A DNA stretch of 64,000 nucleotides. It comes from an uncultured virus (IMG/VR IMGVR_UViG_3300025675_000001). Lineage: Duplodnaviria; Heunggongvirae; Uroviricota; Caudoviricetes; Schitoviridae. The stretch lies in the IMG/VR virus record IMGVR_UViG_3300025675_000001. One strand, written 5' to 3'. Made by a program: the position numbers and the translations under genes. Shown here piece after piece: positions 1 to 64,000 of this stretch (position 1 is the stretch's first letter; the number at the start of each line of letters is the position of its first letter). Below the pieces are notes generated by a model. It made no database searches, was not told where the DNA came from, and worked only from the letters and a program-made list of their open reading frames with translations.

Positions 1-2067
1 ATCCCCCGGGAAGGCAAGACCATCCTGTTCCGGGGCGGGGATACCTTCGAGGGCACGCTTCATCTGGCACCCAATCAGGCAGCGTCTTCCTATGGTTCCG
101 GAAAGGCCCGGATCTTCTCCGGCATGGGGGAGGGGGCTCTGGCCGTGAACTGTCCCAACGCCTCGATCACCAATCTGGAATTCGAAGGCGCCGGCATCAC
201 CCTCAATCCGACGGCGGGGATCCGGGCGTCCAACGTGCAGGATAACAGCGTCTTCCTGCCGGGACTGGTGATCGCGGACAACATCGTTCACGAATATGGG
301 GACGACGGCATCCGGGTCTCTGCCCGCAATGCGCCTTCGGGATTTATCAACCCGCAGATCCATCGCAACGTAGTGCATGACTGCGTCGGTAATACCCGCA
401 ACGGGCACACGGGCGGGATCATCGTCTATACCGTCGAGAGCGAGCAATACGACGAGGCCAATGGCCGTGAGCTCTGGGGCATCCGCAACAAGCCAGCCTC
501 TTTCCAGGATGTCGAGGTGATCGACAACCACGTCTATAATTGCCTCGGCACACCTGGCACCCCGAACCACTCCGGCAACGGCATCATCATCGCCCAGACG
601 CTGCGCGGAACCATGGAAGGAAACCTGGTCGAGAATTGCGGCCACAACAACACCAGCCAGGCGGGTCCGGTGGGTGCCTGGTGCTGGGATTCGATCAGCA
701 TCGTGATGCGCCGGAACGTCACCATCAATCAGGGTTCGAATGGTCCCGATGGCGGGGGCTTCGATCTGGATGGCGGCTGTGTCGATTGCGTGCTCGAGTA
801 CAATCTGTGCATCGACTGCGCCGGTCCGGGGATCCTGCTCTACGCCTTCAACGACAAACCCTTCTGGCCACAGGCCCGGCTGCGTGATTTCGAGCGGAAT
901 GTGGCACGCTACAACATCTCGCTCCGTTGCGGGGCAGGGGGCTTTTCGAAATACGGCATCTTCCTCGGCACCGGTCGTCCAGTGGGTTCCGACTGGAAGG
1001 ACTGCCTCGTCTACAACAACACCATCGTGACGGATAACGTCCGGGGCACCATGGCCGACAATTTCGTGGTCTATTCCTATGACGGGGTCACCGCCGATCA
1101 TCTGACCGGGATCGTCACCAACAACATCTTCCTGCAGAAGGGCTCCGGCCTGATGGGAGACGTGCGCAAGAACCGCCTGGTGATCGAGGGCAATGTCTTC
1201 CACACAACGGAAGGACGCCCGATGCGCTATTACGGCTTCGACTGGCAGGACTTCTTCAACTGGGTCGATTCCTCCTCGACCGATGGCCAGCCCAAGGAAT
1301 TCATGCGCAATGCCGTCTCGGCCTATCAGGGGGATCCCCGGTTCCTGAATGACAGCTCCGATGATCCGGCCGATTACCAGCCGGTGGCAGGATCTCCGAT
1401 GTGGGGCATGGGTCTCGACATCACCCAGGAATACGGCATCGAGCGTCCTAGCGAAGACTTCGTCGGCAACTCGGTCAATCTTCCGGGCCGGGTCTTCTGG
1501 ACACCCGGTGCCATCGAATGTCCGGCAGCGCCGGTCAACAATCTGTCCAGTCCCGATGATCTCACGGCAGCCAGCTGGATCCCGGAGAATGGTCTCGTCG
1601 TCACCCCGAACCAGGAAGGCATCTCGGGTGCCCTGACAGCGCATCGGCTGCAGATTGCCAATCGTGAACCCTGGGGTGATCTGTTGCAGCTGCGGTCTTA
1701 TCCTTCTGGTTCCAAACGGGTGCGCCGTGGCGCTTTCGTCAAGGATGATGGTGTGGGTGTGGTGCGGATGGGCACCTGGCAGCCGCCGCTTTACGCCGGC
1801 CTCGTGGGGGCCGTGTTCTTCGATCTGCGGCGTGGCGAGTTCGTCGATATCTCCGCGGATCCGGCGATCTACCCGTTGATCAAGCATCAGCGCATGCTGA
1901 AGCGCGCCAATGGCTGGTGGCTGATCATGTACGAGTTCGACATCCCCGCCGACTGGACCTCGGATTATTTCTCGATCGCACCGGCTGACGTGCAGCTGAA
2001 CTGGAACCTTGTCGGTAATGGTATCGATGGGCTTCTGGTTGATGGTGTTTTTGAATATATGGTTTGA
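1..2067 (+). CDS. Tailspike/tail fibre with right-handed parallel beta-helix (putative depolymerase), 5' truncated
   Basis: Frame is open from base 1 (IPREGKTILFRGGDTFEG...). Contains repeated beta-helix motifs (GIIV, DNHVYN, DGGGFDLDGG, YNNTI) and a beta-rich C-terminal domain. Lies just before the lysis cassette. Confidence 0.7.
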   Translation: MPREGKTILFRGGDTFEGTLHLAPNQAASSYGSGKARIFSGMGEGALAVNCPNASITNLEFEGAGITLNPTAGIRASNVQDNSVFLPGLVIADNIVHEYGDDGIRVSARNAPSGFINPQIHRNVVHDCVGNTRNGHTGGIIVYTVESEQYDEANGRELWGIRNKPASFQDVEVIDNHVYNCLGTPGTPNHSGNGIIIAQTLRGTMEGNLVENCGHNNTSQAGPVGAWCWDSISIVMRRNVTINQGSNGPDGGGFDLDGGCVDCVLEYNLCIDCAGPGILLYAFNDKPFWPQARLRDFERNVARYNISLRCGAGGFSKYGIFLGTGRPVGSDWKDCLVYNNTIVTDNVRGTMADNFVVYSYDGVTADHLTGIVTNNIFLQKGSGLMGDVRKNRLVIEGNVFHTTEGRPMRYYGFDWQDFFNWVDSSSTDGQPKEFMRNAVSAYQGDPRFLNDSSDDPADYQPVAGSPMWGMGLDITQEYGIERPSEDFVGNSVNLPGRVFWTPGAIECPAAPVNNLSSPDDLTAASWIPENGLVVTPNQEGISGALTAHRLQIANREPWGDLLQLRSYPSGSKRVRRGAFVKDDGVGVVRMGTWQPPLYAGLVGAVFFDLRRGEFVDISADPAIYPLIKHQRMLKRANGWWLIMYEFDIPADWTSDYFSIAPADVQLNWNLVGNGIDGLLVDGVFEYMV

Positions 2068-2154
2068 AAATCCGAGATTATATTATTGGACATAATCAGG
2101 ATATTTTGCGATAACAGTTCCCGAAAATGAAATGACCATTTTCGGAGAAATCCC

Positions 2155-3090
2155 ATGAGCGTTTTGAAATTTGGTGAGCTCTGGCATGTCGATGTCCAGA
2201 CCGCCCTTGAAACCGCCTTTCACGAGGCCCTGGTCCGACAGGCCTATTACGACAGCGAGGACGTGCTCACCTGGAATGTGGGTATGACCGATGCCACCGG
2301 TCACCGGGTGTCGCGCTACATCAACAATCCCCAGACCCTGCAGCATTGCATGAACCTCTATGCCTGGGCGCTGGAGCGTTATGCCGATCGGGTCCGTCGG
2401 GCCTTCAAGGGCGTGAAGATCTCCAAGGCACAGTTTGCAGCCGCGCTCTCCTTCGACTGGAATACCGGCGCCATCCTCAAGGCCAAGTGGGTGGCGTATT
2501 TCTGCGCCGGCGATGTAGTCAAGGCTCGCAAGGCCTTCATGAACTATTCCAAGCCCAAATCGATCATCAAGCGCCGGAAGGCCGAGAAGGCCTTGTTCTT
2601 CGATGGCAAGTGGTCGAACAACGGCACCATCACCGAATACACCAAGGTCAGCTCAGCCCTGCAGCCGGTCTGGAGCAGTGCGGTCAAGATCGACATCCGC
2701 AAGGAACTGACCCAGGCGTTGATGCTGGGCGGGGCCACGACACCCAAGCTGGATCAGGATCCCAATCCCGACAATGTGCCGAAGGCGCCGACGCTCACAC
2801 CGGCCCACAGCCTCGATGAGGCCATTGCCCGCATGGATCTCAAGACCCCCGGTCATCTCGATCTGCACGGTGTGAAACCGGCCCCTGTTACCCCGTCTCG
2901 TCCTGAAGATCTCCAGACCGCTCTCAAGAAATCCGTCAAGAAATCCATCAAGGAATCCGTCGAGGAGCGGGTGCCGGCTTCAGCCTTGTGGGCAGCCGTG
3001 ATGATCTCCGTCGGCACGGTGCTCTTCGGGATCTGGGAATGGCTGATGGCCTTGCCCTGTAACCTTTTCAACATCGCCTGCGGAGGCTGA
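2155..3090 (+). CDS. Endolysin, T4-lysozyme/GH24-like muramidase with C-terminal hydrophobic helix
   Basis: E-x8-D-x5-T triad (HEALVRQAYYDSEDVLT), plus AALSFDWNTG and RRKAEKALF motifs; C-terminal ALWAAVMISVGTVLFGIWEWL. Confidence 0.85.
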   Translation: MSVLKFGELWHVDVQTALETAFHEALVRQAYYDSEDVLTWNVGMTDATGHRVSRYINNPQTLQHCMNLYAWALERYADRVRRAFKGVKISKAQFAAALSFDWNTGAILKAKWVAYFCAGDVVKARKAFMNYSKPKSIIKRRKAEKALFFDGKWSNNGTITEYTKVSSALQPVWSSAVKIDIRKELTQALMLGGATTPKLDQDPNPDNVPKAPTLTPAHSLDEAIARMDLKTPGHLDLHGVKPAPVTPSRPEDLQTALKKSVKKSIKESVEERVPASALWAAVMISVGTVLFGIWEWLMALPCNLFNIACGG

Positions 3091-3093
3091 TCC

Positions 3094-3309
3094 ATGTGGA
3101 ACGCCATCAAGAAATTCTTCAAGTACAGCGAGACCATCTTCCTGGCTCGCCTGCAAGTCCTGATCGGGACGGTCCTTGAGATCCTCGTGGTCATGGACCC
3201 GGCCCTGTTTGCCCCGCTTCTGGGGGAATATTTCCCCCTCTTCATGATTCTCCACGGCTTCACACTGGAATATCTGCGGCGTCGTCGTGCCGATGATCTC
3301 GGTCCCTGA
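3094..3309 (+). CDS. Small membrane protein, putative holin
   Basis: 71 aa with two hydrophobic segments and a basic C-terminus (LRRRR); directly follows the endolysin. Confidence 0.55.
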   Translation: MWNAIKKFFKYSETIFLARLQVLIGTVLEILVVMDPALFAPLLGEYFPLFMILHGFTLEYLRRRRADDLGP

Positions 3310-3406
3310 TGCCTGATCTGATCTCCCCGATCTGATCCGTGGTGCTCTCCAATCCCAGCAATCACGGTCTCGCATTTCACCCGTTTCGTTTTCGTGATGT
3401 GAGGAT

Positions 3407-3742
3407 GTGCCCGTGTCTGAGGAATTTGGAACCCAGCTGGTTCGGCTGGAAGAGCAACTCAAATCCGTCGTGGCTGGTCTGGAGCATGATCGCAAGGATC
3501 GTGAGCACCGTGATCGCCAGATCGAGATCATCCTGAAGAGCATGAACAGTCTCGACCGGCGTCTGGAGCTGGTCGAGCGTCAGCTCGCCGAGAATACCCC
3601 CTCGATCAAGGAGTTCCTGGTCATGAAGCACCAGATCGAGGGTGCCGGCCTGATGGGCAAATGGATCTGGGGTGCTGCCGGTGCCCTGCTCGGCACCATC
3701 ATTTCCGCCAAGGAGCTCTGGAAGGCCTGGTTTCCTTTCTGA
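3407..3742 (+). CDS. Coiled-coil protein with C-terminal TM helix (holin/antiholin-like)
   Basis: Heptad-rich N-terminus and C-terminal WIWGAAGALLGTII; inside the lysis cassette. Confidence 0.5.
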   Translation: MPVSEEFGTQLVRLEEQLKSVVAGLEHDRKDREHRDRQIEIILKSMNSLDRRLELVERQLAENTPSIKEFLVMKHQIEGAGLMGKWIWGAAGALLGTIISAKELWKAWFPF

Positions 3743-3765
3743 GCCATTATCAAGGATAATCCGAT

Positions 3766-4053
3766 ATGATTATGTGGATAATGAACCAGTGGAGCCTAAT
3801 CATCTGGATGATCATCCTTCTGACGGCCGTGATCATGGCCTGGCGTCTGTGGGGTGTGACGATTGCAGGTCCGCTGGCTGCGGGTCTCAGCATCCTGTTC
3901 AGTTTTTTCGCTGGAAAGAAAATCCAGCGTGACGAATATAGAAAACAGGTGCAGGATATTGAAGAAAAGCGGGATGAGGAATATGAGAAAATCGACCGTC
4001 GCAATACCAAGCCTTCTGATGCTGCTGACCGGTTGCGCAACGGTCGCTACTGA
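3766..4053 (+). CDS. Putative i-spanin (Rz-like)
   Basis: Hydrophobic N-terminus followed by a charged helical tail; overlaps a lipoprotein ORF. Confidence 0.6.
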   Translation: MIMWIMNQWSLIIWMIILLTAVIMAWRLWGVTIAGPLAAGLSILFSFFAGKKIQRDEYRKQVQDIEEKRDEEYEKIDRRNTKPSDAADRLRNGRY

Positions 4054-4204
4054 CTGCCCGGCGCCGACCCCGATCTCGCAAGAGATCCAGCATCAGGCAG
4101 CACGAGAACTGGATGCGCTTCCTCCTGGTTCCGCCCTGGGCACGGTGATCGCCGCTGCGCTCGACGACAGAGACAAGATGCGGGCCTGCCGGCAGTTCCG
4201 CTGA
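3983..4204 (+). CDS. Putative o-spanin (Rz1-like lipoprotein)
   Basis: GAGGA precedes the ATG at 3983; signal peptide with lipobox LLTGC; Pro-rich; overlaps the 3' end of the i-spanin in another frame. Confidence 0.7.
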   Translation: MRKSTVAIPSLLMLLTGCATVATDCPAPTPISQEIQHQAARELDALPPGSALGTVIAAALDDRDKMRACRQFR

Positions 4205-4223
4205 TCATTCCTTCTGGTGATGG

Positions 4224-6503
4224 ATGTCGAAGATGACCGAGATGACTGAACATGGCCGCACGGACGAGCTTCCGATCAATCCCGGTACGGCACCCAAACT
4301 GACCGAATGGGCGAATGAACCGACCGCTCTGGTTCTGATGGAAGATCTGGAGCTTGCCCGTCCGGCGCATGATCTGTTCGTCACGAAGATCCAGCGCTGG
4401 GTCGATCTGATGGAAGTGAAGAACGCCGCCCGGCCCAAGAAGGTCAAGGGGCGTTCCAATGTCCAGCCGAAGCTGATCCGGCGCCAGGCCGAATGGCGTT
4501 ATGCGCCATTGAGCGAACCGTTCAACTCGTCGAACAAGCTGTTCGATGTCCGGCCTGTCACCTTCGAGGATGTGGCCTCAGCCCGCCAGAACGAGACCCT
4601 GCTGAATTACCAGTTCCGATCGAAGATCAAGCGGGTCAGCTTCATCGATTCCTACGTGCGCACCTGTGTGGACGAAGGTACCTCCGTGGTGCGGGTCGGC
4701 TGGAGCCGGATCACCAAGGAAGTCGAGGAAGAAGTCCCGGTCTGGGAATATGTCGCTCCTGGTTCCGAGGAGGAGATGAAGCTGTTCGAGACAGCCCTCA
4801 AGGCCAAGGCCGAGAATCCCCGGGGTTTCATGGAGCAGGCCCCTCCCGAGATGCAGGCGGCGATCGAATTCTATGAGGAGAGCGGGCAGCCCAACATCGC
4901 CTACCAGATCGGCACGGAAATGATCACCGTTGACAAGGTGCTCGACAACCGGCCGGTGCTCGATGTCGTGAACCCGCACAATCTGTATTTCGATCCGTCC
5001 TGTGGTGATGATCTCGAGAAGGCCGGCTTTGTGATCGTCTCGTTCGAGACCTCCCAGGCCGAGCTGAAGAAGGAACCCAAGCGTTACAAGAACCTTCAGC
5101 ACGTCAACTGGGAAGGCGCCACAACGGTGATGGATCCATATCACCAGCCCAACTCCCGCGACACGAATTTCAATTACAAGGATGCGCTGCGCAAGCGCGT
5201 CGTCGCCTATGAATATTGGGGCCTCTACGACATTCACGGGACGGGCGAAATGGTCCCGATCGTGGCCACCTGGGTCGAGGGTGTGCTGGTCCGCATGGAA
5301 GAAAATCCCTTCCCCGACGGCAAGCCGCCTTTCGTCGTGGTTCCCTACATGCCGTTGAAGCGTCAGGTCATGGGCGAATCCGATGCCGAGCTGCTCGAGG
5401 ACAACCAGATGATCCTCGGTGCTGTCTCCCGGGGCATGATCGATCTTCTGGGTCGTTCGGCCAATGCCCAGCAGGGTTTCGCCAAGGGCATGCTCGACGT
5501 GGTCAACAAGCGTCGTTTCGAGGCCGGCCAGGATTACGAGTTCAATCCGAACATGCCGCCTCAGCAGGGGATCGTCGAGCACAAGTATCCCGAGATCCCC
5601 CGCTCCGCCATGGAAATGATCACCCTGCAGAACCAGGAAGCCGAAGCCCTCACAGGTGTGAAGGCGTTCCACGGTGGCATGACCGGCAATGCCTATGGCG
5701 ATGTCGCCACCGGAATCCGGGGCATGCTCGATGCGGCGTCCAAACGGGAAATGGCGATCCTGCGGCGTCTGGCTGCCGGTCTGGTTCTGGTCGGCAAGAA
5801 GATCATCGCGATGAATGCCGTCTTCCTCTCCGAGAAGGAGGTGGTCCGGGTCACCAACGAGGAATTCATCGAGATCCACCGGGACGATCTGCAGAGCGTT
5901 GCCGGCGAATTCGATCTCGAAGTCGATATCGCCACCGCCGAGGTGGACGAGAAGAAGTCGCAGGATCTGGGCTTCATGCTGCAGACGATGGGCAACACCA
6001 TGGATTTCGGGATCACCAAGCTGATCCTGCGAGACATTGCCCGGCTCAAGCGGATGCCTGAACTGGCCAAGTCGATCGAGGCCTATGAGCCTCAGCCGGA
6101 TCCACTCGCCGAGAAGATGAAAGAGCTCGAGCTCCAAAAGGTGATGATGGAGATCGAGAAGCTCAAGTCCGAGATCGAGCTGAACAAGGCCAAGGCCATG
6201 AAGGAAGGGGTCAACGCCGAGAAGGGTCTGCTCGACGCCGTCGAACAGGAGACCGGGACCAAGCACCTGCGCGAGATCGAGAAGCAGACGGCCCAGTCCA
6301 CGGGGAACCAGAACCTAGAGATCACCAAGGCCCTGCTCAAGAACCGCAAGCCGGATGAGACCCCGCCGAATATCGCTGCGGCCGTGGGTTACAACGCCCT
6401 CTCGAAACAGAACGCCAATCCGACAGAGCGTGATGTGCTGGATCCCCCGGAGAGCGTTTCGACCAACCCGGAAGCGCCGGCAGACGTTCCTTATCGACCA
6501 TAA
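4224..6503 (+). CDS. Portal protein (N4 gp59-like)
   Basis: 759 aa with KLTEWANEPT, QPKLIRRQAEWRY and GMIDLLGRSAN motifs typical of N4-like portals; synteny agrees. Confidence 0.92.
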   Translation: MSKMTEMTEHGRTDELPINPGTAPKLTEWANEPTALVLMEDLELARPAHDLFVTKIQRWVDLMEVKNAARPKKVKGRSNVQPKLIRRQAEWRYAPLSEPFNSSNKLFDVRPVTFEDVASARQNETLLNYQFRSKIKRVSFIDSYVRTCVDEGTSVVRVGWSRITKEVEEEVPVWEYVAPGSEEEMKLFETALKAKAENPRGFMEQAPPEMQAAIEFYEESGQPNIAYQIGTEMITVDKVLDNRPVLDVVNPHNLYFDPSCGDDLEKAGFVIVSFETSQAELKKEPKRYKNLQHVNWEGATTVMDPYHQPNSRDTNFNYKDALRKRVVAYEYWGLYDIHGTGEMVPIVATWVEGVLVRMEENPFPDGKPPFVVVPYMPLKRQVMGESDAELLEDNQMILGAVSRGMIDLLGRSANAQQGFAKGMLDVVNKRRFEAGQDYEFNPNMPPQQGIVEHKYPEIPRSAMEMITLQNQEAEALTGVKAFHGGMTGNAYGDVATGIRGMLDAASKREMAILRRLAAGLVLVGKKIIAMNAVFLSEKEVVRVTNEEFIEIHRDDLQSVAGEFDLEVDIATAEVDEKKSQDLGFMLQTMGNTMDFGITKLILRDIARLKRMPELAKSIEAYEPQPDPLAEKMKELELQKVMMEIEKLKSEIELNKAKAMKEGVNAEKGLLDAVEQETGTKHLREIEKQTAQSTGNQNLEITKALLKNRKPDETPPNIAAAVGYNALSKQNANPTERDVLDPPESVSTNPEAPADVPYRP

Positions 6504-6547
6504 TCACCTCTTATTTTCTAAAAACCATTTTCTTTGAAAATACTTTC

Positions 6548-6576
6548 TTGACCGGTGCCGGATTATCAAAGATAAA
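6548..6576 (+). promoter_or_regulatory. Putative sigma70-type late promoter
   Basis: TTGACC-N17-GATAAA in an AT-rich gap before the head operon. N4 late genes are known to use host sigma70. Confidence 0.4.
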
Positions 6577-6610
6577 CCTATGCACCACCATTACAAAATG
6601 AGGAACGATT

Positions 6611-6946
6611 ATGTCGGATATTCTGTCCCTCGAGCAGGGCATCAAAGACGCCGAAGAACTCGTTGTCCGTCGTGACATGGCTATGAAGCTCGCTCTGAAC
6701 CACGAGTTTCGGAAGCTCTTCATGGAGGACTATTTTGAGAAGGAAGCTGCCCGTCTGGTTCAGCTTTCAGCCGATCCCTCTCTCAGCGCCGACCAACGGG
6801 CCGATGCATTGGCCATGGCCCAGGCCACAGGTCACACCAAGCGCTACCTTTCCATGATGATCCGGATGGGCTCCCACGCCGAGGATGAACTTCCCGAGAT
6901 GCGCTCGACGCTCGAAGAGATGCGTGCCGCCGAGATGGAGGATTGA
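6611..6946 (+). CDS. Conserved N4-like hypothetical protein (gp58 position)
   Basis: 111 aa with AGGA RBS; between portal and scaffold. Confidence 0.65.
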   Translation: MSDILSLEQGIKDAEELVVRRDMAMKLALNHEFRKLFMEDYFEKEAARLVQLSADPSLSADQRADALAMAQATGHTKRYLSMMIRMGSHAEDELPEMRSTLEEMRAAEMED

Positions 6947-6948
6947 GC

Positions 6949-8253
6949 ATGGGAGACGCTGTGAACCAGAACGGAAGCACCCCCAAGGACACACCCAAGG
7001 AATTCCTCGGGATGTCCGACGATGACTTCCTCAACCTCAACTCCCCAGATGATGCGGCAGAATCAACCAACGAGGATGGGACCAAGCAGGCCGAGCCCGA
7101 TCCTGCAGCGGCGGCGGAGGGCGGAACGCCCGGAGCCAGCCAAGCGGAAGAGGCGGGTGAAGAGCCTGCGAAGGATCCCGACGAGGCGGGCGATGCCGCC
7201 GCATCATCGGAACCAGCGTCGTCAGAACAAAACCCCTCTTCCGAAACCACTGAAGATCCCGAGCCGGGCAAAGAGGGCGATGCCAAGGCTGATGCGAAAG
7301 CAGATGCCGAGGGCGACAAGAAGGATGCGGATTCCAAGAAGGAAGACAAGACCGAATCCGAATCCGAACCCAAGCCGGTCAATTACGAGGAGTTCTACAA
7401 GCAGATCATGACCCCGTTCAAAGCGAACGGGCGCATGATCGAGCTGAAGTCTCCGGATGAGGCTGTGCGCCTGATGCAGATGGGTGCCGGCTACGGCCGC
7501 AAGATCCAGGATCTGCAGCCTCATCTGAAGACGCTTCGGATGCTGGAGAAGAACGATCTGCTCGACGAGGGCAAGCTCTCGTTCCTGATCGATATTAACC
7601 AGAAAAATCCCGAGGCGATTAAGAAGTTAATCAAGGATGCGGGTATTGACCCCCTTGATCTTAATAATGAAGATAATGTAGGGTACAAACCCACAAACCA
7701 CGCTGTCAGTGACAAGGAGATGGCGTTCCAGGAAGCCTTGACGGACATCCAAAGTCACGCCAACGGCCAGGAAACGCTCCGTTTGATCAACCAGACGTGG
7801 GATCCAGACAGCAAGGCTGCTCTCTGGGATCAACCCGAAATCATGCGCGTCATCCAGTCTCAGCGCGACAATGGCATCTATGACCAGATTGTCACCGAGA
7901 TGGACCGCCAGAAACTTCTGGGCACGATCCCGCAATCGACGCCATTTCTACAAGCCTACAAGATGGCGGGAGACCACCTGCAAGCCAATAACGGCTTCAG
8001 ACTTCCGCCAGGCCAGGAAGGTCAGATCCAGAACCAGCAGACGCATCCAACAGAGCAATCTGGTGCCCATGCGCCTCAGACCCAGGTGATCGCTACCCGT
8101 CCGGCAGCTCCGAAGGCCCAAGTAACGAATGGTGAAAAGGCAGCTGCGGCAACGCCGACCAAGTCGAGCCCAAGCCGTGGCAAAGCTCCGCTCGTCAACC
8201 CGCTCGAGATGGCGGATGACGATTTCATCAAGCAATTCAACGGCCGCCTCTGA
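6949..8253 (+). CDS. N4 gp57-like protein (often annotated tape measure; probable scaffold)
   Basis: Acidic low-complexity N-terminus, PFKANG and LMQMGA motifs, M-x-DDDF at both ends; directly upstream of the capsid gene. Confidence 0.8.
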   Translation: MGDAVNQNGSTPKDTPKEFLGMSDDDFLNLNSPDDAAESTNEDGTKQAEPDPAAAAEGGTPGASQAEEAGEEPAKDPDEAGDAAASSEPASSEQNPSSETTEDPEPGKEGDAKADAKADAEGDKKDADSKKEDKTESESEPKPVNYEEFYKQIMTPFKANGRMIELKSPDEAVRLMQMGAGYGRKIQDLQPHLKTLRMLEKNDLLDEGKLSFLIDINQKNPEAIKKLIKDAGIDPLDLNNEDNVGYKPTNHAVSDKEMAFQEALTDIQSHANGQETLRLINQTWDPDSKAALWDQPEIMRVIQSQRDNGIYDQIVTEMDRQKLLGTIPQSTPFLQAYKMAGDHLQANNGFRLPPGQEGQIQNQQTHPTEQSGAHAPQTQVIATRPAAPKAQVTNGEKAAAATPTKSSPSRGKAPLVNPLEMADDDFIKQFNGRL

Positions 8254-8291
8254 GGTCTCGAAAGACCGGGGCGTGCTAAGGGGACTCTGAG

Positions 8292-9521
8292 ATGTTGAAC
8301 TACAACGCTCCCACGAGTGCTGCAGCGGGTACGCCTTCGGATATCGAAGGTGCTGGCTCCTCCCAGATGAACACCTTCTTCTGGCTGAAGAAGGCCATCA
8401 TCGAATCCCGTAAAGAGCAGTATTTCATGCCGCTTGCCTCGGTCACCAACATGCCGAAGCACTATGGCAAGACCATCAAGGTCTACGAGTACGTCCCGCT
8501 CCTCGATGATCGGAACGTCAACGACATGGGTATCGATGCCAGCGGCGCCGTGATCGTCGATGGTAACCTGTATGGGTCGTCCAAGGATGTCGGCAACATC
8601 ACGTCGAAGCTCCCGGTCCTCACGGAGAATGGTGGCCGCGTCAACCGCGTTGGCTTCACCCGTCTCCAGCGTGAAGGCTCGATCACGAAATTCGGTTTCT
8701 TCACCGAGTTCACCCAGGAATCGATCGATTTCGATTCCGACGACCAGCTGATGGACCATCTGAGCCGTGAGCTCATGAATGGCGCCGTTCAGATCACGGA
8801 AGCTGTGCTGCAGAAGGATCTTCTGGCCAACTGCGGTGTCGTCCTCTATGCCGGCGCCGCCACCAGCGATGCCGACGTGACGGGTGAAGAGGCTGCCGGT
8901 CCCCCGGTGGTTCCGGCCTCGATCGTGTCCTACGCCAACCTGATGCGCCTCGATCAGATCCTGACCGACAACCGCACGCCGAAGCAGACCAAGGTGATCA
9001 CAGGCTCCCGCCTGATCGACACCAAGACCATCCCGTCGGCGCGTGTCATGTTCGTCGGATCTGAGCTGGTTCCCCTGCTCAAGGGCATGAAGGATCAGTT
9101 CAACGAGCGGGCCTTCATCTCGATCCAGCATTACGGCGATGCCGGGACCATCCTGAACGGCGAGATCGGCACCATTGATGCCTTCCGCATCGTGCAGGTT
9201 CCCGAAATGCTGCACTGGGCCGCCGCTGGCGCCGATGTCGGCACCAACCCGGGCTACCGTTCGTCCATGGATGGCGTGACCGAGAAGTACGACATCTTCC
9301 CGATGATGGTGCTGGGTGACGATTCGTGGACCACGATCGGTTTCCAGACCGATGGCAAGTCCGTGAAGTTCTCGGTGATGACCAAGATGCCGGGCAAGGA
9401 AACCGCGGATCGCAACGATCCCTACGGCGAGACCGGGTTCTCCTCGATCAAGTGGTACTACGGCCTCCTGGTCAAGCGTCCCGAGCGTATGGCCGTCATC
9501 AAGACGGTGGCCCCGGTCTGA
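8292..9521 (+). CDS. Major capsid protein (N4 gp56-like)
   Basis: 409 aa with [39 protein letters not shown] and [16 protein letters not shown]. Confidence 0.95.
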
Positions 9522-9552
9522 TCGGTGATCTGATCGTGTCCTGACAAGACAG

Positions 9553-9585
9553 AGGGGAGGAGAAGCACTTCTCCTCCCCTTTTTT
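9553..9585 (+). terminator. Intrinsic terminator after capsid gene
   Basis: AGGGGAGGAGAAG-CA-CTTCTCCTCCCCT followed by a T run. Confidence 0.9.
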
Positions 9586-9627
9586 CAAATCCAAACCCGT
9601 CGCAATCTATCCCATGAGGAAGACCCG

Positions 9628-10389
9628 ATGACACAAGAGACGAACCCGACGAAAACGGCCAGCTCTTCGGAGAACCTGTTTGATAACGTCTTGAGCCAGA
9701 ACCAGAACCAGAACCCCAATCCGGATCCCGGCCAGACTGAGGAGCCCAAGGATCAGGAGGAGATCAAGGCCGAGCATCTTGCCCGCCTGAAAGAACGGGC
9801 GACCCTGATGGGGATCAAGTTCTCCAACAATATCGGTCTCGATGCCCTCAAGGCGCGGATCGAGGCCAAGCTCAACGGCGAGGCAGAATCCTCTGAGAAC
9901 CAGAACGAAACCCAGAGCGAAGCGAACACGAACCCGGAAGCAACATCCTCGGGAAACGAAGATGCCCCGGCCCCGGCCTCTTCGCCGCCTACCGCGCCGA
10001 AGTCCGAAAAGCCCAAATCGCTGCGGCAGCTTTTGTACGAGCGCGAGATGAAACTGGTACGCTTGCGCATTACCAACCTGGATCCGAAGAAGAAGGATCT
10101 TCCCGGCGAGATTTTCACCTTCGCCAACGAAGTCCTGGGGAGCGTCCGGAAGTACATCCCCTACGGGGAGGCCACCGATAACGGCTACCATGTGCCCTAT
10201 TGCATCTACAAGCAGCTCAAGGCGCGTGAGTTCGTCAACGTCCGCACCCGCAAGGACAACCGGGGCCGGATCCATGTCGAGAGCGGCATGGCCCGGGAAT
10301 TCGCCCTCGAGATCCTGCCTGATCTGACACCCGAGGAACTGGCCCGTCTGGCGGCCCAGCAGGCTGCCGCCAAGGGCCTCAACGACTGA
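9628..10389 (+). CDS. N4 gp55-like protein
   Basis: LKERATLMGIKFSNNIG and KLVRLRITNLDPKKKDLPGEI motifs; synteny. Confidence 0.8.
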   Translation: MTQETNPTKTASSSENLFDNVLSQNQNQNPNPDPGQTEEPKDQEEIKAEHLARLKERATLMGIKFSNNIGLDALKARIEAKLNGEAESSENQNETQSEANTNPEATSSGNEDAPAPASSPPTAPKSEKPKSLRQLLYEREMKLVRLRITNLDPKKKDLPGEIFTFANEVLGSVRKYIPYGEATDNGYHVPYCIYKQLKAREFVNVRTRKDNRGRIHVESGMAREFALEILPDLTPEELARLAAQQAAAKGLND

Positions 10390-10433
10390 TCCGGATTTTC
10401 GGTTTTCGGAATTGACGCAGAAGGGATCTGATC

Positions 10434-11402
10434 ATGTCTGCAACACCCTCTGGTGCCGGTGAGCTTGCCAACGATCTACTCACCCTGTTGATCCAGACCA
10501 AGGATTTCTCGATACCGGATATCGACTTCACCGATCCCCGGTTCGAGCAGCCCGCTCTGGAGGGCGTCCTGCATGATCAGATCCCCAAACTCTCCCTCGA
10601 CGACCTGACGACGGGAGAGGTCAATGGCACGGGTGCCTTTGACCGGCTGATGACCAGCATGGTGCATCACCTGAAGGTCGAGTACGAAGCCAACCGGATC
10701 TCCGGGGCCGAGTACACCAAGGCTTATATCGGCGTGATCGGGCATGTGCTGCAGACCGCCAACCAGTTTCTCCTCACCAAGGACACGGCCTATTGGCAGG
10801 CTCTCCTGGTTCAGATGCAGGCCCGGGCTGCCGAGACACAGGCCGTGCAGGCCAGGCTCGAACTGGAAACCGCCCGTCTGGCGCTGGCCAAGGCGCAATA
10901 CGATGCGGCCACCTCCGAGGCCCAGTATGCCCTGACCAAGATCAAGATCTCGACCGAGGATGCGACCTACGGCAACCTGGTCAAGCAGGGTGAAGGCCTC
11001 GACTTCACCAACCAGTACATCATGCCGGCCCAGAAGACGGGTCTCGATCGCACCAATGCGAACCTGCTCTCGGAAGGCGTGGGGATCGATTACACCAATG
11101 CCAACATCCTGCCCCGGCAGGGTGAACTGCTCAAGGAGCAGATGGAGGCAACCCGGGCACAGACGCAGGACTGGCGTCTCGACGGTCAAGAGGTGGTGGG
11201 TTCGATCGGCAAGCAGAAGGATCTCTACGCCCAGCAGATCATCTCGTATCAGCGGGATGCCGAGACCAAGGCGGCCAAGATCTTCTCCGATGCCTGGATC
11301 ACCCAGAAGACCATCGACGAGGGGCTCCTGGCGCCGAACCAGTTCACCAACAACCAGATCGACAGCATCCTGGTGGCGCTGCGCGGCAACCTGAACATCT
11401 GA
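10434..11402 (+). CDS. Virion structural protein (N4 gp54-like)
   Basis: GTGAFDRLM, RISGAEY and KIFSDAWITQKT motifs; synteny. Confidence 0.8.
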   Translation: MSATPSGAGELANDLLTLLIQTKDFSIPDIDFTDPRFEQPALEGVLHDQIPKLSLDDLTTGEVNGTGAFDRLMTSMVHHLKVEYEANRISGAEYTKAYIGVIGHVLQTANQFLLTKDTAYWQALLVQMQARAAETQAVQARLELETARLALAKAQYDAATSEAQYALTKIKISTEDATYGNLVKQGEGLDFTNQYIMPAQKTGLDRTNANLLSEGVGIDYTNANILPRQGELLKEQMEATRAQTQDWRLDGQEVVGSIGKQKDLYAQQIISYQRDAETKAAKIFSDAWITQKTIDEGLLAPNQFTNNQIDSILVALRGNLNI

Positions 11403-11432
11403 TCCAGACCCGCAAGGGAAAGGGGCCTGTGC

Positions 11433-14219
11433 ATGAGCGTCATCATCACCGTCCAATCGGTGGTCTACAATCTTGCCGGCGACGAGATCGATCGGATCCA
11501 TTACCTGCGCTCTCTGGTGATGCGCAACGTGTTGTCTGGTACCAAGGACACGATCGCCGACACCCTGCGCAACGGCTACCTGAACGGGCCCGGGATCCAG
11601 ATGCGCAGCTTCTACCGCTGGGCCGACAACCCGGATCATTTCGGATCCATCGGGATGCCGTCCGGCAAGATGGAAGTGCTGGGGGATGTCGATACAACGG
11701 CCATTGCGGCCCACATCTCCTCGCCCCCGGGAACCAGTGTCTGGGTGCAGAATGCCAGAGCCGGTTACGCCGATCTGTTGATGTGGGCCAAGCGCTGGAT
11801 TTATGCCAACCGACCCGATGACGCTGATGGTGACTGGGAAGTCGATTACGACGCCGAGACCCAGATCCTGACCATCACCTTCGATCCCGAAGATCCGGCC
11901 GATCCGCTCAATGAGAACTGGGTGCCGACCGATATCCAGCAGATCGTGCTGACGGATTTCGATCCGGACCTGGTCTACATCTACGCCTTCTACACGATCG
12001 TCACCGGGGAGCAGTTCGGACCCTACGAGGAAGGGGATCGTATCGTTCTGGATCCAGGCGAAGCGTTTCCCTCCACCTCAGGCTGGGAAGAAAACGGCCT
12101 GTGGTCCGACACACCGTCTGTCTCTCTGGATCGGCATGAGCGCGATACCACCACGATCACCTACAGCTATTCCGATGGCCGACCGGACGATGTCGTCACC
12201 ACCGTCGGGGACTGGACCACGACCACGTCGCAGACCACCACCACCCATCTCGACAACTGGTACAAGAAGACGACCAACACCTCGAGCGGCAACAGCATCA
12301 CCCGCCTGCACGAGCATATGAACCAGATCCAGAACCACACGATCAACAGCGTCTCCTCGGAAACGACGAGCACCACGACCGAGGAGACCACCTGGAACGA
12401 CGGGACCGAGACGGATCCGGTCTGGGTCACGATGACGACCACGACCGAAACCACGACGGAGATCTGGCAGGACGAGATCGAGGTCACACGGGAATATCAG
12501 ATCGATACGCAGACCGAGACCATCCGGGCTTACAGCGATACCCTGCTGATGATCTACCAGATCGGTTCCGGGAATGCTGCTCTCGACACCGTGGTGACAC
12601 AGGGCGCGGATTACAAGGAATTCTTCCCGGTGATCCCGGTGCGGATCAACAACACCTTTCTGTCGGAGAGCAACTGGCCGACCCAGTATGTCCAGGCCAA
12701 GAAGGCTTACAAGAAAGCCGTGGACGGGAATTTCGACAAGCTGGTCGATGCCCTGAAGGAGAACAAGAACATCAAGGAGATGGACTACGTGTTCATCAAG
12801 TTCGGGGTTGCCCTGAACGTGCTCGACAATTCCTGCCGGCGTTACATCTACACCTTCCTCGAGAAGATGATGGAAACCCAATCCGGGAGCCGGGCGGATT
12901 ACCTGGCCTGGAAGGTATGGCAGGAAGAGCAGCAAGAGCTCAAGGAAGCCTGGGACGAATGGTACTACAGCGGCAACCAGACGGATGAGTTTGGAAATGC
13001 GGTTCCCGGTCCGGATCCTGATCTGGATGAACCACCCCGTCCCGAGTTCAAGCCGATGCAGACCAACCAGTTGCGGGTCAAGGGCAAGGGATCGCTCGGC
13101 AAGCATTATGATACCCGGATCCAGTGGGTCTATGCCCACAAGGAAACCGGGACCGGCTTGGCCAAGACCGGTGCCAAGAAGGGTGAGGTCTGGATCCAGT
13201 ATGTCGGCACGGATACGTTTTCGGGCGGAAGCTACTTCGGTTCGGGCGGGAGTTTTGGTGGCGAGCAGCTGAGCCAGGAAAAGATCCGGGTCTACTGGCA
13301 GCACGATGAGGACAGCTACAGCTACATGGAGGTGATGGGGTTCACCCATCGCAATTACGTCTACCAGGGCCATGTCGTCAAGACGACGGCCAAGCAGGCC
13401 CTGGATTCCAGCGACGAATCCGGCTTCATCATTCCGCTGCATTACGACACCTGGCGGGCCTTCTCGCTGGTGGATGCTTCCCAGATGGCGACAGCCTCGA
13501 CCTTCCTCGTGGTGAACGCCTATCAGGTGCATATCCAGCCGAAGAAGAAACGCCGCTGGTGGCAGGTCTTCCTGGTGATCATCTTCGTGATCGTGGCCAT
13601 CGTGTTCACGGGCGGCGGGCTTCTGGGTGCCAATCTGGCTCTGGGTCAGTCCCTGGGTTTCACCGGCATGTCGGCAACGCTGGTCGGGGCCATTGCCAAC
13701 ACCATGGCGGCCCTGGTGGTCTCGACCATTGTCGGCAAGCTCGCCGAAAGCATGGGACCGATCGGCAAGATCCTGGGTGCGCTTCTGATGATCGCCATCG
13801 GCGCCGTGGCTTCGGCCTTTTCGGCCGGTGGCAACATGGCCATCAACTGGAGCCAGATCTTCTCGCCGGAGAACCTCCTGCGCATGACGGATGCCGTGCT
13901 GGGTGCCATCATGGAGAGCAAGCACAACAAGATCGTCAACGAGATCTCGAGTATCCAGCAACAGATGCAGGATTATGCTAAAAATGTTGAGCGAGAATCA
14001 GCGAAAATTCAACAAGCATTTTTAGAAAAATTCGGCTATGGTAGCGCCCTGATTGATCCCATGATGTTCGTGGATTCCACGAACCATCTGATCAACGAAA
14101 GCCGCGATACGTTCCTCACCCGGACCTTGATGACCGGAAGCGACATCGCCGAGCTGTCCAACGAACTGCTTTCCGGCTTCACAGACCACACGCTGAAACT
14201 CCCGGATGCGTTTACCTGA
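11433..14219 (+). CDS. Virion structural protein (N4 gp53-like)
   Basis: 928 aa with FFPVIPVR, ESGFIIPL, a hydrophobic C-terminal region and ESRDTFLTRTL; synteny. Confidence 0.75.
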   Translation: MSVIITVQSVVYNLAGDEIDRIHYLRSLVMRNVLSGTKDTIADTLRNGYLNGPGIQMRSFYRWADNPDHFGSIGMPSGKMEVLGDVDTTAIAAHISSPPGTSVWVQNARAGYADLLMWAKRWIYANRPDDADGDWEVDYDAETQILTITFDPEDPADPLNENWVPTDIQQIVLTDFDPDLVYIYAFYTIVTGEQFGPYEEGDRIVLDPGEAFPSTSGWEENGLWSDTPSVSLDRHERDTTTITYSYSDGRPDDVVTTVGDWTTTTSQTTTTHLDNWYKKTTNTSSGNSITRLHEHMNQIQNHTINSVSSETTSTTTEETTWNDGTETDPVWVTMTTTTETTTEIWQDEIEVTREYQIDTQTETIRAYSDTLLMIYQIGSGNAALDTVVTQGADYKEFFPVIPVRINNTFLSESNWPTQYVQAKKAYKKAVDGNFDKLVDALKENKNIKEMDYVFIKFGVALNVLDNSCRRYIYTFLEKMMETQSGSRADYLAWKVWQEEQQELKEAWDEWYYSGNQTDEFGNAVPGPDPDLDEPPRPEFKPMQTNQLRVKGKGSLGKHYDTRIQWVYAHKETGTGLAKTGAKKGEVWIQYVGTDTFSGGSYFGSGGSFGGEQLSQEKIRVYWQHDEDSYSYMEVMGFTHRNYVYQGHVVKTTAKQALDSSDESGFIIPLHYDTWRAFSLVDASQMATASTFLVVNAYQVHIQPKKKRRWWQVFLVIIFVIVAIVFTGGGLLGANLALGQSLGFTGMSATLVGAIANTMAALVVSTIVGKLAESMGPIGKILGALLMIAIGAVASAFSAGGNMAINWSQIFSPENLLRMTDAVLGAIMESKHNKIVNEISSIQQQMQDYAKNVERESAKIQQAFLEKFGYGSALIDPMMFVDSTNHLINESRDTFLTRTLMTGSDIAELSNELLSGFTDHTLKLPDAFT

Positions 14220-14230
14220 TCATAGGTGAG

Positions 14231-14767
14231 ATGATGAGCACAATGCAGTGGCCCCAAAACTGGTCTTCGGGTTTGACCCAGACATCGATGCCTTCGCTTG
14301 GCGCACAGAATCCGATCGGGAGTGCCATCCGAACACAGCAGAGCTCCAACAGCTGGGGTCTTGATAGTTCGGCTTCCAATCCCACCGGGATCGGACATTT
14401 CGGCAGCCAGATCGGCCAACCCATGAACATCCATGGGTTCAAGGCGGCAGGTGCTCAAGGTTCGGGCTCTGGTTCCGGGTTTGGCTTGAATCAGGGCACA
14501 GGGCAGCTGGTGCTCGGCGGCCTGCAGCTTCTGGGCAATCTCTGGGGAGCGTTCCAGGCCAACAAGATCGCCAAGCAACAGCTGGCTTTCGCCCGGGAAC
14601 AGTTCGCCTTCCAGAAGGAATTCGCCCAGCAGAACATGGCCAATCAGATCCAGAGCTACAACACCACGCTCGAGGATCGGAGCTATTCCCGGGCGCATAC
14701 CCAGAACCAGGATCCGAGCACGGCCGAGACCTATATCGAGAAGCACCGTCTTCCCGAAAAGCGCTGA
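14231..14767 (+). CDS. Ejection protein (N4 gp52-like)
   Basis: G/S/Q-rich, NQIQSYNTTLEDR motif, no Cys seen; synteny. Confidence 0.75.
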   Translation: MMSTMQWPQNWSSGLTQTSMPSLGAQNPIGSAIRTQQSSNSWGLDSSASNPTGIGHFGSQIGQPMNIHGFKAAGAQGSGSGSGFGLNQGTGQLVLGGLQLLGNLWGAFQANKIAKQQLAFAREQFAFQKEFAQQNMANQIQSYNTTLEDRSYSRAHTQNQDPSTAETYIEKHRLPEKR

Positions 14768-14780
14768 AGAGGAATGAACC

Positions 14781-16901
14781 ATGGCTCCGCTGACCTGGCG
14801 TGAAGTTGCCGCCCCAAATTTCGCCGGTATTTCCACAGCCGGTGCCCTGCAGGCCACGCAGACTGCCTCGACCTTGTTGAACCGAGGTTTCGAAGGCATG
14901 GGCTCGGCTTTGGAAAAGTTCGGTGAGCATCGTCAAAAGGCCACAGACCAGGAATTCCTGGCGGAACTGGCCGGTGTGACGGATGCCGATGCGCTTGGTG
15001 CCAAGCTCCAGGGAGGTGTTCCGGCGAACGTCTCCGCTGGTGCGCTGGAATTTGCCATGGGCCGGCAGGGTGATCTGTTGGTCAATGACACCCGTCGTCA
15101 TCAGAACACGGGTCTGGCCCAGAAGAACCAGCAGAACCAGTGGACCTTCGAACAGACCCAGGCTTTCGAAGCGGCCCGGCCTGCCGCCGTGCAACGGGCA
15201 ACTGATATCCGATCGCTCGCCATGCAGGGCACGCCGGAATCGATCCAGGAGGCCAATCGGCTCATGGCCGAGAGCGCCGACATCTTTGCGGCAGCGGGCT
15301 GGCAGCCGACGGATGCCACAGACTTCATCAACGGCAATGCCTCGACCAGCGCCACAGGCATGGCCCAACAGAATGCCTTCTCGGCGATCGAGGATAACCG
15401 GCTTGACCGGGAACAAAGGGATGAGGCCCAGATCCTGTGGCAAGACGTGGCCGCAATCGGCACCTCGCCGGAACAGATGGCGGAGGCTGTGCGTGCCAGT
15501 GGTGCGCCGCTGCCCGTGCAGCTTTCCGTTCTGGATCAGATCGAACAGCATGGTGAGGCCGTTCTTGGTCCGGCGCCTGATGCCGAGCGTCAGGTTCTCG
15601 ACATGGAGATCGAGGAGTACCGCCAGAATGCGCAGGAAGCGCTGAATGTGGCGGATCCTGTCGAAGCCGTGGTGAACCAGATCATCGGGATCGAGAGCAG
15701 CTGGGATCCCAATGCCCAGAATGGTCTGTCTTCGGCGGGTGGTCTGGGTGGTTTCATCAACAGCACCTGGATCGATATGGTCAAGCGTCACCGTCCGGAT
15801 CTCGCCGCAGGCAAGACGGATACGCAGATCATCTCCTACAAGATGAACCCGGAACTCGCCCGGGAAATGACCCGGGCCTACACCACAGAAAATGCTCAGA
15901 CCCTGGAGCGTAACGGTCTGCAGGTGACACCGGGCAACCTCTATCTGTCGCACCATTTCGGGTCTGGTGGAGCTCAAACCATCCTGACGGCATCCGATGA
16001 CACGCCGCTCAGTGATAGGCTTCTTGGTAAGGGTGTCATGGAAGCCAATCCGCATCTGGCCGGCAAGAATGTCGGCTGGGTGAAGAGCTGGGCGCACCAG
16101 AAGATGACGGGTGGATCCGGCCGTCCGGGTCAGAACACATCCCAGCAGCGGGCGAACCAGGCGATCGAGCACGCCCGTTCGGTCTCCCACGAGAACATGA
16201 GCGCCCAGGATCAGCGCAGCATTCTCGATGCGACCACTGCCTTGAACAGTCGCAGCAACACCCTGATGGACATGGGTGTCACCGACGAGATGTTCAACGA
16301 AACAGCACCCATGCTGACGGAACTGATCGAGCGTCCGAACGAGCGGCTGATGCCACAGGAGATGGCGCGCAAACTCCAGGAAGAGATCGGCGAGGATGAA
16401 GCCGGTCTGTCGATCCCGCAAATGACCGCCGCAATCAATCAGGCAGCGGATCATTATAAGGTGGCGCCGGATATCGCCGCTGCCCTGATCAAACATGCCG
16501 TGACGAAAACCAGCTGGGGCTGGGGTTGGTGGGAGAACCTCAAGGGCTCCGGTGGTCAGATGCGGATCGATGATGATCGCATGGCGGCCCATTTCAGGAA
16601 ATTCGTGGATCCGACCAACCCGGTCAATCGGATGCAGCCAACGCTGGAGCAGTTCGAACAACTGCGTTTCCGTCAGGCCGGGACCGAACAGATCGCAAGG
16701 CTGACGCAAGAGCTGGAAGAGGCCAAGGACGAGCATTTCCGGGCACAGCAGCTGGCCAAGCGCAATCCAAATGCCGACGTGGATACGCAGGGTCCATTGC
16801 TGCGTCTCCAGGCTCTGATGACAAAGCTGCAGAACACGACTGGCGAATTGGAAAACCATCCTCTCTGGACGGCGCATTCCCGGTCCCGAACGAATAACTG
16901 A
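14781..16901 (+). CDS. Ejection protein (N4 gp51 position) with lytic transglycosylase-like domain
   Basis: Starts MAPLTWREVAAP; internal IIGIESS...SSAGGLGGFINSTW...LYLSHHFG SLT-like motifs. Confidence 0.75.
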   Translation: MAPLTWREVAAPNFAGISTAGALQATQTASTLLNRGFEGMGSALEKFGEHRQKATDQEFLAELAGVTDADALGAKLQGGVPANVSAGALEFAMGRQGDLLVNDTRRHQNTGLAQKNQQNQWTFEQTQAFEAARPAAVQRATDIRSLAMQGTPESIQEANRLMAESADIFAAAGWQPTDATDFINGNASTSATGMAQQNAFSAIEDNRLDREQRDEAQILWQDVAAIGTSPEQMAEAVRASGAPLPVQLSVLDQIEQHGEAVLGPAPDAERQVLDMEIEEYRQNAQEALNVADPVEAVVNQIIGIESSWDPNAQNGLSSAGGLGGFINSTWIDMVKRHRPDLAAGKTDTQIISYKMNPELAREMTRAYTTENAQTLERNGLQVTPGNLYLSHHFGSGGAQTILTASDDTPLSDRLLGKGVMEANPHLAGKNVGWVKSWAHQKMTGGSGRPGQNTSQQRANQAIEHARSVSHENMSAQDQRSILDATTALNSRSNTLMDMGVTDEMFNETAPMLTELIERPNERLMPQEMARKLQEEIGEDEAGLSIPQMTAAINQAADHYKVAPDIAAALIKHAVTKTSWGWGWWENLKGSGGQMRIDDDRMAAHFRKFVDPTNPVNRMQPTLEQFEQLRFRQAGTEQIARLTQELEEAKDEHFRAQQLAKRNPNADVDTQGPLLRLQALMTKLQNTTGELENHPLWTAHSRSRTNN

Positions 16902-16954
16902 TCCGGCACATAATCCCGGGGGATTTTCTCCTGGTATTAACCTGATTTTCGAAT

Positions 16955-16990
16955 AAGATGGGGGCTGAAAATCGGCCCCCATCTTCTTTG
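16955..16990 (+). terminator. Intrinsic terminator upstream of vRNAP
   Basis: AAGATGGGGGCTGA-AAA-TCGGCCCCCATCTT then CTTTG. Confidence 0.65.
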
Positions 16991-17006
16991 ATAATCAGGA
17001 ACGATA

Positions 17007-20000
17007 ATGTTCGATATCCTCGATCCGTCAACGTGGTCGTTTCCCGCATTGTCAGGAAGGGCCGAAGGCAAACCCCGCCAGGGATTTTCTTCTCCTCTGG
17101 ATCCCCGTCCGAATTACGAGACCACCCCTCGTGAACAGCCGGCATCTTCGGGATCTGCGGAAGTACCGCTTGGACCCCAGCTCTCTCCTGCCGAACAGCT
17201 GAAGCATGATCTGGCGCAGATCCGGGCTGCGAATGCGGATCCTGATACCCTGGCTCTGTTCACGGTCTCGCAAGACCGCGGCAATTCGCTGACGGCCAAC
17301 AACCAGGTCTTGGCGGATTACCGGGGCATGACGCCTCTTCAGTTCCAGGACAAATACGGGCAGCGTGTCTACCAGGAAATGGTGTCGATCGGGATTGGTG
17401 GTCACCATGTGCGTGATCTGGCAGCATCCGATCGGGGCACGTCCGAGCATGTGAAGGATTCCACGCTGGATGTGCTTGGAGGTCTGACCCAGGGTGCCAT
17501 CGGTCTGCAAGCCATGCACGATCAGATGGTGCCGGATGCCTTCGGCGGTGACTGGCTACGTTTGCGCACAGCCCGGAATGCCCAGGTTGCCCGGGAGACC
17601 CTGCAAGGCAACCAGAGCCGGGAGCTCAATCGTCTGCGCTATGTCGATGGGCTGCGCACGGAACTCGACCGGATCGACAACGAGCGTCTGTTCGAGCAGG
17701 ATCGGTCCGATGATGAAGGGCTGATCGACACCCTCGAATCCTATGGACAGAATATTCTGCGCGATGCCGGTGCCGGCATGAACCGCTGGTGGGAAGAACC
17801 GGCCATGCTCGGTTCAGCCACGGGCGAGGGTGTGGGCACATTGGTTCTGGGTGGCCCGGTGGCACGCACAGCGTCAGTCGGCGCTCAGGCGGCGAATAGG
17901 GCCATCACCCGAGGTCTGACGGGACGAGCTGCCATACCCACGGCCGCCCGGGCTGTCGATGATGCCATTGCCAAGGCAGCGTTCCCGCTGACCATTGCCG
18001 GCATGGAAGGTGGTTCGGCGTCGAACGAGGCCATCAATGAAGTCATGAACATGCCGGAGGCTGAACTCGCCCAGAGCGAGGAATATCAGCGCCTTCTGGC
18101 TCAGAACCTGACGCCACAGGAAGCCCGGGAGAAGCTGGCTCTGGAAGCCGGTTCGATCGCTCTGGCGGTCACGGCACCGGTTGCCGGTGCCACAGGCAAG
18201 CTGGTGCAGCGTTTCGAGATGAATCCCTTGTCCCGCACATCGCCGGGCGGTCTGTTGAGCAACATGGCCCGGGAAGGTGTCGAGGAAACGATCCAGTCCG
18301 GCGCCAGTCAGACGGGTGTCAATCTCGGTGTCCAGATCTCGGGCGCCGATCCTGATCGCAGGGCGACCGAAAGTGTTGGTTCGGCTGCGGCCCAAGGTGG
18401 TCTGGCCGGCAGCATGACGCCCGTGGCGACACAGGGACCGCTGCTTGCCATCGAGCAGGCCGCCAAGGCAGCCGGTGTCACGTTGATGGCGCCCATCAAG
18501 GCGCTCTCCCGTCGCCGGGATCGGATTGTCGGCGAGGTTCAACAGGAATCCACCGTCAATCCGGACACGCTGCGGCCTGCCATGAAGGCGGCTGCCGATG
18601 CGGCCGAGAGTGTGGCACAGGGTGTTCAGACCCTGGCCAGCGAGGCACAGGTTGATCCGAACCAGGTGGAAACCTTTGTGGCCAATCTGGTTCAGGCCTC
18701 GCAGACCCGTCAGGAAGATCTCGAGGATCTGCCTGATGCCGTGGGCGCCCAGCTTGTCACCATGCGTGATGAACTGGGTCGGGTGCCTGACCGGTTCGAG
18801 GTTCTGCTCGCTGTCGCGGGAGAGGCCATGAACGAGACGGCGGCGCCTCTGGATCGGGCTGCGGCAGCGGCTTTCCTGATCAAGCATGTCGAGAACAACC
18901 GTTCACTCTTCTCGGAAGCCCTGCCGGAATTCCTCGACAATGTCCCCGAGGACCGAGCGGAATATCAGGCCTTCCAGCGTTATGCCAAGATCCTGACCAG
19001 GGTCGAGCAGGTGCCTCAGATCCAGCAGGCCATGAAGTGGGCCCGGGAGAGCATGCAGCTCCCCGAGGTGGATTTCGTGAACCTGGATTTCGCCTCGGCG
19101 GAGGGACAGAGCCAGGCCCAGCGCATGGTGCGGGACACGGTCAATGTGGCCGCTGTGGCGCCTCAGGCCGTGCCTCTGGAAACGGCAGAACAGATCCTGA
19201 TGCAGGCCGATGAGGGCAATGTCACGCTCTCCACGCAACAGCGTCAGATCCTGCAATCCACCCGGGATCTGCTCAATGCAGCCCGGATCCATGCCTTGCA
19301 GAACCGGGCCATCGACGATCTGCAGGAATGGCGGGAAGCCCGGGCCGATGTCGATCGTGAGATGAACCAGGATGATCTGCAGGCGCTGCATGCAGACATG
19401 ATCAAGGTCATCACCGATCAGATCGAAACGAGCGGTGGCCCCAGCCGGACACAGCTTTCCCTGCGTGATCATGTCGCCGGGATCAGCCACGCCGTCCAGA
19501 AGGGTGACATGGATCTGGCGAAGGTCCGGGCCCAGCACCTGCACAAGTTTGCCCAGTCCCACATCAACAAGGTTGCGGCGGCCAATGAATCGACCCGACG
19601 GGGCGATAACAAGAACGTGCCTTATCAGGCCTACAATCCAACCGACGATGTCTTCTATGAAAGCCGGAAGGGCTGGGGCGTCAATGTCGGCAATGCCGGA
19701 TCCGAACGGGCTACCCGGTCGGTGTTCAATGATGCCGTGGCCGTGGCCCGTCTGGCCAGTGATGTCGCCCGGAACTTCCCTGAATTCGGTCTGCGGGAAC
19801 TCACCGTTCCGGAACTGCTGATCGATGCACCCACAGATGTGGGTTCACAGGTTCCTGTGGATGAGGTGAAAGAAAAGGGAAGCTCGACCCCTGAGACCGA
19901 CACCCAACCCCAGGCTACCACGTCCAGGGACGATGTCGGATCACAGGAGGAGCTTCCCCCTTCACAGTCTCAACCCGTTTCCGAGGCCCAAGTCAAGGAG

Positions 20001-23000
20001 ACCGAGACCCCGGCGCCGCAAATCGAGACTGTCCAAGAGACCCAGGTTGAACCAGAAGGTGAAACCCAGGTCGAGACACAAGCCGAAGCACCCCTCTCGC
20101 GGGAAGAGGTGCAGGACACTGTTGAGCAGGCGATCGACGAAGCGATCGAGGAACGTCTTGGTCCGGCAGTCGAGCCCATCCTCGAGCTCGAACCGGTCAC
20201 GGAAGTCGCCGCCGAACTGGTCGAGCCCGAGACGGTCACCCCGCTCGATGAAGCGCCCAGCTCTGAATTCTACGAGCCGCCGACGATCCAGGAGGTGTTT
20301 TCCTCTCTGGCTCGGCCGGCAGGCACCAACTGGTTCCACAAGGCTTTCCGGCTGCCCAAGAAGATGAAGTCCCGGATGCAGGAACTGTTCGAACCGCTGC
20401 GGGATCTCTACGAGATGCTCGGACGCTCCCAGTCCCTGTTCAGCTTCATGGGCAACAAGACGCTGCCTTACGATGTGACGGGAGAAGATGCGGCGAACGT
20501 GCGCAGGCTTCTGGTTCTGGGCAACAACGTGCTCGGTCAGATGAAGATCCGGTTGCGGGACAAGGTCACCAAGGACGGCCTGTTACAGAAACTCGAGAAC
20601 GGCGAGGATCTCCTGCGCTTCCGGGATCTGCGGGTTATCAACCTTCTGGATCGCACGGAACGGGGCTATCGCTACAACCAGCGTCTGGTCGAGACCGCGG
20701 TGATGGCGGGTCTCGACTGGGCGGTCAATCTGTCCAACCGGGAGAAACCGGTGACCGCACAGGAATTGGCCGAGATCCTGGGCATGGATGAAGCGGATGC
20801 CGCCCAGTATGTGAGCGAGTTCAACAAGGGCATGTCTCTCGACATGGCCAAGCGGAGCCTGGCACAACATATTGTGAAGTTCTGGGGTTTGGAGACAAAT
20901 CGGGATGCCAGGGCTGCTTATGCCAAGGGAATCGGCGAAGCCATCGCTGCCGAGGTGCTGCATGGTCTCGACCATGTTGGCCTGGTCGAGCTGCGCATCA
21001 AGAAAGCCGATGCCGATCTGCGGCTGACGATTCCGGGGATCACGGACAAGAGCTTCAACCGGGTCTGGTTCGATACCCGGCCCCAGGAGATCCAGAACCT
21101 GATCCAGGCGCTGAACCCGGTTCATGATCTGCTCTCCGACATCGTGCTGATCGACAAGGAGATCGAGGGCTATGCCATCGGCTCACCGGTCACCGATGTG
21201 GACGATACCCAGCTGCGTAATCCCATGGTTCGCTTGTCGCGCAAGGCGAAGCGGGCCTTGGAGAATGCCCAGAAAACGCCTTATTTGCCGAACCACACGG
21301 TCTACGATTTCTATCAGGCCATCGGCGAGGAAGCCTATGTCACCTTGATGAGTGGCGCCCCTTACAGGAATGGCGATCTCACCAAGACCCACGAGGAGAT
21401 GGGTTACAACAAGGGGCACTGGGAATCGATCAAGGGCCGGCAGCGGGGTCTGGTGAACGATTTCCGCAATATCACCCGGCAGATGGAAGCCGTGCGCAAG
21501 CATGGGCGTGATGTCCCGACATTCTACAAGCACCACAACAACAAGCTCGGCCGGACCCAGATGGATGGACCGAGCAATCCGCAAACCTCGAAGACGGCCC
21601 GTGAGATCTTCATGCCGACCCGGGCCGTGCTCGATCTCTCCCAGGCGGAAGGTCCGGCTATGGATGCCTTCCTGATGACGATCGGGCAGGGGATTGGTCT
21701 GAAGACCGAGAAACTGACCCGGGCCGAAGTGGTCGAGGAGGTGACGACCCAGACCATGACGGAAGGCGGATCGCTTTTTCCTCTGGTTCAGGAGATGCAG
21801 GCCTGGCTGCGTGAACGCACGGCTGGTCGGGGTGTCGATCTGCCCCGATCGATCTTTGATCTGATGCTGGAAGCCCAGCTCTCCGATCATGGGCTGCATT
21901 CCCTGCTCTCCGTGGCACGCTATCTGAATGCCCGGGAAGACGGGGCTGATCTGAGCCAGTTCGAGACCTTCACCTATCTGGAAGCCGACGGCAAAACCAA
22001 TGGTCCGATCAATGCCCTGATGCTGCTCGGTCATGGCCCGATCACGGCAGAATGGTTGCGCATGGTGGCCAAGGGTGGTGCCTTCTTTGGCCGTCTCGGC
22101 AAGAGCCTGAACAGCCATGACGACAAGGCCGATCTCTATCAGGAGAGTGCGGTCGCCACCCAGACCAATGTCGTCGAACTGGGGGAATTCATGAAGGGCA
22201 CCAGTCCGGAAGCCCATGCCCAGTTCCTGACGTTCCAGCGTTTTCTTGCCGCGGTGAATGCCGATGTGCAGGTGAGCGAGGATGGCGAGATCGTGATCTC
22301 CCGTGGTCTGACCAAGAACCCGCTGACCATCACGATCTACGGCTCGGGCGCCAAGGGCATTGCCGGCAAGATCGCGGATGAACTGGCCACGGTGATCTAT
22401 GAGACCCTGACCGAATCGATCCGGAGCGAAAAGCCGGCCGGCGAACTGCTCTATGGCGAGGGAGAACACCGCAGCTTCATGCGTGATCTCCAGGACTTGG
22501 TGTCAAAGAGCGTTCACCAGAAGACGGGCGGCGAGTATTTCGTCAAGGAGCACAACAACCCCCTGAAGGGGGACGCCCAGAGTTTCGCCTTGACGCCGGC
22601 TCAGGCCAATGTCCTGCGGGCCAACGTGAAAACGTTCCTGGTTGATCCGATGCGGGCAGCGATCGACACGACGGTGATGGGGCATGTCGCCAGCGTCACG
22701 AGCCGGGTTCAGAAGGCCACCCAGATCCAGTCGATCATCCTGAAGGGGATGTTCATCACCGAGGTGACGAAACGTCTGGCCAAGATGAAGGCCAATCCGG
22801 ATGCCTATGAATATCGCAATGGAGACTTCCTCTCGGAGAAAGAGCTCGACGAGATCCGCAACGATCTGATGCGGCTTTCGCCTGTGATCGATACCGGCAC
22901 GCAGGGTTATATGCTCTCGGGCGGCGAGACCTCGAACCTGTTTGACAAGACCACGGTGCAGATCGACGGCCAGCCTGTCGAGGTCACCATGCCGAGGGAT

Positions 23001-26000
23001 TTTTCCCGTTCGCTCACGAGCGATATGTCCACGCCGGCTTTCGTGTATGGACCCACGCTTGCGGGTGTGGCTGCCATTCCGACCCTGGTGGTGGGTTCGG
23101 GCGATGGACAGATGATGATGAACTTCCTCGCCGAGAACAGCGAGGCTGCCCAAAGGGTGCTGCACGTCTTCGACGGTCTCAACCTGCCGGCTGATGCCAT
23201 CGACGATTATTCCACCACCGTGAACAAGGCGGTGTTCCAGACCTGGACTACGGACACCAACCCGGTCCGGGCCGTGGCCAACAGCATGGCCGCCTTCCTG
23301 GCGGCGGATCCGATCAAGCGTCTGTTCCCGGATGGTCCGCTGAACGCACAGCAGCGACAGGCCCTGAAGGAGCTGTCCCAGGTGTTCCATGAGCGTTTCG
23401 ATGTGGAGCCCGGTGATATTCTCGGACCGTTTGACGCCCAGCTGATGCTGGAAAATATCATGGCGGATCTGAACGATCTGGCCGATGACATCGATCTGCG
23501 CCGTCAGGTCTACCGGTCCTTCCCCGTCTCCGTGGACCAGATGGCCAGTGCGGAGAGCCCGTATGTGAACCCGGGCAAGGTCGAGATCGATCCTGATGCC
23601 ACGCTCGAGGACATCGCGGAAGCGATGCAGAATGTCTACGAAGAGCTGACCACGGAACGCAACAGGCAATGGATTGCTCAGAGCGAGAACCAGGGTGCTG
23701 TCCAAGGTTCTGTTCAAGCCCCGAATGTGGCCCGCGAAGATGTGACCAGCCCGCCTGTGGAGGCGCCGAACCAGAACCTGAGGCAGGCCATCACGTCCAT
23801 GGGTCAGGCTGATCTCGATACCGGTGTCCAGGTGCTGGAGGCGGATCAGCTTTCCGCTCTGGTTCAGGCCCTGCCCAAACGGACCACGAAAGACCAGAAG
23901 GAGGTCTTCGAAGCGGCGGCAGAGAACCTGCGTGAGAGTGGCTACACCATCGTGTTCGGTGGCCGAAACCAGCTCGATGCCTGGGAGAGCAACAACAACG
24001 CGGAGCGGTTCATTCCTGGTTCGAACAGCCATTATGGCAAGATAGATCCGGTGGCGAAGATCATCACGATCAGCAATGTCTCCGTCGAGACGCTCCTGCA
24101 CGAGATGATCCATGCCGCCACACTGGAGAAGGTCCGGGCAGCTTATCAACCGGGGAGCCGGCTCGACAAGACGGATCTCGAAGCCGTGCAGCGCATCGAA
24201 GCCTTGATGCAGGAATGGCTGGCGGTGGATCACGGCCTGTCGAACAACCCGACCCAAGATGCTCATCGCAAGGCGATCTCGACGATCCAGGGTTATCTGG
24301 CCAAGGGCCGGATGCCGGAGGCCGTGAACGAATTCATGGCCTGGGTTCTGGCCAATCAGCGTCTGGCCAGCATGGCGAAAAAGGTGAAGGTGACCAACCC
24401 GGTGGCCCGGATCCTCACACAGGTGCTCGAAGCCCTGAAGGGTCTGTTCTCCCGCCTGGCACCGGGCAAGAAAGCACCCATGGTCTCCGACGATCTGCTT
24501 TCGAACCTTCGCTTCAACGCCCGGGTGCTGATGGCAACGCCGAGCCAGGTGGATCACCTGAAGACGGACTTTGCCGAGACGGCGCTGTATCAGTCCGACA
24601 GCTTCGGTAACGATCCCCGTCTCACGGATCTGCGCCAGAAGTTTATGAAGAAGATCGTGGCCTGGATGCAGGAAGGGGACCAGACGCTTGCCGGCCATCA
24701 CCAGCGGGTCAAGCGGACCGGCGAGGTGCATGCAGCCCGCAGGGCAGCCGATCAGATCGCCACGGTCTTTGCCCAGTATTTCCCGGGTCTGTCCAACATG
24801 CAGGGCTATTCCACCTTCCTTGCCATCCAGACGGCCCTGATGACCGATCTGGAGTTGAACTCGAATGCGTTGTCACGGATCGAGGATCTCTACGAGCACG
24901 TCATCGCCAAGGTGGAGATCTCCGATTTCCGGGAGAACCAGAACCCGGACGATCCCAACGACATCTATCAGGCCCAGCAGAAGTTCAACGCGCTCGAAGG
25001 CGTGTTCATCGACAAGACCGATGCCCATGGCCGTTCCTCGCTGATGTCGTCCTTCCTGGCTCTGGCCATGACGGATGACTCCTTCCGCAAGATCCTGTCC
25101 CGCATGGAAAAGCCCAAGCGGGAACAGAACACGGACGGCACACTGGATGCCAGGATCGAGAATATCGGCATGGCCAGCATGGACCGTCTGGGTCTGAAGC
25201 TGGCCGGAGAACGCAGTTCGGACCGGACTGTCCAGGAGGCACTCGATCGTCTGACCGCAGCCATGATCGAGAATGTCGGAGATCAGCGCACGGCGATCGA
25301 GACGAGTGTGGAAAACGGCTTCATGCGGATCGAACGCAAGATCGCCGACATGGTCCAGTCCGGCAGCGGCCGGCTGGCCGAAGCCTCGGCAGCACTGACC
25401 CGCAGGAGCCAATCCCGCACGGTCAAGGCCGGCGCCTCGATCGTCAGCCTGTTTGCCACCCTGGTGAACGAGCAGAAATCCGCGGATGCGGCCCTGGGCA
25501 TGATGTCCTGGCTCAACCGTCAGAATGGCTGGAACACGATCCGGGATACCGTCTCGAACATCCTGGGTCGGAACAAGGACAATGCCTCGGTCTATGACAT
25601 GATCACCCGGGTCAAATCCGAGGTTCAGCAGGTGCGCCAGCAGTTCCGTGACAAGCTGCCGGGTCAGCTGGCCAAAGCCTTCTCGAAGCCGCCGACCGAA
25701 ACCCAGTGGACAGCCATGTTCAAGGCACTCGGCAAGACGGATCTGGCGGCGATTGCAGCCTCCCGGGGCCTGGCATCGGCGCTTGAGCTGATCAGCAATC
25801 CCCGGCGTGTCACGAGCGAGATCGCCCGTCTAGAAGACGAGATCCGCACGGCTGATCCCACACGTTTCGACACGGTGAAGGCCAAGGCTGAACAGCTGGC
25901 CCATTACCTCAACACCGGCGAGCACGGGCGCTATATCCTGCGCAACGCTGAAGCCATTGCCCGGCTTCTGGGTCAACCGTTCCAGAACCTGCAGAGGGCG

Positions 26001-27953
26001 CCGGCTGCCGATTATGTGGCGGCCATCGATCAGCTGGTCACGCTCTACGCCCTGCAGGGTGTGGATCAATACACCCGGGACCAGATCAGCGAGCTGATGG
26101 GGAACCAGAAGGACAGGGAAGGCGTCGAGTTCGTGATGGCCTATCTGATCGGGCAGCGCAACGATGAGCTGGCCAAGATCGACAACAATGCAGTTGCATT
26201 GTTGAATCACTGGAAAGGCGATCTCCCCTCCGAGCCGAAACAGCGTGGTTCACTGCGGGTGGCCAATGATGACCAGCATCTCGAGATGGTCATGCGGGGT
26301 TACCAGCGGGTCGGGGCCTATGAAGGTTCCCCGGCCGAAATGACACGCCAGAAGCGGTCCTATTATTTCTCGCCGGTCTCCTCCCAGGCCAATTTCAGCC
26401 AGGGCGTGATGCAGACGGTGCATCAGACGGTCTCGGGGATTGATCCGGAGACAGGTTTCTCGGTTCACCAGATGACGGCCGGACGGATCCAGGATCCACG
26501 TCAGGTGCGGACCATCAACCGGGCCATCCATAACCGGGCTGCGAGCCAGGAGAACCTGTTGCCGGTCTTCGATCATCAAGGACGTGTAGTCGCCTACGAG
26601 CGGGGTGTCGATCCGAAACAGACGGCCCGCATGCGCCACAAGACCAACCTGGCCGAGAGCATCGGTGCATGGCGTGGGCGTCAGGCTGAGGAGCTTCTGG
26701 CGCAAGAGGTCAACCGGCAGCTGGTGGACGTGCTGCATGAGACCTGGCTCAAGGCGAAGAAAGAGGGCAAGGCCAAGGAATTCGTGAACGTGCTGAACCT
26801 TGGCAACAATCCCGATCCTGTGCTGGTCGATGCCGCCAGACTGATCCCGCATCATGCCCGGGAGCATGCCCAGAGCCTGTTCGGCAAGCATGTTCTGATG
26901 GTGAACCGGGGCCAGTTGCTCGATGCACTGGGGGCCCGGAATGCGTCGGTGCGGGATGTCTTCACAGGCGAAACCCGCTGGAACCCGAAGATCGCCAGGG
27001 AATTCCAGAACGTGGCCATCGGTCTGTTTGGCAGGAAGGCTTATGCCCGCCTGGCCGGCGCCGAGGAGACGTTCCAGGAACTGATCTCGAATGCCAAAAC
27101 GACCATTGTGGTGCGGTCCGTGATCGTGCCGGTCGGCAACATGGTGGCCAATATGGGCCAGCTGCTCAACCGGGGTGTGCCCCTGCGGCAGGTGGTGAAG
27201 GGTGTCATGGAGAAGGCGGCCCTGACCAACGATTACATCAAGCGCCGGGATCGGCAGATCCGTCTGGAAGCCGAACTCCGGGCTGCCGAGGCACGCCGGG
27301 ACATCATGAAGATGCGCAAGCTGGAAAACGAGATCCAGTCGATCAAGGATTCCTACCGGCGCATGAGCATCTGGCCACTGATCGAGGCCGGTGAATTCTC
27401 GGCCATCGCCGACGGCAAGGTGAACACCATGGATCTGGCCATTGCCGACGGACGCTGGACGGATTGGGTCGAGAGCAAGATCCAGACCTTGCCGCCCGGG
27501 TTCCGGACGACTGTGCGCTATGGCTTGCTCACCCGGGACACGGCGCTCTTCCAGGGCCTGGCTCAGGCGATCCAGTACGGGGATTTCGTCTCCCGTGCTG
27601 TGCTCTATGATCACCTGACCCAGGCCAAGAAGATGAACCAGAACGAGGCTCTAGCTTCGGTGAACGAGGCCTTCGTGAACTACAACCGTCTCGCCGGCAG
27701 AGACAGGCAGTACATCGAGAGCATCGGTCTGATGTGGTTCTACAACTTCAAGATCCGGATCATGAAGGAGGCAGTCTACACACTGCGCAACCATCCGATC
27801 CGGTCCTTGCTGATCTGGGGAGCACCGATCGGTAGCCCGATCTCCGATAACCTGGCCACCGTGGCCATGGAAGATCGTCTAGGCTACTCGCTCGGCCCGG
27901 CCATGGGGTGGAATGCCCCAAGCCTCAATCCCTGGTTCAACCTGACACAATGA
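17007..27953 (+). CDS. Virion-encapsidated RNA polymerase (N4 gp50-like vRNAP)
   Basis: 3648 aa; motif A EADGKTNG, motif B RGLTKNPLTITIYG, motif C VFDG; no Cys seen by eye, as in N4 vRNAP. Confidence 0.96.
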   Translation: MFDILDPSTWSFPALSGRAEGKPRQGFSSPLDPRPNYETTPREQPASSGSAEVPLGPQLSPAEQLKHDLAQIRAANADPDTLALFTVSQDRGNSLTANNQVLADYRGMTPLQFQDKYGQRVYQEMVSIGIGGHHVRDLAASDRGTSEHVKDSTLDVLGGLTQGAIGLQAMHDQMVPDAFGGDWLRLRTARNAQVARETLQGNQSRELNRLRYVDGLRTELDRIDNERLFEQDRSDDEGLIDTLESYGQNILRDAGAGMNRWWEEPAMLGSATGEGVGTLVLGGPVARTASVGAQAANRAITRGLTGRAAIPTAARAVDDAIAKAAFPLTIAGMEGGSASNEAINEVMNMPEAELAQSEEYQRLLAQNLTPQEAREKLALEAGSIALAVTAPVAGATGKLVQRFEMNPLSRTSPGGLLSNMAREGVEETIQSGASQTGVNLGVQISGADPDRRATESVGSAAAQGGLAGSMTPVATQGPLLAIEQAAKAAGVTLMAPIKALSRRRDRIVGEVQQESTVNPDTLRPAMKAAADAAESVAQGVQTLASEAQVDPNQVETFVANLVQASQTRQEDLEDLPDAVGAQLVTMRDELGRVPDRFEVLLAVAGEAMNETAAPLDRAAAAAFLIKHVENNRSLFSEALPEFLDNVPEDRAEYQAFQRYAKILTRVEQVPQIQQAMKWARESMQLPEVDFVNLDFASAEGQSQAQRMVRDTVNVAAVAPQAVPLETAEQILMQADEGNVTLSTQQRQILQSTRDLLNAARIHALQNRAIDDLQEWREARADVDREMNQDDLQALHADMIKVITDQIETSGGPSRTQLSLRDHVAGISHAVQKGDMDLAKVRAQHLHKFAQSHINKVAAANESTRRGDNKNVPYQAYNPTDDVFYESRKGWGVNVGNAGSERATRSVFNDAVAVARLASDVARNFPEFGLRELTVPELLIDAPTDVGSQVPVDEVKEKGSSTPETDTQPQATTSRDDVGSQEELPPSQSQPVSEAQVKETETPAPQIETVQETQVEPEGETQVETQAEAPLSREEVQDTVEQAIDEAIEERLGPAVEPILELEPVTEVAAELVEPETVTPLDEAPSSEFYEPPTIQEVFSSLARPAGTNWFHKAFRLPKKMKSRMQELFEPLRDLYEMLGRSQSLFSFMGNKTLPYDVTGEDAANVRRLLVLGNNVLGQMKIRLRDKVTKDGLLQKLENGEDLLRFRDLRVINLLDRTERGYRYNQRLVETAVMAGLDWAVNLSNREKPVTAQELAEILGMDEADAAQYVSEFNKGMSLDMAKRSLAQHIVKFWGLETNRDARAAYAKGIGEAIAAEVLHGLDHVGLVELRIKKADADLRLTIPGITDKSFNRVWFDTRPQEIQNLIQALNPVHDLLSDIVLIDKEIEGYAIGSPVTDVDDTQLRNPMVRLSRKAKRALENAQKTPYLPNHTVYDFYQAIGEEAYVTLMSGAPYRNGDLTKTHEEMGYNKGHWESIKGRQRGLVNDFRNITRQMEAVRKHGRDVPTFYKHHNNKLGRTQMDGPSNPQTSKTAREIFMPTRAVLDLSQAEGPAMDAFLMTIGQGIGLKTEKLTRAEVVEEVTTQTMTEGGSLFPLVQEMQAWLRERTAGRGVDLPRSIFDLMLEAQLSDHGLHSLLSVARYLNAREDGADLSQFETFTYLEADGKTNGPINALMLLGHGPITAEWLRMVAKGGAFFGRLGKSLNSHDDKADLYQESAVATQTNVVELGEFMKGTSPEAHAQFLTFQRFLAAVNADVQVSEDGEIVISRGLTKNPLTITIYGSGAKGIAGKIADELATVIYETLTESIRSEKPAGELLYGEGEHRSFMRDLQDLVSKSVHQKTGGEYFVKEHNNPLKGDAQSFALTPAQANVLRANVKTFLVDPMRAAIDTTVMGHVASVTSRVQKATQIQSIILKGMFITEVTKRLAKMKANPDAYEYRNGDFLSEKELDEIRNDLMRLSPVIDTGTQGYMLSGGETSNLFDKTTVQIDGQPVEVTMPRDFSRSLTSDMSTPAFVYGPTLAGVAAIPTLVVGSGDGQMMMNFLAENSEAAQRVLHVFDGLNLPADAIDDYSTTVNKAVFQTWTTDTNPVRAVANSMAAFLAADPIKRLFPDGPLNAQQRQALKELSQVFHERFDVEPGDILGPFDAQLMLENIMADLNDLADDIDLRRQVYRSFPVSVDQMASAESPYVNPGKVEIDPDATLEDIAEAMQNVYEELTTERNRQWIAQSENQGAVQGSVQAPNVAREDVTSPPVEAPNQNLRQAITSMGQADLDTGVQVLEADQLSALVQALPKRTTKDQKEVFEAAAENLRESGYTIVFGGRNQLDAWESNNNAERFIPGSNSHYGKIDPVAKIITISNVSVETLLHEMIHAATLEKVRAAYQPGSRLDKTDLEAVQRIEALMQEWLAVDHGLSNNPTQDAHRKAISTIQGYLAKGRMPEAVNEFMAWVLANQRLASMAKKVKVTNPVARILTQVLEALKGLFSRLAPGKKAPMVSDDLLSNLRFNARVLMATPSQVDHLKTDFAETALYQSDSFGNDPRLTDLRQKFMKKIVAWMQEGDQTLAGHHQRVKRTGEVHAARRAADQIATVFAQYFPGLSNMQGYSTFLAIQTALMTDLELNSNALSRIEDLYEHVIAKVEISDFRENQNPDDPNDIYQAQQKFNALEGVFIDKTDAHGRSSLMSSFLALAMTDDSFRKILSRMEKPKREQNTDGTLDARIENIGMASMDRLGLKLAGERSSDRTVQEALDRLTAAMIENVGDQRTAIETSVENGFMRIERKIADMVQSGSGRLAEASAALTRRSQSRTVKAGASIVSLFATLVNEQKSADAALGMMSWLNRQNGWNTIRDTVSNILGRNKDNASVYDMITRVKSEVQQVRQQFRDKLPGQLAKAFSKPPTETQWTAMFKALGKTDLAAIAASRGLASALELISNPRRVTSEIARLEDEIRTADPTRFDTVKAKAEQLAHYLNTGEHGRYILRNAEAIARLLGQPFQNLQRAPAADYVAAIDQLVTLYALQGVDQYTRDQISELMGNQKDREGVEFVMAYLIGQRNDELAKIDNNAVALLNHWKGDLPSEPKQRGSLRVANDDQHLEMVMRGYQRVGAYEGSPAEMTRQKRSYYFSPVSSQANFSQGVMQTVHQTVSGIDPETGFSVHQMTAGRIQDPRQVRTINRAIHNRAASQENLLPVFDHQGRVVAYERGVDPKQTARMRHKTNLAESIGAWRGRQAEELLAQEVNRQLVDVLHETWLKAKKEGKAKEFVNVLNLGNNPDPVLVDAARLIPHHAREHAQSLFGKHVLMVNRGQLLDALGARNASVRDVFTGETRWNPKIAREFQNVAIGLFGRKAYARLAGAEETFQELISNAKTTIVVRSVIVPVGNMVANMGQLLNRGVPLRQVVKGVMEKAALTNDYIKRRDRQIRLEAELRAAEARRDIMKMRKLENEIQSIKDSYRRMSIWPLIEAGEFSAIADGKVNTMDLAIADGRWTDWVESKIQTLPPGFRTTVRYGLLTRDTALFQGLAQAIQYGDFVSRAVLYDHLTQAKKMNQNEALASVNEAFVNYNRLAGRDRQYIESIGLMWFYNFKIRIMKEAVYTLRNHPIRSLLIWGAPIGSPISDNLATVAMEDRLGYSLGPAMGWNAPSLNPWFNLTQ

Positions 27954-28055
27954 AGTTGTCTGGGAAGCTGCGTGGTGGGAGGGCTATCGACCTTGAGGGT
28001 CTAGCCCACCCTCCCGTGGTGTGGGCACACCATGCCGCCACGCCGGCATTTGGGT

Positions 28056-28217
28056 CTAATCTTCCTGGTTGGCGATCTGACTTTCGACCCAGGCCCAATA
28101 ACCGCGGCGGGTCTCACCGTTCATGACTTCGGTTTGCCAGTCGGCAACCACATACTTGGGATGCTCTCCCCAGTACCCGCCATGTTGGGCAATGAGGTTG
28201 TCAAGATCGTCATCCAT
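28056..28217 (-). CDS. Small hypothetical protein (53 aa, below ORF-track cutoff)
   Basis: Hand-translated MDDDLDNLIAQHGGYWGEHPKYVVADWQTEVMNGETRRGYWAWVESQIANQED; strong AAGGAGG RBS. Confidence 0.7.
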   Translation of the reverse strand: MDDDLDNLIAQHGGYWGEHPKYVVADWQTEVMNGETRRGYWAWVESQIANQED

Positions 28218-28240
28218 GAAGATCCCTCCTTTCTGTGGCG

Positions 28241-28390
28241 CTACCCGTCTCCCTTGATGATCGCATAGGCGATCAGGCTTACGCCCACGAAGATTATCAA
28301 GAAAAACAGGATTGGGATTATCCAGATAATAATAACGAATAATCCCAAAGTGATAAGCGCTCCCAGAAGGAGCGCCTTCAAGGCTGCCAT
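28241..28390 (-). CDS. Small highly hydrophobic membrane protein (49 aa)
   Basis: Hand-translated MAALKALLLGALITLGLFVIIIWIIPILFFLIIFVGVSLIAYAIIKGDG; starts 3 nt after the upstream stop. Confidence 0.6.
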   Translation of the reverse strand: MAALKALLLGALITLGLFVIIIWIIPILFFLIIFVGVSLIAYAIIKGDG

Positions 28391-28393
28391 GGC

Positions 28394-29005
28394 TTACCCG
28401 GTGGCCCGGGTGAGATTGGCAAACAGGGACTTGGCCGCCACTTCCGGATCAGGCGGAGGCGGGGGCGGTGTCATCGCAGCCGAAGTTCCTGCCTGAGGGA
28501 AGATCGTGCTGAGAGACGCGGGTTCTGCCTTCGGCGCTTCCTCTCCCTCCTTGGGAGCCAGATCGGGAGGCGTGGGCCTCTGGAAGGCTGGCGGAATCGG
28601 CGCCGTCATGGGCTGTTGAGGTTCCTGCTTGGGCGGATCCGGATCGAAGGGAGGCGGATCGTCTGCCGGCTGAGCAACGGGTTCCGCTGATGCCGCAGCT
28701 GGGATAGGAGGAGGAGCAGGCTCCTCATCCTTGTCCTCGGCCTTCTCTTCTGGTTCCTCGGCCTTGACCTCGGGTTCCGCCTTCTTCTGGCGGCGCTTGC
28801 CCTTGGTCTTGCCGGTGCTCTGGGCAACCGGCTTCTCGACCCGGGTTTCCGACGAGCGGAAGATCTCGATGCGGGCAATGGTGTTGTCGTCATCGTCGGT
28901 GTCGAAGCTGACCTCGACTTCCTGGTCGTCGTTGATGGAGATCTGGCTGTGGACCATCTCCTTGACGGCCTCCATGATCTCGTCCTGGTTCAAAATGATC
29001 TGCAT
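28394..29005 (-). CDS. Hypothetical protein with Pro/Glu-rich disordered C-terminus
   Basis: MQIILNQDEI N-terminus; in operon after the resolvase. Confidence 0.65.
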   Translation of the reverse strand: MQIILNQDEIMEAVKEMVHSQISINDDQEVEVSFDTDDDDNTIARIEIFRSSETRVEKPVAQSTGKTKGKRRQKKAEPEVKAEEPEEKAEDKDEEPAPPPIPAAASAEPVAQPADDPPPFDPDPPKQEPQQPMTAPIPPAFQRPTPPDLAPKEGEEAPKAEPASLSTIFPQAGTSAAMTPPPPPPDPEVAAKSLFANLTRATG

Positions 29006-29009
29006 GGGC

Positions 29010-29564
29010 TCATACCTCTGAGTGAAGACGCAGGAGATTCTGGAACATCGGGGTTCGCACTCCGGCGTGAATGGATGCTATGGCGTCTGCCAGGTGTTCG
29101 GCCTTGTCGGGAATCTTCCCGGCATGGCGGGGGAAGTTGGCTTCCGGATAGAGCTCCTCGGCGCGAATGATCATCTCGCGCTTGGAAGCGAGCTTGTTGC
29201 CGGTGAAGACCTGTTTGGTCTCGAGCGCCGTGACCTCGATCAGCGGAATGCCCAGGGCTCTGACGGCACCAAGGACACCAACACAGATCCCGTAGCTGGC
29301 CATGGCCCGGGCTGATTTGGAGCCGACCGGGACTTCCACGAAAATCACCTTCGCCTTGCTGGCCAGACGGATCACGGTCGATGCCAGCTGTTCGGAAAGA
29401 TGCAGATCCTGGGAATTCTGGCGCACCTGCTTGCCTTTCAGATCCTGGGGCTGAACCAGAGACAGAAAAGGCGTGGTCAGGATGCCGGTCTTCAGATTGA
29501 GAGAGGCCTCGGCCAGACCCCAGTTTCTGAGGCTGGGGTCCATGCCGAGGACAGAGATCTCCAT
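29010..29564 (-). CDS. RuvC-like Holliday junction resolvase (N4 gp46-like)
   Basis: LGMDPSLRNWG, FVEVPVGS and EHLADA motifs; start reassigned to MEISV. Confidence 0.85.
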   Translation of the reverse strand: MEISVLGMDPSLRNWGLAEASLNLKTGILTTPFLSLVQPQDLKGKQVRQNSQDLHLSEQLASTVIRLASKAKVIFVEVPVGSKSARAMASYGICVGVLGAVRALGIPLIEVTALETKQVFTGNKLASKREMIIRAEELYPEANFPRHAGKIPDKAEHLADAIASIHAGVRTPMFQNLLRLHSEV

Positions 29565-29571
29565 CCGGCCC

Positions 29572-30318
29572 TCAGCCGAACAGAGAGGTGGTCTTGGCAG
29601 CCGATTGCGCTGCCGTGGGCGGTGCGCCCGGAGGACGGCCAGAACGACCGGCCGTGTTGTCGTTGGAGGAACGCCGATCACGGACCTGACCGGCATTCTT
29701 CTCCACCCACGCACCATGGAATGTGGGTGTCTGGGTACCCTTCTTGGCTTCGACGACGGTCAGGTTCGAGGGATAGTGAAACACCTTGTCGGTGACGTTC
29801 TCTTCCCGGCTCTCCGGAGAATCCTCGTACTCGCCGGTGGTGGTGTTCTTCACCTGCTTGTTGCGGATCTCCTTGATGATCCCGAGGGTGACCTGCTTGC
29901 CGAGCAGATCGACGAGCATCGGTACCGACTTGGGCAGCTCCTTCTTGTGCTCAGGGTCATAGACGTTCATGACCTTGTCCTCAGCGATCTGCTGGGCCAG
30001 GGGCTTGTTGGTCGTGACCAGGCAGATGTCATCGACGACAGTGAAGCCGGGCAGGGGCACCTTCTTGGTCTGGTCATTCTTGTCCAGGAAGAAGTTCTGA
30101 CCGTTGCGGTTGGTGACCCAGAAGGTCTCACGATATTCCCCGTCGGGGAAGTCGAAGATCATGGTGACATTCTGGGCATTCGATGCGGCAGCCTTGCCGG
30201 CATAGGCCGCCTTGATCGTGCCGGTGTAAGCGCCCGCATCGCGGACCTTGAAACCACCCAGGCGATCCTGGGCTTCCTCGAGACCATCATTGGTCAGGTT
30301 ACCAAAAACTTGGGACAT
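29572..30318 (-). CDS. Single-stranded DNA-binding protein (N4 gp45-like)
   Basis: DRLGG, LPGF, REENVTDKVF motifs and SLFG C-terminus; synteny. Confidence 0.85.
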   Translation of the reverse strand: MSQVFGNLTNDGLEEAQDRLGGFKVRDAGAYTGTIKAAYAGKAAASNAQNVTMIFDFPDGEYRETFWVTNRNGQNFFLDKNDQTKKVPLPGFTVVDDICLVTTNKPLAQQIAEDKVMNVYDPEHKKELPKSVPMLVDLLGKQVTLGIIKEIRNKQVKNTTTGEYEDSPESREENVTDKVFHYPSNLTVVEAKKGTQTPTFHGAWVEKNAGQVRDRRSSNDNTAGRSGRPPGAPPTAAQSAAKTTSLFG

Positions 30319-30347
30319 TGGCAGTTCCTCATGTTGGAGCGATGTGG

Positions 30348-31082
30348 TCATCCGCCGTGATAGAAACGGTTGAGATGATCCAGCAGAAGTTGAGCACAGT
30401 TGTCCATATAGGTCTGTTCACGGGTGAACATACCCATAGGAGAACGAATGCTTTCGCCAACCGTGGCTTTGGTTGGCCGGGTCTGGAAAACGTGCTTGTA
30501 GCCGAGTTCCCGATCTTCGTCGGTGATGGTGAGAAGATCAGACCCGTATTTTTCCAGCTCGGTGAGCTGGACTTTCTTGGCTGCAACAACGGTGGAGAAG
30601 TAGGCTTCCACACCGTTATTTTTCAGCGATCCCTTGATGGGAACCTTGGTTTTCATCTCGTGCTTCACCTCATCGAGTTCATCTTTGACGTGAGCCGTGA
30701 TGATGGTGGGCTTGTTGAACAGCACCACCTTTTCCTGCATCAGTCCCTTGAAGAACTGGAAGAAGTTCGCCCAGGCCTTCTGACCGTCCGAGGCGCCATA
30801 GATGTAGAGGCTCTCGTACATGTCCATCAGGAAGGTGAGACTGTCCAGGACGATGCCGTTGAACTGCTCGGGATGAGCCGTGGCATGGTCGAACCCTTCA
30901 TAGACCTGGTAGGGATCCGAGATCTTGAAGGATTTGAACTTGTTGGGGAACGGCAAACGCTTGCCGGCCTCCGTGTTGAGATACATCCACTTGTCCTGAT
31001 CGCGGATGTTGCGCAGGCTGGCGCTCTTGCCTGTGGAAGAGAAGCCCGCGATCAGAACCAGCTGATCATTGATGTCGTTCAT
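30348..31082 (-). CDS. AAA/Sak4-like ATPase (N4 gp44-like)
   Basis: Walker A GFSSTGKS, YLNTEAGKRLPF and IRSPMGMF. Confidence 0.85.
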   Translation of the reverse strand: MNDINDQLVLIAGFSSTGKSASLRNIRDQDKWMYLNTEAGKRLPFPNKFKSFKISDPYQVYEGFDHATAHPEQFNGIVLDSLTFLMDMYESLYIYGASDGQKAWANFFQFFKGLMQEKVVLFNKPTIITAHVKDELDEVKHEMKTKVPIKGSLKNNGVEAYFSTVVAAKKVQLTELEKYGSDLLTITDEDRELGYKHVFQTRPTKATVGESIRSPMGMFTREQTYMDNCAQLLLDHLNRFYHGG

Positions 31083-31155
31083 TGCGCCCTCGTCTGGTGG
31101 AAAGGATGAAATTCAGCGACCCGAGAAAAGCCCTGGGCAGGCCCCCGATCTGAAC

Positions 31156-33309
31156 TCAGGTCGGGGTCTGGTATCGCTTGGCGACGGTCACAAAGATCGA
31201 ACGGTTCAGTTCGTCCTCGCCCATGGGTTCGGACAGCTTCTGATCGAAGGCCCGCACCTGGGCCTGAACCGACGGCAGATCCCAACCGGCATCGACCAGA
31301 CACAAGGCGAACTTGATCATCTGGTTGTTGCGGTTGCCCGGAACCATGCGGTTCGCGAACCAGCGTTCCATGTTGTCGAGGGATTCGAGCTTCTGGTTCT
31401 GCTGGCGATACTGTTCGTTGCGGCTGGTCTTGGGGATGAAAGGCAGCACATCGAGGAGTTGACCCTCCATGTTGTAATGGTACTGCCCGCCCGGGAAACT
31501 CTCCCATTTCTTGGCCCTCTGGTTCGCAGAGGCATCCGTGGTGAAGGGGAGCCAACCCATGATCCCGTTCATGAATTCCTTGTACTCGTTCTGATCGAGC
31601 TCGAGGAAATAGTTGGTCGGGAACATCAGCCGGAACCGGTGCTGCTCCGGGCTGTGGCGTTTGGTGGTGTAGAGCAGGAAGCGGTACTCCTTGAGCAGCT
31701 CCACGGCTGCCGGGATCCCGATCCCGCCATCCACGTCGATGCAGACCATGTTGAAGCCGGCAATGACGTTCTCTTCCGCCCGGTGACCCTGACGGAAATG
31801 ATGGTTGGCCCAGTGCATGCCCTCGGCCTGAGCCAGGACATGAAGCTGATCGAACGGCACCCGCTCGAGCAGATAGTTATAGGCCCAGTGGTTCGAGTAG
31901 GAGAGCACGAGCTTGTTGAGATCGGTTTCCTGCAGGGTCTCCCCCTTGAAGAACTCGATCCCGTCCACGAAGGACTTCTTGATGATGATGTGCTTCTTGT
32001 AGCCCCAGGCTGTGGCCATGGTCATCATCTCGTTGCGGGCTGTCTGGCTCGACTTGTAGAAGGGCAGAGCCTCGTGCAGATCCGCATGGGTGACCTCCGT
32101 CTTGATGCCGGCAATATACTTGGCCAGCTTCACGTAGGTCTTCTCCCGGTTGAGAATGGTCTGGAACGCTTCGCCGGATTCCTCCACCAGCTTGATAGCC
32201 GAGAGCAGATGCCCCATCTCGACCTCGGTCGAGGAATCGATGAAGGCATAGGCGCCGGCCAGCTTCAGAGCCTTGAAGTAGCGGTGCGAGAGCTCTGACT
32301 TCTTGATCTCCTCGTGATCGGAGAGGAGTTCAGCTGCCGCTTCGCATTCCAGACGGTAGGTCAGGATGGCGATCGAGACCGCATCCGAGACCTCCATCTT
32401 CCAGTTGAACATCGCCGGATCGGCCAGGGTGTAAAAGTGCCTGGCCCATTTTGTCAGGATGGCGTCGTTATCGGGACGGGTGAGCTGTTCGTAGATCTCG
32501 GTGGGCGTCATCCGCTTGGCCACCCGATTGTGCTGGCCGTAACCAAACAGGCAGCGTCGGGCATAACCGGTATCGAGGAAGGAGTAGAACTGATCCTCGG
32601 TCTGGCCGCCATCGAGCAGCTTTGAAGGGGTGCCGAAAAGCAGCATGTTGGTCGGCGTCTTGCCGTCGAGCTCCTCACCCCGCTGGTTCTCGGAGGTGTT
32701 CTTGGTCAGCTTCTGCTTGACCAGGCCCTGATCGTAGAGCTCGAGGAAGAGCGTGAGCACATCCGTGACACCGAGCAGGTTGGACCCGATCTCATCGATC
32801 TGCAGGTTGATCGATCCGGCGCCAGCCATCAGGAGCTTCTGGCGCAGCTGCTTGACCGCAGGCGGTGTGCCGGAATCGAAGGTGAAGGGGAAGGCGCCGG
32901 CCTGTTTGAACTCCTTCAGCACACCATCGAATTCGGCCTGCTGGTCCGTACCGTTGCGGGCTGCCCGGTTGTTGGCGATGACCCAGAGATTCTGGTCGGC
33001 AAAAACCGGAAAGGCCTCTTCCATGAAGCGGTTCTTGAACCCGCGCAGGAACTCGTTCTCGACGATATTGACAGAATGCCCCTTGCCGTAGCCGGAGGTG
33101 GCGAGCGCCAGGGCATAGATGTTGACCGGGATCTCGCCCCGATCCTTGGTGACGATCGCGGCCCGCATGGACGAGGCCATCTTGCCGAGGAAGTAGGCCA
33201 CCTCGGCACGGAAGAAGCCTCGATCGAGGTTCTGGGTCTTGTTACACAGCACATCGACGATCTCTTCCAGAGCCGGATGATGCTGGGCTGATGTAAGGTC
33301 AAGTGACAT
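31156..33309 (-). CDS. DNA primase (N4 gp43-like)
   Basis: 717 aa with SGYGKG, DSGTPPAVKQ, DEIGSNL, DVDGG, YTTKRH and GNRNN. Confidence 0.9.
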   Translation of the reverse strand: MSLDLTSAQHHPALEEIVDVLCNKTQNLDRGFFRAEVAYFLGKMASSMRAAIVTKDRGEIPVNIYALALATSGYGKGHSVNIVENEFLRGFKNRFMEEAFPVFADQNLWVIANNRAARNGTDQQAEFDGVLKEFKQAGAFPFTFDSGTPPAVKQLRQKLLMAGAGSINLQIDEIGSNLLGVTDVLTLFLELYDQGLVKQKLTKNTSENQRGEELDGKTPTNMLLFGTPSKLLDGGQTEDQFYSFLDTGYARRCLFGYGQHNRVAKRMTPTEIYEQLTRPDNDAILTKWARHFYTLADPAMFNWKMEVSDAVSIAILTYRLECEAAAELLSDHEEIKKSELSHRYFKALKLAGAYAFIDSSTEVEMGHLLSAIKLVEESGEAFQTILNREKTYVKLAKYIAGIKTEVTHADLHEALPFYKSSQTARNEMMTMATAWGYKKHIIIKKSFVDGIEFFKGETLQETDLNKLVLSYSNHWAYNYLLERVPFDQLHVLAQAEGMHWANHHFRQGHRAEENVIAGFNMVCIDVDGGIGIPAAVELLKEYRFLLYTTKRHSPEQHRFRLMFPTNYFLELDQNEYKEFMNGIMGWLPFTTDASANQRAKKWESFPGGQYHYNMEGQLLDVLPFIPKTSRNEQYRQQNQKLESLDNMERWFANRMVPGNRNNQMIKFALCLVDAGWDLPSVQAQVRAFDQKLSEPMGEDELNRSIFVTVAKRYQTPT

Positions 33310-33328
33310 AACGGATTTTCCTTATGGG

Positions 33329-34312
33329 TTATGCCATGAACCATTGGTCCTTCTGGCGGCACGCAGAGAAAGCGGGGCAATATTCGCAGGCTCTCACCTC
33401 TCCGGGGATGACCTTGACGACGCCCTTGCCGCCCTTTTCTGCGAGGAAGGCGTAGGCCGCAGCCTTGTCACCTTCGAAATTGCGGGTGGCCCGTGCCCCG
33501 GGCTGCTTGGCCTTCTCGGGGTCGGAGTAGTATTTGTAGACGGTCTCGCTGCGCCACAGCTCCTTGTCGGTGCAGTGGGGGATCTCCTCTTCAGGCGTAT
33601 CCCAATACTTCTCCAGCTCGGCGAGCTTGGACCGGATGAACTGTTCGGTCTCCTCGAGCGAGGGCATCAGCACGGGATATTCGAAGGCCTTGGTCTGGGG
33701 ATAGTTGGGATCGCCCTGGGCACGGCCTTTCTGCCAGTCGGTGAAGACGAACTGGATGTAGACGTGATCGTCGGTCACCAGCTCCGGATTGAGCCAGCGA
33801 TAGATCCCACCCTGCCGGGCGTAATCCTCATCCTTCTTGCCGAGCAGATACGAGTAGACCGAGGTGGTCTTGTTGTCGAAGAGCCGGCCCTGAATGATCA
33901 GGTCGAACTTGCCGCCGATGGTGTAGCCATCGACCTGACGAAATGCCCGCTGTTCAATCCAGACCGGGATCAGTGTGGGATTGGCGTCGATCTCTTCCTG
34001 GCTCGGATTGATCGCGATGTTCTCGTAGATCTGCGGCGGGTAGCCGAGCAGCTTCATCGCGTCCTGACCGTGCTTCGTCCAGGCTTTCTCGATGGAATCG
34101 TGAATGGCGGTGCCGAAGCGGGATGCCAGGAAGGATGAGATGTCGAGTTCACGTTCGGAATGCTGAACCCGTTTGGACAGCACCAGCTGGCGGGTGCTCT
34201 TGAGGAGGGAGGTGGCCGAAATGTATTTCGGATCATGGATGTGATCGTACTCGTCGTAGAGCAGCCAGACGGCCAGCGGCAACGAGATGCCATGGATATT
34301 GGTGAGTTTCAT
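33329..34312 (-). CDS. PD-(D/E)xK exonuclease-like protein (N4 gp42-like)
   Basis: ISATSLLK, GTAIHDSIE, GGKFD..DNK and C-terminal CEYC..C. Confidence 0.8.
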   Translation of the reverse strand: MKLTNIHGISLPLAVWLLYDEYDHIHDPKYISATSLLKSTRQLVLSKRVQHSERELDISSFLASRFGTAIHDSIEKAWTKHGQDAMKLLGYPPQIYENIAINPSQEEIDANPTLIPVWIEQRAFRQVDGYTIGGKFDLIIQGRLFDNKTTSVYSYLLGKKDEDYARQGGIYRWLNPELVTDDHVYIQFVFTDWQKGRAQGDPNYPQTKAFEYPVLMPSLEETEQFIRSKLAELEKYWDTPEEEIPHCTDKELWRSETVYKYYSDPEKAKQPGARATRNFEGDKAAAYAFLAEKGGKGVVKVIPGEVRACEYCPAFSACRQKDQWFMA

Positions 34313-34406
34313 GATCGCCTCGACAGCTGAAAGAGAGTGCAGGATGCGTTCGGGGGATCATCCCCCCGAAAACAATGAATCGGATTTTCACCAAAATCGG
34401 CGCTGA

Positions 34407-34757
34407 TTATTCCCTGGCGCCACGAGGCAAGGGCAGATGCTTTTCCTGTTCGAGCTCTTCTTGCAGGAGCGCCAGAGCCCGCCAGGCCAGGGCTGCACTG
34501 TGGCGGATGTTGCCGTCGAAACCGCCCCGTTCGACCAGATGTCGGATGATGCAATCGGCATGGTCCATCGACTTGCCCCGGGCATGGTGCATCTCGTCGC
34601 CGTTATTGTGCTTCTGGTTCCCCTGGAAGGAGACCTCCGACACCGCGGCAAGAGCATCCGGGAAATAGTCCAGCAGACCCCGACACATCGGATAGGTCTT
34701 GCGGGTGGCGCTGTCTGTGTCGATCAGACGCCGGGGTTGGCGGGCTTGCATGTCCAT
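34407..34757 (-). CDS. Putative dATP/dGTP diphosphohydrolase-like (DUF5664-type) protein
   Basis: YFPDALAAVSEVS.QGNQKH, DCIIRHL and HSAALAWRAL pattern. Confidence 0.55.
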   Translation of the reverse strand: MDMQARQPRRLIDTDSATRKTYPMCRGLLDYFPDALAAVSEVSFQGNQKHNNGDEMHHARGKSMDHADCIIRHLVERGGFDGNIRHSAALAWRALALLQEELEQEKHLPLPRGARE

Positions 34758-35104
34758 CAGGAGAACTCCATCCGCAGCTGCTCAGGCTGTTCAGATTTGG
34801 TGACCGGCATGGTCTTCTCGTGGAATCCCTTGTGGAATTCCTGTTCACTCATGACCCCGAGATGATTGATCGCGATGATGAAGACATCGACGATCTGACC
34901 GGTCTTGCCGTCTTCGGTCTCGGTGACGAACCGCTGCATCATGGCTTGCTGGGCACGAGCCAGATCATGGCGGTTGATGTGCTGTTGCTTGGTGATCAGC
35001 AGGGTGTTGAAGCTGATGCTCCGGTGGGTCTGATCGGCATTGGCCGGCTGGGTGTAGTGGACATTTCCAGCGACCAGCCAGTGGTGTTGGCGCAGCTTTG
35101 ACAT
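34757..35104 (-). CDS. N4-like hypothetical protein (gp40 position)
   Basis: Follows the DNA polymerase; HHWLVAG...INHLGVMSEQEF. Confidence 0.6.
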   Translation of the reverse strand: MSKLRQHHWLVAGNVHYTQPANADQTHRSISFNTLLITKQQHINRHDLARAQQAMMQRFVTETEDGKTGQIVDVFIIAINHLGVMSEQEFHKGFHEKTMPVTKSEQPEQLRMEFS

Positions 35105-35268
35105 GAAGGAAAATCTCCAGCGATTTTGAAGAAAATCCAATCTAAACCAGCGAGAAAATGAACGCCAGATAAAGATGGATTTTCGTCGATCTCTCGCGCA
35201 GCCGAAAGCGCACCCTGAACCAGAGTGTGAAGGGTCTGCGTCTGAAGGGGAAGATGATTATATTGGGA

Positions 35269-35303
35269 GACGCCACAGATTATTGTGATAATCCGTGGCG
35301 CTC
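35269..35303. other. Strong hairpin immediately downstream of DNA polymerase
   Basis: CGCCAC-A-GATTAT-TGTG-ATAATC-C-GTGGCG. Confidence 0.55.
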
Positions 35304-35307
35304 TGGA

Positions 35308-37983
35308 TCATGCAGCCTTGTCGGCCGCCTTGGCAGCGAGTGCCGTGAAGTGATGCTCGAAGGCCTGATAGACCTGATCGGCCGTGGCGCCATTGGGCAG
35401 CACCAGCTCATCCGCCCAAGTCGGATAGAACAGGGAGAACTCGCCGCCGAGCTTGACTTCCTCGTGCCAGATCTCGGGATGATCCTGCCATTCGCAGGCT
35501 GTCACCAGATGGGTGTTGGCGAACAGAATGGCATCGATGTTGTCCCGCAACAGGACGTAATTGGCATCGTGGATCTGGGCACAGGGCTTGATGTCATGCT
35601 TGAACTCCGAGGTCCGGACCTTCTGCATGAACTCCATCCCGGCCCGGGAGTTGAGCAGGCACCAGGATTGACCCATGGCATTGCCGGCTGTCCGGCCTTC
35701 GGCTTCCGCCTGGAACGGGGTCCGGGATGTGCCCCGTACCGTCTGAGCCAGAAGGGGTGTGCGTACCCGCAGCCCGAAGGCCACGGTCACGAAACCATCG
35801 ACACAGGCCTGGTTGAGCTTGTGTGCGATCCAGTCATCCGAGACCTTGTAGAGCTCGTGATAGCGGGCCTCGATCGCTTTGGCTTTCTGCTCACTCCAGC
35901 CCAGTTGCTGCATCATGCCGATATAGGTGCCGCCATAGGTGAGCAGGAAGGTCGGCGTCTTGGATTCCTGGCGCAGATGCCCGTATTTGTGTCCCTTGCC
36001 GGCGATCGCATTGACGCTCTCGACGGAATCGGGATCGATATCGGGCATCTGGTCCCCGAAATAGGCCACGGCCCGCATGGCATGCCCGTCGAAGCCGTCG
36101 GTATAGACCTTCAGCTTGTTGGGATCTTTGGTGGTCAGGGCCGAGATCCGGTCTTCGAGCGAGGCGAAATCGATGCCGCCGAAGAACCAGCCTGGCGGTG
36201 CCCGGAAACAGCTCTTGATCAGCTTCCCGAGCGAGAGCTTGCCGTCCTTGTAGAAGGGCGTGAGGAAGTCCTTGAACCGTTCGAACAGGCTTTCGGACAA
36301 GCTCATATAGACGTTGGCCGGCAGGTTCTGCAGGTTGGGACCGTTGGACGACAGCCGGCCCGAAACCGTGCCGCCGAGATTGAAGAAGCCGAACAGCCAA
36401 TGCCAGTCATCCGGTCCCTTGGGCGCATTCTCCATGGGTGGAATGAAGCTGGAGAGAATCTTCTCGACGGCCTTGTAATCGATCAGGGCCTTGATGATCT
36501 TCTTCACCTCTGGATCATCGGTGTGGTTGATCAGCTTCTCCAGGGTGTCGGCGCCGGTTGCCGGCTGCTTGGTCTCGGTCCGGTCGATCACCGGCAAACC
36601 GATCATCTCGTGAAGGAGCTTGCCCAGCTGGGGTGCGGAACCCGGATTGAAGGTGCCCGTGAAATCATTCGGGGTGACCCGTTTGACCTTGAGCTCCTGG
36701 TTCTTCTTGATCGCCCATTCGTGAGCCAGAAAGGAATGGAACTTCTGGATCAACGGGGAATGATACATCTGCGTGACGGCGTCATAGCGGATGCTCTCGA
36801 GCACATAAGTGACCCGGCGCACCTGATCGATGTCGAGCGGCATGCCGGTCAACTGCATCTGGATAATGTCCGTCATTGCCGGCTGGAATAGGCTCTCGTA
36901 GATATCGAGCTGCTGGTCACGCACCATGCGATCGTAATGCTTCTCGTAGACGAACCAGGTGGCCATGGCATCGACGAGATTGTACTGCAGAAGCTCCGGC
37001 AGCGGGATCTTGGTGATGTCGGTGATATCCTCCTGCGCATAATCCCCGGCGAATTCCTGGGCCTGGTCCTTGAGGCCAAGGCGGTTGCCGGCGCAGGAAT
37101 TGGTGGCGAGATAGGTGATCAGCTTGGTGCAATGCCAGTTGCGCAACATCACTTCCAGGCCCAGCAAGAGACCCCGGTTGTCGAGCAGATCGTCCATGAA
37201 GAGCTGGTAGATCAGCACATAGGCATCATAGGAGATGTTGTGATAGAGGGCTTTCTGCTTCAGCTTCCAGAAGAAGTCGTAGAGCATCAGGCGCACATCA
37301 GCGGCATCATCCTTGTTGCCGATCAGATCGATCGGGAAAGCAATCCCCTCATGCTTTGACCAGGCAAAGGCGATGGTCCCGATCCCGGCATCGTAATGCT
37401 TCAAGGAGAAGGCCTCGATGTCGATCGCCAAAGGACAATCCATCTGCAGAAGACGCTCCAGCCAGTCCTGGATCTCATCCACGGTCTGGGGATAGGCGCA
37501 GAACTTGATTAGGTCATTGCCGGGATCGTTGTAGCTGCCGGTCATGTGATTCTGCAGGGCCGTGATGCCGGCATCGATCTTCTGGTTCACCTTGACGGGG
37601 TCATAGAAGACGGTCCGGTAGTTCGGCACATAGACCAGCTTCCAGGGACCGAACTCGGTGTCCTTGACGTAGCCCAGGGCGGCATCGACCTTGCTGGACT
37701 TGGTCATGGTCTTGAAATATTCCCCGTCGCCCACGATCAGGTACTCGACCTGAAGGGAATTGAGCACGGGAGCGAGCTCCTCGGCGATATAGGCCTTGAT
37801 CTCGGCCACGGGGGTTTTCTTCTTGCCCGGCTTCTGGTGCAGGGAGATGACGATGATGTCGTCCTCCTTCAGCGCATAAGGCGTGATGTAGGAGCGCCGG
37901 ATGTCATCGCGGCGAATCTCGTTCACCAGGATTGCGATCCGGTAGCGCTGCTTCTCCGTGGGGCCATAGGTCAGGTATCGCAT
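35308..37983 (-). CDS. Family A DNA polymerase with 3'-5' exonuclease (N4 gp39-like)
   Basis: DIEAFS exonuclease motif, TVSGRLSS, DFASLEDRI (A), RQESKTPTFLLTYG (B), QIHDA (C). Confidence 0.95.
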   Translation of the reverse strand: MRYLTYGPTEKQRYRIAILVNEIRRDDIRRSYITPYALKEDDIIVISLHQKPGKKKTPVAEIKAYIAEELAPVLNSLQVEYLIVGDGEYFKTMTKSSKVDAALGYVKDTEFGPWKLVYVPNYRTVFYDPVKVNQKIDAGITALQNHMTGSYNDPGNDLIKFCAYPQTVDEIQDWLERLLQMDCPLAIDIEAFSLKHYDAGIGTIAFAWSKHEGIAFPIDLIGNKDDAADVRLMLYDFFWKLKQKALYHNISYDAYVLIYQLFMDDLLDNRGLLLGLEVMLRNWHCTKLITYLATNSCAGNRLGLKDQAQEFAGDYAQEDITDITKIPLPELLQYNLVDAMATWFVYEKHYDRMVRDQQLDIYESLFQPAMTDIIQMQLTGMPLDIDQVRRVTYVLESIRYDAVTQMYHSPLIQKFHSFLAHEWAIKKNQELKVKRVTPNDFTGTFNPGSAPQLGKLLHEMIGLPVIDRTETKQPATGADTLEKLINHTDDPEVKKIIKALIDYKAVEKILSSFIPPMENAPKGPDDWHWLFGFFNLGGTVSGRLSSNGPNLQNLPANVYMSLSESLFERFKDFLTPFYKDGKLSLGKLIKSCFRAPPGWFFGGIDFASLEDRISALTTKDPNKLKVYTDGFDGHAMRAVAYFGDQMPDIDPDSVESVNAIAGKGHKYGHLRQESKTPTFLLTYGGTYIGMMQQLGWSEQKAKAIEARYHELYKVSDDWIAHKLNQACVDGFVTVAFGLRVRTPLLAQTVRGTSRTPFQAEAEGRTAGNAMGQSWCLLNSRAGMEFMQKVRTSEFKHDIKPCAQIHDANYVLLRDNIDAILFANTHLVTACEWQDHPEIWHEEVKLGGEFSLFYPTWADELVLPNGATADQVYQAFEHHFTALAAKAADKAA

Positions 37984-37998
37984 GAGGAACTCCTGTGA

Positions 37999-38508
37999 TC
38001 AGTAGAGCAGCTTCGAGGCCATGTAGAATTCGACCTTGTCGCGCAGTTTCTGGTACTGGCGCTGGGCCCGCTCGTTGTCGGCCAGGGTGAAGCCTTCCTC
38101 TCTGGTTCGCGGCAGCATCTTGCAGCCCTCGATCAGCTCATGCATGCCGTTGGGCAGGGCATCACGGATATCCTGGAACGAGTGGCAGCCGCGCAGAACC
38201 AGAGTGAAAGCCTGGCCGACCTGGAGCCTCTCGCGCTCGAGGGTCTGGCGTTCCTCGAGAATCGCCCGCATCTCCGGCACCAGGCTTTGATGCAAGGGTG
38301 GACAGGACGACCGGCCCCGGGCGGCGCCGGTGAGATCGGAATAGACGACCCCCATATGCTGGAACCCGTCCTGTGAGCCGCCGAGGGCGGCATTCTTGGG
38401 GATCAGGGCCAGGGCACGTTGGGTGAGATGACGCTCCTCGTGATGGAAAAGCAGATCCAGGAGCTCATTCTTGAGGTGAAACAGTCGGTTAGATTCGGCG
38501 ATGGGCAT
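37999..38508 (-). CDS. N4-like hypothetical protein (gp38 position)
   Basis: QDIRDALP motif; between helicase and polymerase. Confidence 0.65.
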   Translation of the reverse strand: MPIAESNRLFHLKNELLDLLFHHEERHLTQRALALIPKNAALGGSQDGFQHMGVVYSDLTGAARGRSSCPPLHQSLVPEMRAILEERQTLERERLQVGQAFTLVLRGCHSFQDIRDALPNGMHELIEGCKMLPRTREEGFTLADNERAQRQYQKLRDKVEFYMASKLLY

Positions 38509-38525
38509 GGGAGGGTTCCTTGCTC

Positions 38526-39830
38526 TTATGGAAGGACCGGCCCTCCATATTTGGCGGGCAGATCTCCGTAGAGACACACCCGATGCTTGGCGCGTGAGAA
38601 GGCGACATACAGCATTCGTGCCACCTGACTGGTGGCGTTACAGGTGCCGATGTTGCCGAGATCAATGAAGACCGTGTCATAAGTGCTGCCCTGGGATTTA
38701 TGCACTGTAGCAGCATCCCGAGGGCGAAGGTCAGCGATATTGTTCTTCAACTGAAAATATTGTGACCAGTTCTTGCACTTACGATAATACTTCATCAGAT
38801 CCGTGAAATGAGCCCGGTTGGTCGGAATGGGCACATTGTTGATGATGTTGCCGAAATCGTCTTCCAGATCGAGCCTTTCGACATCGAGCTTCACGTCATG
38901 CTTGGTGTCGATGGTGATCTGGGACGGGCCATGATTGCGTTTCACCGTCACGCCCATCTCGACGGAGAGGTGTCCGGTCTTGTGGTGATAGACGGTGTTG
39001 TTGACCAGGAGCTCACCCGGCTGGTAGCTGTCGGGCAGCTGCCGGATAGCCCGGATATGGGCGTTGTAATCGACCACCCGCTTGTTGGTGAAAGCCAGGA
39101 TGCGGGCATCATGGGTCTGGGCATGAAAAGCCTGGTAGATCTCGTCCTGCATCTGCTGGCCATCGAGCTGATCGATCACGCCGGGCACCTGCTGGATCGG
39201 CTCAAAGACACCGGTCTCGACGGTCCGGCGCAGCTGATTGCAGATGGCCATCAGGGCTGGCTGGCCGGCATTGCGCACGGGTTCGAGCAACTCGACCAGA
39301 GGCGAATGGTGCTTGTAGACCGGGGAGAGATCCTCGAGCACGGGTGCGAGCTGGTGTCGATCGCCGACATAGACCAGCTTGCAGTTCATGGTGCCTTCCT
39401 GGATCGCTTTCCAGAGCTCGGTATCGATCATGGACGCTTCGTCCACGAAGATGATCAGGTTCTTGTGAATCTCCCAGTTCCGGTTCTTGGTGATCACGGT
39501 CTGACCGGTCTTGTAATCGTCCTTGAGCACCAGATTGAAGAAGCTGTGGACGGTCTTGGTCGGGCGTCCGACAGCCCGGGAGAGCACTTCGGCTGCCTTG
39601 TTGGTGGTGGCTGTCATGGCCACGGATGTGAAATCGGGATCAATGCCCATGAGCTCGCAAAGCTCGTGGTAGCGCGGCATGGTCTGATCGATCATGTGAT
39701 TCATCAGGTAAGTCTTGCCGACACCGGCTGGTCCGGAGATGATGAGCTCTTTGCCGGGGTTCATCAGGAACTCCATGAACATCTTGGCAGCGGCTTTCTG
39801 TCCCTGGTTCAGATTGTATGATGCGTTCAT
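38526..39830 (-). CDS. SF1 Dda/RecD-like DNA helicase (N4 gp37-like)
   Basis: GPAGVGKT, TATTNKAA, DEASM, GDRHQL, TVHKSQGST and YVAFSRA. Confidence 0.93.
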   Translation of the reverse strand: MNASYNLNQGQKAAAKMFMEFLMNPGKELIISGPAGVGKTYLMNHMIDQTMPRYHELCELMGIDPDFTSVAMTATTNKAAEVLSRAVGRPTKTVHSFFNLVLKDDYKTGQTVITKNRNWEIHKNLIIFVDEASMIDTELWKAIQEGTMNCKLVYVGDRHQLAPVLEDLSPVYKHHSPLVELLEPVRNAGQPALMAICNQLRRTVETGVFEPIQQVPGVIDQLDGQQMQDEIYQAFHAQTHDARILAFTNKRVVDYNAHIRAIRQLPDSYQPGELLVNNTVYHHKTGHLSVEMGVTVKRNHGPSQITIDTKHDVKLDVERLDLEDDFGNIINNVPIPTNRAHFTDLMKYYRKCKNWSQYFQLKNNIADLRPRDAATVHKSQGSTYDTVFIDLGNIGTCNATSQVARMLYVAFSRAKHRVCLYGDLPAKYGGPVLP

Positions 39831-39863
39831 GGGGAACTCTCATGTGAATGGGGAGGAGGCATG

Positions 39864-39893
39864 AAAAAGCCCCAGCACTGGCCGGGGCTTTTT
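39864..39893. terminator. Bidirectional intrinsic terminator after hns
   Basis: AAAAAGCCCC...GGGGCTTTTT. Confidence 0.85.
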
Positions 39894-39924
39894 CTTCTCA
39901 TGATCTATCCGCCATGACGGTGGG

Positions 39925-40287
39925 TCAGCGGATCAGGAATTCAGTACGGTCACGGCCCTTGATCCAGGCCGGTTCCTTGCCACGTCCCGACCAGACGGCG
40001 CCGGTTTGGGGATCGCGGTATTTGGGGACTGCCTTGACCCCTTTGCGTTTGATCTTCACCCCGCCCAGGGCTTCAACCAGATCCTCGATCGGAATATCGT
40101 ACTGGTTCACGACCTGGACGATCTGATCGATGACGCTTCGTTTGGTGGCTTCTTGTTTTTCCCGGATCTGTCGCTCGATTTCCTGCTGCTGTCGCTGCAG
40201 TTCGGCGACCGACAGATCCTGACCGTCCGTCTGGGAATGATCCGCAGGGCCTGCGAACAAGGCCTGCTTTTTCAGGGACTGGGTCAT
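39925..40287 (-). CDS. hns: H-NS family nucleoid-associated protein
   Basis: N-terminal coiled coil plus the canonical DNA-binding motif PKYRDPQTGAVWSGRGKEPAW. Confidence 0.9.
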   Translation of the reverse strand: MTQSLKKQALFAGPADHSQTDGQDLSVAELQRQQQEIERQIREKQEATKRSVIDQIVQVVNQYDIPIEDLVEALGGVKIKRKGVKAVPKYRDPQTGAVWSGRGKEPAWIKGRDRTEFLIR

Positions 40288-40439
40288 CTATATTGCTCCT
40301 TACCCGTAAGGGTTTTCTCCTAAACGACCTCCGTTTTTTTGGAGAGCTTCCCAACATATTGAGTTGTTTGCCAGAGGGCGTATTTTGTCAATAGCAAAAT
40401 TCTCATTATGTTGATAATCGCTGGCTGATTAAGAGATAA

Positions 40440-40754
40440 TCAGCCCCCCGGGCGAATGGTAGTTCGCGTGATGTACGCTTTGATCAACAACGACCGAAGA
40501 AAGCCCTTTACGGACTGCCCTGGTCCAAGCTGGGAGATCAACCAGGTCTGTTGGGCAGGAGACAAGGAATCATAGAGATCCTCCATGAAGGATCGGCGTG
40601 TATCAGCCGGCTCCACCCCTAAGACTTTCAAGCGATACGTGATCGTGGTGGGGTGGACATTCAGCCGTCTGGCGATGGAGCCAAGCGAGAGACCTACACT
40701 GTTGAGCGCAAGAATCGTCTGGTCATCAGCCTTTCTCTGATATTTTTCGACCAT
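40440..40754 (-). CDS. HTH DNA-binding protein
   Basis: LSLGSIARRLNVHPTTITYRL helix-turn-helix; AT-rich flanks. Confidence 0.75.
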   Translation of the reverse strand: MVEKYQRKADDQTILALNSVGLSLGSIARRLNVHPTTITYRLKVLGVEPADTRRSFMEDLYDSLSPAQQTWLISQLGPGQSVKGFLRSLLIKAYITRTTIRPGG

Positions 40755-40879
40755 TTTTGAGATCCTTTTCTAGGATATTCAAAGTTTATTAGCTGAGTAT
40801 TTTCTATAAATAAACACAGGATATTTTAATAATGAACCAGAGGGACAGTCCCGCTCCGTTTTCGAAGCGGGACAGGTCT

Positions 40880-41845
40880 TCACAAACATTCGTTCGGCAA
40901 CATCTTGCGATACTGACAGAATCCTTCGAAATTGCCATGTAAATTTGGGTTCATCCAGCCTTCCCGGAAGAGCCCATACTTGGCACCATCCCGATATTCG
41001 TCAGCCTGTGCTACATGTTCACAAGGTGACGCATGTAGGGGTTGAGCGCCGACCAGTTTGTCATGCAGATCGATGGCCCGTTCGATCGTCATTTCGAAAC
41101 CATCGACGGTCTTGTAGGAAGTCGAGGCACATCGGGCGACAGAGAGTTTGCGTGCAAGATCAAGTATCAACTCGACTTCAAACGGACCATAACCTCCGCT
41201 GTAACCGACCCCGAACAGATGATCATGAATACGCTCATGATCATCATCCGTGACGAAGGGGGTGTGCCAGTGCCCGGCTTCCAGAGTTTGGATGTTGTCG
41301 TCACGATCGAGCTGCTCTTTCACCTTTTGAGCCAGGATCTGGATATGCGGTTCGGCATCAGGATGATCCCGTAGGGCGATGAAGTTCGACCACTGGGTCG
41401 AGGAGACCAGCACGGTGATGTGGGCGAAGGGTTCGAGCAGCCGGTTGACGATCTGCTTGTGATAACCGGCGTTCTGGAAGCCTTCGGCCATGCGGACCAT
41501 GTCGTTGCGGGCCATCAGCCAGGCATCTTCTCGGGTGAGATAATCCTCCTCGTCGATCTCATCATCCCAATTCGCCAGGACGAGTTCGTTGCATTCCTCG
41601 AATGCCTGCATGCCCTTCTGGTTCTTGCCCCAGTAGATGGGGATGAAGGGATTCTCCATCACGTCCTGGATCAGTTTGGAAACCGGAATCGCCCGGGAGG
41701 ACGCCGCATTGCGCGAGAACAGCCGATGGGTCATCAGCTCGGCATGGATGCAGCGGGGATAACGCAGCAATAGGGTCGAGAGGATCTTGTCGGGCTGGTC
41801 GGCATGCCGGCTGCGCAGGATCGGGGTGGCGGTGATCGTGGTCAT
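40880..41845 (-). CDS. thyX: FAD-dependent thymidylate synthase
   Basis: ELMTHRLFSRNAASSR, HKQIVNRLLEP, LRDHPDAEPHI and HASPCEH. Confidence 0.88.
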   Translation of the reverse strand: MTTITATPILRSRHADQPDKILSTLLLRYPRCIHAELMTHRLFSRNAASSRAIPVSKLIQDVMENPFIPIYWGKNQKGMQAFEECNELVLANWDDEIDEEDYLTREDAWLMARNDMVRMAEGFQNAGYHKQIVNRLLEPFAHITVLVSSTQWSNFIALRDHPDAEPHIQILAQKVKEQLDRDDNIQTLEAGHWHTPFVTDDDHERIHDHLFGVGYSGGYGPFEVELILDLARKLSVARCASTSYKTVDGFEMTIERAIDLHDKLVGAQPLHASPCEHVAQADEYRDGAKYGLFREGWMNPNLHGNFEGFCQYRKMLPNECL

Positions 41846-42027
41846 GGGCGCCTCGGCTTGGGTTTGAAGGATGAGACCTTGAATGCTCCGGGATCCGTTC
41901 GAAGTATTTGGGTCGGGTAAAATTCACCATGGATGTTGTCGCGAACCGCCCAGCGTGCATATGCAGCGGAACAGGGCTTGTCGAAGCGAACACGGATGAT
42001 GAATTCATGGGTTTTTTGTTTTGCCAT
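41842..42027 (-). CDS. Small hypothetical protein
   Basis: MAKQKTHEF start with GAGG RBS; overlaps the thyX start. Confidence 0.55.
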   Translation of the reverse strand: MAKQKTHEFIIRVRFDKPCSAAYARWAVRDNIHGEFYPTQILRTDPGAFKVSSFKPKPRRP

Positions 42028-42034
42028 GGGTGCC

Positions 42035-43102
42035 TCAATCAGTACGACCGATATCCACCGCCACGGGGAAGCGGGGAATGCCATCGGGAGTGAGCGCGAA
42101 ATAGCGCACGGTGGCCTTTTGGCCGATGAAGGCGGCCTGGTCGGCGAGGAGCTTCTGGGCCTGGGCCTGGTTGCCCTTGATGCCGGCGCCGAAGGTGCGC
42201 CCGTCAGGCAGCTTGCAGGTCAGGCGCTTGGCATAGCCGGCCCAGTTGCCGTTGCCTTCGTCCACCGAGACGATCTCGAACTCGGCATCGAGGAATTCCT
42301 TGCGCTTGAGCAGACCCTTGGAGCGCTTCTGCTCATAGGGTCGATCCAGACGCACCATCTGCCCCTCGTAGCGATTGGCCAGGAACTTCTCGTAGAGCCG
42401 ATCGAGGATGTCCTGCGAGGTGGCGTGATGGGTCTCCACCGTGGTCACCTTGGGATGATATCCGAACAGGGTCTTGTGGAGCGCGGTGTAACGGGTGGCG
42501 AAGCCATACGGACACGAGGGCAGATCGTAGATGTGATACTCGATCAGCTTGTTGGAGAGCCGGACCTGTTCGTCGCTGGGATTCTGCTTGCGCACGATCG
42601 AGGCGATCTGATTGAAATCGTCATGGAGCTCATGGTTGTAGAGCTCGCCGTCGAAGACGATCCCGGGATCCTGGTCGAAGATCGGAGCCAGGGCCTCGAC
42701 GATGTGCGGTACCCCGAAGATCTGCTTGCCCTGACGGGAGAACAGCCCCTTGGCCGTGGCGATGCAGCGAATGCCATCGAGCTTGGGCTGGCAGAAGACC
42801 GGATAGGTCACCGCCTCGTATTTCTGGGCCAGCATGGGCTTGAAGAAATTCGGGGTGTCGATGGTATCGACGCTCGCATGGTAATCCCGCTCGAGCTTCT
42901 TGTTGCGCTCGGCATTGGCCTCGAAACGGGCCTGTTCCATGCCCGTCTCCTGGGATTTCGGCTCGCAGGTAGTCCAGCCGGAGACGACCATGGCACCATT
43001 CATGATGCCGGCATGGGTACGCCACTGATTGCCTTGGAGCTCGTATTTCCAGACCCGGATCTTGCCGAGGGAATCGCGCTTGTAGATGGGAGCACTGAAC
43101 AT
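42035..43102 (-). CDS. ATP-dependent DNA ligase
   Basis: QPKLDGIR (motif I), FDGELY, YEGQMVR, LLKRK and GIPRFP. Confidence 0.92.
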   Translation of the reverse strand: MFSAPIYKRDSLGKIRVWKYELQGNQWRTHAGIMNGAMVVSGWTTCEPKSQETGMEQARFEANAERNKKLERDYHASVDTIDTPNFFKPMLAQKYEAVTYPVFCQPKLDGIRCIATAKGLFSRQGKQIFGVPHIVEALAPIFDQDPGIVFDGELYNHELHDDFNQIASIVRKQNPSDEQVRLSNKLIEYHIYDLPSCPYGFATRYTALHKTLFGYHPKVTTVETHHATSQDILDRLYEKFLANRYEGQMVRLDRPYEQKRSKGLLKRKEFLDAEFEIVSVDEGNGNWAGYAKRLTCKLPDGRTFGAGIKGNQAQAQKLLADQAAFIGQKATVRYFALTPDGIPRFPVAVDIGRTD

Positions 43103-43140
43103 GAGCAGGTTCCTGTGAAGGTGGGGATGTGGGTATGTGG

Positions 43141-43587
43141 TCAGGTGAGAATGGCAGCTACAGGTCTGTCGGGTTGGTCGGAATATTTCCCGTCATAGGC
43201 CGCCGAGACCGTGACCTGGTGGAAGATCACCTGGGCAATGCCGGCGCCGGCCGGAATCTTCAGGATACCCCAGCCGTGATAGACCAGCTCCAGGGTGAGG
43301 AATCCGGTCCATCCGGGTTCGATCACGGTGTTGAACACCGAGAGCTTGCGCCGTGCCCAGGTGGACTTGTCATGCACGATCGCCGAGAGCGTCGGCGGCA
43401 TGCGGAACTTCTCGACGGAGGACGCCAGGGAGAAGCGCTTGAACGGGTGCAGCACGACATCCTGCTTGATGCGGATGTCATAGCCGGTTTCGGACATGCC
43501 CCAGCTGACGCCATGTCCCTTCATCTTGGTGGGAAACATGGGGCTGAGCGGTTCTGCACGATGCAGCTCATGACGGTTGACGATCAT
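43141..43587 (-). CDS. dcd: dCTP deaminase
   Basis: GYDIR, DKSTWAR, NTVIEPGWTGFLTLE, IAQVIF and YDGKY. Confidence 0.9.
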   Translation of the reverse strand: MIVNRHELHRAEPLSPMFPTKMKGHGVSWGMSETGYDIRIKQDVVLHPFKRFSLASSVEKFRMPPTLSAIVHDKSTWARRKLSVFNTVIEPGWTGFLTLELVYHGWGILKIPAGAGIAQVIFHQVTVSAAYDGKYSDQPDRPVAAILT

Positions 43588-43780
43588 GGTTCTCTCCTGG
43601 TTCGAAAAGAAGATGGTCCCCCCGCCCAACCGGAATGGCTCCGGAGGGGAGGGGGGGTCGGTACTCTCCCGATTGTCACGCCCAAGGTGTCGCACTGTTG
43701 CTTGGTCCTCACCGCTAAACCGGCGCCGGTGCAGATTGGACCTCATGCTGGGTTCAGGACGTTTTCCCGCTGCCTCGGCC

Positions 43781-44983
43781 TCACTCGCGCAGATGAACCA
43801 GGGTGCCCATATTGACCTTGGCCTTGCTGCTGGCGTTGAGGGCGATCCAGATAATCGGGATGTTCATGTTGCCGGGAAGCGGCTCCATGGGGGCGCATTC
43901 CAGATCGGAGAAGACCACCACGGCTGTCGGATTATGCTGGAGGATGTGCTCGCGCACGGGAACCAGAGAGGTACCGCCTCGACCAACGACATGGGTCTCC
44001 ACGAAAGGATCCTCCTTGTGGAAGACCTTTTCCTGGGTGATCCGGGTATCGAACTGGACCATGGTCATCTTTTCCGGTTCGAAATGCTCCTTGACGTACT
44101 TGAACTCGGAGTGGAACCGGATGATGTCGCCGTCAGAGATCGATCCCGACACGTCGAGATAATAGATCAGGTGGTCGAGACCACCGTCATCATCGATCAG
44201 GGACGGCAGGTACATGTCCGGATAGCGCCGGTTGGGTCGGGCCCAGCTGTAATCCTGATTGGCCAACTCATTGAAGAAGTTGAACAGGATCTGCTCCCAG
44301 GGCAGCTTGGGCGCCAGGAAGCGTTTCAGCATGAGCTCGACTTCGCCCGGAACTGATCCGGATCCGCTCATGCCCGCCGCGTGAGAGGCGCCCACGACAT
44401 TGTTCAGGATGATGTTGCCGATGCTGGTGGCTTCAGCGGGATCATCCGGAATGATGATGTCATCCGTGGTGCCCTGGCCCGTGAACGGGTTTGTCCATTG
44501 CGGGTTCTGGAACATGGCCAGTTCCGCGTCGAGCTTGTTCTTGAGGTCGTCATAGACCTCCTCGGTGGACATGCCATCGTATTTGTGGTCGAGCCAGGGC
44601 TTGAAGCTGCCGAAGGTGTAACCCTCATCGTCGAGCATGTTGTTGATCACGATGTCGGCCGCCCAGTTCCAGAGCTTGGGGTGCCGATCGCCCCGACGCA
44701 GGGGATGCAACAGGGCAGGATGCCAGAGCTCATGCAGGAGGATGGTCTGGCGCACTTCCGGCTTCAGCGACAGATAGAAGTGCGGATTCCACCACAGCGT
44801 GATGCCGTTGGTGCAGGCCGTGTCGATGTCCTCCGTCCAGGCGAAGTTCATCGAGCACATTAGCGGACCCAGGAAAGCAGCACTCTTGCCCAGGAAGACC
44901 GAGGTCTTGGTTCGGTCGAAAAGCCGGTCGAGCAGATCGTAATCCAGCTCAGGCGGCGGCTGCGTCATCTTCGATGGTGTCAT
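43781..44983 (-). CDS. Metallopeptidase-VWA domain protein (N4 gp25-like)
   Basis: TACTNG, HELWH, WNWAADIVIN, DVSGS MIDAS and GRGGT. Confidence 0.88.
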   Translation of the reverse strand: MTPSKMTQPPPELDYDLLDRLFDRTKTSVFLGKSAAFLGPLMCSMNFAWTEDIDTACTNGITLWWNPHFYLSLKPEVRQTILLHELWHPALLHPLRRGDRHPKLWNWAADIVINNMLDDEGYTFGSFKPWLDHKYDGMSTEEVYDDLKNKLDAELAMFQNPQWTNPFTGQGTTDDIIIPDDPAEATSIGNIILNNVVGASHAAGMSGSGSVPGEVELMLKRFLAPKLPWEQILFNFFNELANQDYSWARPNRRYPDMYLPSLIDDDGGLDHLIYYLDVSGSISDGDIIRFHSEFKYVKEHFEPEKMTMVQFDTRITQEKVFHKEDPFVETHVVGRGGTSLVPVREHILQHNPTAVVVFSDLECAPMEPLPGNMNIPIIWIALNASSKAKVNMGTLVHLRE

Positions 44984-46013
44984 GGAGATGCCTCGAGAGT
45001 TCGACCATAGCCTTGCGGAAAGCCTGGTGCTTCTTCAGCTCGGGCTTCTGAACCAGGAGCCCACGGAAGAACAGCACCCGGAATTCGAGCGGCAGTCGGT
45101 TTACATAGGTGGCCACCTGGTCGAAATCGCCATCAGAGACAAACTCGATCAGATGCGTGACAGTGGCGTAACGGGTCGGTGGATCCCCTGGCAGCGTTGT
45201 GCCTTCGGGATCCTTGATGATGGTCTCGAACTTGGGGAGGTTCTCGTAGACCTTGGTGAACTGGATGAAGTCCACCGCCACACCCGAGGTGATGGTGCCG
45301 GCATAGAGCGGCGCCTCTTCCTCGAGGACTGGACGCCCCTTGATCAGCTTGTTCAGGAACTCCCAGGTGCGCGGGGCACAGAAGGTCTTGTCGTTGTGAT
45401 CAGGGCGGAAATCGTGCAGGAGACCGGGCTTGTAGTTCAGGAAGGCGATGATCCGGCTATCCCAATGCTGCTTGAAGGCCACGTCTTCCATGAACTCCCG
45501 GTGGTTGAGCTCCATGGTCAGGTGAACCAGGCGGCTCTGCATGGCTGTCGAGATCGGATTGACGATGGCCCGGTCCGTGGACAGGTTGCCGGCACAGACG
45601 ATGATCACGTTGGGATGCAGCTTGTACTGACCGACCATGCGATCAAGCACCAGCTTGTAGGCGGCAGCCTGAACCATCTTGGGGGCCGAATTGAACTCGT
45701 CGAGGAACAGGAGCCAGCCGGACTTGCCCTCCGGTAACGGTGTGCCCTCGACCGGGAACATCTCGAAAGGCAGGAACCTGGCGAAATACTCGCCGAGCTT
45801 GGGCAGGCCGGTGAGATCTTCCGGCGCCGAGGTGGACAGTCGGTGATCGATCATTTCCAGGTTATATTCCTGGGCGATCGAACCGACGATGGCACTCTTG
45901 CCCATGGCCGGCGAGGACTGGATGAAAACCACCAGTCCCGACACCATGCAGCGTAGAATGAATTTGCGCGTCTGACGGGGTGTGCAGACGAAAGCGGAAA
46001 GGCCAGAGCTCAT
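44949..46013 (-). CDS. AAA+ (MoxR-like) ATPase (N4 gp24-like)
   Basis: SSPAMGKS, LFLDEFNSA, CAGN and PRTW. Confidence 0.88.
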   Translation of the reverse strand: MSSGLSAFVCTPRQTRKFILRCMVSGLVVFIQSSPAMGKSAIVGSIAQEYNLEMIDHRLSTSAPEDLTGLPKLGEYFARFLPFEMFPVEGTPLPEGKSGWLLFLDEFNSAPKMVQAAAYKLVLDRMVGQYKLHPNVIIVCAGNLSTDRAIVNPISTAMQSRLVHLTMELNHREFMEDVAFKQHWDSRIIAFLNYKPGLLHDFRPDHNDKTFCAPRTWEFLNKLIKGRPVLEEEAPLYAGTITSGVAVDFIQFTKVYENLPKFETIIKDPEGTTLPGDPPTRYATVTHLIEFVSDGDFDQVATYVNRLPLEFRVLFFRGLLVQKPELKKHQAFRKAMVELSRHLHDTIEDDAAAA

Positions 46014-46061
46014 GAAGCTCTCCTCCTGGTTCAGGGTTGGGTTTTGCTCGAAGGGGTGTGT

Positions 46062-46400
46062 CTACAGATCGAGATGCGCGAAGGGCTTGTGCATCTTGAG
46101 GATGACGGCCTTGGTCTGATCGTCACGATCATCCAGGTCCGACAAAAGCCGCTGCCAAGGCTGTCGGCGCTGAATCGGGCGGATGCAGAATTCCATGCCG
46201 AGAACAGCGAGTGCCGCTTCCATGTTGGTGATGGTGGCAGAGATACGTCCGTTCTTCCACCCGTAGAAATTGTTGACGTGGATCCCGGCTTTTTCAGCCA
46301 CGATCGGACGTGGGACACCGCTATGGTCGAGAATCTCGAAGAAGTCGCGGGTCGCTTTGGAGGCGGTTTTGGATTCCGCTGGAACCTTGATGCGGCGCAT
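46062..46400 (-). CDS. XRE/Cro-CI-like HTH transcriptional regulator
   Basis: IVAEKAGIHVNNFYGWKNGRISATITNMEAALAVLG; has its own ~280-bp AT-rich upstream region. Confidence 0.75.
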   Translation of the reverse strand: MRRIKVPAESKTASKATRDFFEILDHSGVPRPIVAEKAGIHVNNFYGWKNGRISATITNMEAALAVLGMEFCIRPIQRRQPWQRLLSDLDDRDDQTKAVILKMHKPFAHLDL

Positions 46401-46617
46401 TGTCGCTTCCCTCACTATTTTAGATTTCGTGAAGCATTTATCCGAAGGTATATGCTTCTAATTGTGCCGGTTGTGAGCGGCGGTTATTTCGAAAGTGGGT
46501 TTGTTTGCAGTGTGTTTTGAAAGACCGACCAAAAATTTGGTAGGAAACACAAGGTTTTTGGCGGAAATGTCGCCTTGTTTATTGAAAATCCGAGACCATT
46601 TGACATGGATTTTTAAC

Positions 46618-46659
46618 GGAAGGGAACTGGGATTTAGACAAAATCTTTAGTTCCCTTCC
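46618..46659. other. Long inverted repeat between RNAP2 and HTH regulator
   Basis: GGAAGGGAACT...AGTTCCCTTCC. Confidence 0.6.
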
Positions 46660-46702
46660 TATTTTAGTACATATTGTAGAACTACCTCAGACCAAGGTCG
46701 GA

Positions 46703-47908
46703 TCACGACAGGGCATAGTTGGCCTGGTAGACATCCCGATGGAGCTGGGGATCGAGCTTCTGCACATGAATCCATCGTCCCGTGATCTGGGAAACCAGAT
46801 TGCTGAGCAGTTCGCTCTGTGCCAGTTTGGCCAACAGGTAATTGTACTGTTTGCGCAGATCATTGCCGTGGTTCGGCAGGCAGCGGAAGCAGTCATGCAC
46901 GGTCATGATCTGGAAGGGCTTGTAAGGCAGATCCAGCAGCATCAGCTGGATCGGCTCCGGATCGACCAGGCCGAGATTCTCGATGTCGAGACAGTTCAGG
47001 ATCCGGGCCGAGAGAAAGCCGGTCTGCTCGTAATGCACCCAGAGTTTGAGAGCCAGCTGGTCCTTCTCACGGCGCAGGGAACGTCCACCTGCACCGCGCA
47101 TGATGAGGCGTTCCAGTTCCTTGACGTGGGCATGGTCGTAATTGCAGCGGCGCTGCATCTCACGCACGATCATCCCGTCGATGGAATGGACCATGTTTGC
47201 CCCCAGAGAACGACCCTGTTCGGTCGGCTGGTTGATCCGATAGGAGACCTCGAAGGGCTGGTTCAGGAAGTGGACCGTCTCGGTGACCCGGTCCATCACC
47301 TTGATGTGGACATGGAAGTTGTCCGGCAGGATCCAGTCGTTGCTGTGGGCCGTCGGATCCCAGATGGCGAGCATGGCCTCGTTGATCTGCCAGGCGCCCG
47401 GGGCCATGTCCTGCAGGGTGGCGTAGAAGGTCTCGAGCAGAATACCCTCGCCGAACACATCGCGTGGCACGGCGGTGGATCCATAGAACGAGGTCATGAT
47501 CGCCTGTTTGGTGAGCTTGCGATCGATCTTGGCGTTCTCGCCCAGCCTGTCCACCATCTCCTCATAGACCTCGACATAGGCATCAGCCCGCTTGCCGGTA
47601 TCGACCACATTGCAGATCTCGGCAGCCTTGCGATCACCGGCCAGAACGGCCAGGATCTGGATTCCCGAACAGGTGGCATCGAGCGAGACCGGATAGCCTG
47701 AGGCATGGCCGGCCTTGGCGTCTTCCCAGGCCCGGATGCCGGCATAGAACAGGGCGGGATTCTCCGCCTTAGGAACCAGAGAGGAAAGCTGGGCCTCGTT
47801 GGCATCGAACCAGGCGATGCGCTCATCCCAGGTGAGTTTGTCGAGGCCGAAATTGCCGGCCACGTCGATCTTGAGGTATTCCTTGCCGGTGAATGTCTGG
47901 AAGGTCAT
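46703..47908 (-). CDS. RNA polymerase II subunit 2 (N4 gp16-like)
   Basis: LDATCSGIQ (A), RKLTKQAIMTSFYG (B), ANMVHSIDG and VHDCF (C). Confidence 0.95.
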   Translation of the reverse strand: MTFQTFTGKEYLKIDVAGNFGLDKLTWDERIAWFDANEAQLSSLVPKAENPALFYAGIRAWEDAKAGHASGYPVSLDATCSGIQILAVLAGDRKAAEICNVVDTGKRADAYVEVYEEMVDRLGENAKIDRKLTKQAIMTSFYGSTAVPRDVFGEGILLETFYATLQDMAPGAWQINEAMLAIWDPTAHSNDWILPDNFHVHIKVMDRVTETVHFLNQPFEVSYRINQPTEQGRSLGANMVHSIDGMIVREMQRRCNYDHAHVKELERLIMRGAGGRSLRREKDQLALKLWVHYEQTGFLSARILNCLDIENLGLVDPEPIQLMLLDLPYKPFQIMTVHDCFRCLPNHGNDLRKQYNYLLAKLAQSELLSNLVSQITGRWIHVQKLDPQLHRDVYQANYALS

Positions 47909-47956
47909 GGTGGTAGCTCCTTCAGATGTGGTTTCGCAGGAATGTGGGTTTGTGGT

Positions 47957-48133
47957 TCAGTGGGTCGTGATCGGCGTGATCTCGAGGATGTAGCAATCCT
48001 CGTAGAACTCGGGATCATCAGCGATCTCGGCCTCAGCTTCCTCGAGGGAATTGAACATGATCGGCTCGTCGTTCTCATGGACGGAGACCGGACCCTGACA
48101 GATCGTGTCGAAGACGATGGTGTAGCGAGGCAT
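47957..48133 (-). CDS. Small acidic hypothetical protein (58 aa)
   Basis: Hand-translated MPRYTIVFDTICQGPVSVHENDEPIMFNSLEEAEAEIADDPEFYEDCYILEITPITTH; GAGGAG RBS. Confidence 0.6.
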   Translation of the reverse strand: MPRYTIVFDTICQGPVSVHENDEPIMFNSLEEAEAEIADDPEFYEDCYILEITPITTH

Positions 48134-48150
48134 GCGGTTTCTCCTCTGGT

Positions 48151-48558
48151 TCAGCCCGGCAACGGGATCGGTTCGCCGGCATTGTAGTCCGTACAGATCG
48201 GAGGGTCGCCAATATAGAGCAGCTTTTCCGAATGCTCGGAGTCTCTTTGTTCGATATCAGTGGGATCTTCCCCGATACGGACGAACTCATAAAACAGCCC
48301 GGCTTCTTCGGCGGCCTCTATGAAGGTTTCCCAGGCATCCACCGCTTCGAAATCACCATACCATTTGCCCTGGGTATGCAGATCCAGGACATGCAAGGGT
48401 TCGGGTCTGTCACGAAGGGACACGGGGTAACGGGTCAGAACATGCTTGAAGTGTTTGAGCACCGGGTTTGAGCAGATGTAGAGCTGCTCTGTCAGGAATG
48501 CTTCGAGGGTGTCCTGTGAACCGTAAATGATACAACGCACTCTGCTGATATAACCCAT
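48151..48558 (-). CDS. Hypothetical phage protein
   Basis: MGY.S start, KWY and FVRIGEDPTD; AAGGAGG RBS. Confidence 0.65.
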   Translation of the reverse strand: MGYISRVRCIIYGSQDTLEAFLTEQLYICSNPVLKHFKHVLTRYPVSLRDRPEPLHVLDLHTQGKWYGDFEAVDAWETFIEAAEEAGLFYEFVRIGEDPTDIEQRDSEHSEKLLYIGDPPICTDYNAGEPIPLPG

Positions 48559-48574
48559 GGGTTCCTCCTTTGGT

Positions 48575-48853
48575 TCAGTAGAGATACAGGAGGGCACGAA
48601 AGAAATCGGCGTCCTCCTGGAGAATGAACCAGACTCCCTTTTTGCCAAGCTCGCGTCGGCGCCAGGCTTTCTGCCCGGTATAGAGCAGTTCGATATGCTC
48701 GTTAAGAATCTCGACGACCTGGTCGGCTTTTGAAGGCGGGATCTCGACGAAGGGAAAGTGGGTATCCAGGTAGAGATAATCGAAATGGCCGTTGGGGTTG
48801 CGGCCCATGCGCCAGGGATCGATGTCGAGATCGATGCGCAGATCTTCGCTCAT
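48575..48853 (-). CDS. Hypothetical protein
   Basis: 92 aa, AGGAG RBS, tightly packed in the operon. Confidence 0.6.
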   Translation of the reverse strand: MSEDLRIDLDIDPWRMGRNPNGHFDYLYLDTHFPFVEIPPSKADQVVEILNEHIELLYTGQKAWRRRELGKKGVWFILQEDADFFRALLYLY

Positions 48854-48856
48854 GTG

Positions 48857-49060
48857 TCACTCCTGACGGGGCGGCATGAAGTGTTTGGCTTCACCCTCGA
48901 AACCACAGGCATCACACAGGGTGAAGGATTCGGATCCCCAGGAGTGATCACCGACCACATCGGATCCGTCCGGGAGCAGATGAATCGTGACCTCGGCGGC
49001 GATCTTGATCTGATCCGTGGCACCGCATTGGGGACACCGCATATCGAACTGGTTGGACAT
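48857..49060 (-). CDS. Small zinc-ribbon protein
   Basis: CPQC...CDAC; GAGGAG RBS. Confidence 0.65.
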   Translation of the reverse strand: MSNQFDMRCPQCGATDQIKIAAEVTIHLLPDGSDVVGDHSWGSESFTLCDACGFEGEAKHFMPPRQE

Positions 49061-49086
49061 TGGATTTCTCCTCTGGTTCAAGCACG

Positions 49087-49174
49087 AAAAACCCCCGACC
49101 GGTGGCCGGGGGTTTTGGTTCCATAAGATACCTTATGCGAAACAAAAAGGCTCCCCCGAGGGATCGAGGAAGCC
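49087..49174 (-). terminator. Two tandem terminator-like hairpins
   Basis: AAAAACCCCCG...CGGGGGTTTT and AAAAAGGCT...AGCC. Confidence 0.65.
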
Positions 49175-49238
49175 TTCTCGCGATACAGGACCATGGTGAA
49201 GCCCAAGAGTGCCTCCAACGGGGTGATTTGTCAACGGA

Positions 49239-49604
49239 TCACGAGCAGCCCGTGGTGGAGCCACAGGTGTCGCATTTGAGGCAGGTGCCATTGCGCACCA
49301 TGGTGAAGTTCCCGCACATCGTGCAGGCCACGCCCTCGTACCCTTTCATCTGGGCGATCTGGCGCTGGGTGGTGAGATCCACGACAGGCGCTGGTGCGGG
49401 TTCCGGCTTTCGCTCGGGTTCCGGTGCCGGCAGAGCCGCCTGGGCTTGCCGGGCCTTCTCCTCGGCATCGGCCCGTTTGACCATCTTGTCGAGGGTCTCG
49501 CTGGCCCGAATGGTATCGATCGAAGTGATGCCGCCCTTGGATTCGTCGATGCGGAAGAAGCGCACCATGCGTCGGGCAGCGGAGAGCAGCGTTTCCTCGC
49601 TCAT
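49239..49604 (-). CDS. 121-aa protein ending in an NrdJ-like C-terminal Cys tail
   Basis: Ends ...AQMKGYEGVACTMCGNFTMVRNGTCLKCDTCGSTTGCS; AAGGAG RBS. Confidence 0.7.
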   Translation of the reverse strand: MSEETLLSAARRMVRFFRIDESKGGITSIDTIRASETLDKMVKRADAEEKARQAQAALPAPEPERKPEPAPAPVVDLTTQRQIAQMKGYEGVACTMCGNFTMVRNGTCLKCDTCGSTTGCS

Positions 49605-50008
49605 GCGGTGTTCTCCTTGATTTTGCTCATCTCGATCGAGGCCGAGAGCTTGCGGTGATGGCGCAGGTTCTTGAAGATATCGACCCGGTCCATGTATTCC
49701 TCTGCGGCTTCCCGGGTGGGAAACAGGATCGGGATGACGGCGATGTTGCGGTATTGGCGCCAGAGGGCATTCTTCCAGGCCCGCTTCTTGTCGAAGCGGA
49801 TCTCGCGTGGTCCATCGACCTGACGCCATTGCAGTTTGATGTAATACCGTCGTTGAGAACGGATGATCTTATCAGCCAGATCATCAGCCAGCTTTTCCGC
49901 GTAACATCGAGTACGGTCTTTTTTGATGGCATCATGGTAGACTTCAGCGCAGGCCATGTAACCCTGATCGTTGTTACGCATTCGCCACTTCCAGTTCACG
50001 TAGATCAT
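49601..50008 (-). CDS. Hypothetical protein
   Basis: 135 aa; ATGA-coupled at both ends. Confidence 0.6.
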   Translation of the reverse strand: MIYVNWKWRMRNNDQGYMACAEVYHDAIKKDRTRCYAEKLADDLADKIIRSQRRYYIKLQWRQVDGPREIRFDKKRAWKNALWRQYRNIAVIPILFPTREAAEEYMDRVDIFKNLRHHRKLSASIEMSKIKENTA

Positions 50009-50421
50009 GACACGACCTCCCCCAGGAACCGGGAGGCTTTCTGTTGCATCTCCTCGGCTTCCTCGAGAGCGCGCTCGATGGCACTATCGTCGTCGTCGAA
50101 CATGCCCTTCATCTGGGCCATCTGGTCGGTGCATTGCGCCAGAGCCGCTTGCAGACCCCGGATGATGTCGATTTCGTTGTTGAGCAGGTGCGGTGAGTCC
50201 AGAAATTGAAGCGCACGGATCAGGTTTTTCCGGTGTGTGATGATCTGCTCGGCAGCAACACCCAGATCGTAATCTTCGACCACATTGTTCTTCAGCAGGA
50301 TTTCTGCCAGATCCCGTCTGATGAAACTTTCGCGCGCCTCGTCTTCTGTGGGGAAAGGTTGATGATCCACCCCCAGATAGACAATCTGGCTCTGGCACTG
50401 AACAGGGTAATAGGCTTTCAT
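50005..50421 (-). CDS. Hypothetical protein
   Basis: MKAYYPVQ start, ATGA-coupled to the RNAP1 stop. Confidence 0.6.
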   Translation of the reverse strand: MKAYYPVQCQSQIVYLGVDHQPFPTEDEARESFIRRDLAEILLKNNVVEDYDLGVAAEQIITHRKNLIRALQFLDSPHLLNNEIDIIRGLQAALAQCTDQMAQMKGMFDDDDSAIERALEEAEEMQQKASRFLGEVVS

Positions 50422-51221
50422 GACACGACCTCCTGATCGGCAAACTCGATGACCGCCTTGTTCCACTCGGTGCCCTGATAGTTCACCACGTAGCCCTGGC
50501 AGTAGATCCGTCCGCGCTTGTCGTACTTGTGGGTGAGATAGAATTCGCCCTCGGCGGCAAGACCCAGATGCTGGATCACGTCATGAGCGGTACGATCGTA
50601 TTTCTCGAACGCCTTCACCCGTTTGCGGTATTCGCTCATGTCCTCGTCAGGCTTGGGCTTGTCGAGATGGCGCCAGCGATTGCGGATGGTGGTGGAGACA
50701 TCCTGGTTGATGCGAAACCGGGTGGCGTTGATCTGATCGAGGCTCTCGAGACAGACATCGTCATCGTGATGGTTGTCGCGCAGGATCACCGAATTGCGGC
50801 TGGTGTAATAACCGGTGTCGTGATTGTCCTTGAGCGGCAGAGGCGGCACCACCATCGGCAACGGATACTGGTAGCGATCGATCTCGGCCTGGACATCAGG
50901 GGTGATGCCATACTTGATGATGAACTGCTGGGTGACCGGGGACCAGTCCACCAGATCAGCACGGGCTGCCGCGTCGAGTGCGTCAGCCGTGGCCTGGCAG
51001 TCATCATCGAAATGGTGGCGCAGGATGCCGACCAGGATTGGCACCGTGGCACGCTTGTGCAGTACCATCTGAACCAGAAGAGCAAACCCGAACTCCTGGT
51101 CGATCTCGTGATCGTCCATCCATTGGGCAAATTCGGGTTCAGCCAGGAATTCGGCCTTGATGCGGGGGATCAGCTGGTTCTTGTGGAACAGCTTCTCGAT
51201 GTCGATCTGGAATTCAAGCAT
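50418..51221 (-). CDS. RNA polymerase II subunit 1 (N4 gp15-like)
   Basis: QYPLPMVVPP, NHHDDDVCL and THKYDKRGRIYCQGYVVNYQG; start reassigned to MLEFQ. Confidence 0.93.
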   Translation of the reverse strand: MLEFQIDIEKLFHKNQLIPRIKAEFLAEPEFAQWMDDHEIDQEFGFALLVQMVLHKRATVPILVGILRHHFDDDCQATADALDAAARADLVDWSPVTQQFIIKYGITPDVQAEIDRYQYPLPMVVPPLPLKDNHDTGYYTSRNSVILRDNHHDDDVCLESLDQINATRFRINQDVSTTIRNRWRHLDKPKPDEDMSEYRKRVKAFEKYDRTAHDVIQHLGLAAEGEFYLTHKYDKRGRIYCQGYVVNYQGTEWNKAVIEFADQEVVS

Positions 51222-51358
51222 GAGGATCTCCTGTGTGGTAGCGGATGCCGGCTCGAGCTCAAGCTGAAGCGGCGATCGGAACAGGGATAATCTGAACTGG
51301 GGCGAGCGCTCGGAGATGAGCGATCGCAAGACCCTGACGAAGGCCAGGGCAGCGCCGA

Positions 51359-51763
51359 TCAGGCGTACACAGACGGTGAGAAATTGCCCCAAAACACGGC
51401 TCCTTCCTTGAGGTAGGGGCGCCATGCCTCGTCGAACCAGACATGATGCAAAGGTCGCGGCATGTGCTTGTCGAACAGCGGAGCGATCTGCGCATCCCGG
51501 TAGCCGGCGAGACCACATCCGATCCGGGTGACCTGGAAATCGTAGGTGGGATAGCGCTCGGCATAGCGCAGGAAGCGCGCCACGAAGATCTCGATCTCGT
51601 CGAGATGCAGCACGTTCAGACGGTCGTCCTTGGTGGGGATGCCGTAGGAAGCACCTTGCGGTCCTTCACCCTGGCCCCATTTGGCCCGGTAATGGTCGAG
51701 GGCGGTTTTCGCCGCCCCTCTGCCGTGGCGTCCGGCGAGGTTACTGCCAAAGACGAAGATCAT
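51359..51763 (-). CDS. A1S_2505-family phage protein (macrodomain-like)
   Basis: IFVFGSNLAGRHGRGAA, SYGIPTK and VTRIGCGLAGY. Confidence 0.75.
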   Translation of the reverse strand: MIFVFGSNLAGRHGRGAAKTALDHYRAKWGQGEGPQGASYGIPTKDDRLNVLHLDEIEIFVARFLRYAERYPTYDFQVTRIGCGLAGYRDAQIAPLFDKHMPRPLHHVWFDEAWRPYLKEGAVFWGNFSPSVYA

Positions 51764-51960
51764 GACAGGAACACTCCATCGATCTTGTATTTGGCGCCGG
51801 GCTTTTCCTGGTCCTGGGGCCAGATTTCGACGCCCTCCTCGTTGATCACGCAGATCTGCGAGAGAGCGTTATCATCGTTGAGGTACCCGCCGACGATGTC
51901 GAGATTGCCGTACTTGCGGCGGATCTCTTCCAGCGTGGCGATGGCCTTGTCGAGTTTCAT
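51760..51960 (-). CDS. Hypothetical protein
   Basis: 66 aa, coupled to neighbours. Confidence 0.55.
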   Translation of the reverse strand: MKLDKAIATLEEIRRKYGNLDIVGGYLNDDNALSQICVINEEGVEIWPQDQEKPGAKYKIDGVFLS

Positions 51961-51971
51961 GGGAGCATTCC

Positions 51972-52226
51972 TCAGTCGGCGTGGAGACGATTGAGATCCT
52001 TCATCTCGTCGAGCGTGAAGGTGCCGGTGGCGACCATCACGCCCTGGGCATAGCCAAGCCAGCGACCCAGCTTGGCCGACGAGAAGCCTGTGGGATTGGC
52101 CTGAATGCGGTTGAGCATGCTCTCAAGATGCTCGAAATCGACACCATGCTGCTCGAAGCCGATGGTGTCGTAGTTCCGCTCCCGAGCCAGATGGATGAGA
52201 TCGGCGAAAGCCTCGACCATGTTCAT
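51972..52226 (-). CDS. Hypothetical phage protein
   Basis: HL..ML and KLGRWLGYAQG motif. Confidence 0.6.
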   Translation of the reverse strand: MNMVEAFADLIHLARERNYDTIGFEQHGVDFEHLESMLNRIQANPTGFSSAKLGRWLGYAQGVMVATGTFTLDEMKDLNRLHAD

Positions 52227-52456
52227 AGCGAGGCCCTCACGGCGCAGTCCTTGGCTTCGAGCAGCTTGCGCAAGGCGACGTGGCGCTCGTTGTTCGGCGG
52301 CAGGGTATCGATGATGAACCGGGCCATGGCACAGAAGGGCTGCGAGATCTCCCGCAGTTTCGGCGGCAGGTGCCGGTAATGGAAGAAGCGCAGCATGGGA
52401 TCCCGATCCATTTCGAGATTGGAAAATTCCTGCGGCGCCGGATGAATTTCAGACAT
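52223..52456 (-). CDS. Small helical-hairpin phage protein (possible nucleotide-sponge type)
   Basis: FFHYRHLP...SQPF...ERHVALRKLLEAKDCAVRA. Confidence 0.6.
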   Translation of the reverse strand: MSEIHPAPQEFSNLEMDRDPMLRFFHYRHLPPKLREISQPFCAMARFIIDTLPPNNERHVALRKLLEAKDCAVRASL

Positions 52457-52475
52457 GGTTGTCTTCCCTTCTGGT

Positions 52476-52955
52476 TCAGATCTGATCCGATGATCGGAGC
52501 AGGAGATCGATGGTCTGGGAGAGCTTCTCGAGCAGTTCATGGGTGAAATCGACGACGGGACCGGTATGGATCTCACCGTTCAGTTTGAGCCGGTGGGGGC
52601 CGTCCATCTTCTTCACCCGGGTGTCGATCAGGGCCTTGATGTGCTCCAGATTGGCGCGCATGTAGAGGGCCCGATCGCCGGCATTGAATTCCGGATGACG
52701 GGTATCGAGAGGCTCATAGGTCTTCTCGAAGATGTCCGGTTTCACCGGATAGAACTCACCTTCGACACCGAGAACGATCCAGTCGCCCGCAGATGCCGTC
52801 ATGGTGCCTTGCAGTGTGGTGATGACGGCACCATAGGTGCTGATGATCTGGATCGTCCCGTCCATCACGGCATTCTGGAAGGCCATCGGCATGGGTTCGT
52901 CACTGGCCAGGCACATGGCTTCAACCACGACCGGACGCTTGCGGTAGTGACCCAT
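52476..52955 (-). CDS. PGDYG-like domain protein
   Basis: YRKRPVVVEA...TLQGTMTASAGDWIVLGVEGEFYPVKPDIFEKTYE. Confidence 0.7.
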   Translation of the reverse strand: MGHYRKRPVVVEAMCLASDEPMPMAFQNAVMDGTIQIISTYGAVITTLQGTMTASAGDWIVLGVEGEFYPVKPDIFEKTYEPLDTRHPEFNAGDRALYMRANLEHIKALIDTRVKKMDGPHRLKLNGEIHTGPVVDFTHELLEKLSQTIDLLLRSSDQI

Positions 52956-53332
52956 CAGCGTTTCCTTTTCTTCAGCTTGTTGATCTCCTCGCGCAGCAAG
53001 GTGACCAGCTTGGGGGTGGAGAAACCGGGTGACAGGTAATCCCCGGGATCCGGTCCATAGCGGACGCCGGCCGTGATGACCGGTCCGACCAGGATGTATC
53101 CGTCGAGACGGTGACCGTTCTGGCGCCAGATGCGCATGACCAGATCGTAGCCATAGGTCACCGGCACGGTTTCGTTCGTGTCGATATCCTTGCCGAAACC
53201 GAGCACGCACTTGGCGAGATCCTGAAGCGGGACATAGACGAGATGTTCCCGCCAGGGATTGTACTCATCCCACCAGGGATCCTGGTATGTGGTCTCGATG
53301 AAGTCGTTGGGATGGATGATGAGATCGTCCAT
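52955..53332 (-). CDS. Hypothetical protein
   Basis: Coupled ORF in the minus-strand operon; start uncertain. Confidence 0.55.
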   Translation of the reverse strand: MDDLIIHPNDFIETTYQDPWWDEYNPWREHLVYVPLQDLAKCVLGFGKDIDTNETVPVTYGYDLVMRIWRQNGHRLDGYILVGPVITAGVRYGPDPGDYLSPGFSTPKLVTLLREEINKLKKRKR

Positions 53333-53337
53333 GCTGA

Positions 53338-53634
53338 TCACCATTCGTAGAGTGGCAGATCGGTGACGGGTTCTTCGTCGCGATCGAACATGATCCATGC
53401 GCATATATGTGCCTGGCCATATTGCAGCGCGTAGCGAAGATCCTCGGGCATCTGTGTGTCCGAGGTTGATGATAAGAGGTGGTCAGGATCCGTGTAAACC
53501 ACAAACCCACATTCCCTCACGAAGCCGGAAACGATGGCAGGGCCATCTCCCCCGAGGGAATCGTGCAGGAAATCCGCGGTCTCGGCGGTGAGATGACCGG
53601 TCGAGAGATGGAGGATCTGATCGATGCGGGCCAT
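53338..53634 (-). CDS. DUF5983-like protein
   Basis: LSTGHLT...PEDL...WIMFDRD...LPLYEW pattern. Confidence 0.6.
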   Translation of the reverse strand: MARIDQILHLSTGHLTAETADFLHDSLGGDGPAIVSGFVRECGFVVYTDPDHLLSSTSDTQMPEDLRYALQYGQAHICAWIMFDRDEEPVTDLPLYEW

Positions 53635-53852
53635 CAGTGTTTCACCGCGTGTTCGGCCAGAAGCATTTCGTGGCGCTGGATGCGATCGAGCACGTTCCGG
53701 AAATGCGCCTGCAAGGGCAGAAGCACGTTGACGACCTTGTCGGGATCGTCCGGGCTGAGAACGTCGAGGGCATCGACGATCATCTGCAGCTGCTCCTCGG
53801 TCATCTGGAGTTGGAATTCCCAGGCGGTCTGGAGTTGGGGTGTGTCAGGCAT
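53634..53852 (-). CDS. Hypothetical protein
   Basis: 72 aa, coupled. Confidence 0.55.
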   Translation of the reverse strand: MPDTPQLQTAWEFQLQMTEEQLQMIVDALDVLSPDDPDKVVNVLLPLQAHFRNVLDRIQRHEMLLAEHAVKH

Positions 53853-54519
53853 GGGAGCTCTTCTCTTCTGGTTCCGCCAGGGTTTCCGTCAAGGTTTCCT
53901 GGACCATGGCCTTGTATTTCTGCTGGAGCTCGTCGATGAACAGAACCAGGCGTTCGAGCTCCTCGTTGCTCTGGGCCAGACCCAGATTGACGATCGGCAC
54001 GTTCATCGCTGTGGCCATGCGCAAAGCCTGACCAGTTCCGCCTGTGATTTCGCCGCCCGGTGTCCAGCACACGACGAAAGCCGAAAGCACCAGGTTTTCC
54101 CCATCGACAGCATGGGAGCCGACGATCTGGCGCACATTGCGCTGATGCATCAGCTTTGCCGACGGAGAGCACTTGTCCCAGGCCGGATGGAAGTGTGCGG
54201 CACAGGATTGCTCCTGGGGTGTGAACGGAATTCGGCCCGGATGCAGCTCCGAGCGCGAGTTGTTGAAGCCACGCCAGGGCAGATAAATCTGCTTGGCCGG
54301 CAGGCTGATGCGATCGGGTGCAAAGGCTTCCCGCACCATGTGATCGACCGCCTGTTCGAAAGCGGCATCGGCGCCATTGGCACCACCGGATCTGAGGATC
54401 CAGCCCTCCGCATAGAGGTAGCAGGCGACATGGTGCATGATCTTGAGGATCGGCTCAGGCGTGTTCCTGGCACCGATCCCGGCATAGACCAGGTAAGGTT
54501 TCTCCTGAACGTCGATCAT
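53845..54519 (-). CDS. SLOG/DprA-like Rossmann-fold protein
   Basis: YAGIGARNTP, LRSGGANGADAAFE, IYLPW and GGTGQA. Confidence 0.8.
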   Translation of the reverse strand: MIDVQEKPYLVYAGIGARNTPEPILKIMHHVACYLYAEGWILRSGGANGADAAFEQAVDHMVREAFAPDRISLPAKQIYLPWRGFNNSRSELHPGRIPFTPQEQSCAAHFHPAWDKCSPSAKLMHQRNVRQIVGSHAVDGENLVLSAFVVCWTPGGEITGGTGQALRMATAMNVPIVNLGLAQSNEELERLVLFIDELQQKYKAMVQETLTETLAEPEEKSSHA

Positions 54520-54947
54520 GCATAAAGATCCTCTATGGCGTGTGACCGAGCGTGGGGTTCGAGAACGATGTATTCCTGGCGCAGGACATTCCCGAAACCA
54601 CGCAGACGGGGTGGATTGCGATAGAGCCAGAGACTGACGGTATCGATGAGATCCTCGGTCAGACGGGCGATTTGTGCGCCATCCCACTGATCGCTGAATT
54701 CGCTGTCCAGGTTGATGTGCTGCTCGTTGTTCTCGAGGATCTCCTCGGCGATGTTCTCGGCCACCAGGGCGGCCATGAAATCGGCCTGAAGATAGGCGCG
54801 ATCGGCACAGGCCAACGTGATCGACCCCATGGTGGACTGGATGGCTCCAGCATGCAGGGCCACTTCACGGGTGGGATAGGGCCCGAGATAACCTTCCGGA
54901 TCACGGCCTTCTCCGACCCACCAGTAGAATTTTCCGTCGCTATACAT
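54516..54947 (-). CDS. Hypothetical protein (paralogue of next gene)
   Basis: DGKFYWWVGEGRDPEGYLGPYPTREVA. Confidence 0.65.
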   Translation of the reverse strand: MYSDGKFYWWVGEGRDPEGYLGPYPTREVALHAGAIQSTMGSITLACADRAYLQADFMAALVAENIAEEILENNEQHINLDSEFSDQWDGAQIARLTEDLIDTVSLWLYRNPPRLRGFGNVLRQEYIVLEPHARSHAIEDLYA

Positions 54948-55359
54948 GGGAACCTCCTTCACCTTCTGGTTCGCCGATGAAATATTTGACATTGCGCATG
55001 GTGCCGAAGGCCCAGGTTGTCCCTGGATGCGCGATGAGCCATGTGGTGATGGCCTGCTGAAAGGCGGTGTCGAGTGCCTTCAGGTCTTCATCGTTCCAGA
55101 TCTGGTCGAGATCCGGGTAATCGTCACTGAAGCATTCCTCGTTTGCCTCGATGAGGCTTTCGAGGATCTGCTCGACATAGAAATCCAGATTGATTTCAGG
55201 CCGCATCACGCTCTTATCGGATTCACAGATCGTGAAACCCGTGTCCTGGTAATCACTGCGGCCGGTCTGGATCGCGATGTCTCTGGTCTCGAAGGGGCCA
55301 TGATAGGCTTCAGGTTCAGCGCCCTGCCCGACCCACCATTTGAAGTTTCCGTCACCCAT
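54940..55359 (-). CDS. Hypothetical protein (paralogue of previous gene)
   Basis: DGNFKWWVGQGAEPEAYHGPFETRDIA; AAGGAG RBS. Confidence 0.65.
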   Translation of the reverse strand: MGDGNFKWWVGQGAEPEAYHGPFETRDIAIQTGRSDYQDTGFTICESDKSVMRPEINLDFYVEQILESLIEANEECFSDDYPDLDQIWNDEDLKALDTAFQQAITTWLIAHPGTTWAFGTMRNVKYFIGEPEGEGGSHV

Positions 55360-55374
55360 GTCGGGTCTCCTTGT

Positions 55375-55830
55375 TTACCAGCAGAGCGAAAGATGTTCGC
55401 CAGGCTGGATATCGATGTGCGACAGGCGGAAGGCGCGAAGCGCGGTCTTCTCAGGATCGAACGCCCGAAGGAACCAGCCTGGCTCGTAGCCGTAGCCGGG
55501 CTGCTGGATGTACTCGACGCCCAGCGGCATCACCCGTCGGGTGCGCTTTTCACCGCGGTGGTTGGTGTAGGTGAACTCGACGAAGATGCGCGAGGAAGGC
55601 TCGTGGGCCTCACGCGGACAGGGCGGCCCGAGAGCCAGAACCGCCCTGCCCTTCTCGGTAAGCTGGCCGCCGAATTTCTTGGTGATGAGGCCCGAGCCCT
55701 TGAGATATTCGAGCGCCACACCGATCGATGAACCCCACGGCGTGGGATCCTTCTGGCCATCCACCTCTTGCAGGATGCGGTATTCGAACGGTGTGAGCTT
55801 GGGCAGTTGATCCACAGGATGATGGTTCAT
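55375..55830 (-). CDS. Winged-helix + WYL domain protein
   Basis: LKGSGLI...LTEKG wing; FTYTNHRGEKRTRRVMP...WFLRAFDPEKTALRAFRLSHI. Confidence 0.75.
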   Translation of the reverse strand: MNHHPVDQLPKLTPFEYRILQEVDGQKDPTPWGSSIGVALEYLKGSGLITKKFGGQLTEKGRAVLALGPPCPREAHEPSSRIFVEFTYTNHRGEKRTRRVMPLGVEYIQQPGYGYEPGWFLRAFDPEKTALRAFRLSHIDIQPGEHLSLCW

Positions 55831-55841
55831 GACAGCCTCCG

Positions 55842-56450
55842 TCAGACTGGCAAGTCGAGCAGCTTGTTGAGCTGATGGATCGGAACAGCCGGCAGCTGGG
55901 TGGGCTTCTGGCCGGTCATATACGGCCGTGCAAAGGGTTCGATCTCCGGCCAGAGCTCGATCAGCTTGGTGAAGGAGTTGGTACTCTGGAGCATCCGCAT
56001 TGAGGTGCGTTCGGCTTCCCGGACCGTTTCCTCGAGTTTATTCCGCTCGTCTTCCAGTTCCTGGAAGCGGATGCTGAACAGGTGTGTGTCTTCGTAGCTC
56101 TTGACGCAGATGCCCTTGTGACGTTGCTGGATCCGATGACAGACGACTTCCTTCTTGTAATCGGCATAGCGTTGCAGGAAGCCGTGGAAAGTCCCGGTGA
56201 ACAGGATCCGCACATAACCCGTACCGGAGCTGCCGAAGCGGACATCGAGCCCGGTTTCTTCGGGCAGCCAACCTTTGGGCAGCTCTGCCATCTTGCGGCG
56301 GATCTCAGGGGTGTAGAGATCCAGATAGACCTGGTTGATCAGGTGGGCACGCTTCTCCGTCACCTCGTTGATGAGCTTGCGGAAGCGACGGATCAAAAGC
56401 GCTTTCTGGATGCGCTCACGGGTCTCGTTGATCAGGCGTGGAGTGCTCAT
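55842..56450 (-). CDS. Nmad5-like protein
   Basis: RLINETRERI N-terminus and KLIELWPE..LPAV..LNKLL C-terminus. Confidence 0.65.
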   Translation of the reverse strand: MSTPRLINETRERIQKALLIRRFRKLINEVTEKRAHLINQVYLDLYTPEIRRKMAELPKGWLPEETGLDVRFGSSGTGYVRILFTGTFHGFLQRYADYKKEVVCHRIQQRHKGICVKSYEDTHLFSIRFQELEDERNKLEETVREAERTSMRMLQSTNSFTKLIELWPEIEPFARPYMTGQKPTQLPAVPIHQLNKLLDLPV

Positions 56451-56554
56451 TGTGGTAGCTCCAAGGTGCGATTTGGAAGGGAGTTGGTTTCACGGGTGAT
56501 TCCCGTCGGTTTTCGGGAAAAAGTTGAAGTTGGTTTCCCGTCGCGTTGAAACTG

Positions 56555-56573
56555 AGTTGAATTATATTCAACT
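56555..56573. promoter_or_regulatory. Palindromic operator-like site
   Basis: AGTTGAAT-TAT-ATTCAACT in an AT-rich gap, with extra GTTGAA half-sites nearby. Confidence 0.5.
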
Positions 56574-56587
56574 TGGGTAGAAAACGC

Positions 56588-57070
56588 TCAACTATTTTCT
56601 TCAATATATTTTGAAAGAAATCCGTCGCGATAAGCCATCAGGATGCGACCCAGATGGTTATGGCCTCTGCCACGGCAGACACCCCAGAAGATGTCACCCC
56701 AGTGGTTGTCTTCGCGCAGCTCCCGAGGCGCGGTGGCCAGGAGCTTCTGCTTGAGATCGGGGTTCTGTTCGTACTTGGCCCGGGTGATCTCACCCATGAT
56801 GCGGATCTTGATCTGATCCCAGTCGGGACGCATCTCGAGCTTCTTTCCCAGACGCTTGGCAGCGCCGGGTGAGACACATTCGGAGATGTCTTTCCAGTCT
56901 TCCCAGTTCAGGCTCTTGGCTGCCTGGTAGGCATGTTCGGAGGTGGGAAAGACCAGCGTGCCCATGACGATCGGCGCCGGCCAGAAGTTGGAGAGGAAAC
57001 GAAACTCGCCCTGGAATCCGCGGATCGGCTGCGGGATGGGCTTCGACAAGCTGTCTGCGATATTGTCCAT
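56588..57070 (-). CDS. NADAR (YbiA-like) hydrolase
   Basis: FLSNFWP, FPTSEHAYQAAK, AKRLGK, RPDWD, KYEQNPDL, WGDIFWG and GHNHLGRILM. Confidence 0.9.
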   Translation of the reverse strand: MDNIADSLSKPIPQPIRGFQGEFRFLSNFWPAPIVMGTLVFPTSEHAYQAAKSLNWEDWKDISECVSPGAAKRLGKKLEMRPDWDQIKIRIMGEITRAKYEQNPDLKQKLLATAPRELREDNHWGDIFWGVCRGRGHNHLGRILMAYRDGFLSKYIEENS

Positions 57071-57089
57071 GATACTGTCGCTCCTGATG

Positions 57090-57121
57090 AAAAGGGCCAC
57101 TTCCCTTGTGAGGAAGTGGCC
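57090..57121 (-). terminator. Intrinsic terminator directly upstream of NADAR RBS
   Basis: On the minus strand: GGCCACTTCC-TCACAAG-GGAAGTGGCC-CTTTT. Confidence 0.75.
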
Positions 57122-57310
57122 AAGGTTCCAGATCAGGGAGGTGCGATCTGGTGAGGGGAAACAACGTCAATCTCACAGAGTTATGAGATGATTTCCTCGG
57201 TGACGGTGAGGACCACCGCATCCGTCAGGTGGATGAATCGATCACTTCACATGGTACCCTCCTTTGTTGGAACCCACACACCCTCAATCCTTCTTTCATA
57301 TGAAGGAGGG

Positions 57311-57883
57311 TCAGTGCGTGTTCAGGGTAAAGAAGCAGTCCAGCGCCGAGCGGATGGCCTTATCGGCGCCGAAGAGAGAAAACCGGCCGATGTCCTCGAC
57401 GGCAATTTCATCAGCTGTGCCGAGGAGATGCAGCGTGACCGGATTGAGGTTGCGAAACGCCACGATCCCCTTCTTGGGAATGATCGCTTCGAAGACCCCG
57501 GATTGGCCATTGGCTTCGCCGCCCATCATGGCGATGAAGTGATGCGTGGTGTTTCCGACATCCACCTTGGTGGCCGGTACGTTGAGGAAGACCAGAGCGG
57601 CATCCTGTTGGCTGAAGGTGACAGCCATGTGCATGGTGTCGTAGCGGGCGATCATGGTGCAGTTCCTGGTTCGGGTTGAACCATAAACCTGCCAGGTACC
57701 GAGATCAGCCCATTTTGCTGTGCCTGGATCAAGAGGTTGCGCCTGGGCCTGACCCAGAAGGCTACTCATGCCGATCGAGCGGTCATTGACCCGTTCGAGG
57801 ACATCCCCACAGAAGCGGAGAACCAGAAGGCCCACCAGCAATGCGAGGAAGATGCCAATCTTTTTCAATGCATAGATGAACAT
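57311..57883 (-). CDS. Membrane-anchored/periplasmic protein
   Basis: Basic then hydrophobic N-terminus followed by a beta-rich domain. Confidence 0.6.
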   Translation of the reverse strand: MFIYALKKIGIFLALLVGLLVLRFCGDVLERVNDRSIGMSSLLGQAQAQPLDPGTAKWADLGTWQVYGSTRTRNCTMIARYDTMHMAVTFSQQDAALVFLNVPATKVDVGNTTHHFIAMMGGEANGQSGVFEAIIPKKGIVAFRNLNPVTLHLLGTADEIAVEDIGRFSLFGADKAIRSALDCFFTLNTH

Positions 57884-57916
57884 GGTGTGTTCCTTTCTGG
57901 TTCAGGCCTTGAGGGC

Positions 57917-58234
57917 TCAGGCTTCGGTTTCGGGATCGGATGGAGAGAGCAGTTGCAGCACCTTGTGGAACCCGACATTGAAGGTCATGGCTCGCAGGTA
58001 ATCCTGGCCCTTGCGGGTCAGTTCAGGCACCGTGCTCTTGCGGTTCTTCACGCTGCGGATGAGACCGTGCTCAAGCAGGATACCGGTCAGGGTCGAGCCC
58101 ATCTCGTAGCCCATGGCGGCTTTGAGCACGCCGGCTTCGACGACACGTCGTTTGGGCTCACGCCCGAAACTGGCATTGCCATGGACCCGTTCGATTTCCT
58201 CATCGGAGATCAGGAGCTGCGTCACTTGAGGCAT
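57917..58234 (-). CDS. Hypothetical protein (winged-helix-like)
   Basis: EHGLI...LTRKGQDYL. Confidence 0.6.
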   Translation of the reverse strand: MPQVTQLLISDEEIERVHGNASFGREPKRRVVEAGVLKAAMGYEMGSTLTGILLEHGLIRSVKNRKSTVPELTRKGQDYLRAMTFNVGFHKVLQLLSPSDPETEA

Positions 58235-58262
58235 GGTATTTTCCTTCAAGCTGTCGGGTGGA

Positions 58263-58300
58263 AATAAAGAGGGGAATGCAGGATTTCTCCTGCATTCCCT
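58263..58300 (-). terminator. Terminator after gp2
   Basis: GGGAATGCAGGA-TTTC-TCCTGCATTCCC with a T-rich tail on the minus strand. Confidence 0.75.
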
Positions 58301-58310
58301 TTGGTTTGGT

Positions 58311-58805
58311 TCAGCCCGCTGCCGGGACGAGATCCTCCTCGGTGGCCTGAGCCTTCTGGCTGGTGGGCATGGTGGTCGGCTTGGAACCGCCCATCAACAT
58401 GCTGGCCAGATCGACGGCGTACTCGTTCTCCGCCTTGGAGACTTCGAGATCCTCGTTCACCCGACGCAGCCGGATCACGAGGGTCGAGACCTCGACTTCC
58501 TCACCGGGTGCGAGGCTCATGCCATAGTGCTGAAGGGCCTCCAGCAGCTGGTTGCGAGCGGTCTGGAACTTGACCCAGTCTTCGTTCTGGCCCTTGACCT
58601 CGGTGGGCTTCATCGTATCGACCGGCATACCGATCGGGAGATTGACGAAGCGACCATTCACCTCGTAGCCGACATTGAGCCAGAGCTTCGCCCGGTCCCG
58701 CTGTTCGGGTGCATTCTGCATGGTGCCGAAGGGCATACGCTGATTGCGGTTGTCACGCTGAGCGGGTGCGGTGGCCTGCGGTGCATTGAAATCCATGATA
58801 CCCAT
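58311..58805 (-). CDS. N4 gp2-like ssDNA-binding RNAPII activator
   Basis: AKLWLNVGY...FVNLPIGMPVDT...RNQLL...LAPGE; early-region position. Confidence 0.85.
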   Translation of the reverse strand: MGIMDFNAPQATAPAQRDNRNQRMPFGTMQNAPEQRDRAKLWLNVGYEVNGRFVNLPIGMPVDTMKPTEVKGQNEDWVKFQTARNQLLEALQHYGMSLAPGEEVEVSTLVIRLRRVNEDLEVSKAENEYAVDLASMLMGGSKPTTMPTSQKAQATEEDLVPAAG

Positions 58806-58860
58806 TGTGGTAGCTCCTGAGTTGGATGTGGGGATGTGGGTTTGATGGAAGGCTCTAACC

Positions 58861-58880
58861 CTCCAAGGGGCGCAAGCCCC
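58861..58880 (-). promoter_or_regulatory. Putative second vRNAP hairpin promoter (variant loop)
   Basis: Template (+) strand CTCCAA-GGGGC-GCAA-GCCCC upstream of gp2; same stem as the gp1 promoter. Confidence 0.5.
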
Positions 58881-58903
58881 AACCAGAGAAACGGAAACAG
58901 GGA

Positions 58904-59185
58904 TTAGCTCACGAGAGCCAGATCCTTGGTCATGCTGTAAAGCAGGGTGAGATGCTTGAACTCACGCTGCGCCAGCAGGAGTGCAGCATCACGGTCCTCG
59001 ACATAGAGATGCTGGCCTGTGGTCAGATAGGCGACGTACCAGCGGGTCTTATCCCGAGAGCTCGGCCAAGCCGACATCACGAGCTTGGGACCATAGGCCC
59101 CGTCGTCGTAGGCATTGGCGATGAACAGGTCGATCTGCTCTTCGTCGGCTTCGAGGATGGGTGGAAACGGATCAGGTTTGATCAT
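58904..59185 (-). CDS. Early hypothetical protein
   Basis: MIKPDPF start with GAGGA RBS. Confidence 0.55.
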   Translation of the reverse strand: MIKPDPFPPILEADEEQIDLFIANAYDDGAYGPKLVMSAWPSSRDKTRWYVAYLTTGQHLYVEDRDAALLLAQREFKHLTLLYSMTKDLALVS

Positions 59186-59411
59186 GATCGTTTTCCTCTG
59201 GTTCCACCTGTTCGACACAGGCGGTCTGGGCTGAAGCTCCGCTGTAGGAACAGATCCAGCGATGCTTGTTCTTGAGTTCGGAAGGCTCCTTGAAAGGCTC
59301 CTTGGTGGACACACGGATGGTGTCGAACGAGAGGTTGGTCAGCACACCTATGGTGCCTATGGTCATGAGGGTCACACCGAGGAACCCCGTGATCAGACAG
59401 AAGGATCTCAT
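59172..59411 (-). CDS. Early small membrane protein
   Basis: Hydrophobic N-terminus; AAGGAG RBS. Confidence 0.55.
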   Translation of the reverse strand: MRSFCLITGFLGVTLMTIGTIGVLTNLSFDTIRVSTKEPFKEPSELKNKHRWICSYSGASAQTACVEQVEPEENDHDQT

Positions 59412-59456
59412 GAGAGGTCTCCTTGGTTCGAGGGAATGTGGGAATGTGGGTTTGCT

Positions 59457-59672
59457 CTACTGGATCGTTGTCCAGAGATGGTCCTTTGTTTCCTTCTCTT
59501 TCAGGAAGGTCTCGTAGGCTTCCAGCTGGTCGAAATCAGGATCGACATAGCAGTTGGTGGTGATGAACAGGAGCGGACGATCGTCCCGTGTCTCTGCCCG
59601 TTCAATGGCCTCGGCGAAGGTATCGAAGTTGAACGTGGTCTTGAAGAGCGAGGGCATGTTGGCCTCCATCAA
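59457..59672 (-). CDS. Early hypothetical protein
   Basis: 71-aa ORF; start uncertain. Confidence 0.5.
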   Translation of the reverse strand: MMEANMPSLFKTTFNFDTFAEAIERAETRDDRPLLFITTNCYVDPDFDQLEAYETFLKEKETKDHLWTTIQ

Positions 59673-59766
59673 GTTGAAGCTATTTTCAGGACAAGTTGAA
59701 AATAGGCTATCGGTCTATTAGGGGGTCTCCCCCGGTGCCATGGTTAGGTCACCGGGGTAGTTGGGT

Positions 59767-60105
59767 TCACGGGGTGGTCTCGGTAAACAAGGCCTCCAAC
59801 TCTGCGAGGTTTTCGTTAAACCTTTTCGTCAGGTTGGCGTTACCGTGTAGTTCTCGCTCCAGTGCATCCTCGATCTTGGCTTGGTTCTTGGCAGAATCGA
59901 GGAAGAGATTACGCTGCCAATGGTGATCCTCCACTTTGTGCTGGACGATCTGTTGGTGCTTGGCACGCTGAACATAGCGGTCAAGCATGTCGATACTGGA
60001 AGCACCAGTGTCAACGATTTGGGTGACGCTCTGGGCTACCGAATTCACGGTATTTAGGAGAGCGACAACGGTGGATGAGGTGGACTTGGCGATGGACGTA
60101 GACAT
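59767..60105 (-). CDS. N4 gp1-like early protein
   Basis: S/T/V-rich amphipathic N-terminus; GGAGG RBS; first gene after the vRNAP promoter. Confidence 0.65.
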   Translation of the reverse strand: MSTSIAKSTSSTVVALLNTVNSVAQSVTQIVDTGASSIDMLDRYVQRAKHQQIVQHKVEDHHWQRNLFLDSAKNQAKIEDALERELHGNANLTKRFNENLAELEALFTETTP

Positions 60106-60134
60106 GGTGATATCCTCCGGATGAAAGGGAATGA

Positions 60135-60154
60135 TCCGGAAGGGGCGAAGCCCC
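60135..60154 (-). promoter_or_regulatory. vRNAP hairpin promoter (N4 P1-type)
   Basis: Template (+) strand TCC-GGAA-GGGGC-GAA-GCCCC matches the N4 layout of CC, 4 nt, 5-bp stem and GAA triloop. Confidence 0.85.
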
Positions 60155-60260
60155 GAGTGTAGGTGTGGTGGGAAATGAGGTGGGGGGTAGTGTGAAAAGT
60201 GTGTGGTGTGTTCCCGGGGGGGGAGGGTTTTCAGAATGGAGTCCCACCGGTGTGACAAAC

Positions 60261-60349
60261 CTACTGCCAGACGTAATTATGAGGTTCGCCAAACCCTGCG
60301 ATCCTCTACTGCCAGACGTAGGTGTGGGATTCGCCAGACCCTGCGGATC
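60261..60349 (+). repeat. Two-copy 45-bp-period direct repeat
   Basis: CTACTGCCAGACGTA-N9-TTCGCCA(A/G)ACCCTGCG at 60261 and 60306. Confidence 0.85.
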
Positions 60350-60377
60350 GTCATCTCGTGGATCAGTTTCACCATTG

Positions 60378-60553
60378 GAACCAGAAAGAGAAATGACCCT
60401 TCTCTGACCCTGCGGAGCATCTCTTGGAACCAGAGGGAAAGACGCATCCTTTGGAACCAGAAAGAGAGGATATCCCCTCCTTCGATCCGCCGAGCGATGC
60501 TCTCTTTGAACCAGAGGAAAATCCATCTCCCCTACCCTTCTCTCTGAACCAGA
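60378..60553 (+). repeat. Five direct GAACCAGA repeats (iteron-like)
   Basis: Copies at 60378, 60427, 60454, 60508 and 60546. Confidence 0.75.
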
Positions 60554-60564
60554 AAGAAGAGCAT

Positions 60565-60857
60565 CTCTTATTTTCAAATAATGATATACAAAAAATATTA
60601 TGGGGATTTTTATATAGGGATTTTCCTTAATAATATATTGTATATCGTTTTATATATTATCAAACATAATCCCGAAGGATTTTCTTTAAAACCGATTATA
60701 TAGATAATACGTCTCTGATTTTCTTCATAATATATTATGAACTTAATACGCGAGATATTATCTTCATAATATATTATGGAGTTAATAGAATAGGCTTTTC
60801 GAGATAATGTTTTTAAGATAATGGTCTTTTATTATATTTATAATATTATCTTTATAA
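60565..60857. other. Extremely AT-rich region, candidate replication origin
   Basis: About 290 bp of strongly A/T-rich DNA in a GC-rich genome, next to iteron-like repeats and the rep-like gene; contains CATAATATATTATG twice. Confidence 0.6.
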
Positions 60858-60975
60858 GGGGGGTTCCCCCATGATCCCTGGGTGAAACCTATCAGGTTTT
60901 ACCAATAGCTTCGCCCGTCCGTCTTTTGTCCTTCTTTGAGAAGAAAAAAGGCAGAGGTAGGCCCGGTGAGGCAGG

Positions 60976-61761
60976 TTACAGCGTAGGGTCGGTAAAATGC
61001 TCTCTTTCCCTCGATCTGTAAAGCCCTCTCTTCACAGGAAGGGGGGGTCTTTTTTCTTCTGGCTCCCGAAAGGAAGGCCCCTTTGAAAGAGATGGGTATC
61101 CGTGGGGGTGGGTTTTTTGAACCCTATCAGGCTTCGAAACATCCTTGGATGTCCCCTTGGGACCACGCTTGAGCCAGGTCGTCCATTCCGCACAGACCAC
61201 GGTGATCCTGTTCGGCAGGTTCTTGGCACCCCGGACACGTCGTTCTTCCACCTTGAGCATGCCCATGGCACGGGCCTGACGGATGGCGTTCTGGGTGGTG
61301 GTACGAGACACCCCTGCCCGTGCAGCGATCTCGGCGAGGGTTCTCACACAAGCCCCCTTCCCTCTCCATTCATCCCCGATGATGCGCAGGACGGAGAGTT
61401 CGCCCGTGGTGAAATGAGCGGCGAGAGACGGAGGCACCGGACCGGTCGAAGCGAGCCGCCGACGGCGGGCGAGCGAAGACCGGGGGTCCGGTGCCGTCTG
61501 TTTGCGTCGGGGCGGGAAGATCGAAAACCGGGGACGGGAAATTTCTTCCCCCCTACGGGGGGAAGCGGATTTATTGCCAGCACTCCCAGCTTCAATCCCC
61601 TCCCCGCTTCGCAACAACTCGAGCTGCTCGGAGAATCGTTGTGCCTCGTTCTCGCTCAACATTCCCTGGGCCATCCCGCCCCAGATGGTGCGTGAGATCT
61701 CGTCGAACATCGTCCGGCCACGCGCCATCGACAGCGCGACCGTGATCTGGTCTGCCAGCAT
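60976..61761 (-). CDS. Winged-HTH protein, putative plasmid replication initiator
   Basis: RTLAEIAARAGVSRTTTQNAIRQARAMGMLKVEERR...NLPN; GAGGGA RBS; divergent from parA and adjacent to the AT-rich region. Confidence 0.6.
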   Translation of the reverse strand: MLADQITVALSMARGRTMFDEISRTIWGGMAQGMLSENEAQRFSEQLELLRSGEGIEAGSAGNKSASPRRGEEISRPRFSIFPPRRKQTAPDPRSSLARRRRLASTGPVPPSLAAHFTTGELSVLRIIGDEWRGKGACVRTLAEIAARAGVSRTTTQNAIRQARAMGMLKVEERRVRGAKNLPNRITVVCAEWTTWLKRGPKGTSKDVSKPDRVQKTHPHGYPSLSKGPSFREPEEKRPPLPVKRGLYRSREREHFTDPTL

Positions 61762-61822
61762 CTTTCATCCCTCAGCTTGGGATCCGGCAAACCTCCCCCG
61801 TTGCGAGAAATGACATTCCCAC

Positions 61823-61851
61823 TTGACGAAGGCTTCGAGCTTTGGGAATAT
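61823..61851 (+). promoter_or_regulatory. Sigma70-type promoter, antisense to rep leader
   Basis: TTGACG-N17-GAATAT, resembling alphaproteobacterial RpoD promoters. Confidence 0.55.
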
Positions 61852-61857
61852 CGATGT

Positions 61858-61928
61858 CGCCAAACGTCGATATTTCCTCGGCCCTGCCGAATCATGTGAC
61901 CCGCCCTCAGTGGCGGGTTTCGTGTTTC
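61858..61928 (+). ncRNA. Putative counter-transcribed RNA (ctRNA)
   Basis: Lies between the promoter above and the terminator ACCCGCC-CTCAGT-GGCGGGT-TTCGTGTTT; ends are estimates. Confidence 0.45.
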
Positions 61929-62126
61929 TGGTCTCTCTGGTTCCCTTCTGGTTCCAGTCGTCGAATCGTGGCGCAAATCAGATGCACCAACGCGGCATTG
62001 GAAACGGATCAGGGGGGTGCGTCAACCACAGCGTATTGGGTTGACTCATTTCGGGACATGCGCTGGGGGCTTACAATATCTTGTGAAATGTGTAAGGTTC
62101 CGGCTTCTGTACGGAGCAACCCCCAC

Positions 62127-62780
62127 ATGATCATTTCCTTCCTCAATCAGAAGGGTGGAGTGGGCAAGACAACCCTCTCCATCAATGTCGCAGGATACTT
62201 GGCCAATCAGGGTCACAAGGTTCTGCTGATCGATGCCGACAAGCAGGCATCTTCCTCGACCTGGGCTTCGCTCAGGGAGGAGCCGACATTTCAGGTCGTC
62301 AACCTGGCCAGGAGCAATATGGCCAAGGAAGCGATCGCCATGGCGGCGGATTACGACCACACCATCATCGATGGACCACCCCACGCAGAAGAGATTGCGC
62401 GCTCGTGCATCATCGCCTCGGATTACGTGGTGTTGCCGATCGAACCGTCCGGTCTCTCCACCTGGGCCACGGATCTGACCGTGCGGCAAGTCAAGGAAGC
62501 CCGCGATTTCAAGCCGTATCTGGAATGTGGGTTAGTGGTTTCCCGCAAAATAGGGAATACGGTTATCGGGCGGGACATCCGCAACATGGCCGCCAATGTC
62601 GGCATGCCGATCCTCCAGACCGAGATTGAGCAGCGGGTGGCCTTCGCCGAGAGCCTGACCATGGGGCAGACCATATTCGAATGGGCGGCGGAGAGCGCCG
62701 CCGCCCGCGAAATCGAGCAACTCACCAAAGAGATCATGAGCCATGTCGAAGAAGACGTTTTCACTGGTGCCGAAGCCTAA
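62127..62780 (+). CDS. parA: ParA (type Ib, ParF-like) partition ATPase
   Basis: NQKGGVGKTT deviant Walker A, LLIDAD, IIDGPP and QRVAFAES; 217 aa with no N-terminal HTH. Confidence 0.93.
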   Translation: MIISFLNQKGGVGKTTLSINVAGYLANQGHKVLLIDADKQASSSTWASLREEPTFQVVNLARSNMAKEAIAMAADYDHTIIDGPPHAEEIARSCIIASDYVVLPIEPSGLSTWATDLTVRQVKEARDFKPYLECGLVVSRKIGNTVIGRDIRNMAANVGMPILQTEIEQRVAFAESLTMGQTIFEWAAESAAAREIEQLTKEIMSHVEEDVFTGAEA

Positions 62781-63051
62781 CCAGAAGGTTCTCTCGGAGG
62801 AGCAGATCCGAGCCTATGAATCATCCGGTCCGGGCCATGACACCAACAAAGACAGCTACCGAACCCGTCCCGAGTTTGCCCACAAGACAGCTAGTGAGCC
62901 CATCAAGCGTTTGAGCCTCGATCTGCCACAATCCCTGCATCGCCGGTTCAAGATGGTATGCGTGGCAACCGATCGCAGAATGCTGGCAGAGATCCAGAAC
63001 TTCATCGAGCAACGCACGGACGAACTGGAGAAGGAGGCCGGGATCAAATGA
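62743..63051 (+). CDS. ParG-like ribbon-helix-helix centromere-binding protein
   Basis: Flexible N-terminus plus KRLSLDLPQSLHRRFKMVC; overlaps the parA 3' end. Confidence 0.8.
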   Translation: MSKKTFSLVPKPNQKVLSEEQIRAYESSGPGHDTNKDSYRTRPEFAHKTASEPIKRLSLDLPQSLHRRFKMVCVATDRRMLAEIQNFIEQRTDELEKEAGIK

Positions 63052-63055
63052 GAGA

Positions 63056-63111
63056 GGGAAGGGGCCGAGGAAACGCTGGGAGGAGCAGTCCCTTCCTCGG
63101 CCCCGATTCCC
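63056..63111. other. Inverted repeat after parG
   Basis: GGGAA-GGGGCCGAGGAA...TTCCTCGGCCCC-GA-TTCCC. Confidence 0.6.
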
Positions 63112-63255
63112 CGTCGCGGAAACCCACCAAACGCGCCAGGGAAACTGGAACAACCCTTTTGGGATTTTCTCGAAAATGCGTCTTGAATATGCTACGAATT
63201 AATAGCAGAAATGTTTTCTCGTGCAAACGCATTTATTTTCGAGAAAAGGGAACCC

Positions 63256-64000
63256 ATGACGACGCCCTCTCTTTTCAACACGCCGCCGCTGCAACAGCCT
63301 CGAGCGGAACCAGCCCCGAACCAGAATCCGGTCGCTGAAGAAAGTCTGCCGGCTCTGAGCCAGGAAGAGGTGAAGCGCGCCTTGCCGGCGCATCTGCGCT
63401 CGGCCGTGACCCAGGAACTGACCGACAAGCTCAACACGATCGCTGCCGATCCGGTCATTGCCCAGAACATCCGCGACAATTTCGTGAGCTATTCAGGGAT
63501 CCTGCGGGAAGGGAAATTCCGGGCCGACGAGTACATCAATGCCGTGGCCTATGTCAGCTACAAGCTGATGGGCTATACCAACCATGACGCTTATACCCGC
63601 GTCTTTCCCCAGCGTTACGCCAATCTGGTCGCCAAGGGCACATTGCCCAAGGACATCGCCTCCATCGTGTCAGCCTACCACCGCGGTCGTCTGGTCAACC
63701 TGATCATGGAACAGTCCCTGGTGCCGACCTGGGTCTTGAATCAGGATCTCTTCCAGAAGGCCCTGAACGTCCAGGCCGATCTGATGCTGAACGCCAACTC
63801 GGAGAAGGTGCGCACGGAAGCGGCCAACTCGTTGCTCACCCATCTGAAGAAGCCTGAGGCCAACAAGGGCTTCCAGATCAACATCAACAACGAGGATTCC
63901 TCCGGCATGAAGGAAATGCGGGAGATGATGGTTCAGCTTGCCGAACAGCAGCGGGGTCTGATTGCCGAGGGCAACATGAAGACGATCGATGTGGCAGGTT
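63256..64000 (+). CDS. N4 gp69-like protein (precedes terminase large subunit in N4), 3' truncated
   Basis: Hand-translated YINAVAYVSYKLMG, KDIASIVSAY, WVLNQDLFQKALNVQADLM and SEKVRTEAANSLLTHLKKPE; frame is open to the window end, so absent from the ORF track. Confidence 0.85.
   Translation, partial: MTTPSLFNTPPLQQPRAEPAPNQNPVAEESLPALSQEEVKRALPAHLRSAVTQELTDKLNTIAADPVIAQNIRDNFVSYSGILREGKFRADEYINAVAYVSYKLMGYTNHDAYTRVFPQRYANLVAKGTLPKDIASIVSAYHRGRLVNLIMEQSLVPTWVLNQDLFQKALNVQADLMLNANSEKVRTEAANSLLTHLKKPEANKGFQININNEDSSGMKEMREMMVQLAEQQRGLIAEGNMKTIDVAG

Follow-up and report, generated by a model that had tools for sequence, protein, structure and literature searches.

A plasmid-type partition cassette with a winged-helix gene at the genome-end junction of an N4-like phage, a candidate phage-plasmid of the Schitoviridae

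Introduction

Phage N4, whose injected RNA polymerase is unique, is the textbook example of a strictly lytic life cycle, and many proposals for therapy and biocontrol turn to N4-like phages on the assumption that they do not lysogenise. One such genome carries genes of the plasmid replication and partition type at the place where its virion ends meet. The N4-like (Schitoviridae) genome of ~74.2 kb comes from salt-lake/hypersaline-lake metagenomes and is known from metagenome contigs alone; the 64,000-nt stretch that was analysed (the window) makes up most of the unit. A sequence-only reading of the window had proposed an extrachromosomal prophage with a Rep-like protein as a second replication route, and had taken this lifestyle to be not well described. 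For the plasmid type this last claim stands, our literature search having found no paper that describes plasmid-type N4-like prophages; it falls for integration, since N4-like lysogeny by that route was already reported in 2023 (Zheng et al., mSystems, PMC10654107), in an article whose main text contains neither "plasmid" nor "partition".

We consider it rather probable that the phage captured a plasmid maintenance module at a variable slot where the virion ends meet, and that this module keeps the circle extrachromosomally. The supposedly lytic N4-like group probably includes plasmid-like prophages.

Results

An N4-like genome read across its end junction

PHROG matches revealed an N4-type core comprising a two-subunit RNAP2, PolA, primase, helicase, SSB, portal and gp56-type capsid, and this set was completed by TerL and the complete gp69-like gene found in contig L029. 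One molecule carries the complete phage gene set and plasmid replication/partition-type genes. The whole cassette is held in the interval 60112-63210, bounded by the gp1-like and gp69-like genes (Table 1), and the repeats, AT-rich tract, winged-HTH gene and divergent parA and RHH parG that the sequence-only reading had placed between these two homologues were all present, at about the positions it gave. Matches to the gp1-like gene were found by tblastn in 14 N4-like records, and its homologues in Achromobacter N4-like phages fall inside the annotated terminal repeat_region; the gp69-like gene matched 471 phage records, with Sinorhizobium ort11 (Huelvavirus) and Agrobacterium OLIVR1 as its closest matches.

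Table 1. Positions of the features discussed, in window coordinates
Feature	Position	Strand	Remarks
Virion RNA polymerase (vRNAP)	17007..27953	+	3648 aa; phrog_2206, E 0, 2295 bits; defines genome as N4-like
gp1-like first early gene	59767..60105	-	phrog_5020, E 1.6e-17; ATG and RBS read; "left end" side of junction
GC-stem hairpin, GAA loop	60142..60154		just 5' of gp1-like gene; conserved backbone
Two copies of 40-nt unit (CTACTGCCAGACGTA...)	60261..60345	+	repeat family at 85% identity; core homologous to backbone element of relatives
Window-specific block, five direct TKGAACCAGARRGA repeats	60360..60567	+	spacing 49, 27, 54, 38 nt; candidate centromere or iteron array
AT-rich tract	60567..60860		GC 0.21 over 200 nt; conserved backbone of N4-like clade
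Conserved non-coding element ATAGCTTCGCCCGTCCGTC ... GGCAGAGGTAGG	60905..60961		closes backbone block; cassette genes begin directly after
Winged-helix protein, "Rep-like"	60976..61761	-	261 aa; phrog_15967, E 1.7e-63; candidate initiator or regulator
Two inverted copies of GAACCAGA repeat	61932..61956	-	divergent rep-like/parA control region; candidate operator
ParA, type Ib partition ATPase	62127..62780	+	217 aa; deviant Walker A KGGVGKT
ParG-like ribbon-helix-helix protein	62743..63051	+	102 aa; overlaps parA by 38 nt
gp69-like/small terminase gene	63211..64000	+	phrog_2109, E 2.3e-91; "right end" side; continues beyond window end

The junction sequence is identical in one JGI contig and one IMG/VR contig, and it lies within circularly rotated 74,263-nt Logan contigs from four runs, the three data sources possibly sharing one sampling campaign. 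An assembly chimera was ruled out by this recurrence. The genome assembles as a circle of ~74.2 kb, as a collapsed terminal repeat would also do, and what the record represents is a circle assembled from a metagenome rather than the replicon of an isolate. Read-through from gp69 to gp1 was likewise seen in 17 other N4-like loci (80 IMG/VR loci examined), all of which had no cassette. Such read-through is common in assemblies and therefore uninformative on lifestyle, so that the junction on which the sequence-only reading relied is real and reproduced, yet does not point to a plasmid state.

A partition pair of plasmid origin

ParA scored 239.8 bits against the NCBIfam equivalog NF041546 ParA_partition (cut-off 180) and gave full-length PDB matches to TP228 ParA (5u1g, 1.4e-28) and ParF (4dzz, 1.7e-28); as a small Walker-type protein without an N-terminal HTH, it falls in type Ib. 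It is 78-82% identical to ParA of Rhodobacterales plasmids, and the ParA proteins of phiHAP-1 and VP882 are among its phage matches, at ~35% identity. The ParG-like protein alone had no Pfam or PDB match. The best PDB match of its family profile was TP228 ParG (1p94, E 7.7e-5), over the RHH region, and 14 of 41 family members matched Pfam ParG (PF09274). Co-folding lent weak support to a contact between the two proteins, scoring 0.32 where the best of three controls reached 0.00; similar complexes have been solved, so the score may reflect likeness only. The runs shared at least 54% of contacts with a partner pLDDT of at least 63. Of 157 solved complexes, 116 attain the co-fold mark, as do 2 of 215 mismatched pairs; at scores of 0.60 or below only 18 of the 157 pass, and both passing mismatches scored that low.

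At the DNA level, parA-parG is ~70% identical over 918 nt to its homologues on 24-kb Paracoccus and Pseudosulfitobacter plasmids (Paracoccus sp. SCSIO 75233 p7 and Pseudosulfitobacter plasmid unnamed6), where repA and iterons precede the pair. These repA-parA-parG plasmids use an RPA-type initiator (replication initiator protein A) and seven GGTGTGTGAAATGACGA iterons, whereas the winged-helix gene that the phage has instead is unrelated to that initiator, and its repeat is another one. Judged by sequence similarity, parA-parG is derived from a Rhodobacterales plasmid lineage, and the host of the phage is probably a member of the Rhodobacterales. The TP228 systems (ParF/ParG-parH and ParA/ParB) likewise have a small ParA that lacks a DNA-binding domain at its N terminus, an overlapping RHH adaptor gene and upstream repeats; in contrast, the phage cassette is embedded in a virulent-type phage backbone and its binding sites are putative only. 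Its repeat motif and spacing are, we assume, unlike those of parH.

Phage and cassette elements in the non-coding block

The motif TKGAACCAGARRGA occurs in five copies on the plus strand at 60376-60557 and in two on the minus strand at 61932-61956, and is thereby common to the array and the divergent promoter region. Over the whole window, 12 matches were counted against 0.25 expected, a number reached in 0 of 100 shuffles. No comparable five-repeat array was present in the eight cassette-free relatives compared; GAACCAGA also occurs sporadically in the junctions of cassette-free relatives (10 matches in 11 loci), and related Rhodobacterales plasmids showed no enrichment of it. Within the neighbouring pair of 40-nt units, CTGCCAGACGTA is found twice. 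A related CTAC..CAGAACGTAAyTAT element was seen in relatives, and the CTAC..CAGACGTA element is backbone of related N4-like phages.

The 200-nt stretch 60576-60775 has a GC content of 0.21, the next lowest across the 64 kb being 0.39. Together with the adjoining array and the inverted copies at the rep promoter it gives the locus a layout like that of an iteron replicon, of which the AT-rich part is backbone: in 10 of 11 cassette-free relatives examined, GC content is lowest in a stretch 80-220 nt upstream of the gp1-like gene, and an integrated prophage of Mesorhizobium (see below) has the same AT-rich block. The tract was therefore rejected as an imported origin or unwinding element. As it and much of the non-coding block belong to the phage backbone, a complete imported origin is absent, and the tract may be an origin or end region that belongs to the phage itself. 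The GC-stem hairpin presumably resembles the hairpin-type early promoter of the N4 virion RNA polymerase, and a similar one (3-4 nt loop) stands at the same position in all eight cassette-free relatives compared and in the Mesorhizobium prophage. The element at 60905..60961 was exact in four of eight relatives compared and variant in two, and had no match in Rfam.

A winged-helix protein as initiator or regulator

Homologues of the winged-helix protein number 504, on alphaproteobacterial plasmids and phage-like contigs, and the family is present on 87 PLSDB plasmids. ParA adjoins the family gene in 15-16 of 23 distinct loci. The trio of rep-like, parA and parG genes, at ~62-82% identity, is apparently together on two other contigs, as judged only from their equal sizes in the comparisons (12,573 and 10,969 nt). 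The predicted structure has a single winged helix at residues 93-199, after a three-helix N-terminal bundle. Foldseek gave generic MarR/CodY-type matches only, with E above 1e-3; no match to Rep_3 (Rep3_N plus Rep3_C) was found, leaving the protein without the two winged helices of the Rep_3/RepE/pi class, and no known initiator was matched significantly. The fold search thus bore out the winged helix of the sequence-only reading without adding an initiator, and its second replication route keeps the plasmid gene neighbourhood beside ParA in its favour. From this neighbourhood only, the protein may be an initiator.

These data bear on a reading in which only partition is retained: ParA and ParG would hold a carrier-state or pseudolysogenic genome in each of the two daughter cells, the winged-helix protein would be an autoregulator or immunity factor, and replication would start from a phage origin in the AT-rich block. 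It fits the single winged helix with its MarR/CodY-type likeness, the backbone nature of the AT-rich tract, the inverted repeat copies at the promoter region, which suit an operator, and plasmid pAU20rrn, where the homologue coexists with another annotated initiator. However, in the other five of six plasmids examined, all small and alphaproteobacterial, the family gene lies 0.3-1.6 kb from a ParA-type gene and no other initiator is annotated. The PHROG "replication initiation" profiles phrog_270 and phrog_391 match the protein, if weakly (1.6e-5 and 1.9e-5), its Atlas look-alikes are HTH_36 clusters, and other N4-like episomes have a true Rep at the corresponding place. We regard partition alone as somewhat unlikely, with a real chance of being right.

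Integrated, episomal and cassette-free relatives

Among cultured genomes, the closest relative was found in Mesorhizobium yinganensis (portal 67% and TerL 78% identical). Its element is an integrated prophage, with a tyrosine integrase and housekeeping genes as flanks, and is permuted across an intact gp69/gp1 junction, which implies that the clade is temperate and circularises. It circularises across the same junction as would the phage, but uses an integrase, whose module is placed between the genes for RNAP2 and the ATPase.

No integrase, protelomerase or recognisable repressor was found among the 57 ORFs of the window (all compared with PHROGs, the unexplained ones with Pfam) or in 6.1 kb past the window end taken from other contigs, in agreement with the sequence-only reading for the integrase; across ~94% of the ~74.2-kb unit, no integrase was found. 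The PHROGs and Pfam scans recognised no lysis-lysogeny switch.

ParA was found beside a plasmid-type Rep in all four N4-like contigs or plasmids of whole-genome size from cultured strains (74-76 kb, vRNAP-positive), so that vRNAP and partition genes co-occur in cultured bacteria too. Larsenimonas suaedae DSM 22428 has a Rep_3 protein (PF01051, 9.8e-38) and a 123-nt end overlap, Vreelandella venusta NBRC 102221 a RepL-like Rep beside ParA, Acinetobacter sp. A47 ParA and Rep with a 127-nt end overlap, and the A. baumannii plasmid pRBH2-3 is N4-like with ParA and Rep. The Rep families of N4-like circles differ (HTH_36, Rep_3 and RepL-like). No tyrosine integrase was found on the three of these four that were searched, and the gene table of pRBH2-3 lists none. 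Plasmid pRBH2-3 and the phage record vB_IME_Ab2712 have the same ParA, at 100% identity. Like the phage, these replicons encode vRNAP and a small ParA, with another small gene downstream and an initiator-type gene adjoining; they differ from it in host class, Rep family and insertion site, and their portals share no more than 43-50% identity with the phage portal. By analogy, this comparative evidence favours extrachromosomal carriage.

When 80 IMG/VR loci that surround the gp69-like gene in relatives were compared, the cassette itself was present in one only, namely this phage's own contig, and it is a rare and probably recent acquisition. Its absence from the other 79 loci would suit a strictly lytic phage in which the cassette is an infection accessory that positions or separates phage DNA, displaces same-type plasmids by incompatibility, or disturbs host segregation. 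The lack of a repressor and integrase in the searches above and the phage's own polymerase, primase and helicase agree with this, as does Pantoea phage G19, which was deposited as an isolated phage and also carries ParA and an Arc-like/RHH gene, so that such genes are compatible with plaque-forming phages. An accessory role nevertheless leaves unexplained why the plasmid initiator that accompanies ParA differs in each N4-like circle from cultured strains, and why a sister lineage exists as an integrated prophage, and we judge it unlikely.

The same rarity, together with a location in a hypervariable junction slot (filled in ort11 by tRNAs and small ORFs), might instead mark the cassette as functionless passenger DNA from recent illegitimate recombination with a plasmid. 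This is very improbable, as all three ORFs are intact, parA and parG overlap as they do in plasmids, the sequence is identical in the four runs and the JGI and IMG/VR contigs, the repeat array has matching promoter copies, and the trio is apparently conserved elsewhere. That the phage is an integrative prophage like those of Mesorhizobium and PMC10654107, with an integrase in the ~4.1 kb by which the sequence examined falls short of the unit, or that the junction is chimeric, is hardly credible, given that open ORFs of the beta-helix tailspike type border this stretch at either end, that the Mesorhizobium integrase site is here a 690-nt gap with one 117-aa ORF, and that independent assemblies reproduce the junction.

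Discussion

The capture of a plasmid maintenance module, which we prefer, keeps the core of the extrachromosomal prophage first proposed, with its plasmid-lineage genes, circular assembly, lack of an integrase in the sequence searched and episomal analogues, while the arguments from the junction and the AT-rich tract fail. For this phage, we infer the binding sites, the replication function and the episomal state. The injected linear genome would circularise across its terminal repeat, as the permuted prophage of its relative shows for the clade, and should the lytic cascade fail to start, dividing cells would retain the circle. The ParG-like or the winged-helix protein would bind the array of five GAACCAGA repeats as well as the two inverted promoter-region copies, ParA would segregate the copies, and the winged-helix protein might start theta replication beside the phage's AT-rich region or regulate the module.

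Phage genomes with plasmid rep/par genes are also known in P1, N15, SSU5, phiHAP-1 and VP882 (the last two linear plasmid prophages), whose lysogeny is extrachromosomal. These are myo- or siphoviruses with known repressors, whereas the phage sequence examined showed neither a protelomerase nor Cre/lox nor immunity genes, and N4-type early transcription depends on the injected polymerase. The integrated N4-like proviruses (PMC10654107) belong to the same family and are temperate by inserting into the chromosome with an integrase, in place of which the phage has ParA, ParG and a winged-helix gene.

It is possible, and we say so tentatively, that the Schitoviridae hold several independent true phage-plasmid lineages with different captured rep-par modules (Rep_3, RepL-like, HTH_36 and winged-helix), which may persist as low-copy plasmids without a classical repressor. 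Since only the virion-borne polymerase transcribes the early genes of N4-type phages, a genome that escapes or outlives the first burst would be silent except for a plasmid module driven by host promoters, and a classical repressor might thus be dispensable. If true, such repressor-free persistence would be a new route to lysogeny, and plasmid-type carriage a second, independent temperate route beside integration. The matter bears on how a phage that depends on a virion enzyme for its early transcription can remain silent and on the exchange of maintenance modules between phages and plasmids. It also bears on safety screening of N4-like phages, where a search for integrases alone would miss plasmid-type elements. 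Two culture-collection strains, Larsenimonas suaedae DSM 22428 and Vreelandella venusta NBRC 102221, appear to hold such elements.

The phage genome and its assembly

The long ORFs of the window were scanned with PHROG and Pfam profiles, and the results revealed a complete N4-like phage whose layout is inverted relative to the N4 convention. The early side closes with a gp1-like gene, whose homologues in N4-like phages of Achromobacter fall within the terminal repeat annotated there, and a gp69-like gene stands on the other side, which implied that the two virion ends meet at 60.1-63.2 kb. The flanking genes thus bore out the proposal of the sequence-only reading that this region is the genome-end junction.

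Features of the window phage, in window coordinates
Feature	Position	Strand	Content or basis
Late genes	1-28 kb	+	endolysin, portal, capsid, vRNAP
Portal	at 4224	+	PHROG/Pfam scan
Capsid	at 8292	+	PHROG/Pfam scan
vRNAP, 3648 aa	17007-27953	+	PHROG/Pfam scan
Early and middle genes	28.4-60.1 kb	-	SSB, primase, PolA, helicase, ligase, thymidylate synthase, two RNAP2 subunits
Protein with H-NS C-terminal DNA-binding domain, beside small HTH protein	39925-40287, 40440-40754	-	PF00816, E 1.7e-12
Gene group of the early region	52476-57100	-	NADAR (PF08719), Nmad5 (nucleotide modification associated), WYL-domain protein, DprA-like protein, DUF5983
gp1-like, last gene on early side	59767-60105	-	phrog_5020
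Hairpin	60142-60154		
Repeat block, about 200 nt	60360-60567		five TKGAACCAGARRGA repeats
Conserved element	60905-60961		ATAGCTTCGCCCGTCCGTC, T-rich hairpin, GGCAGAGGTAGG
Winged-helix protein	60976-61761	-	PHROG 15967, E 1.7e-63
ParA	62127-62780	+	NCBI ParA_partition equivalog
ParG-like protein, 102 aa	62743-63051	+	ParG family profile
Perfect 13-nt inverted repeat	63165-63177 / 63235-63247		TTTTCTCGAAAAT / ATTTTCGAGAAAA
gp69-like small terminase	from 63211	+	profile and homologue matches

The window was 100% identical to an internal stretch of L029, a JGI metagenome contig of 74,396 nt (adding 6385 to a window position gives the L029 position), and a 7,852-nt IMG/VR contig with 99.98% identity covered the entire cassette and both flanking phage genes. 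Furthermore, in each of four runs that bear the label hypersaline lake metagenome there was one Logan contig, exactly 74,263 nt in length and differently rotated, and in one run the contig ends overlapped by 30 nt inside the window stretch. Equal size and different rotation indicated that the genome assembles as a circle of about 74.2 kb, so the check for a closed circle from a bacterial isolate yielded a metagenome circle. An assembly chimera at the junction was ruled out by the identical junction in L029, the IMG/VR contig and the Logan contigs; these assemblies possibly stem from one sampling campaign, and they exclude a chimera without being independent evidence of the biology. A search for an integrase across the readable 70.1 kb (the window, L029 and the IMG/VR contig L105) found none. 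The 6.1 kb beyond the window complete the gp69-like gene and add TerL, a gp67-like gene and genes of tail or beta-helix tailspike type, and the remaining ~4.1 kb of the unit are flanked on each side by open tailspike-type ORFs. A blastn search of 59700-63400 against 50,697 phage records returned zero matches.

A plasmid-type partition pair

The ParA protein passed the curated NCBI ParA_partition equivalog with 239.8 bits (cut-off 180), and its nearest solved structures were TP228 ParA and ParF, matched over the full length at E about 1e-28. The downstream ORF overlaps parA by 38 nt. Searched as a single sequence, its product matched nothing in Pfam or the PDB; a profile built from 41 homologues placed TP228 ParG as the top PDB match (E 7.7e-5, RHH part), and 14 of these 41 homologues matched Pfam ParG. 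Co-folding of ParA with the ParG-like protein lent weak support, scoring 0.32 versus 0.00 for the best control; in the calibration, 18 of 157 solved complexes and both of the passing mismatched pairs (2 of 215) passed with scores no higher than 0.60, and the pass may reflect likeness to similar complexes already solved. On these family matches, the two genes appear to be a bona fide type Ib system of plasmid kind, and the earlier identification of a parA plus RHH parG pair was upheld by both the equivalog-level ParA match and the ParG family profile.

The closest relatives of the window ParA are Rhodobacterales "ParA family partition ATPases" (78-82% identical), and across 918 nt the parA-parG DNA shares ~70% identity with Paracoccus and Pseudosulfitobacter plasmids of 24 kb, suggesting that the host of the window phage is likely a member of Rhodobacterales. 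On those plasmids, parA-parG comes after a gene for replication initiator protein A and seven iterons. The iterons (GGTGTGTGAAATGACGA) are irregularly spaced at 22-46 nt (plasmid loci L163 1-200 and 23,870-23,901; L164 2721-2920), and a second motif, CAAATGTGGGTTTGTG, occurs three times around the par operon and is likely the centromere of these plasmids. When the ParG-like alignment was searched in IMG/VR, the sole match was the window phage's own contig.

The winged-helix protein

The sequence-only reading had taken the winged-helix protein for a Rep-like second replication route. Its PHROG family is one of unknown function, and "replication initiation" PHROGs were matched weakly, in the HTH part. 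In the AlphaFold model (mean pLDDT 73), a three-helix bundle at the N-terminus leads through a disordered linker to one winged helix (93-199), and the tail is disordered. Foldseek with this model gave generic MarR/CodY-type winged helices only (E > 1e-3), a direct sequence search of the PDB reached a best E of about 0.4, and hhalign with an Acinetobacter HTH_36 protein gave a probability of 31%, limited to the HTH. By its single predicted winged helix and the generic Foldseek matches, the protein is not an initiator of the Rep_3 type, which has two winged helices.

The family comprises 504 homologues and is present on 87 PLSDB plasmids, chiefly small ones of Methylobacterium, Methylorubrum, Shinella and Methylocystis. 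In five of the six plasmids examined, a ParA-type gene lies at a distance of 0.3-1.6 kb (in one case with an annotated RHH gene after it), and an annotated initiator was absent from these five. The sixth, the 9.4-kb rRNA-operon plasmid pAU20rrn of Aureimonas sp. AU20, has both a homologue (L009 7617-8363 on the locus, 32% identical) and its own annotated replication initiator. ParA adjoins the gene in 15-16 of the 23 distinct loci gathered across plasmids, IMG/VR and metagenomes. This neighbourhood makes an initiator role plausible; the protein may also be a regulator. The gene belongs to a plasmid family usually found beside ParA, and the Foldseek result, with its generic winged-helix regulators, did not favour the Rep assignment. 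It is best described as a plasmid-family partner of ParA, a candidate initiator or regulator. A common origin layout with the lowest GC beside the winged-helix gene was inconsistent among five plasmids with the family. The ParAs that adjoin the family elsewhere are just 25-35% identical to the window ParA, which makes the phage cassette a mosaic of two plasmid lineages. Five genomes with N4-like elements were searched for the protein, and none had it.

Two 21-23 kb plasmids of the Methylobacterium group, pMPOP02 (Methylorubrum populi; loci L011/L015) and pMRAD08 (M. radiotolerans; L014), combine the winged-helix family and ParA with genes for phage heads: one plasmid has portal, prohead protease and capsid, the other terminase gpA and S49 peptidase. 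Both look like small or defective phage-plasmids.

Backbone and imported DNA at the junction

To separate phage backbone from imported DNA, 80 IMG/VR loci around gp69-like genes of relatives (the best 80 of 182) were compared. Among these, a ParA, ParG-like or winged-helix gene was present only on the window phage's own contig, and a gp1-like gene lay 2-6 kb upstream of the gp69-like gene in 17 other loci. N4-like phage assemblies thus commonly read through the end junction, and these 17 cassette-free loci rule out read-through as a sign of a plasmid state, for which it had been put forward.

The 200 nt of lowest GC (0.24-0.37) sit 80-220 nt upstream of the gp1-like gene in 10 of 11 junction-spanning relatives examined. 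Eight relatives share one order: the gp1-like gene starts, and there follow a hairpin with a GC stem and a loop of 3-4 nt, then a GGTGTG/CCCGGGGGGG run, next a CTAC..CAGAACGTAAyTAT element, after it the AT-rich tract and finally a ATAGCTTCGCCCGTCCGTC...GGCAGAGGTAGG element, the last being exact in four of the eight and variant in two. The same AT-rich, C/G-run and hairpin block is found in an integrated relative in Mesorhizobium. This shared order assigns the hairpin, the 40-nt repeats and the AT-rich tract to the phage backbone, and likewise the 60905-60961 element, directly behind which the three cassette genes are inserted. Hence, the "origin" of the cassette is largely phage backbone, and the AT-rich tract, common to cassette-free relatives, could not be retained as part of an imported replicon.

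The 60905-60961 element is strongly conserved in this N4-like clade, closes the AT-rich block upstream of the gp1-like gene, stands at the same place in five loci (L077, L079, L082, L095 and L112), and might be a genome end, an origin or a small RNA. An Rfam search with E up to 1 gave two chance miRNA-family matches and none for this element, and no RNA datasets containing the region were listed. A sigma-70/terminator scan was uninformative (6 promoter-like sites versus 2.8 +/- 1.7 expected, 5 of the 6 in the AT-rich tract).

Specific to the window phage are the repeat block and two inverted copies between the divergent winged-helix and parA genes; the motif occurs in one or two copies in the junctions of some relatives. 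No GAACCAG enrichment was detected in related Rhodobacterales or Methylobacterium plasmids. The GAACCAGA repeats are candidate sites for the ParG-like or winged-helix protein, and their layout would be compatible with a centromere and an operator, or alternatively with iterons set next to the AT-rich region that belongs to the phage itself.

Integrated and circular relatives

Viruses of the N4-like group had been regarded as strictly lytic, and a 2023 mSystems paper on hidden N4-like viruses describes integrated proviruses and integrases (PMC10654107). The main text of that paper does not use the words "plasmid" or "partition"; its supplementary tables may list ParA-type genes. In abstract openings and text passages from the literature, no description of a plasmid-type N4-like phage was found.

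Scanning one genome per prokaryote species for the portal produced 29 loci. The closest relative lies within a 727-kb contig of Mesorhizobium yinganensis (portal 67%, capsid 74% and TerL 78% identical), with an intact gp69/gp1 junction, a tyrosine integrase at one end and housekeeping genes on both sides (aroC, ribBA; fabI). Its genes are circularly permuted, and the permutation opens between those for the RNAP2 large subunit and an ATPase. Permuted, integrase-bearing and chromosome-flanked, this prophage shows the clade of the window phage to be temperate, with a genome that circularises in vivo. It contains no homologue of the window ParA or winged-helix gene.

The prophage, in strain CN2-181, spans ~76 kb and is apparently intact (G001:C12 about 438,300-515,800; loci L071-L075), its vRNAP frame being open over 3768 aa. 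The attachment point is where the permutation opens, and at the right end a Trans_reg_C regulator and the integrase form a module of 4 kb. N4-like portals also lie within large contigs from cultured bacteria, namely Xenophilus, Alteromonas and two strains of Moraxella, in one of which the contig measures 2.27 Mb (loci L053, L056, L057, L059; genome G005), and Moraxella sp. ZJ142 has the vRNAP region in two copies (contigs C1 and C3).

Plasmid modules were found on N4-like contigs of whole-genome size from cultured strains. Contig6 of Larsenimonas suaedae DSM 22428 (74,886 nt, 123-nt end overlap) has a vRNAP gene running across the contig ends and a Rep_3 initiator (PF01051 at 9.8e-38, plus Rep3_C) adjoining a 210-aa ParA. 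ParA accompanies a divergent RepL-like gene on Vreelandella venusta NBRC 102221 sequence16 (75,948 nt) and an HTH_36 gene on a contig of Acinetobacter sp. A47 (74,273 nt, 127-nt end overlap); a tyrosine integrase was found on none of the three. The sole PLSDB record with an N4-like portal is the circular A. baumannii plasmid pRBH2-3 (75,126 nt), which has genes for ParA, a 102-aa protein, an HTH protein and a serine recombinase; the ParA in the deposited phage record vB_IME_Ab2712 matches the plasmid's with 100% identity. Pantoea phage G19 carries ParA and an Arc-like gene. The search for co-occurrence of vRNAP and ParA thus succeeded on the Larsenimonas contig, with ParA on further N4-like circles and records.

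Taken together, integrases go with integrated copies, whereas ParA plus Rep go with separate circles, and this pattern is the main argument that the window cassette serves extrachromosomal carriage. The main rival is that the cassette is a purely lytic accessory. We consider the most likely function, with moderate confidence, to be keeping the circularised genome in the cell as a low-copy episome. The cassette, the junction and the plasmid partition pair that had been noticed were confirmed, and the extrachromosomal prophage proposed from them is partly supported.

Further features of the phage genome

The 13-nt inverted repeat, with arms 57 nt apart, is located after parG and before the gp69-like gene's conserved part. 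The H-NS-type protein and its small HTH neighbour are both kept in the Mesorhizobium prophage (56-62% identical) and are possible silencing factors. The gene group at 52476-57100 possibly has anti-defence or DNA-modification functions.
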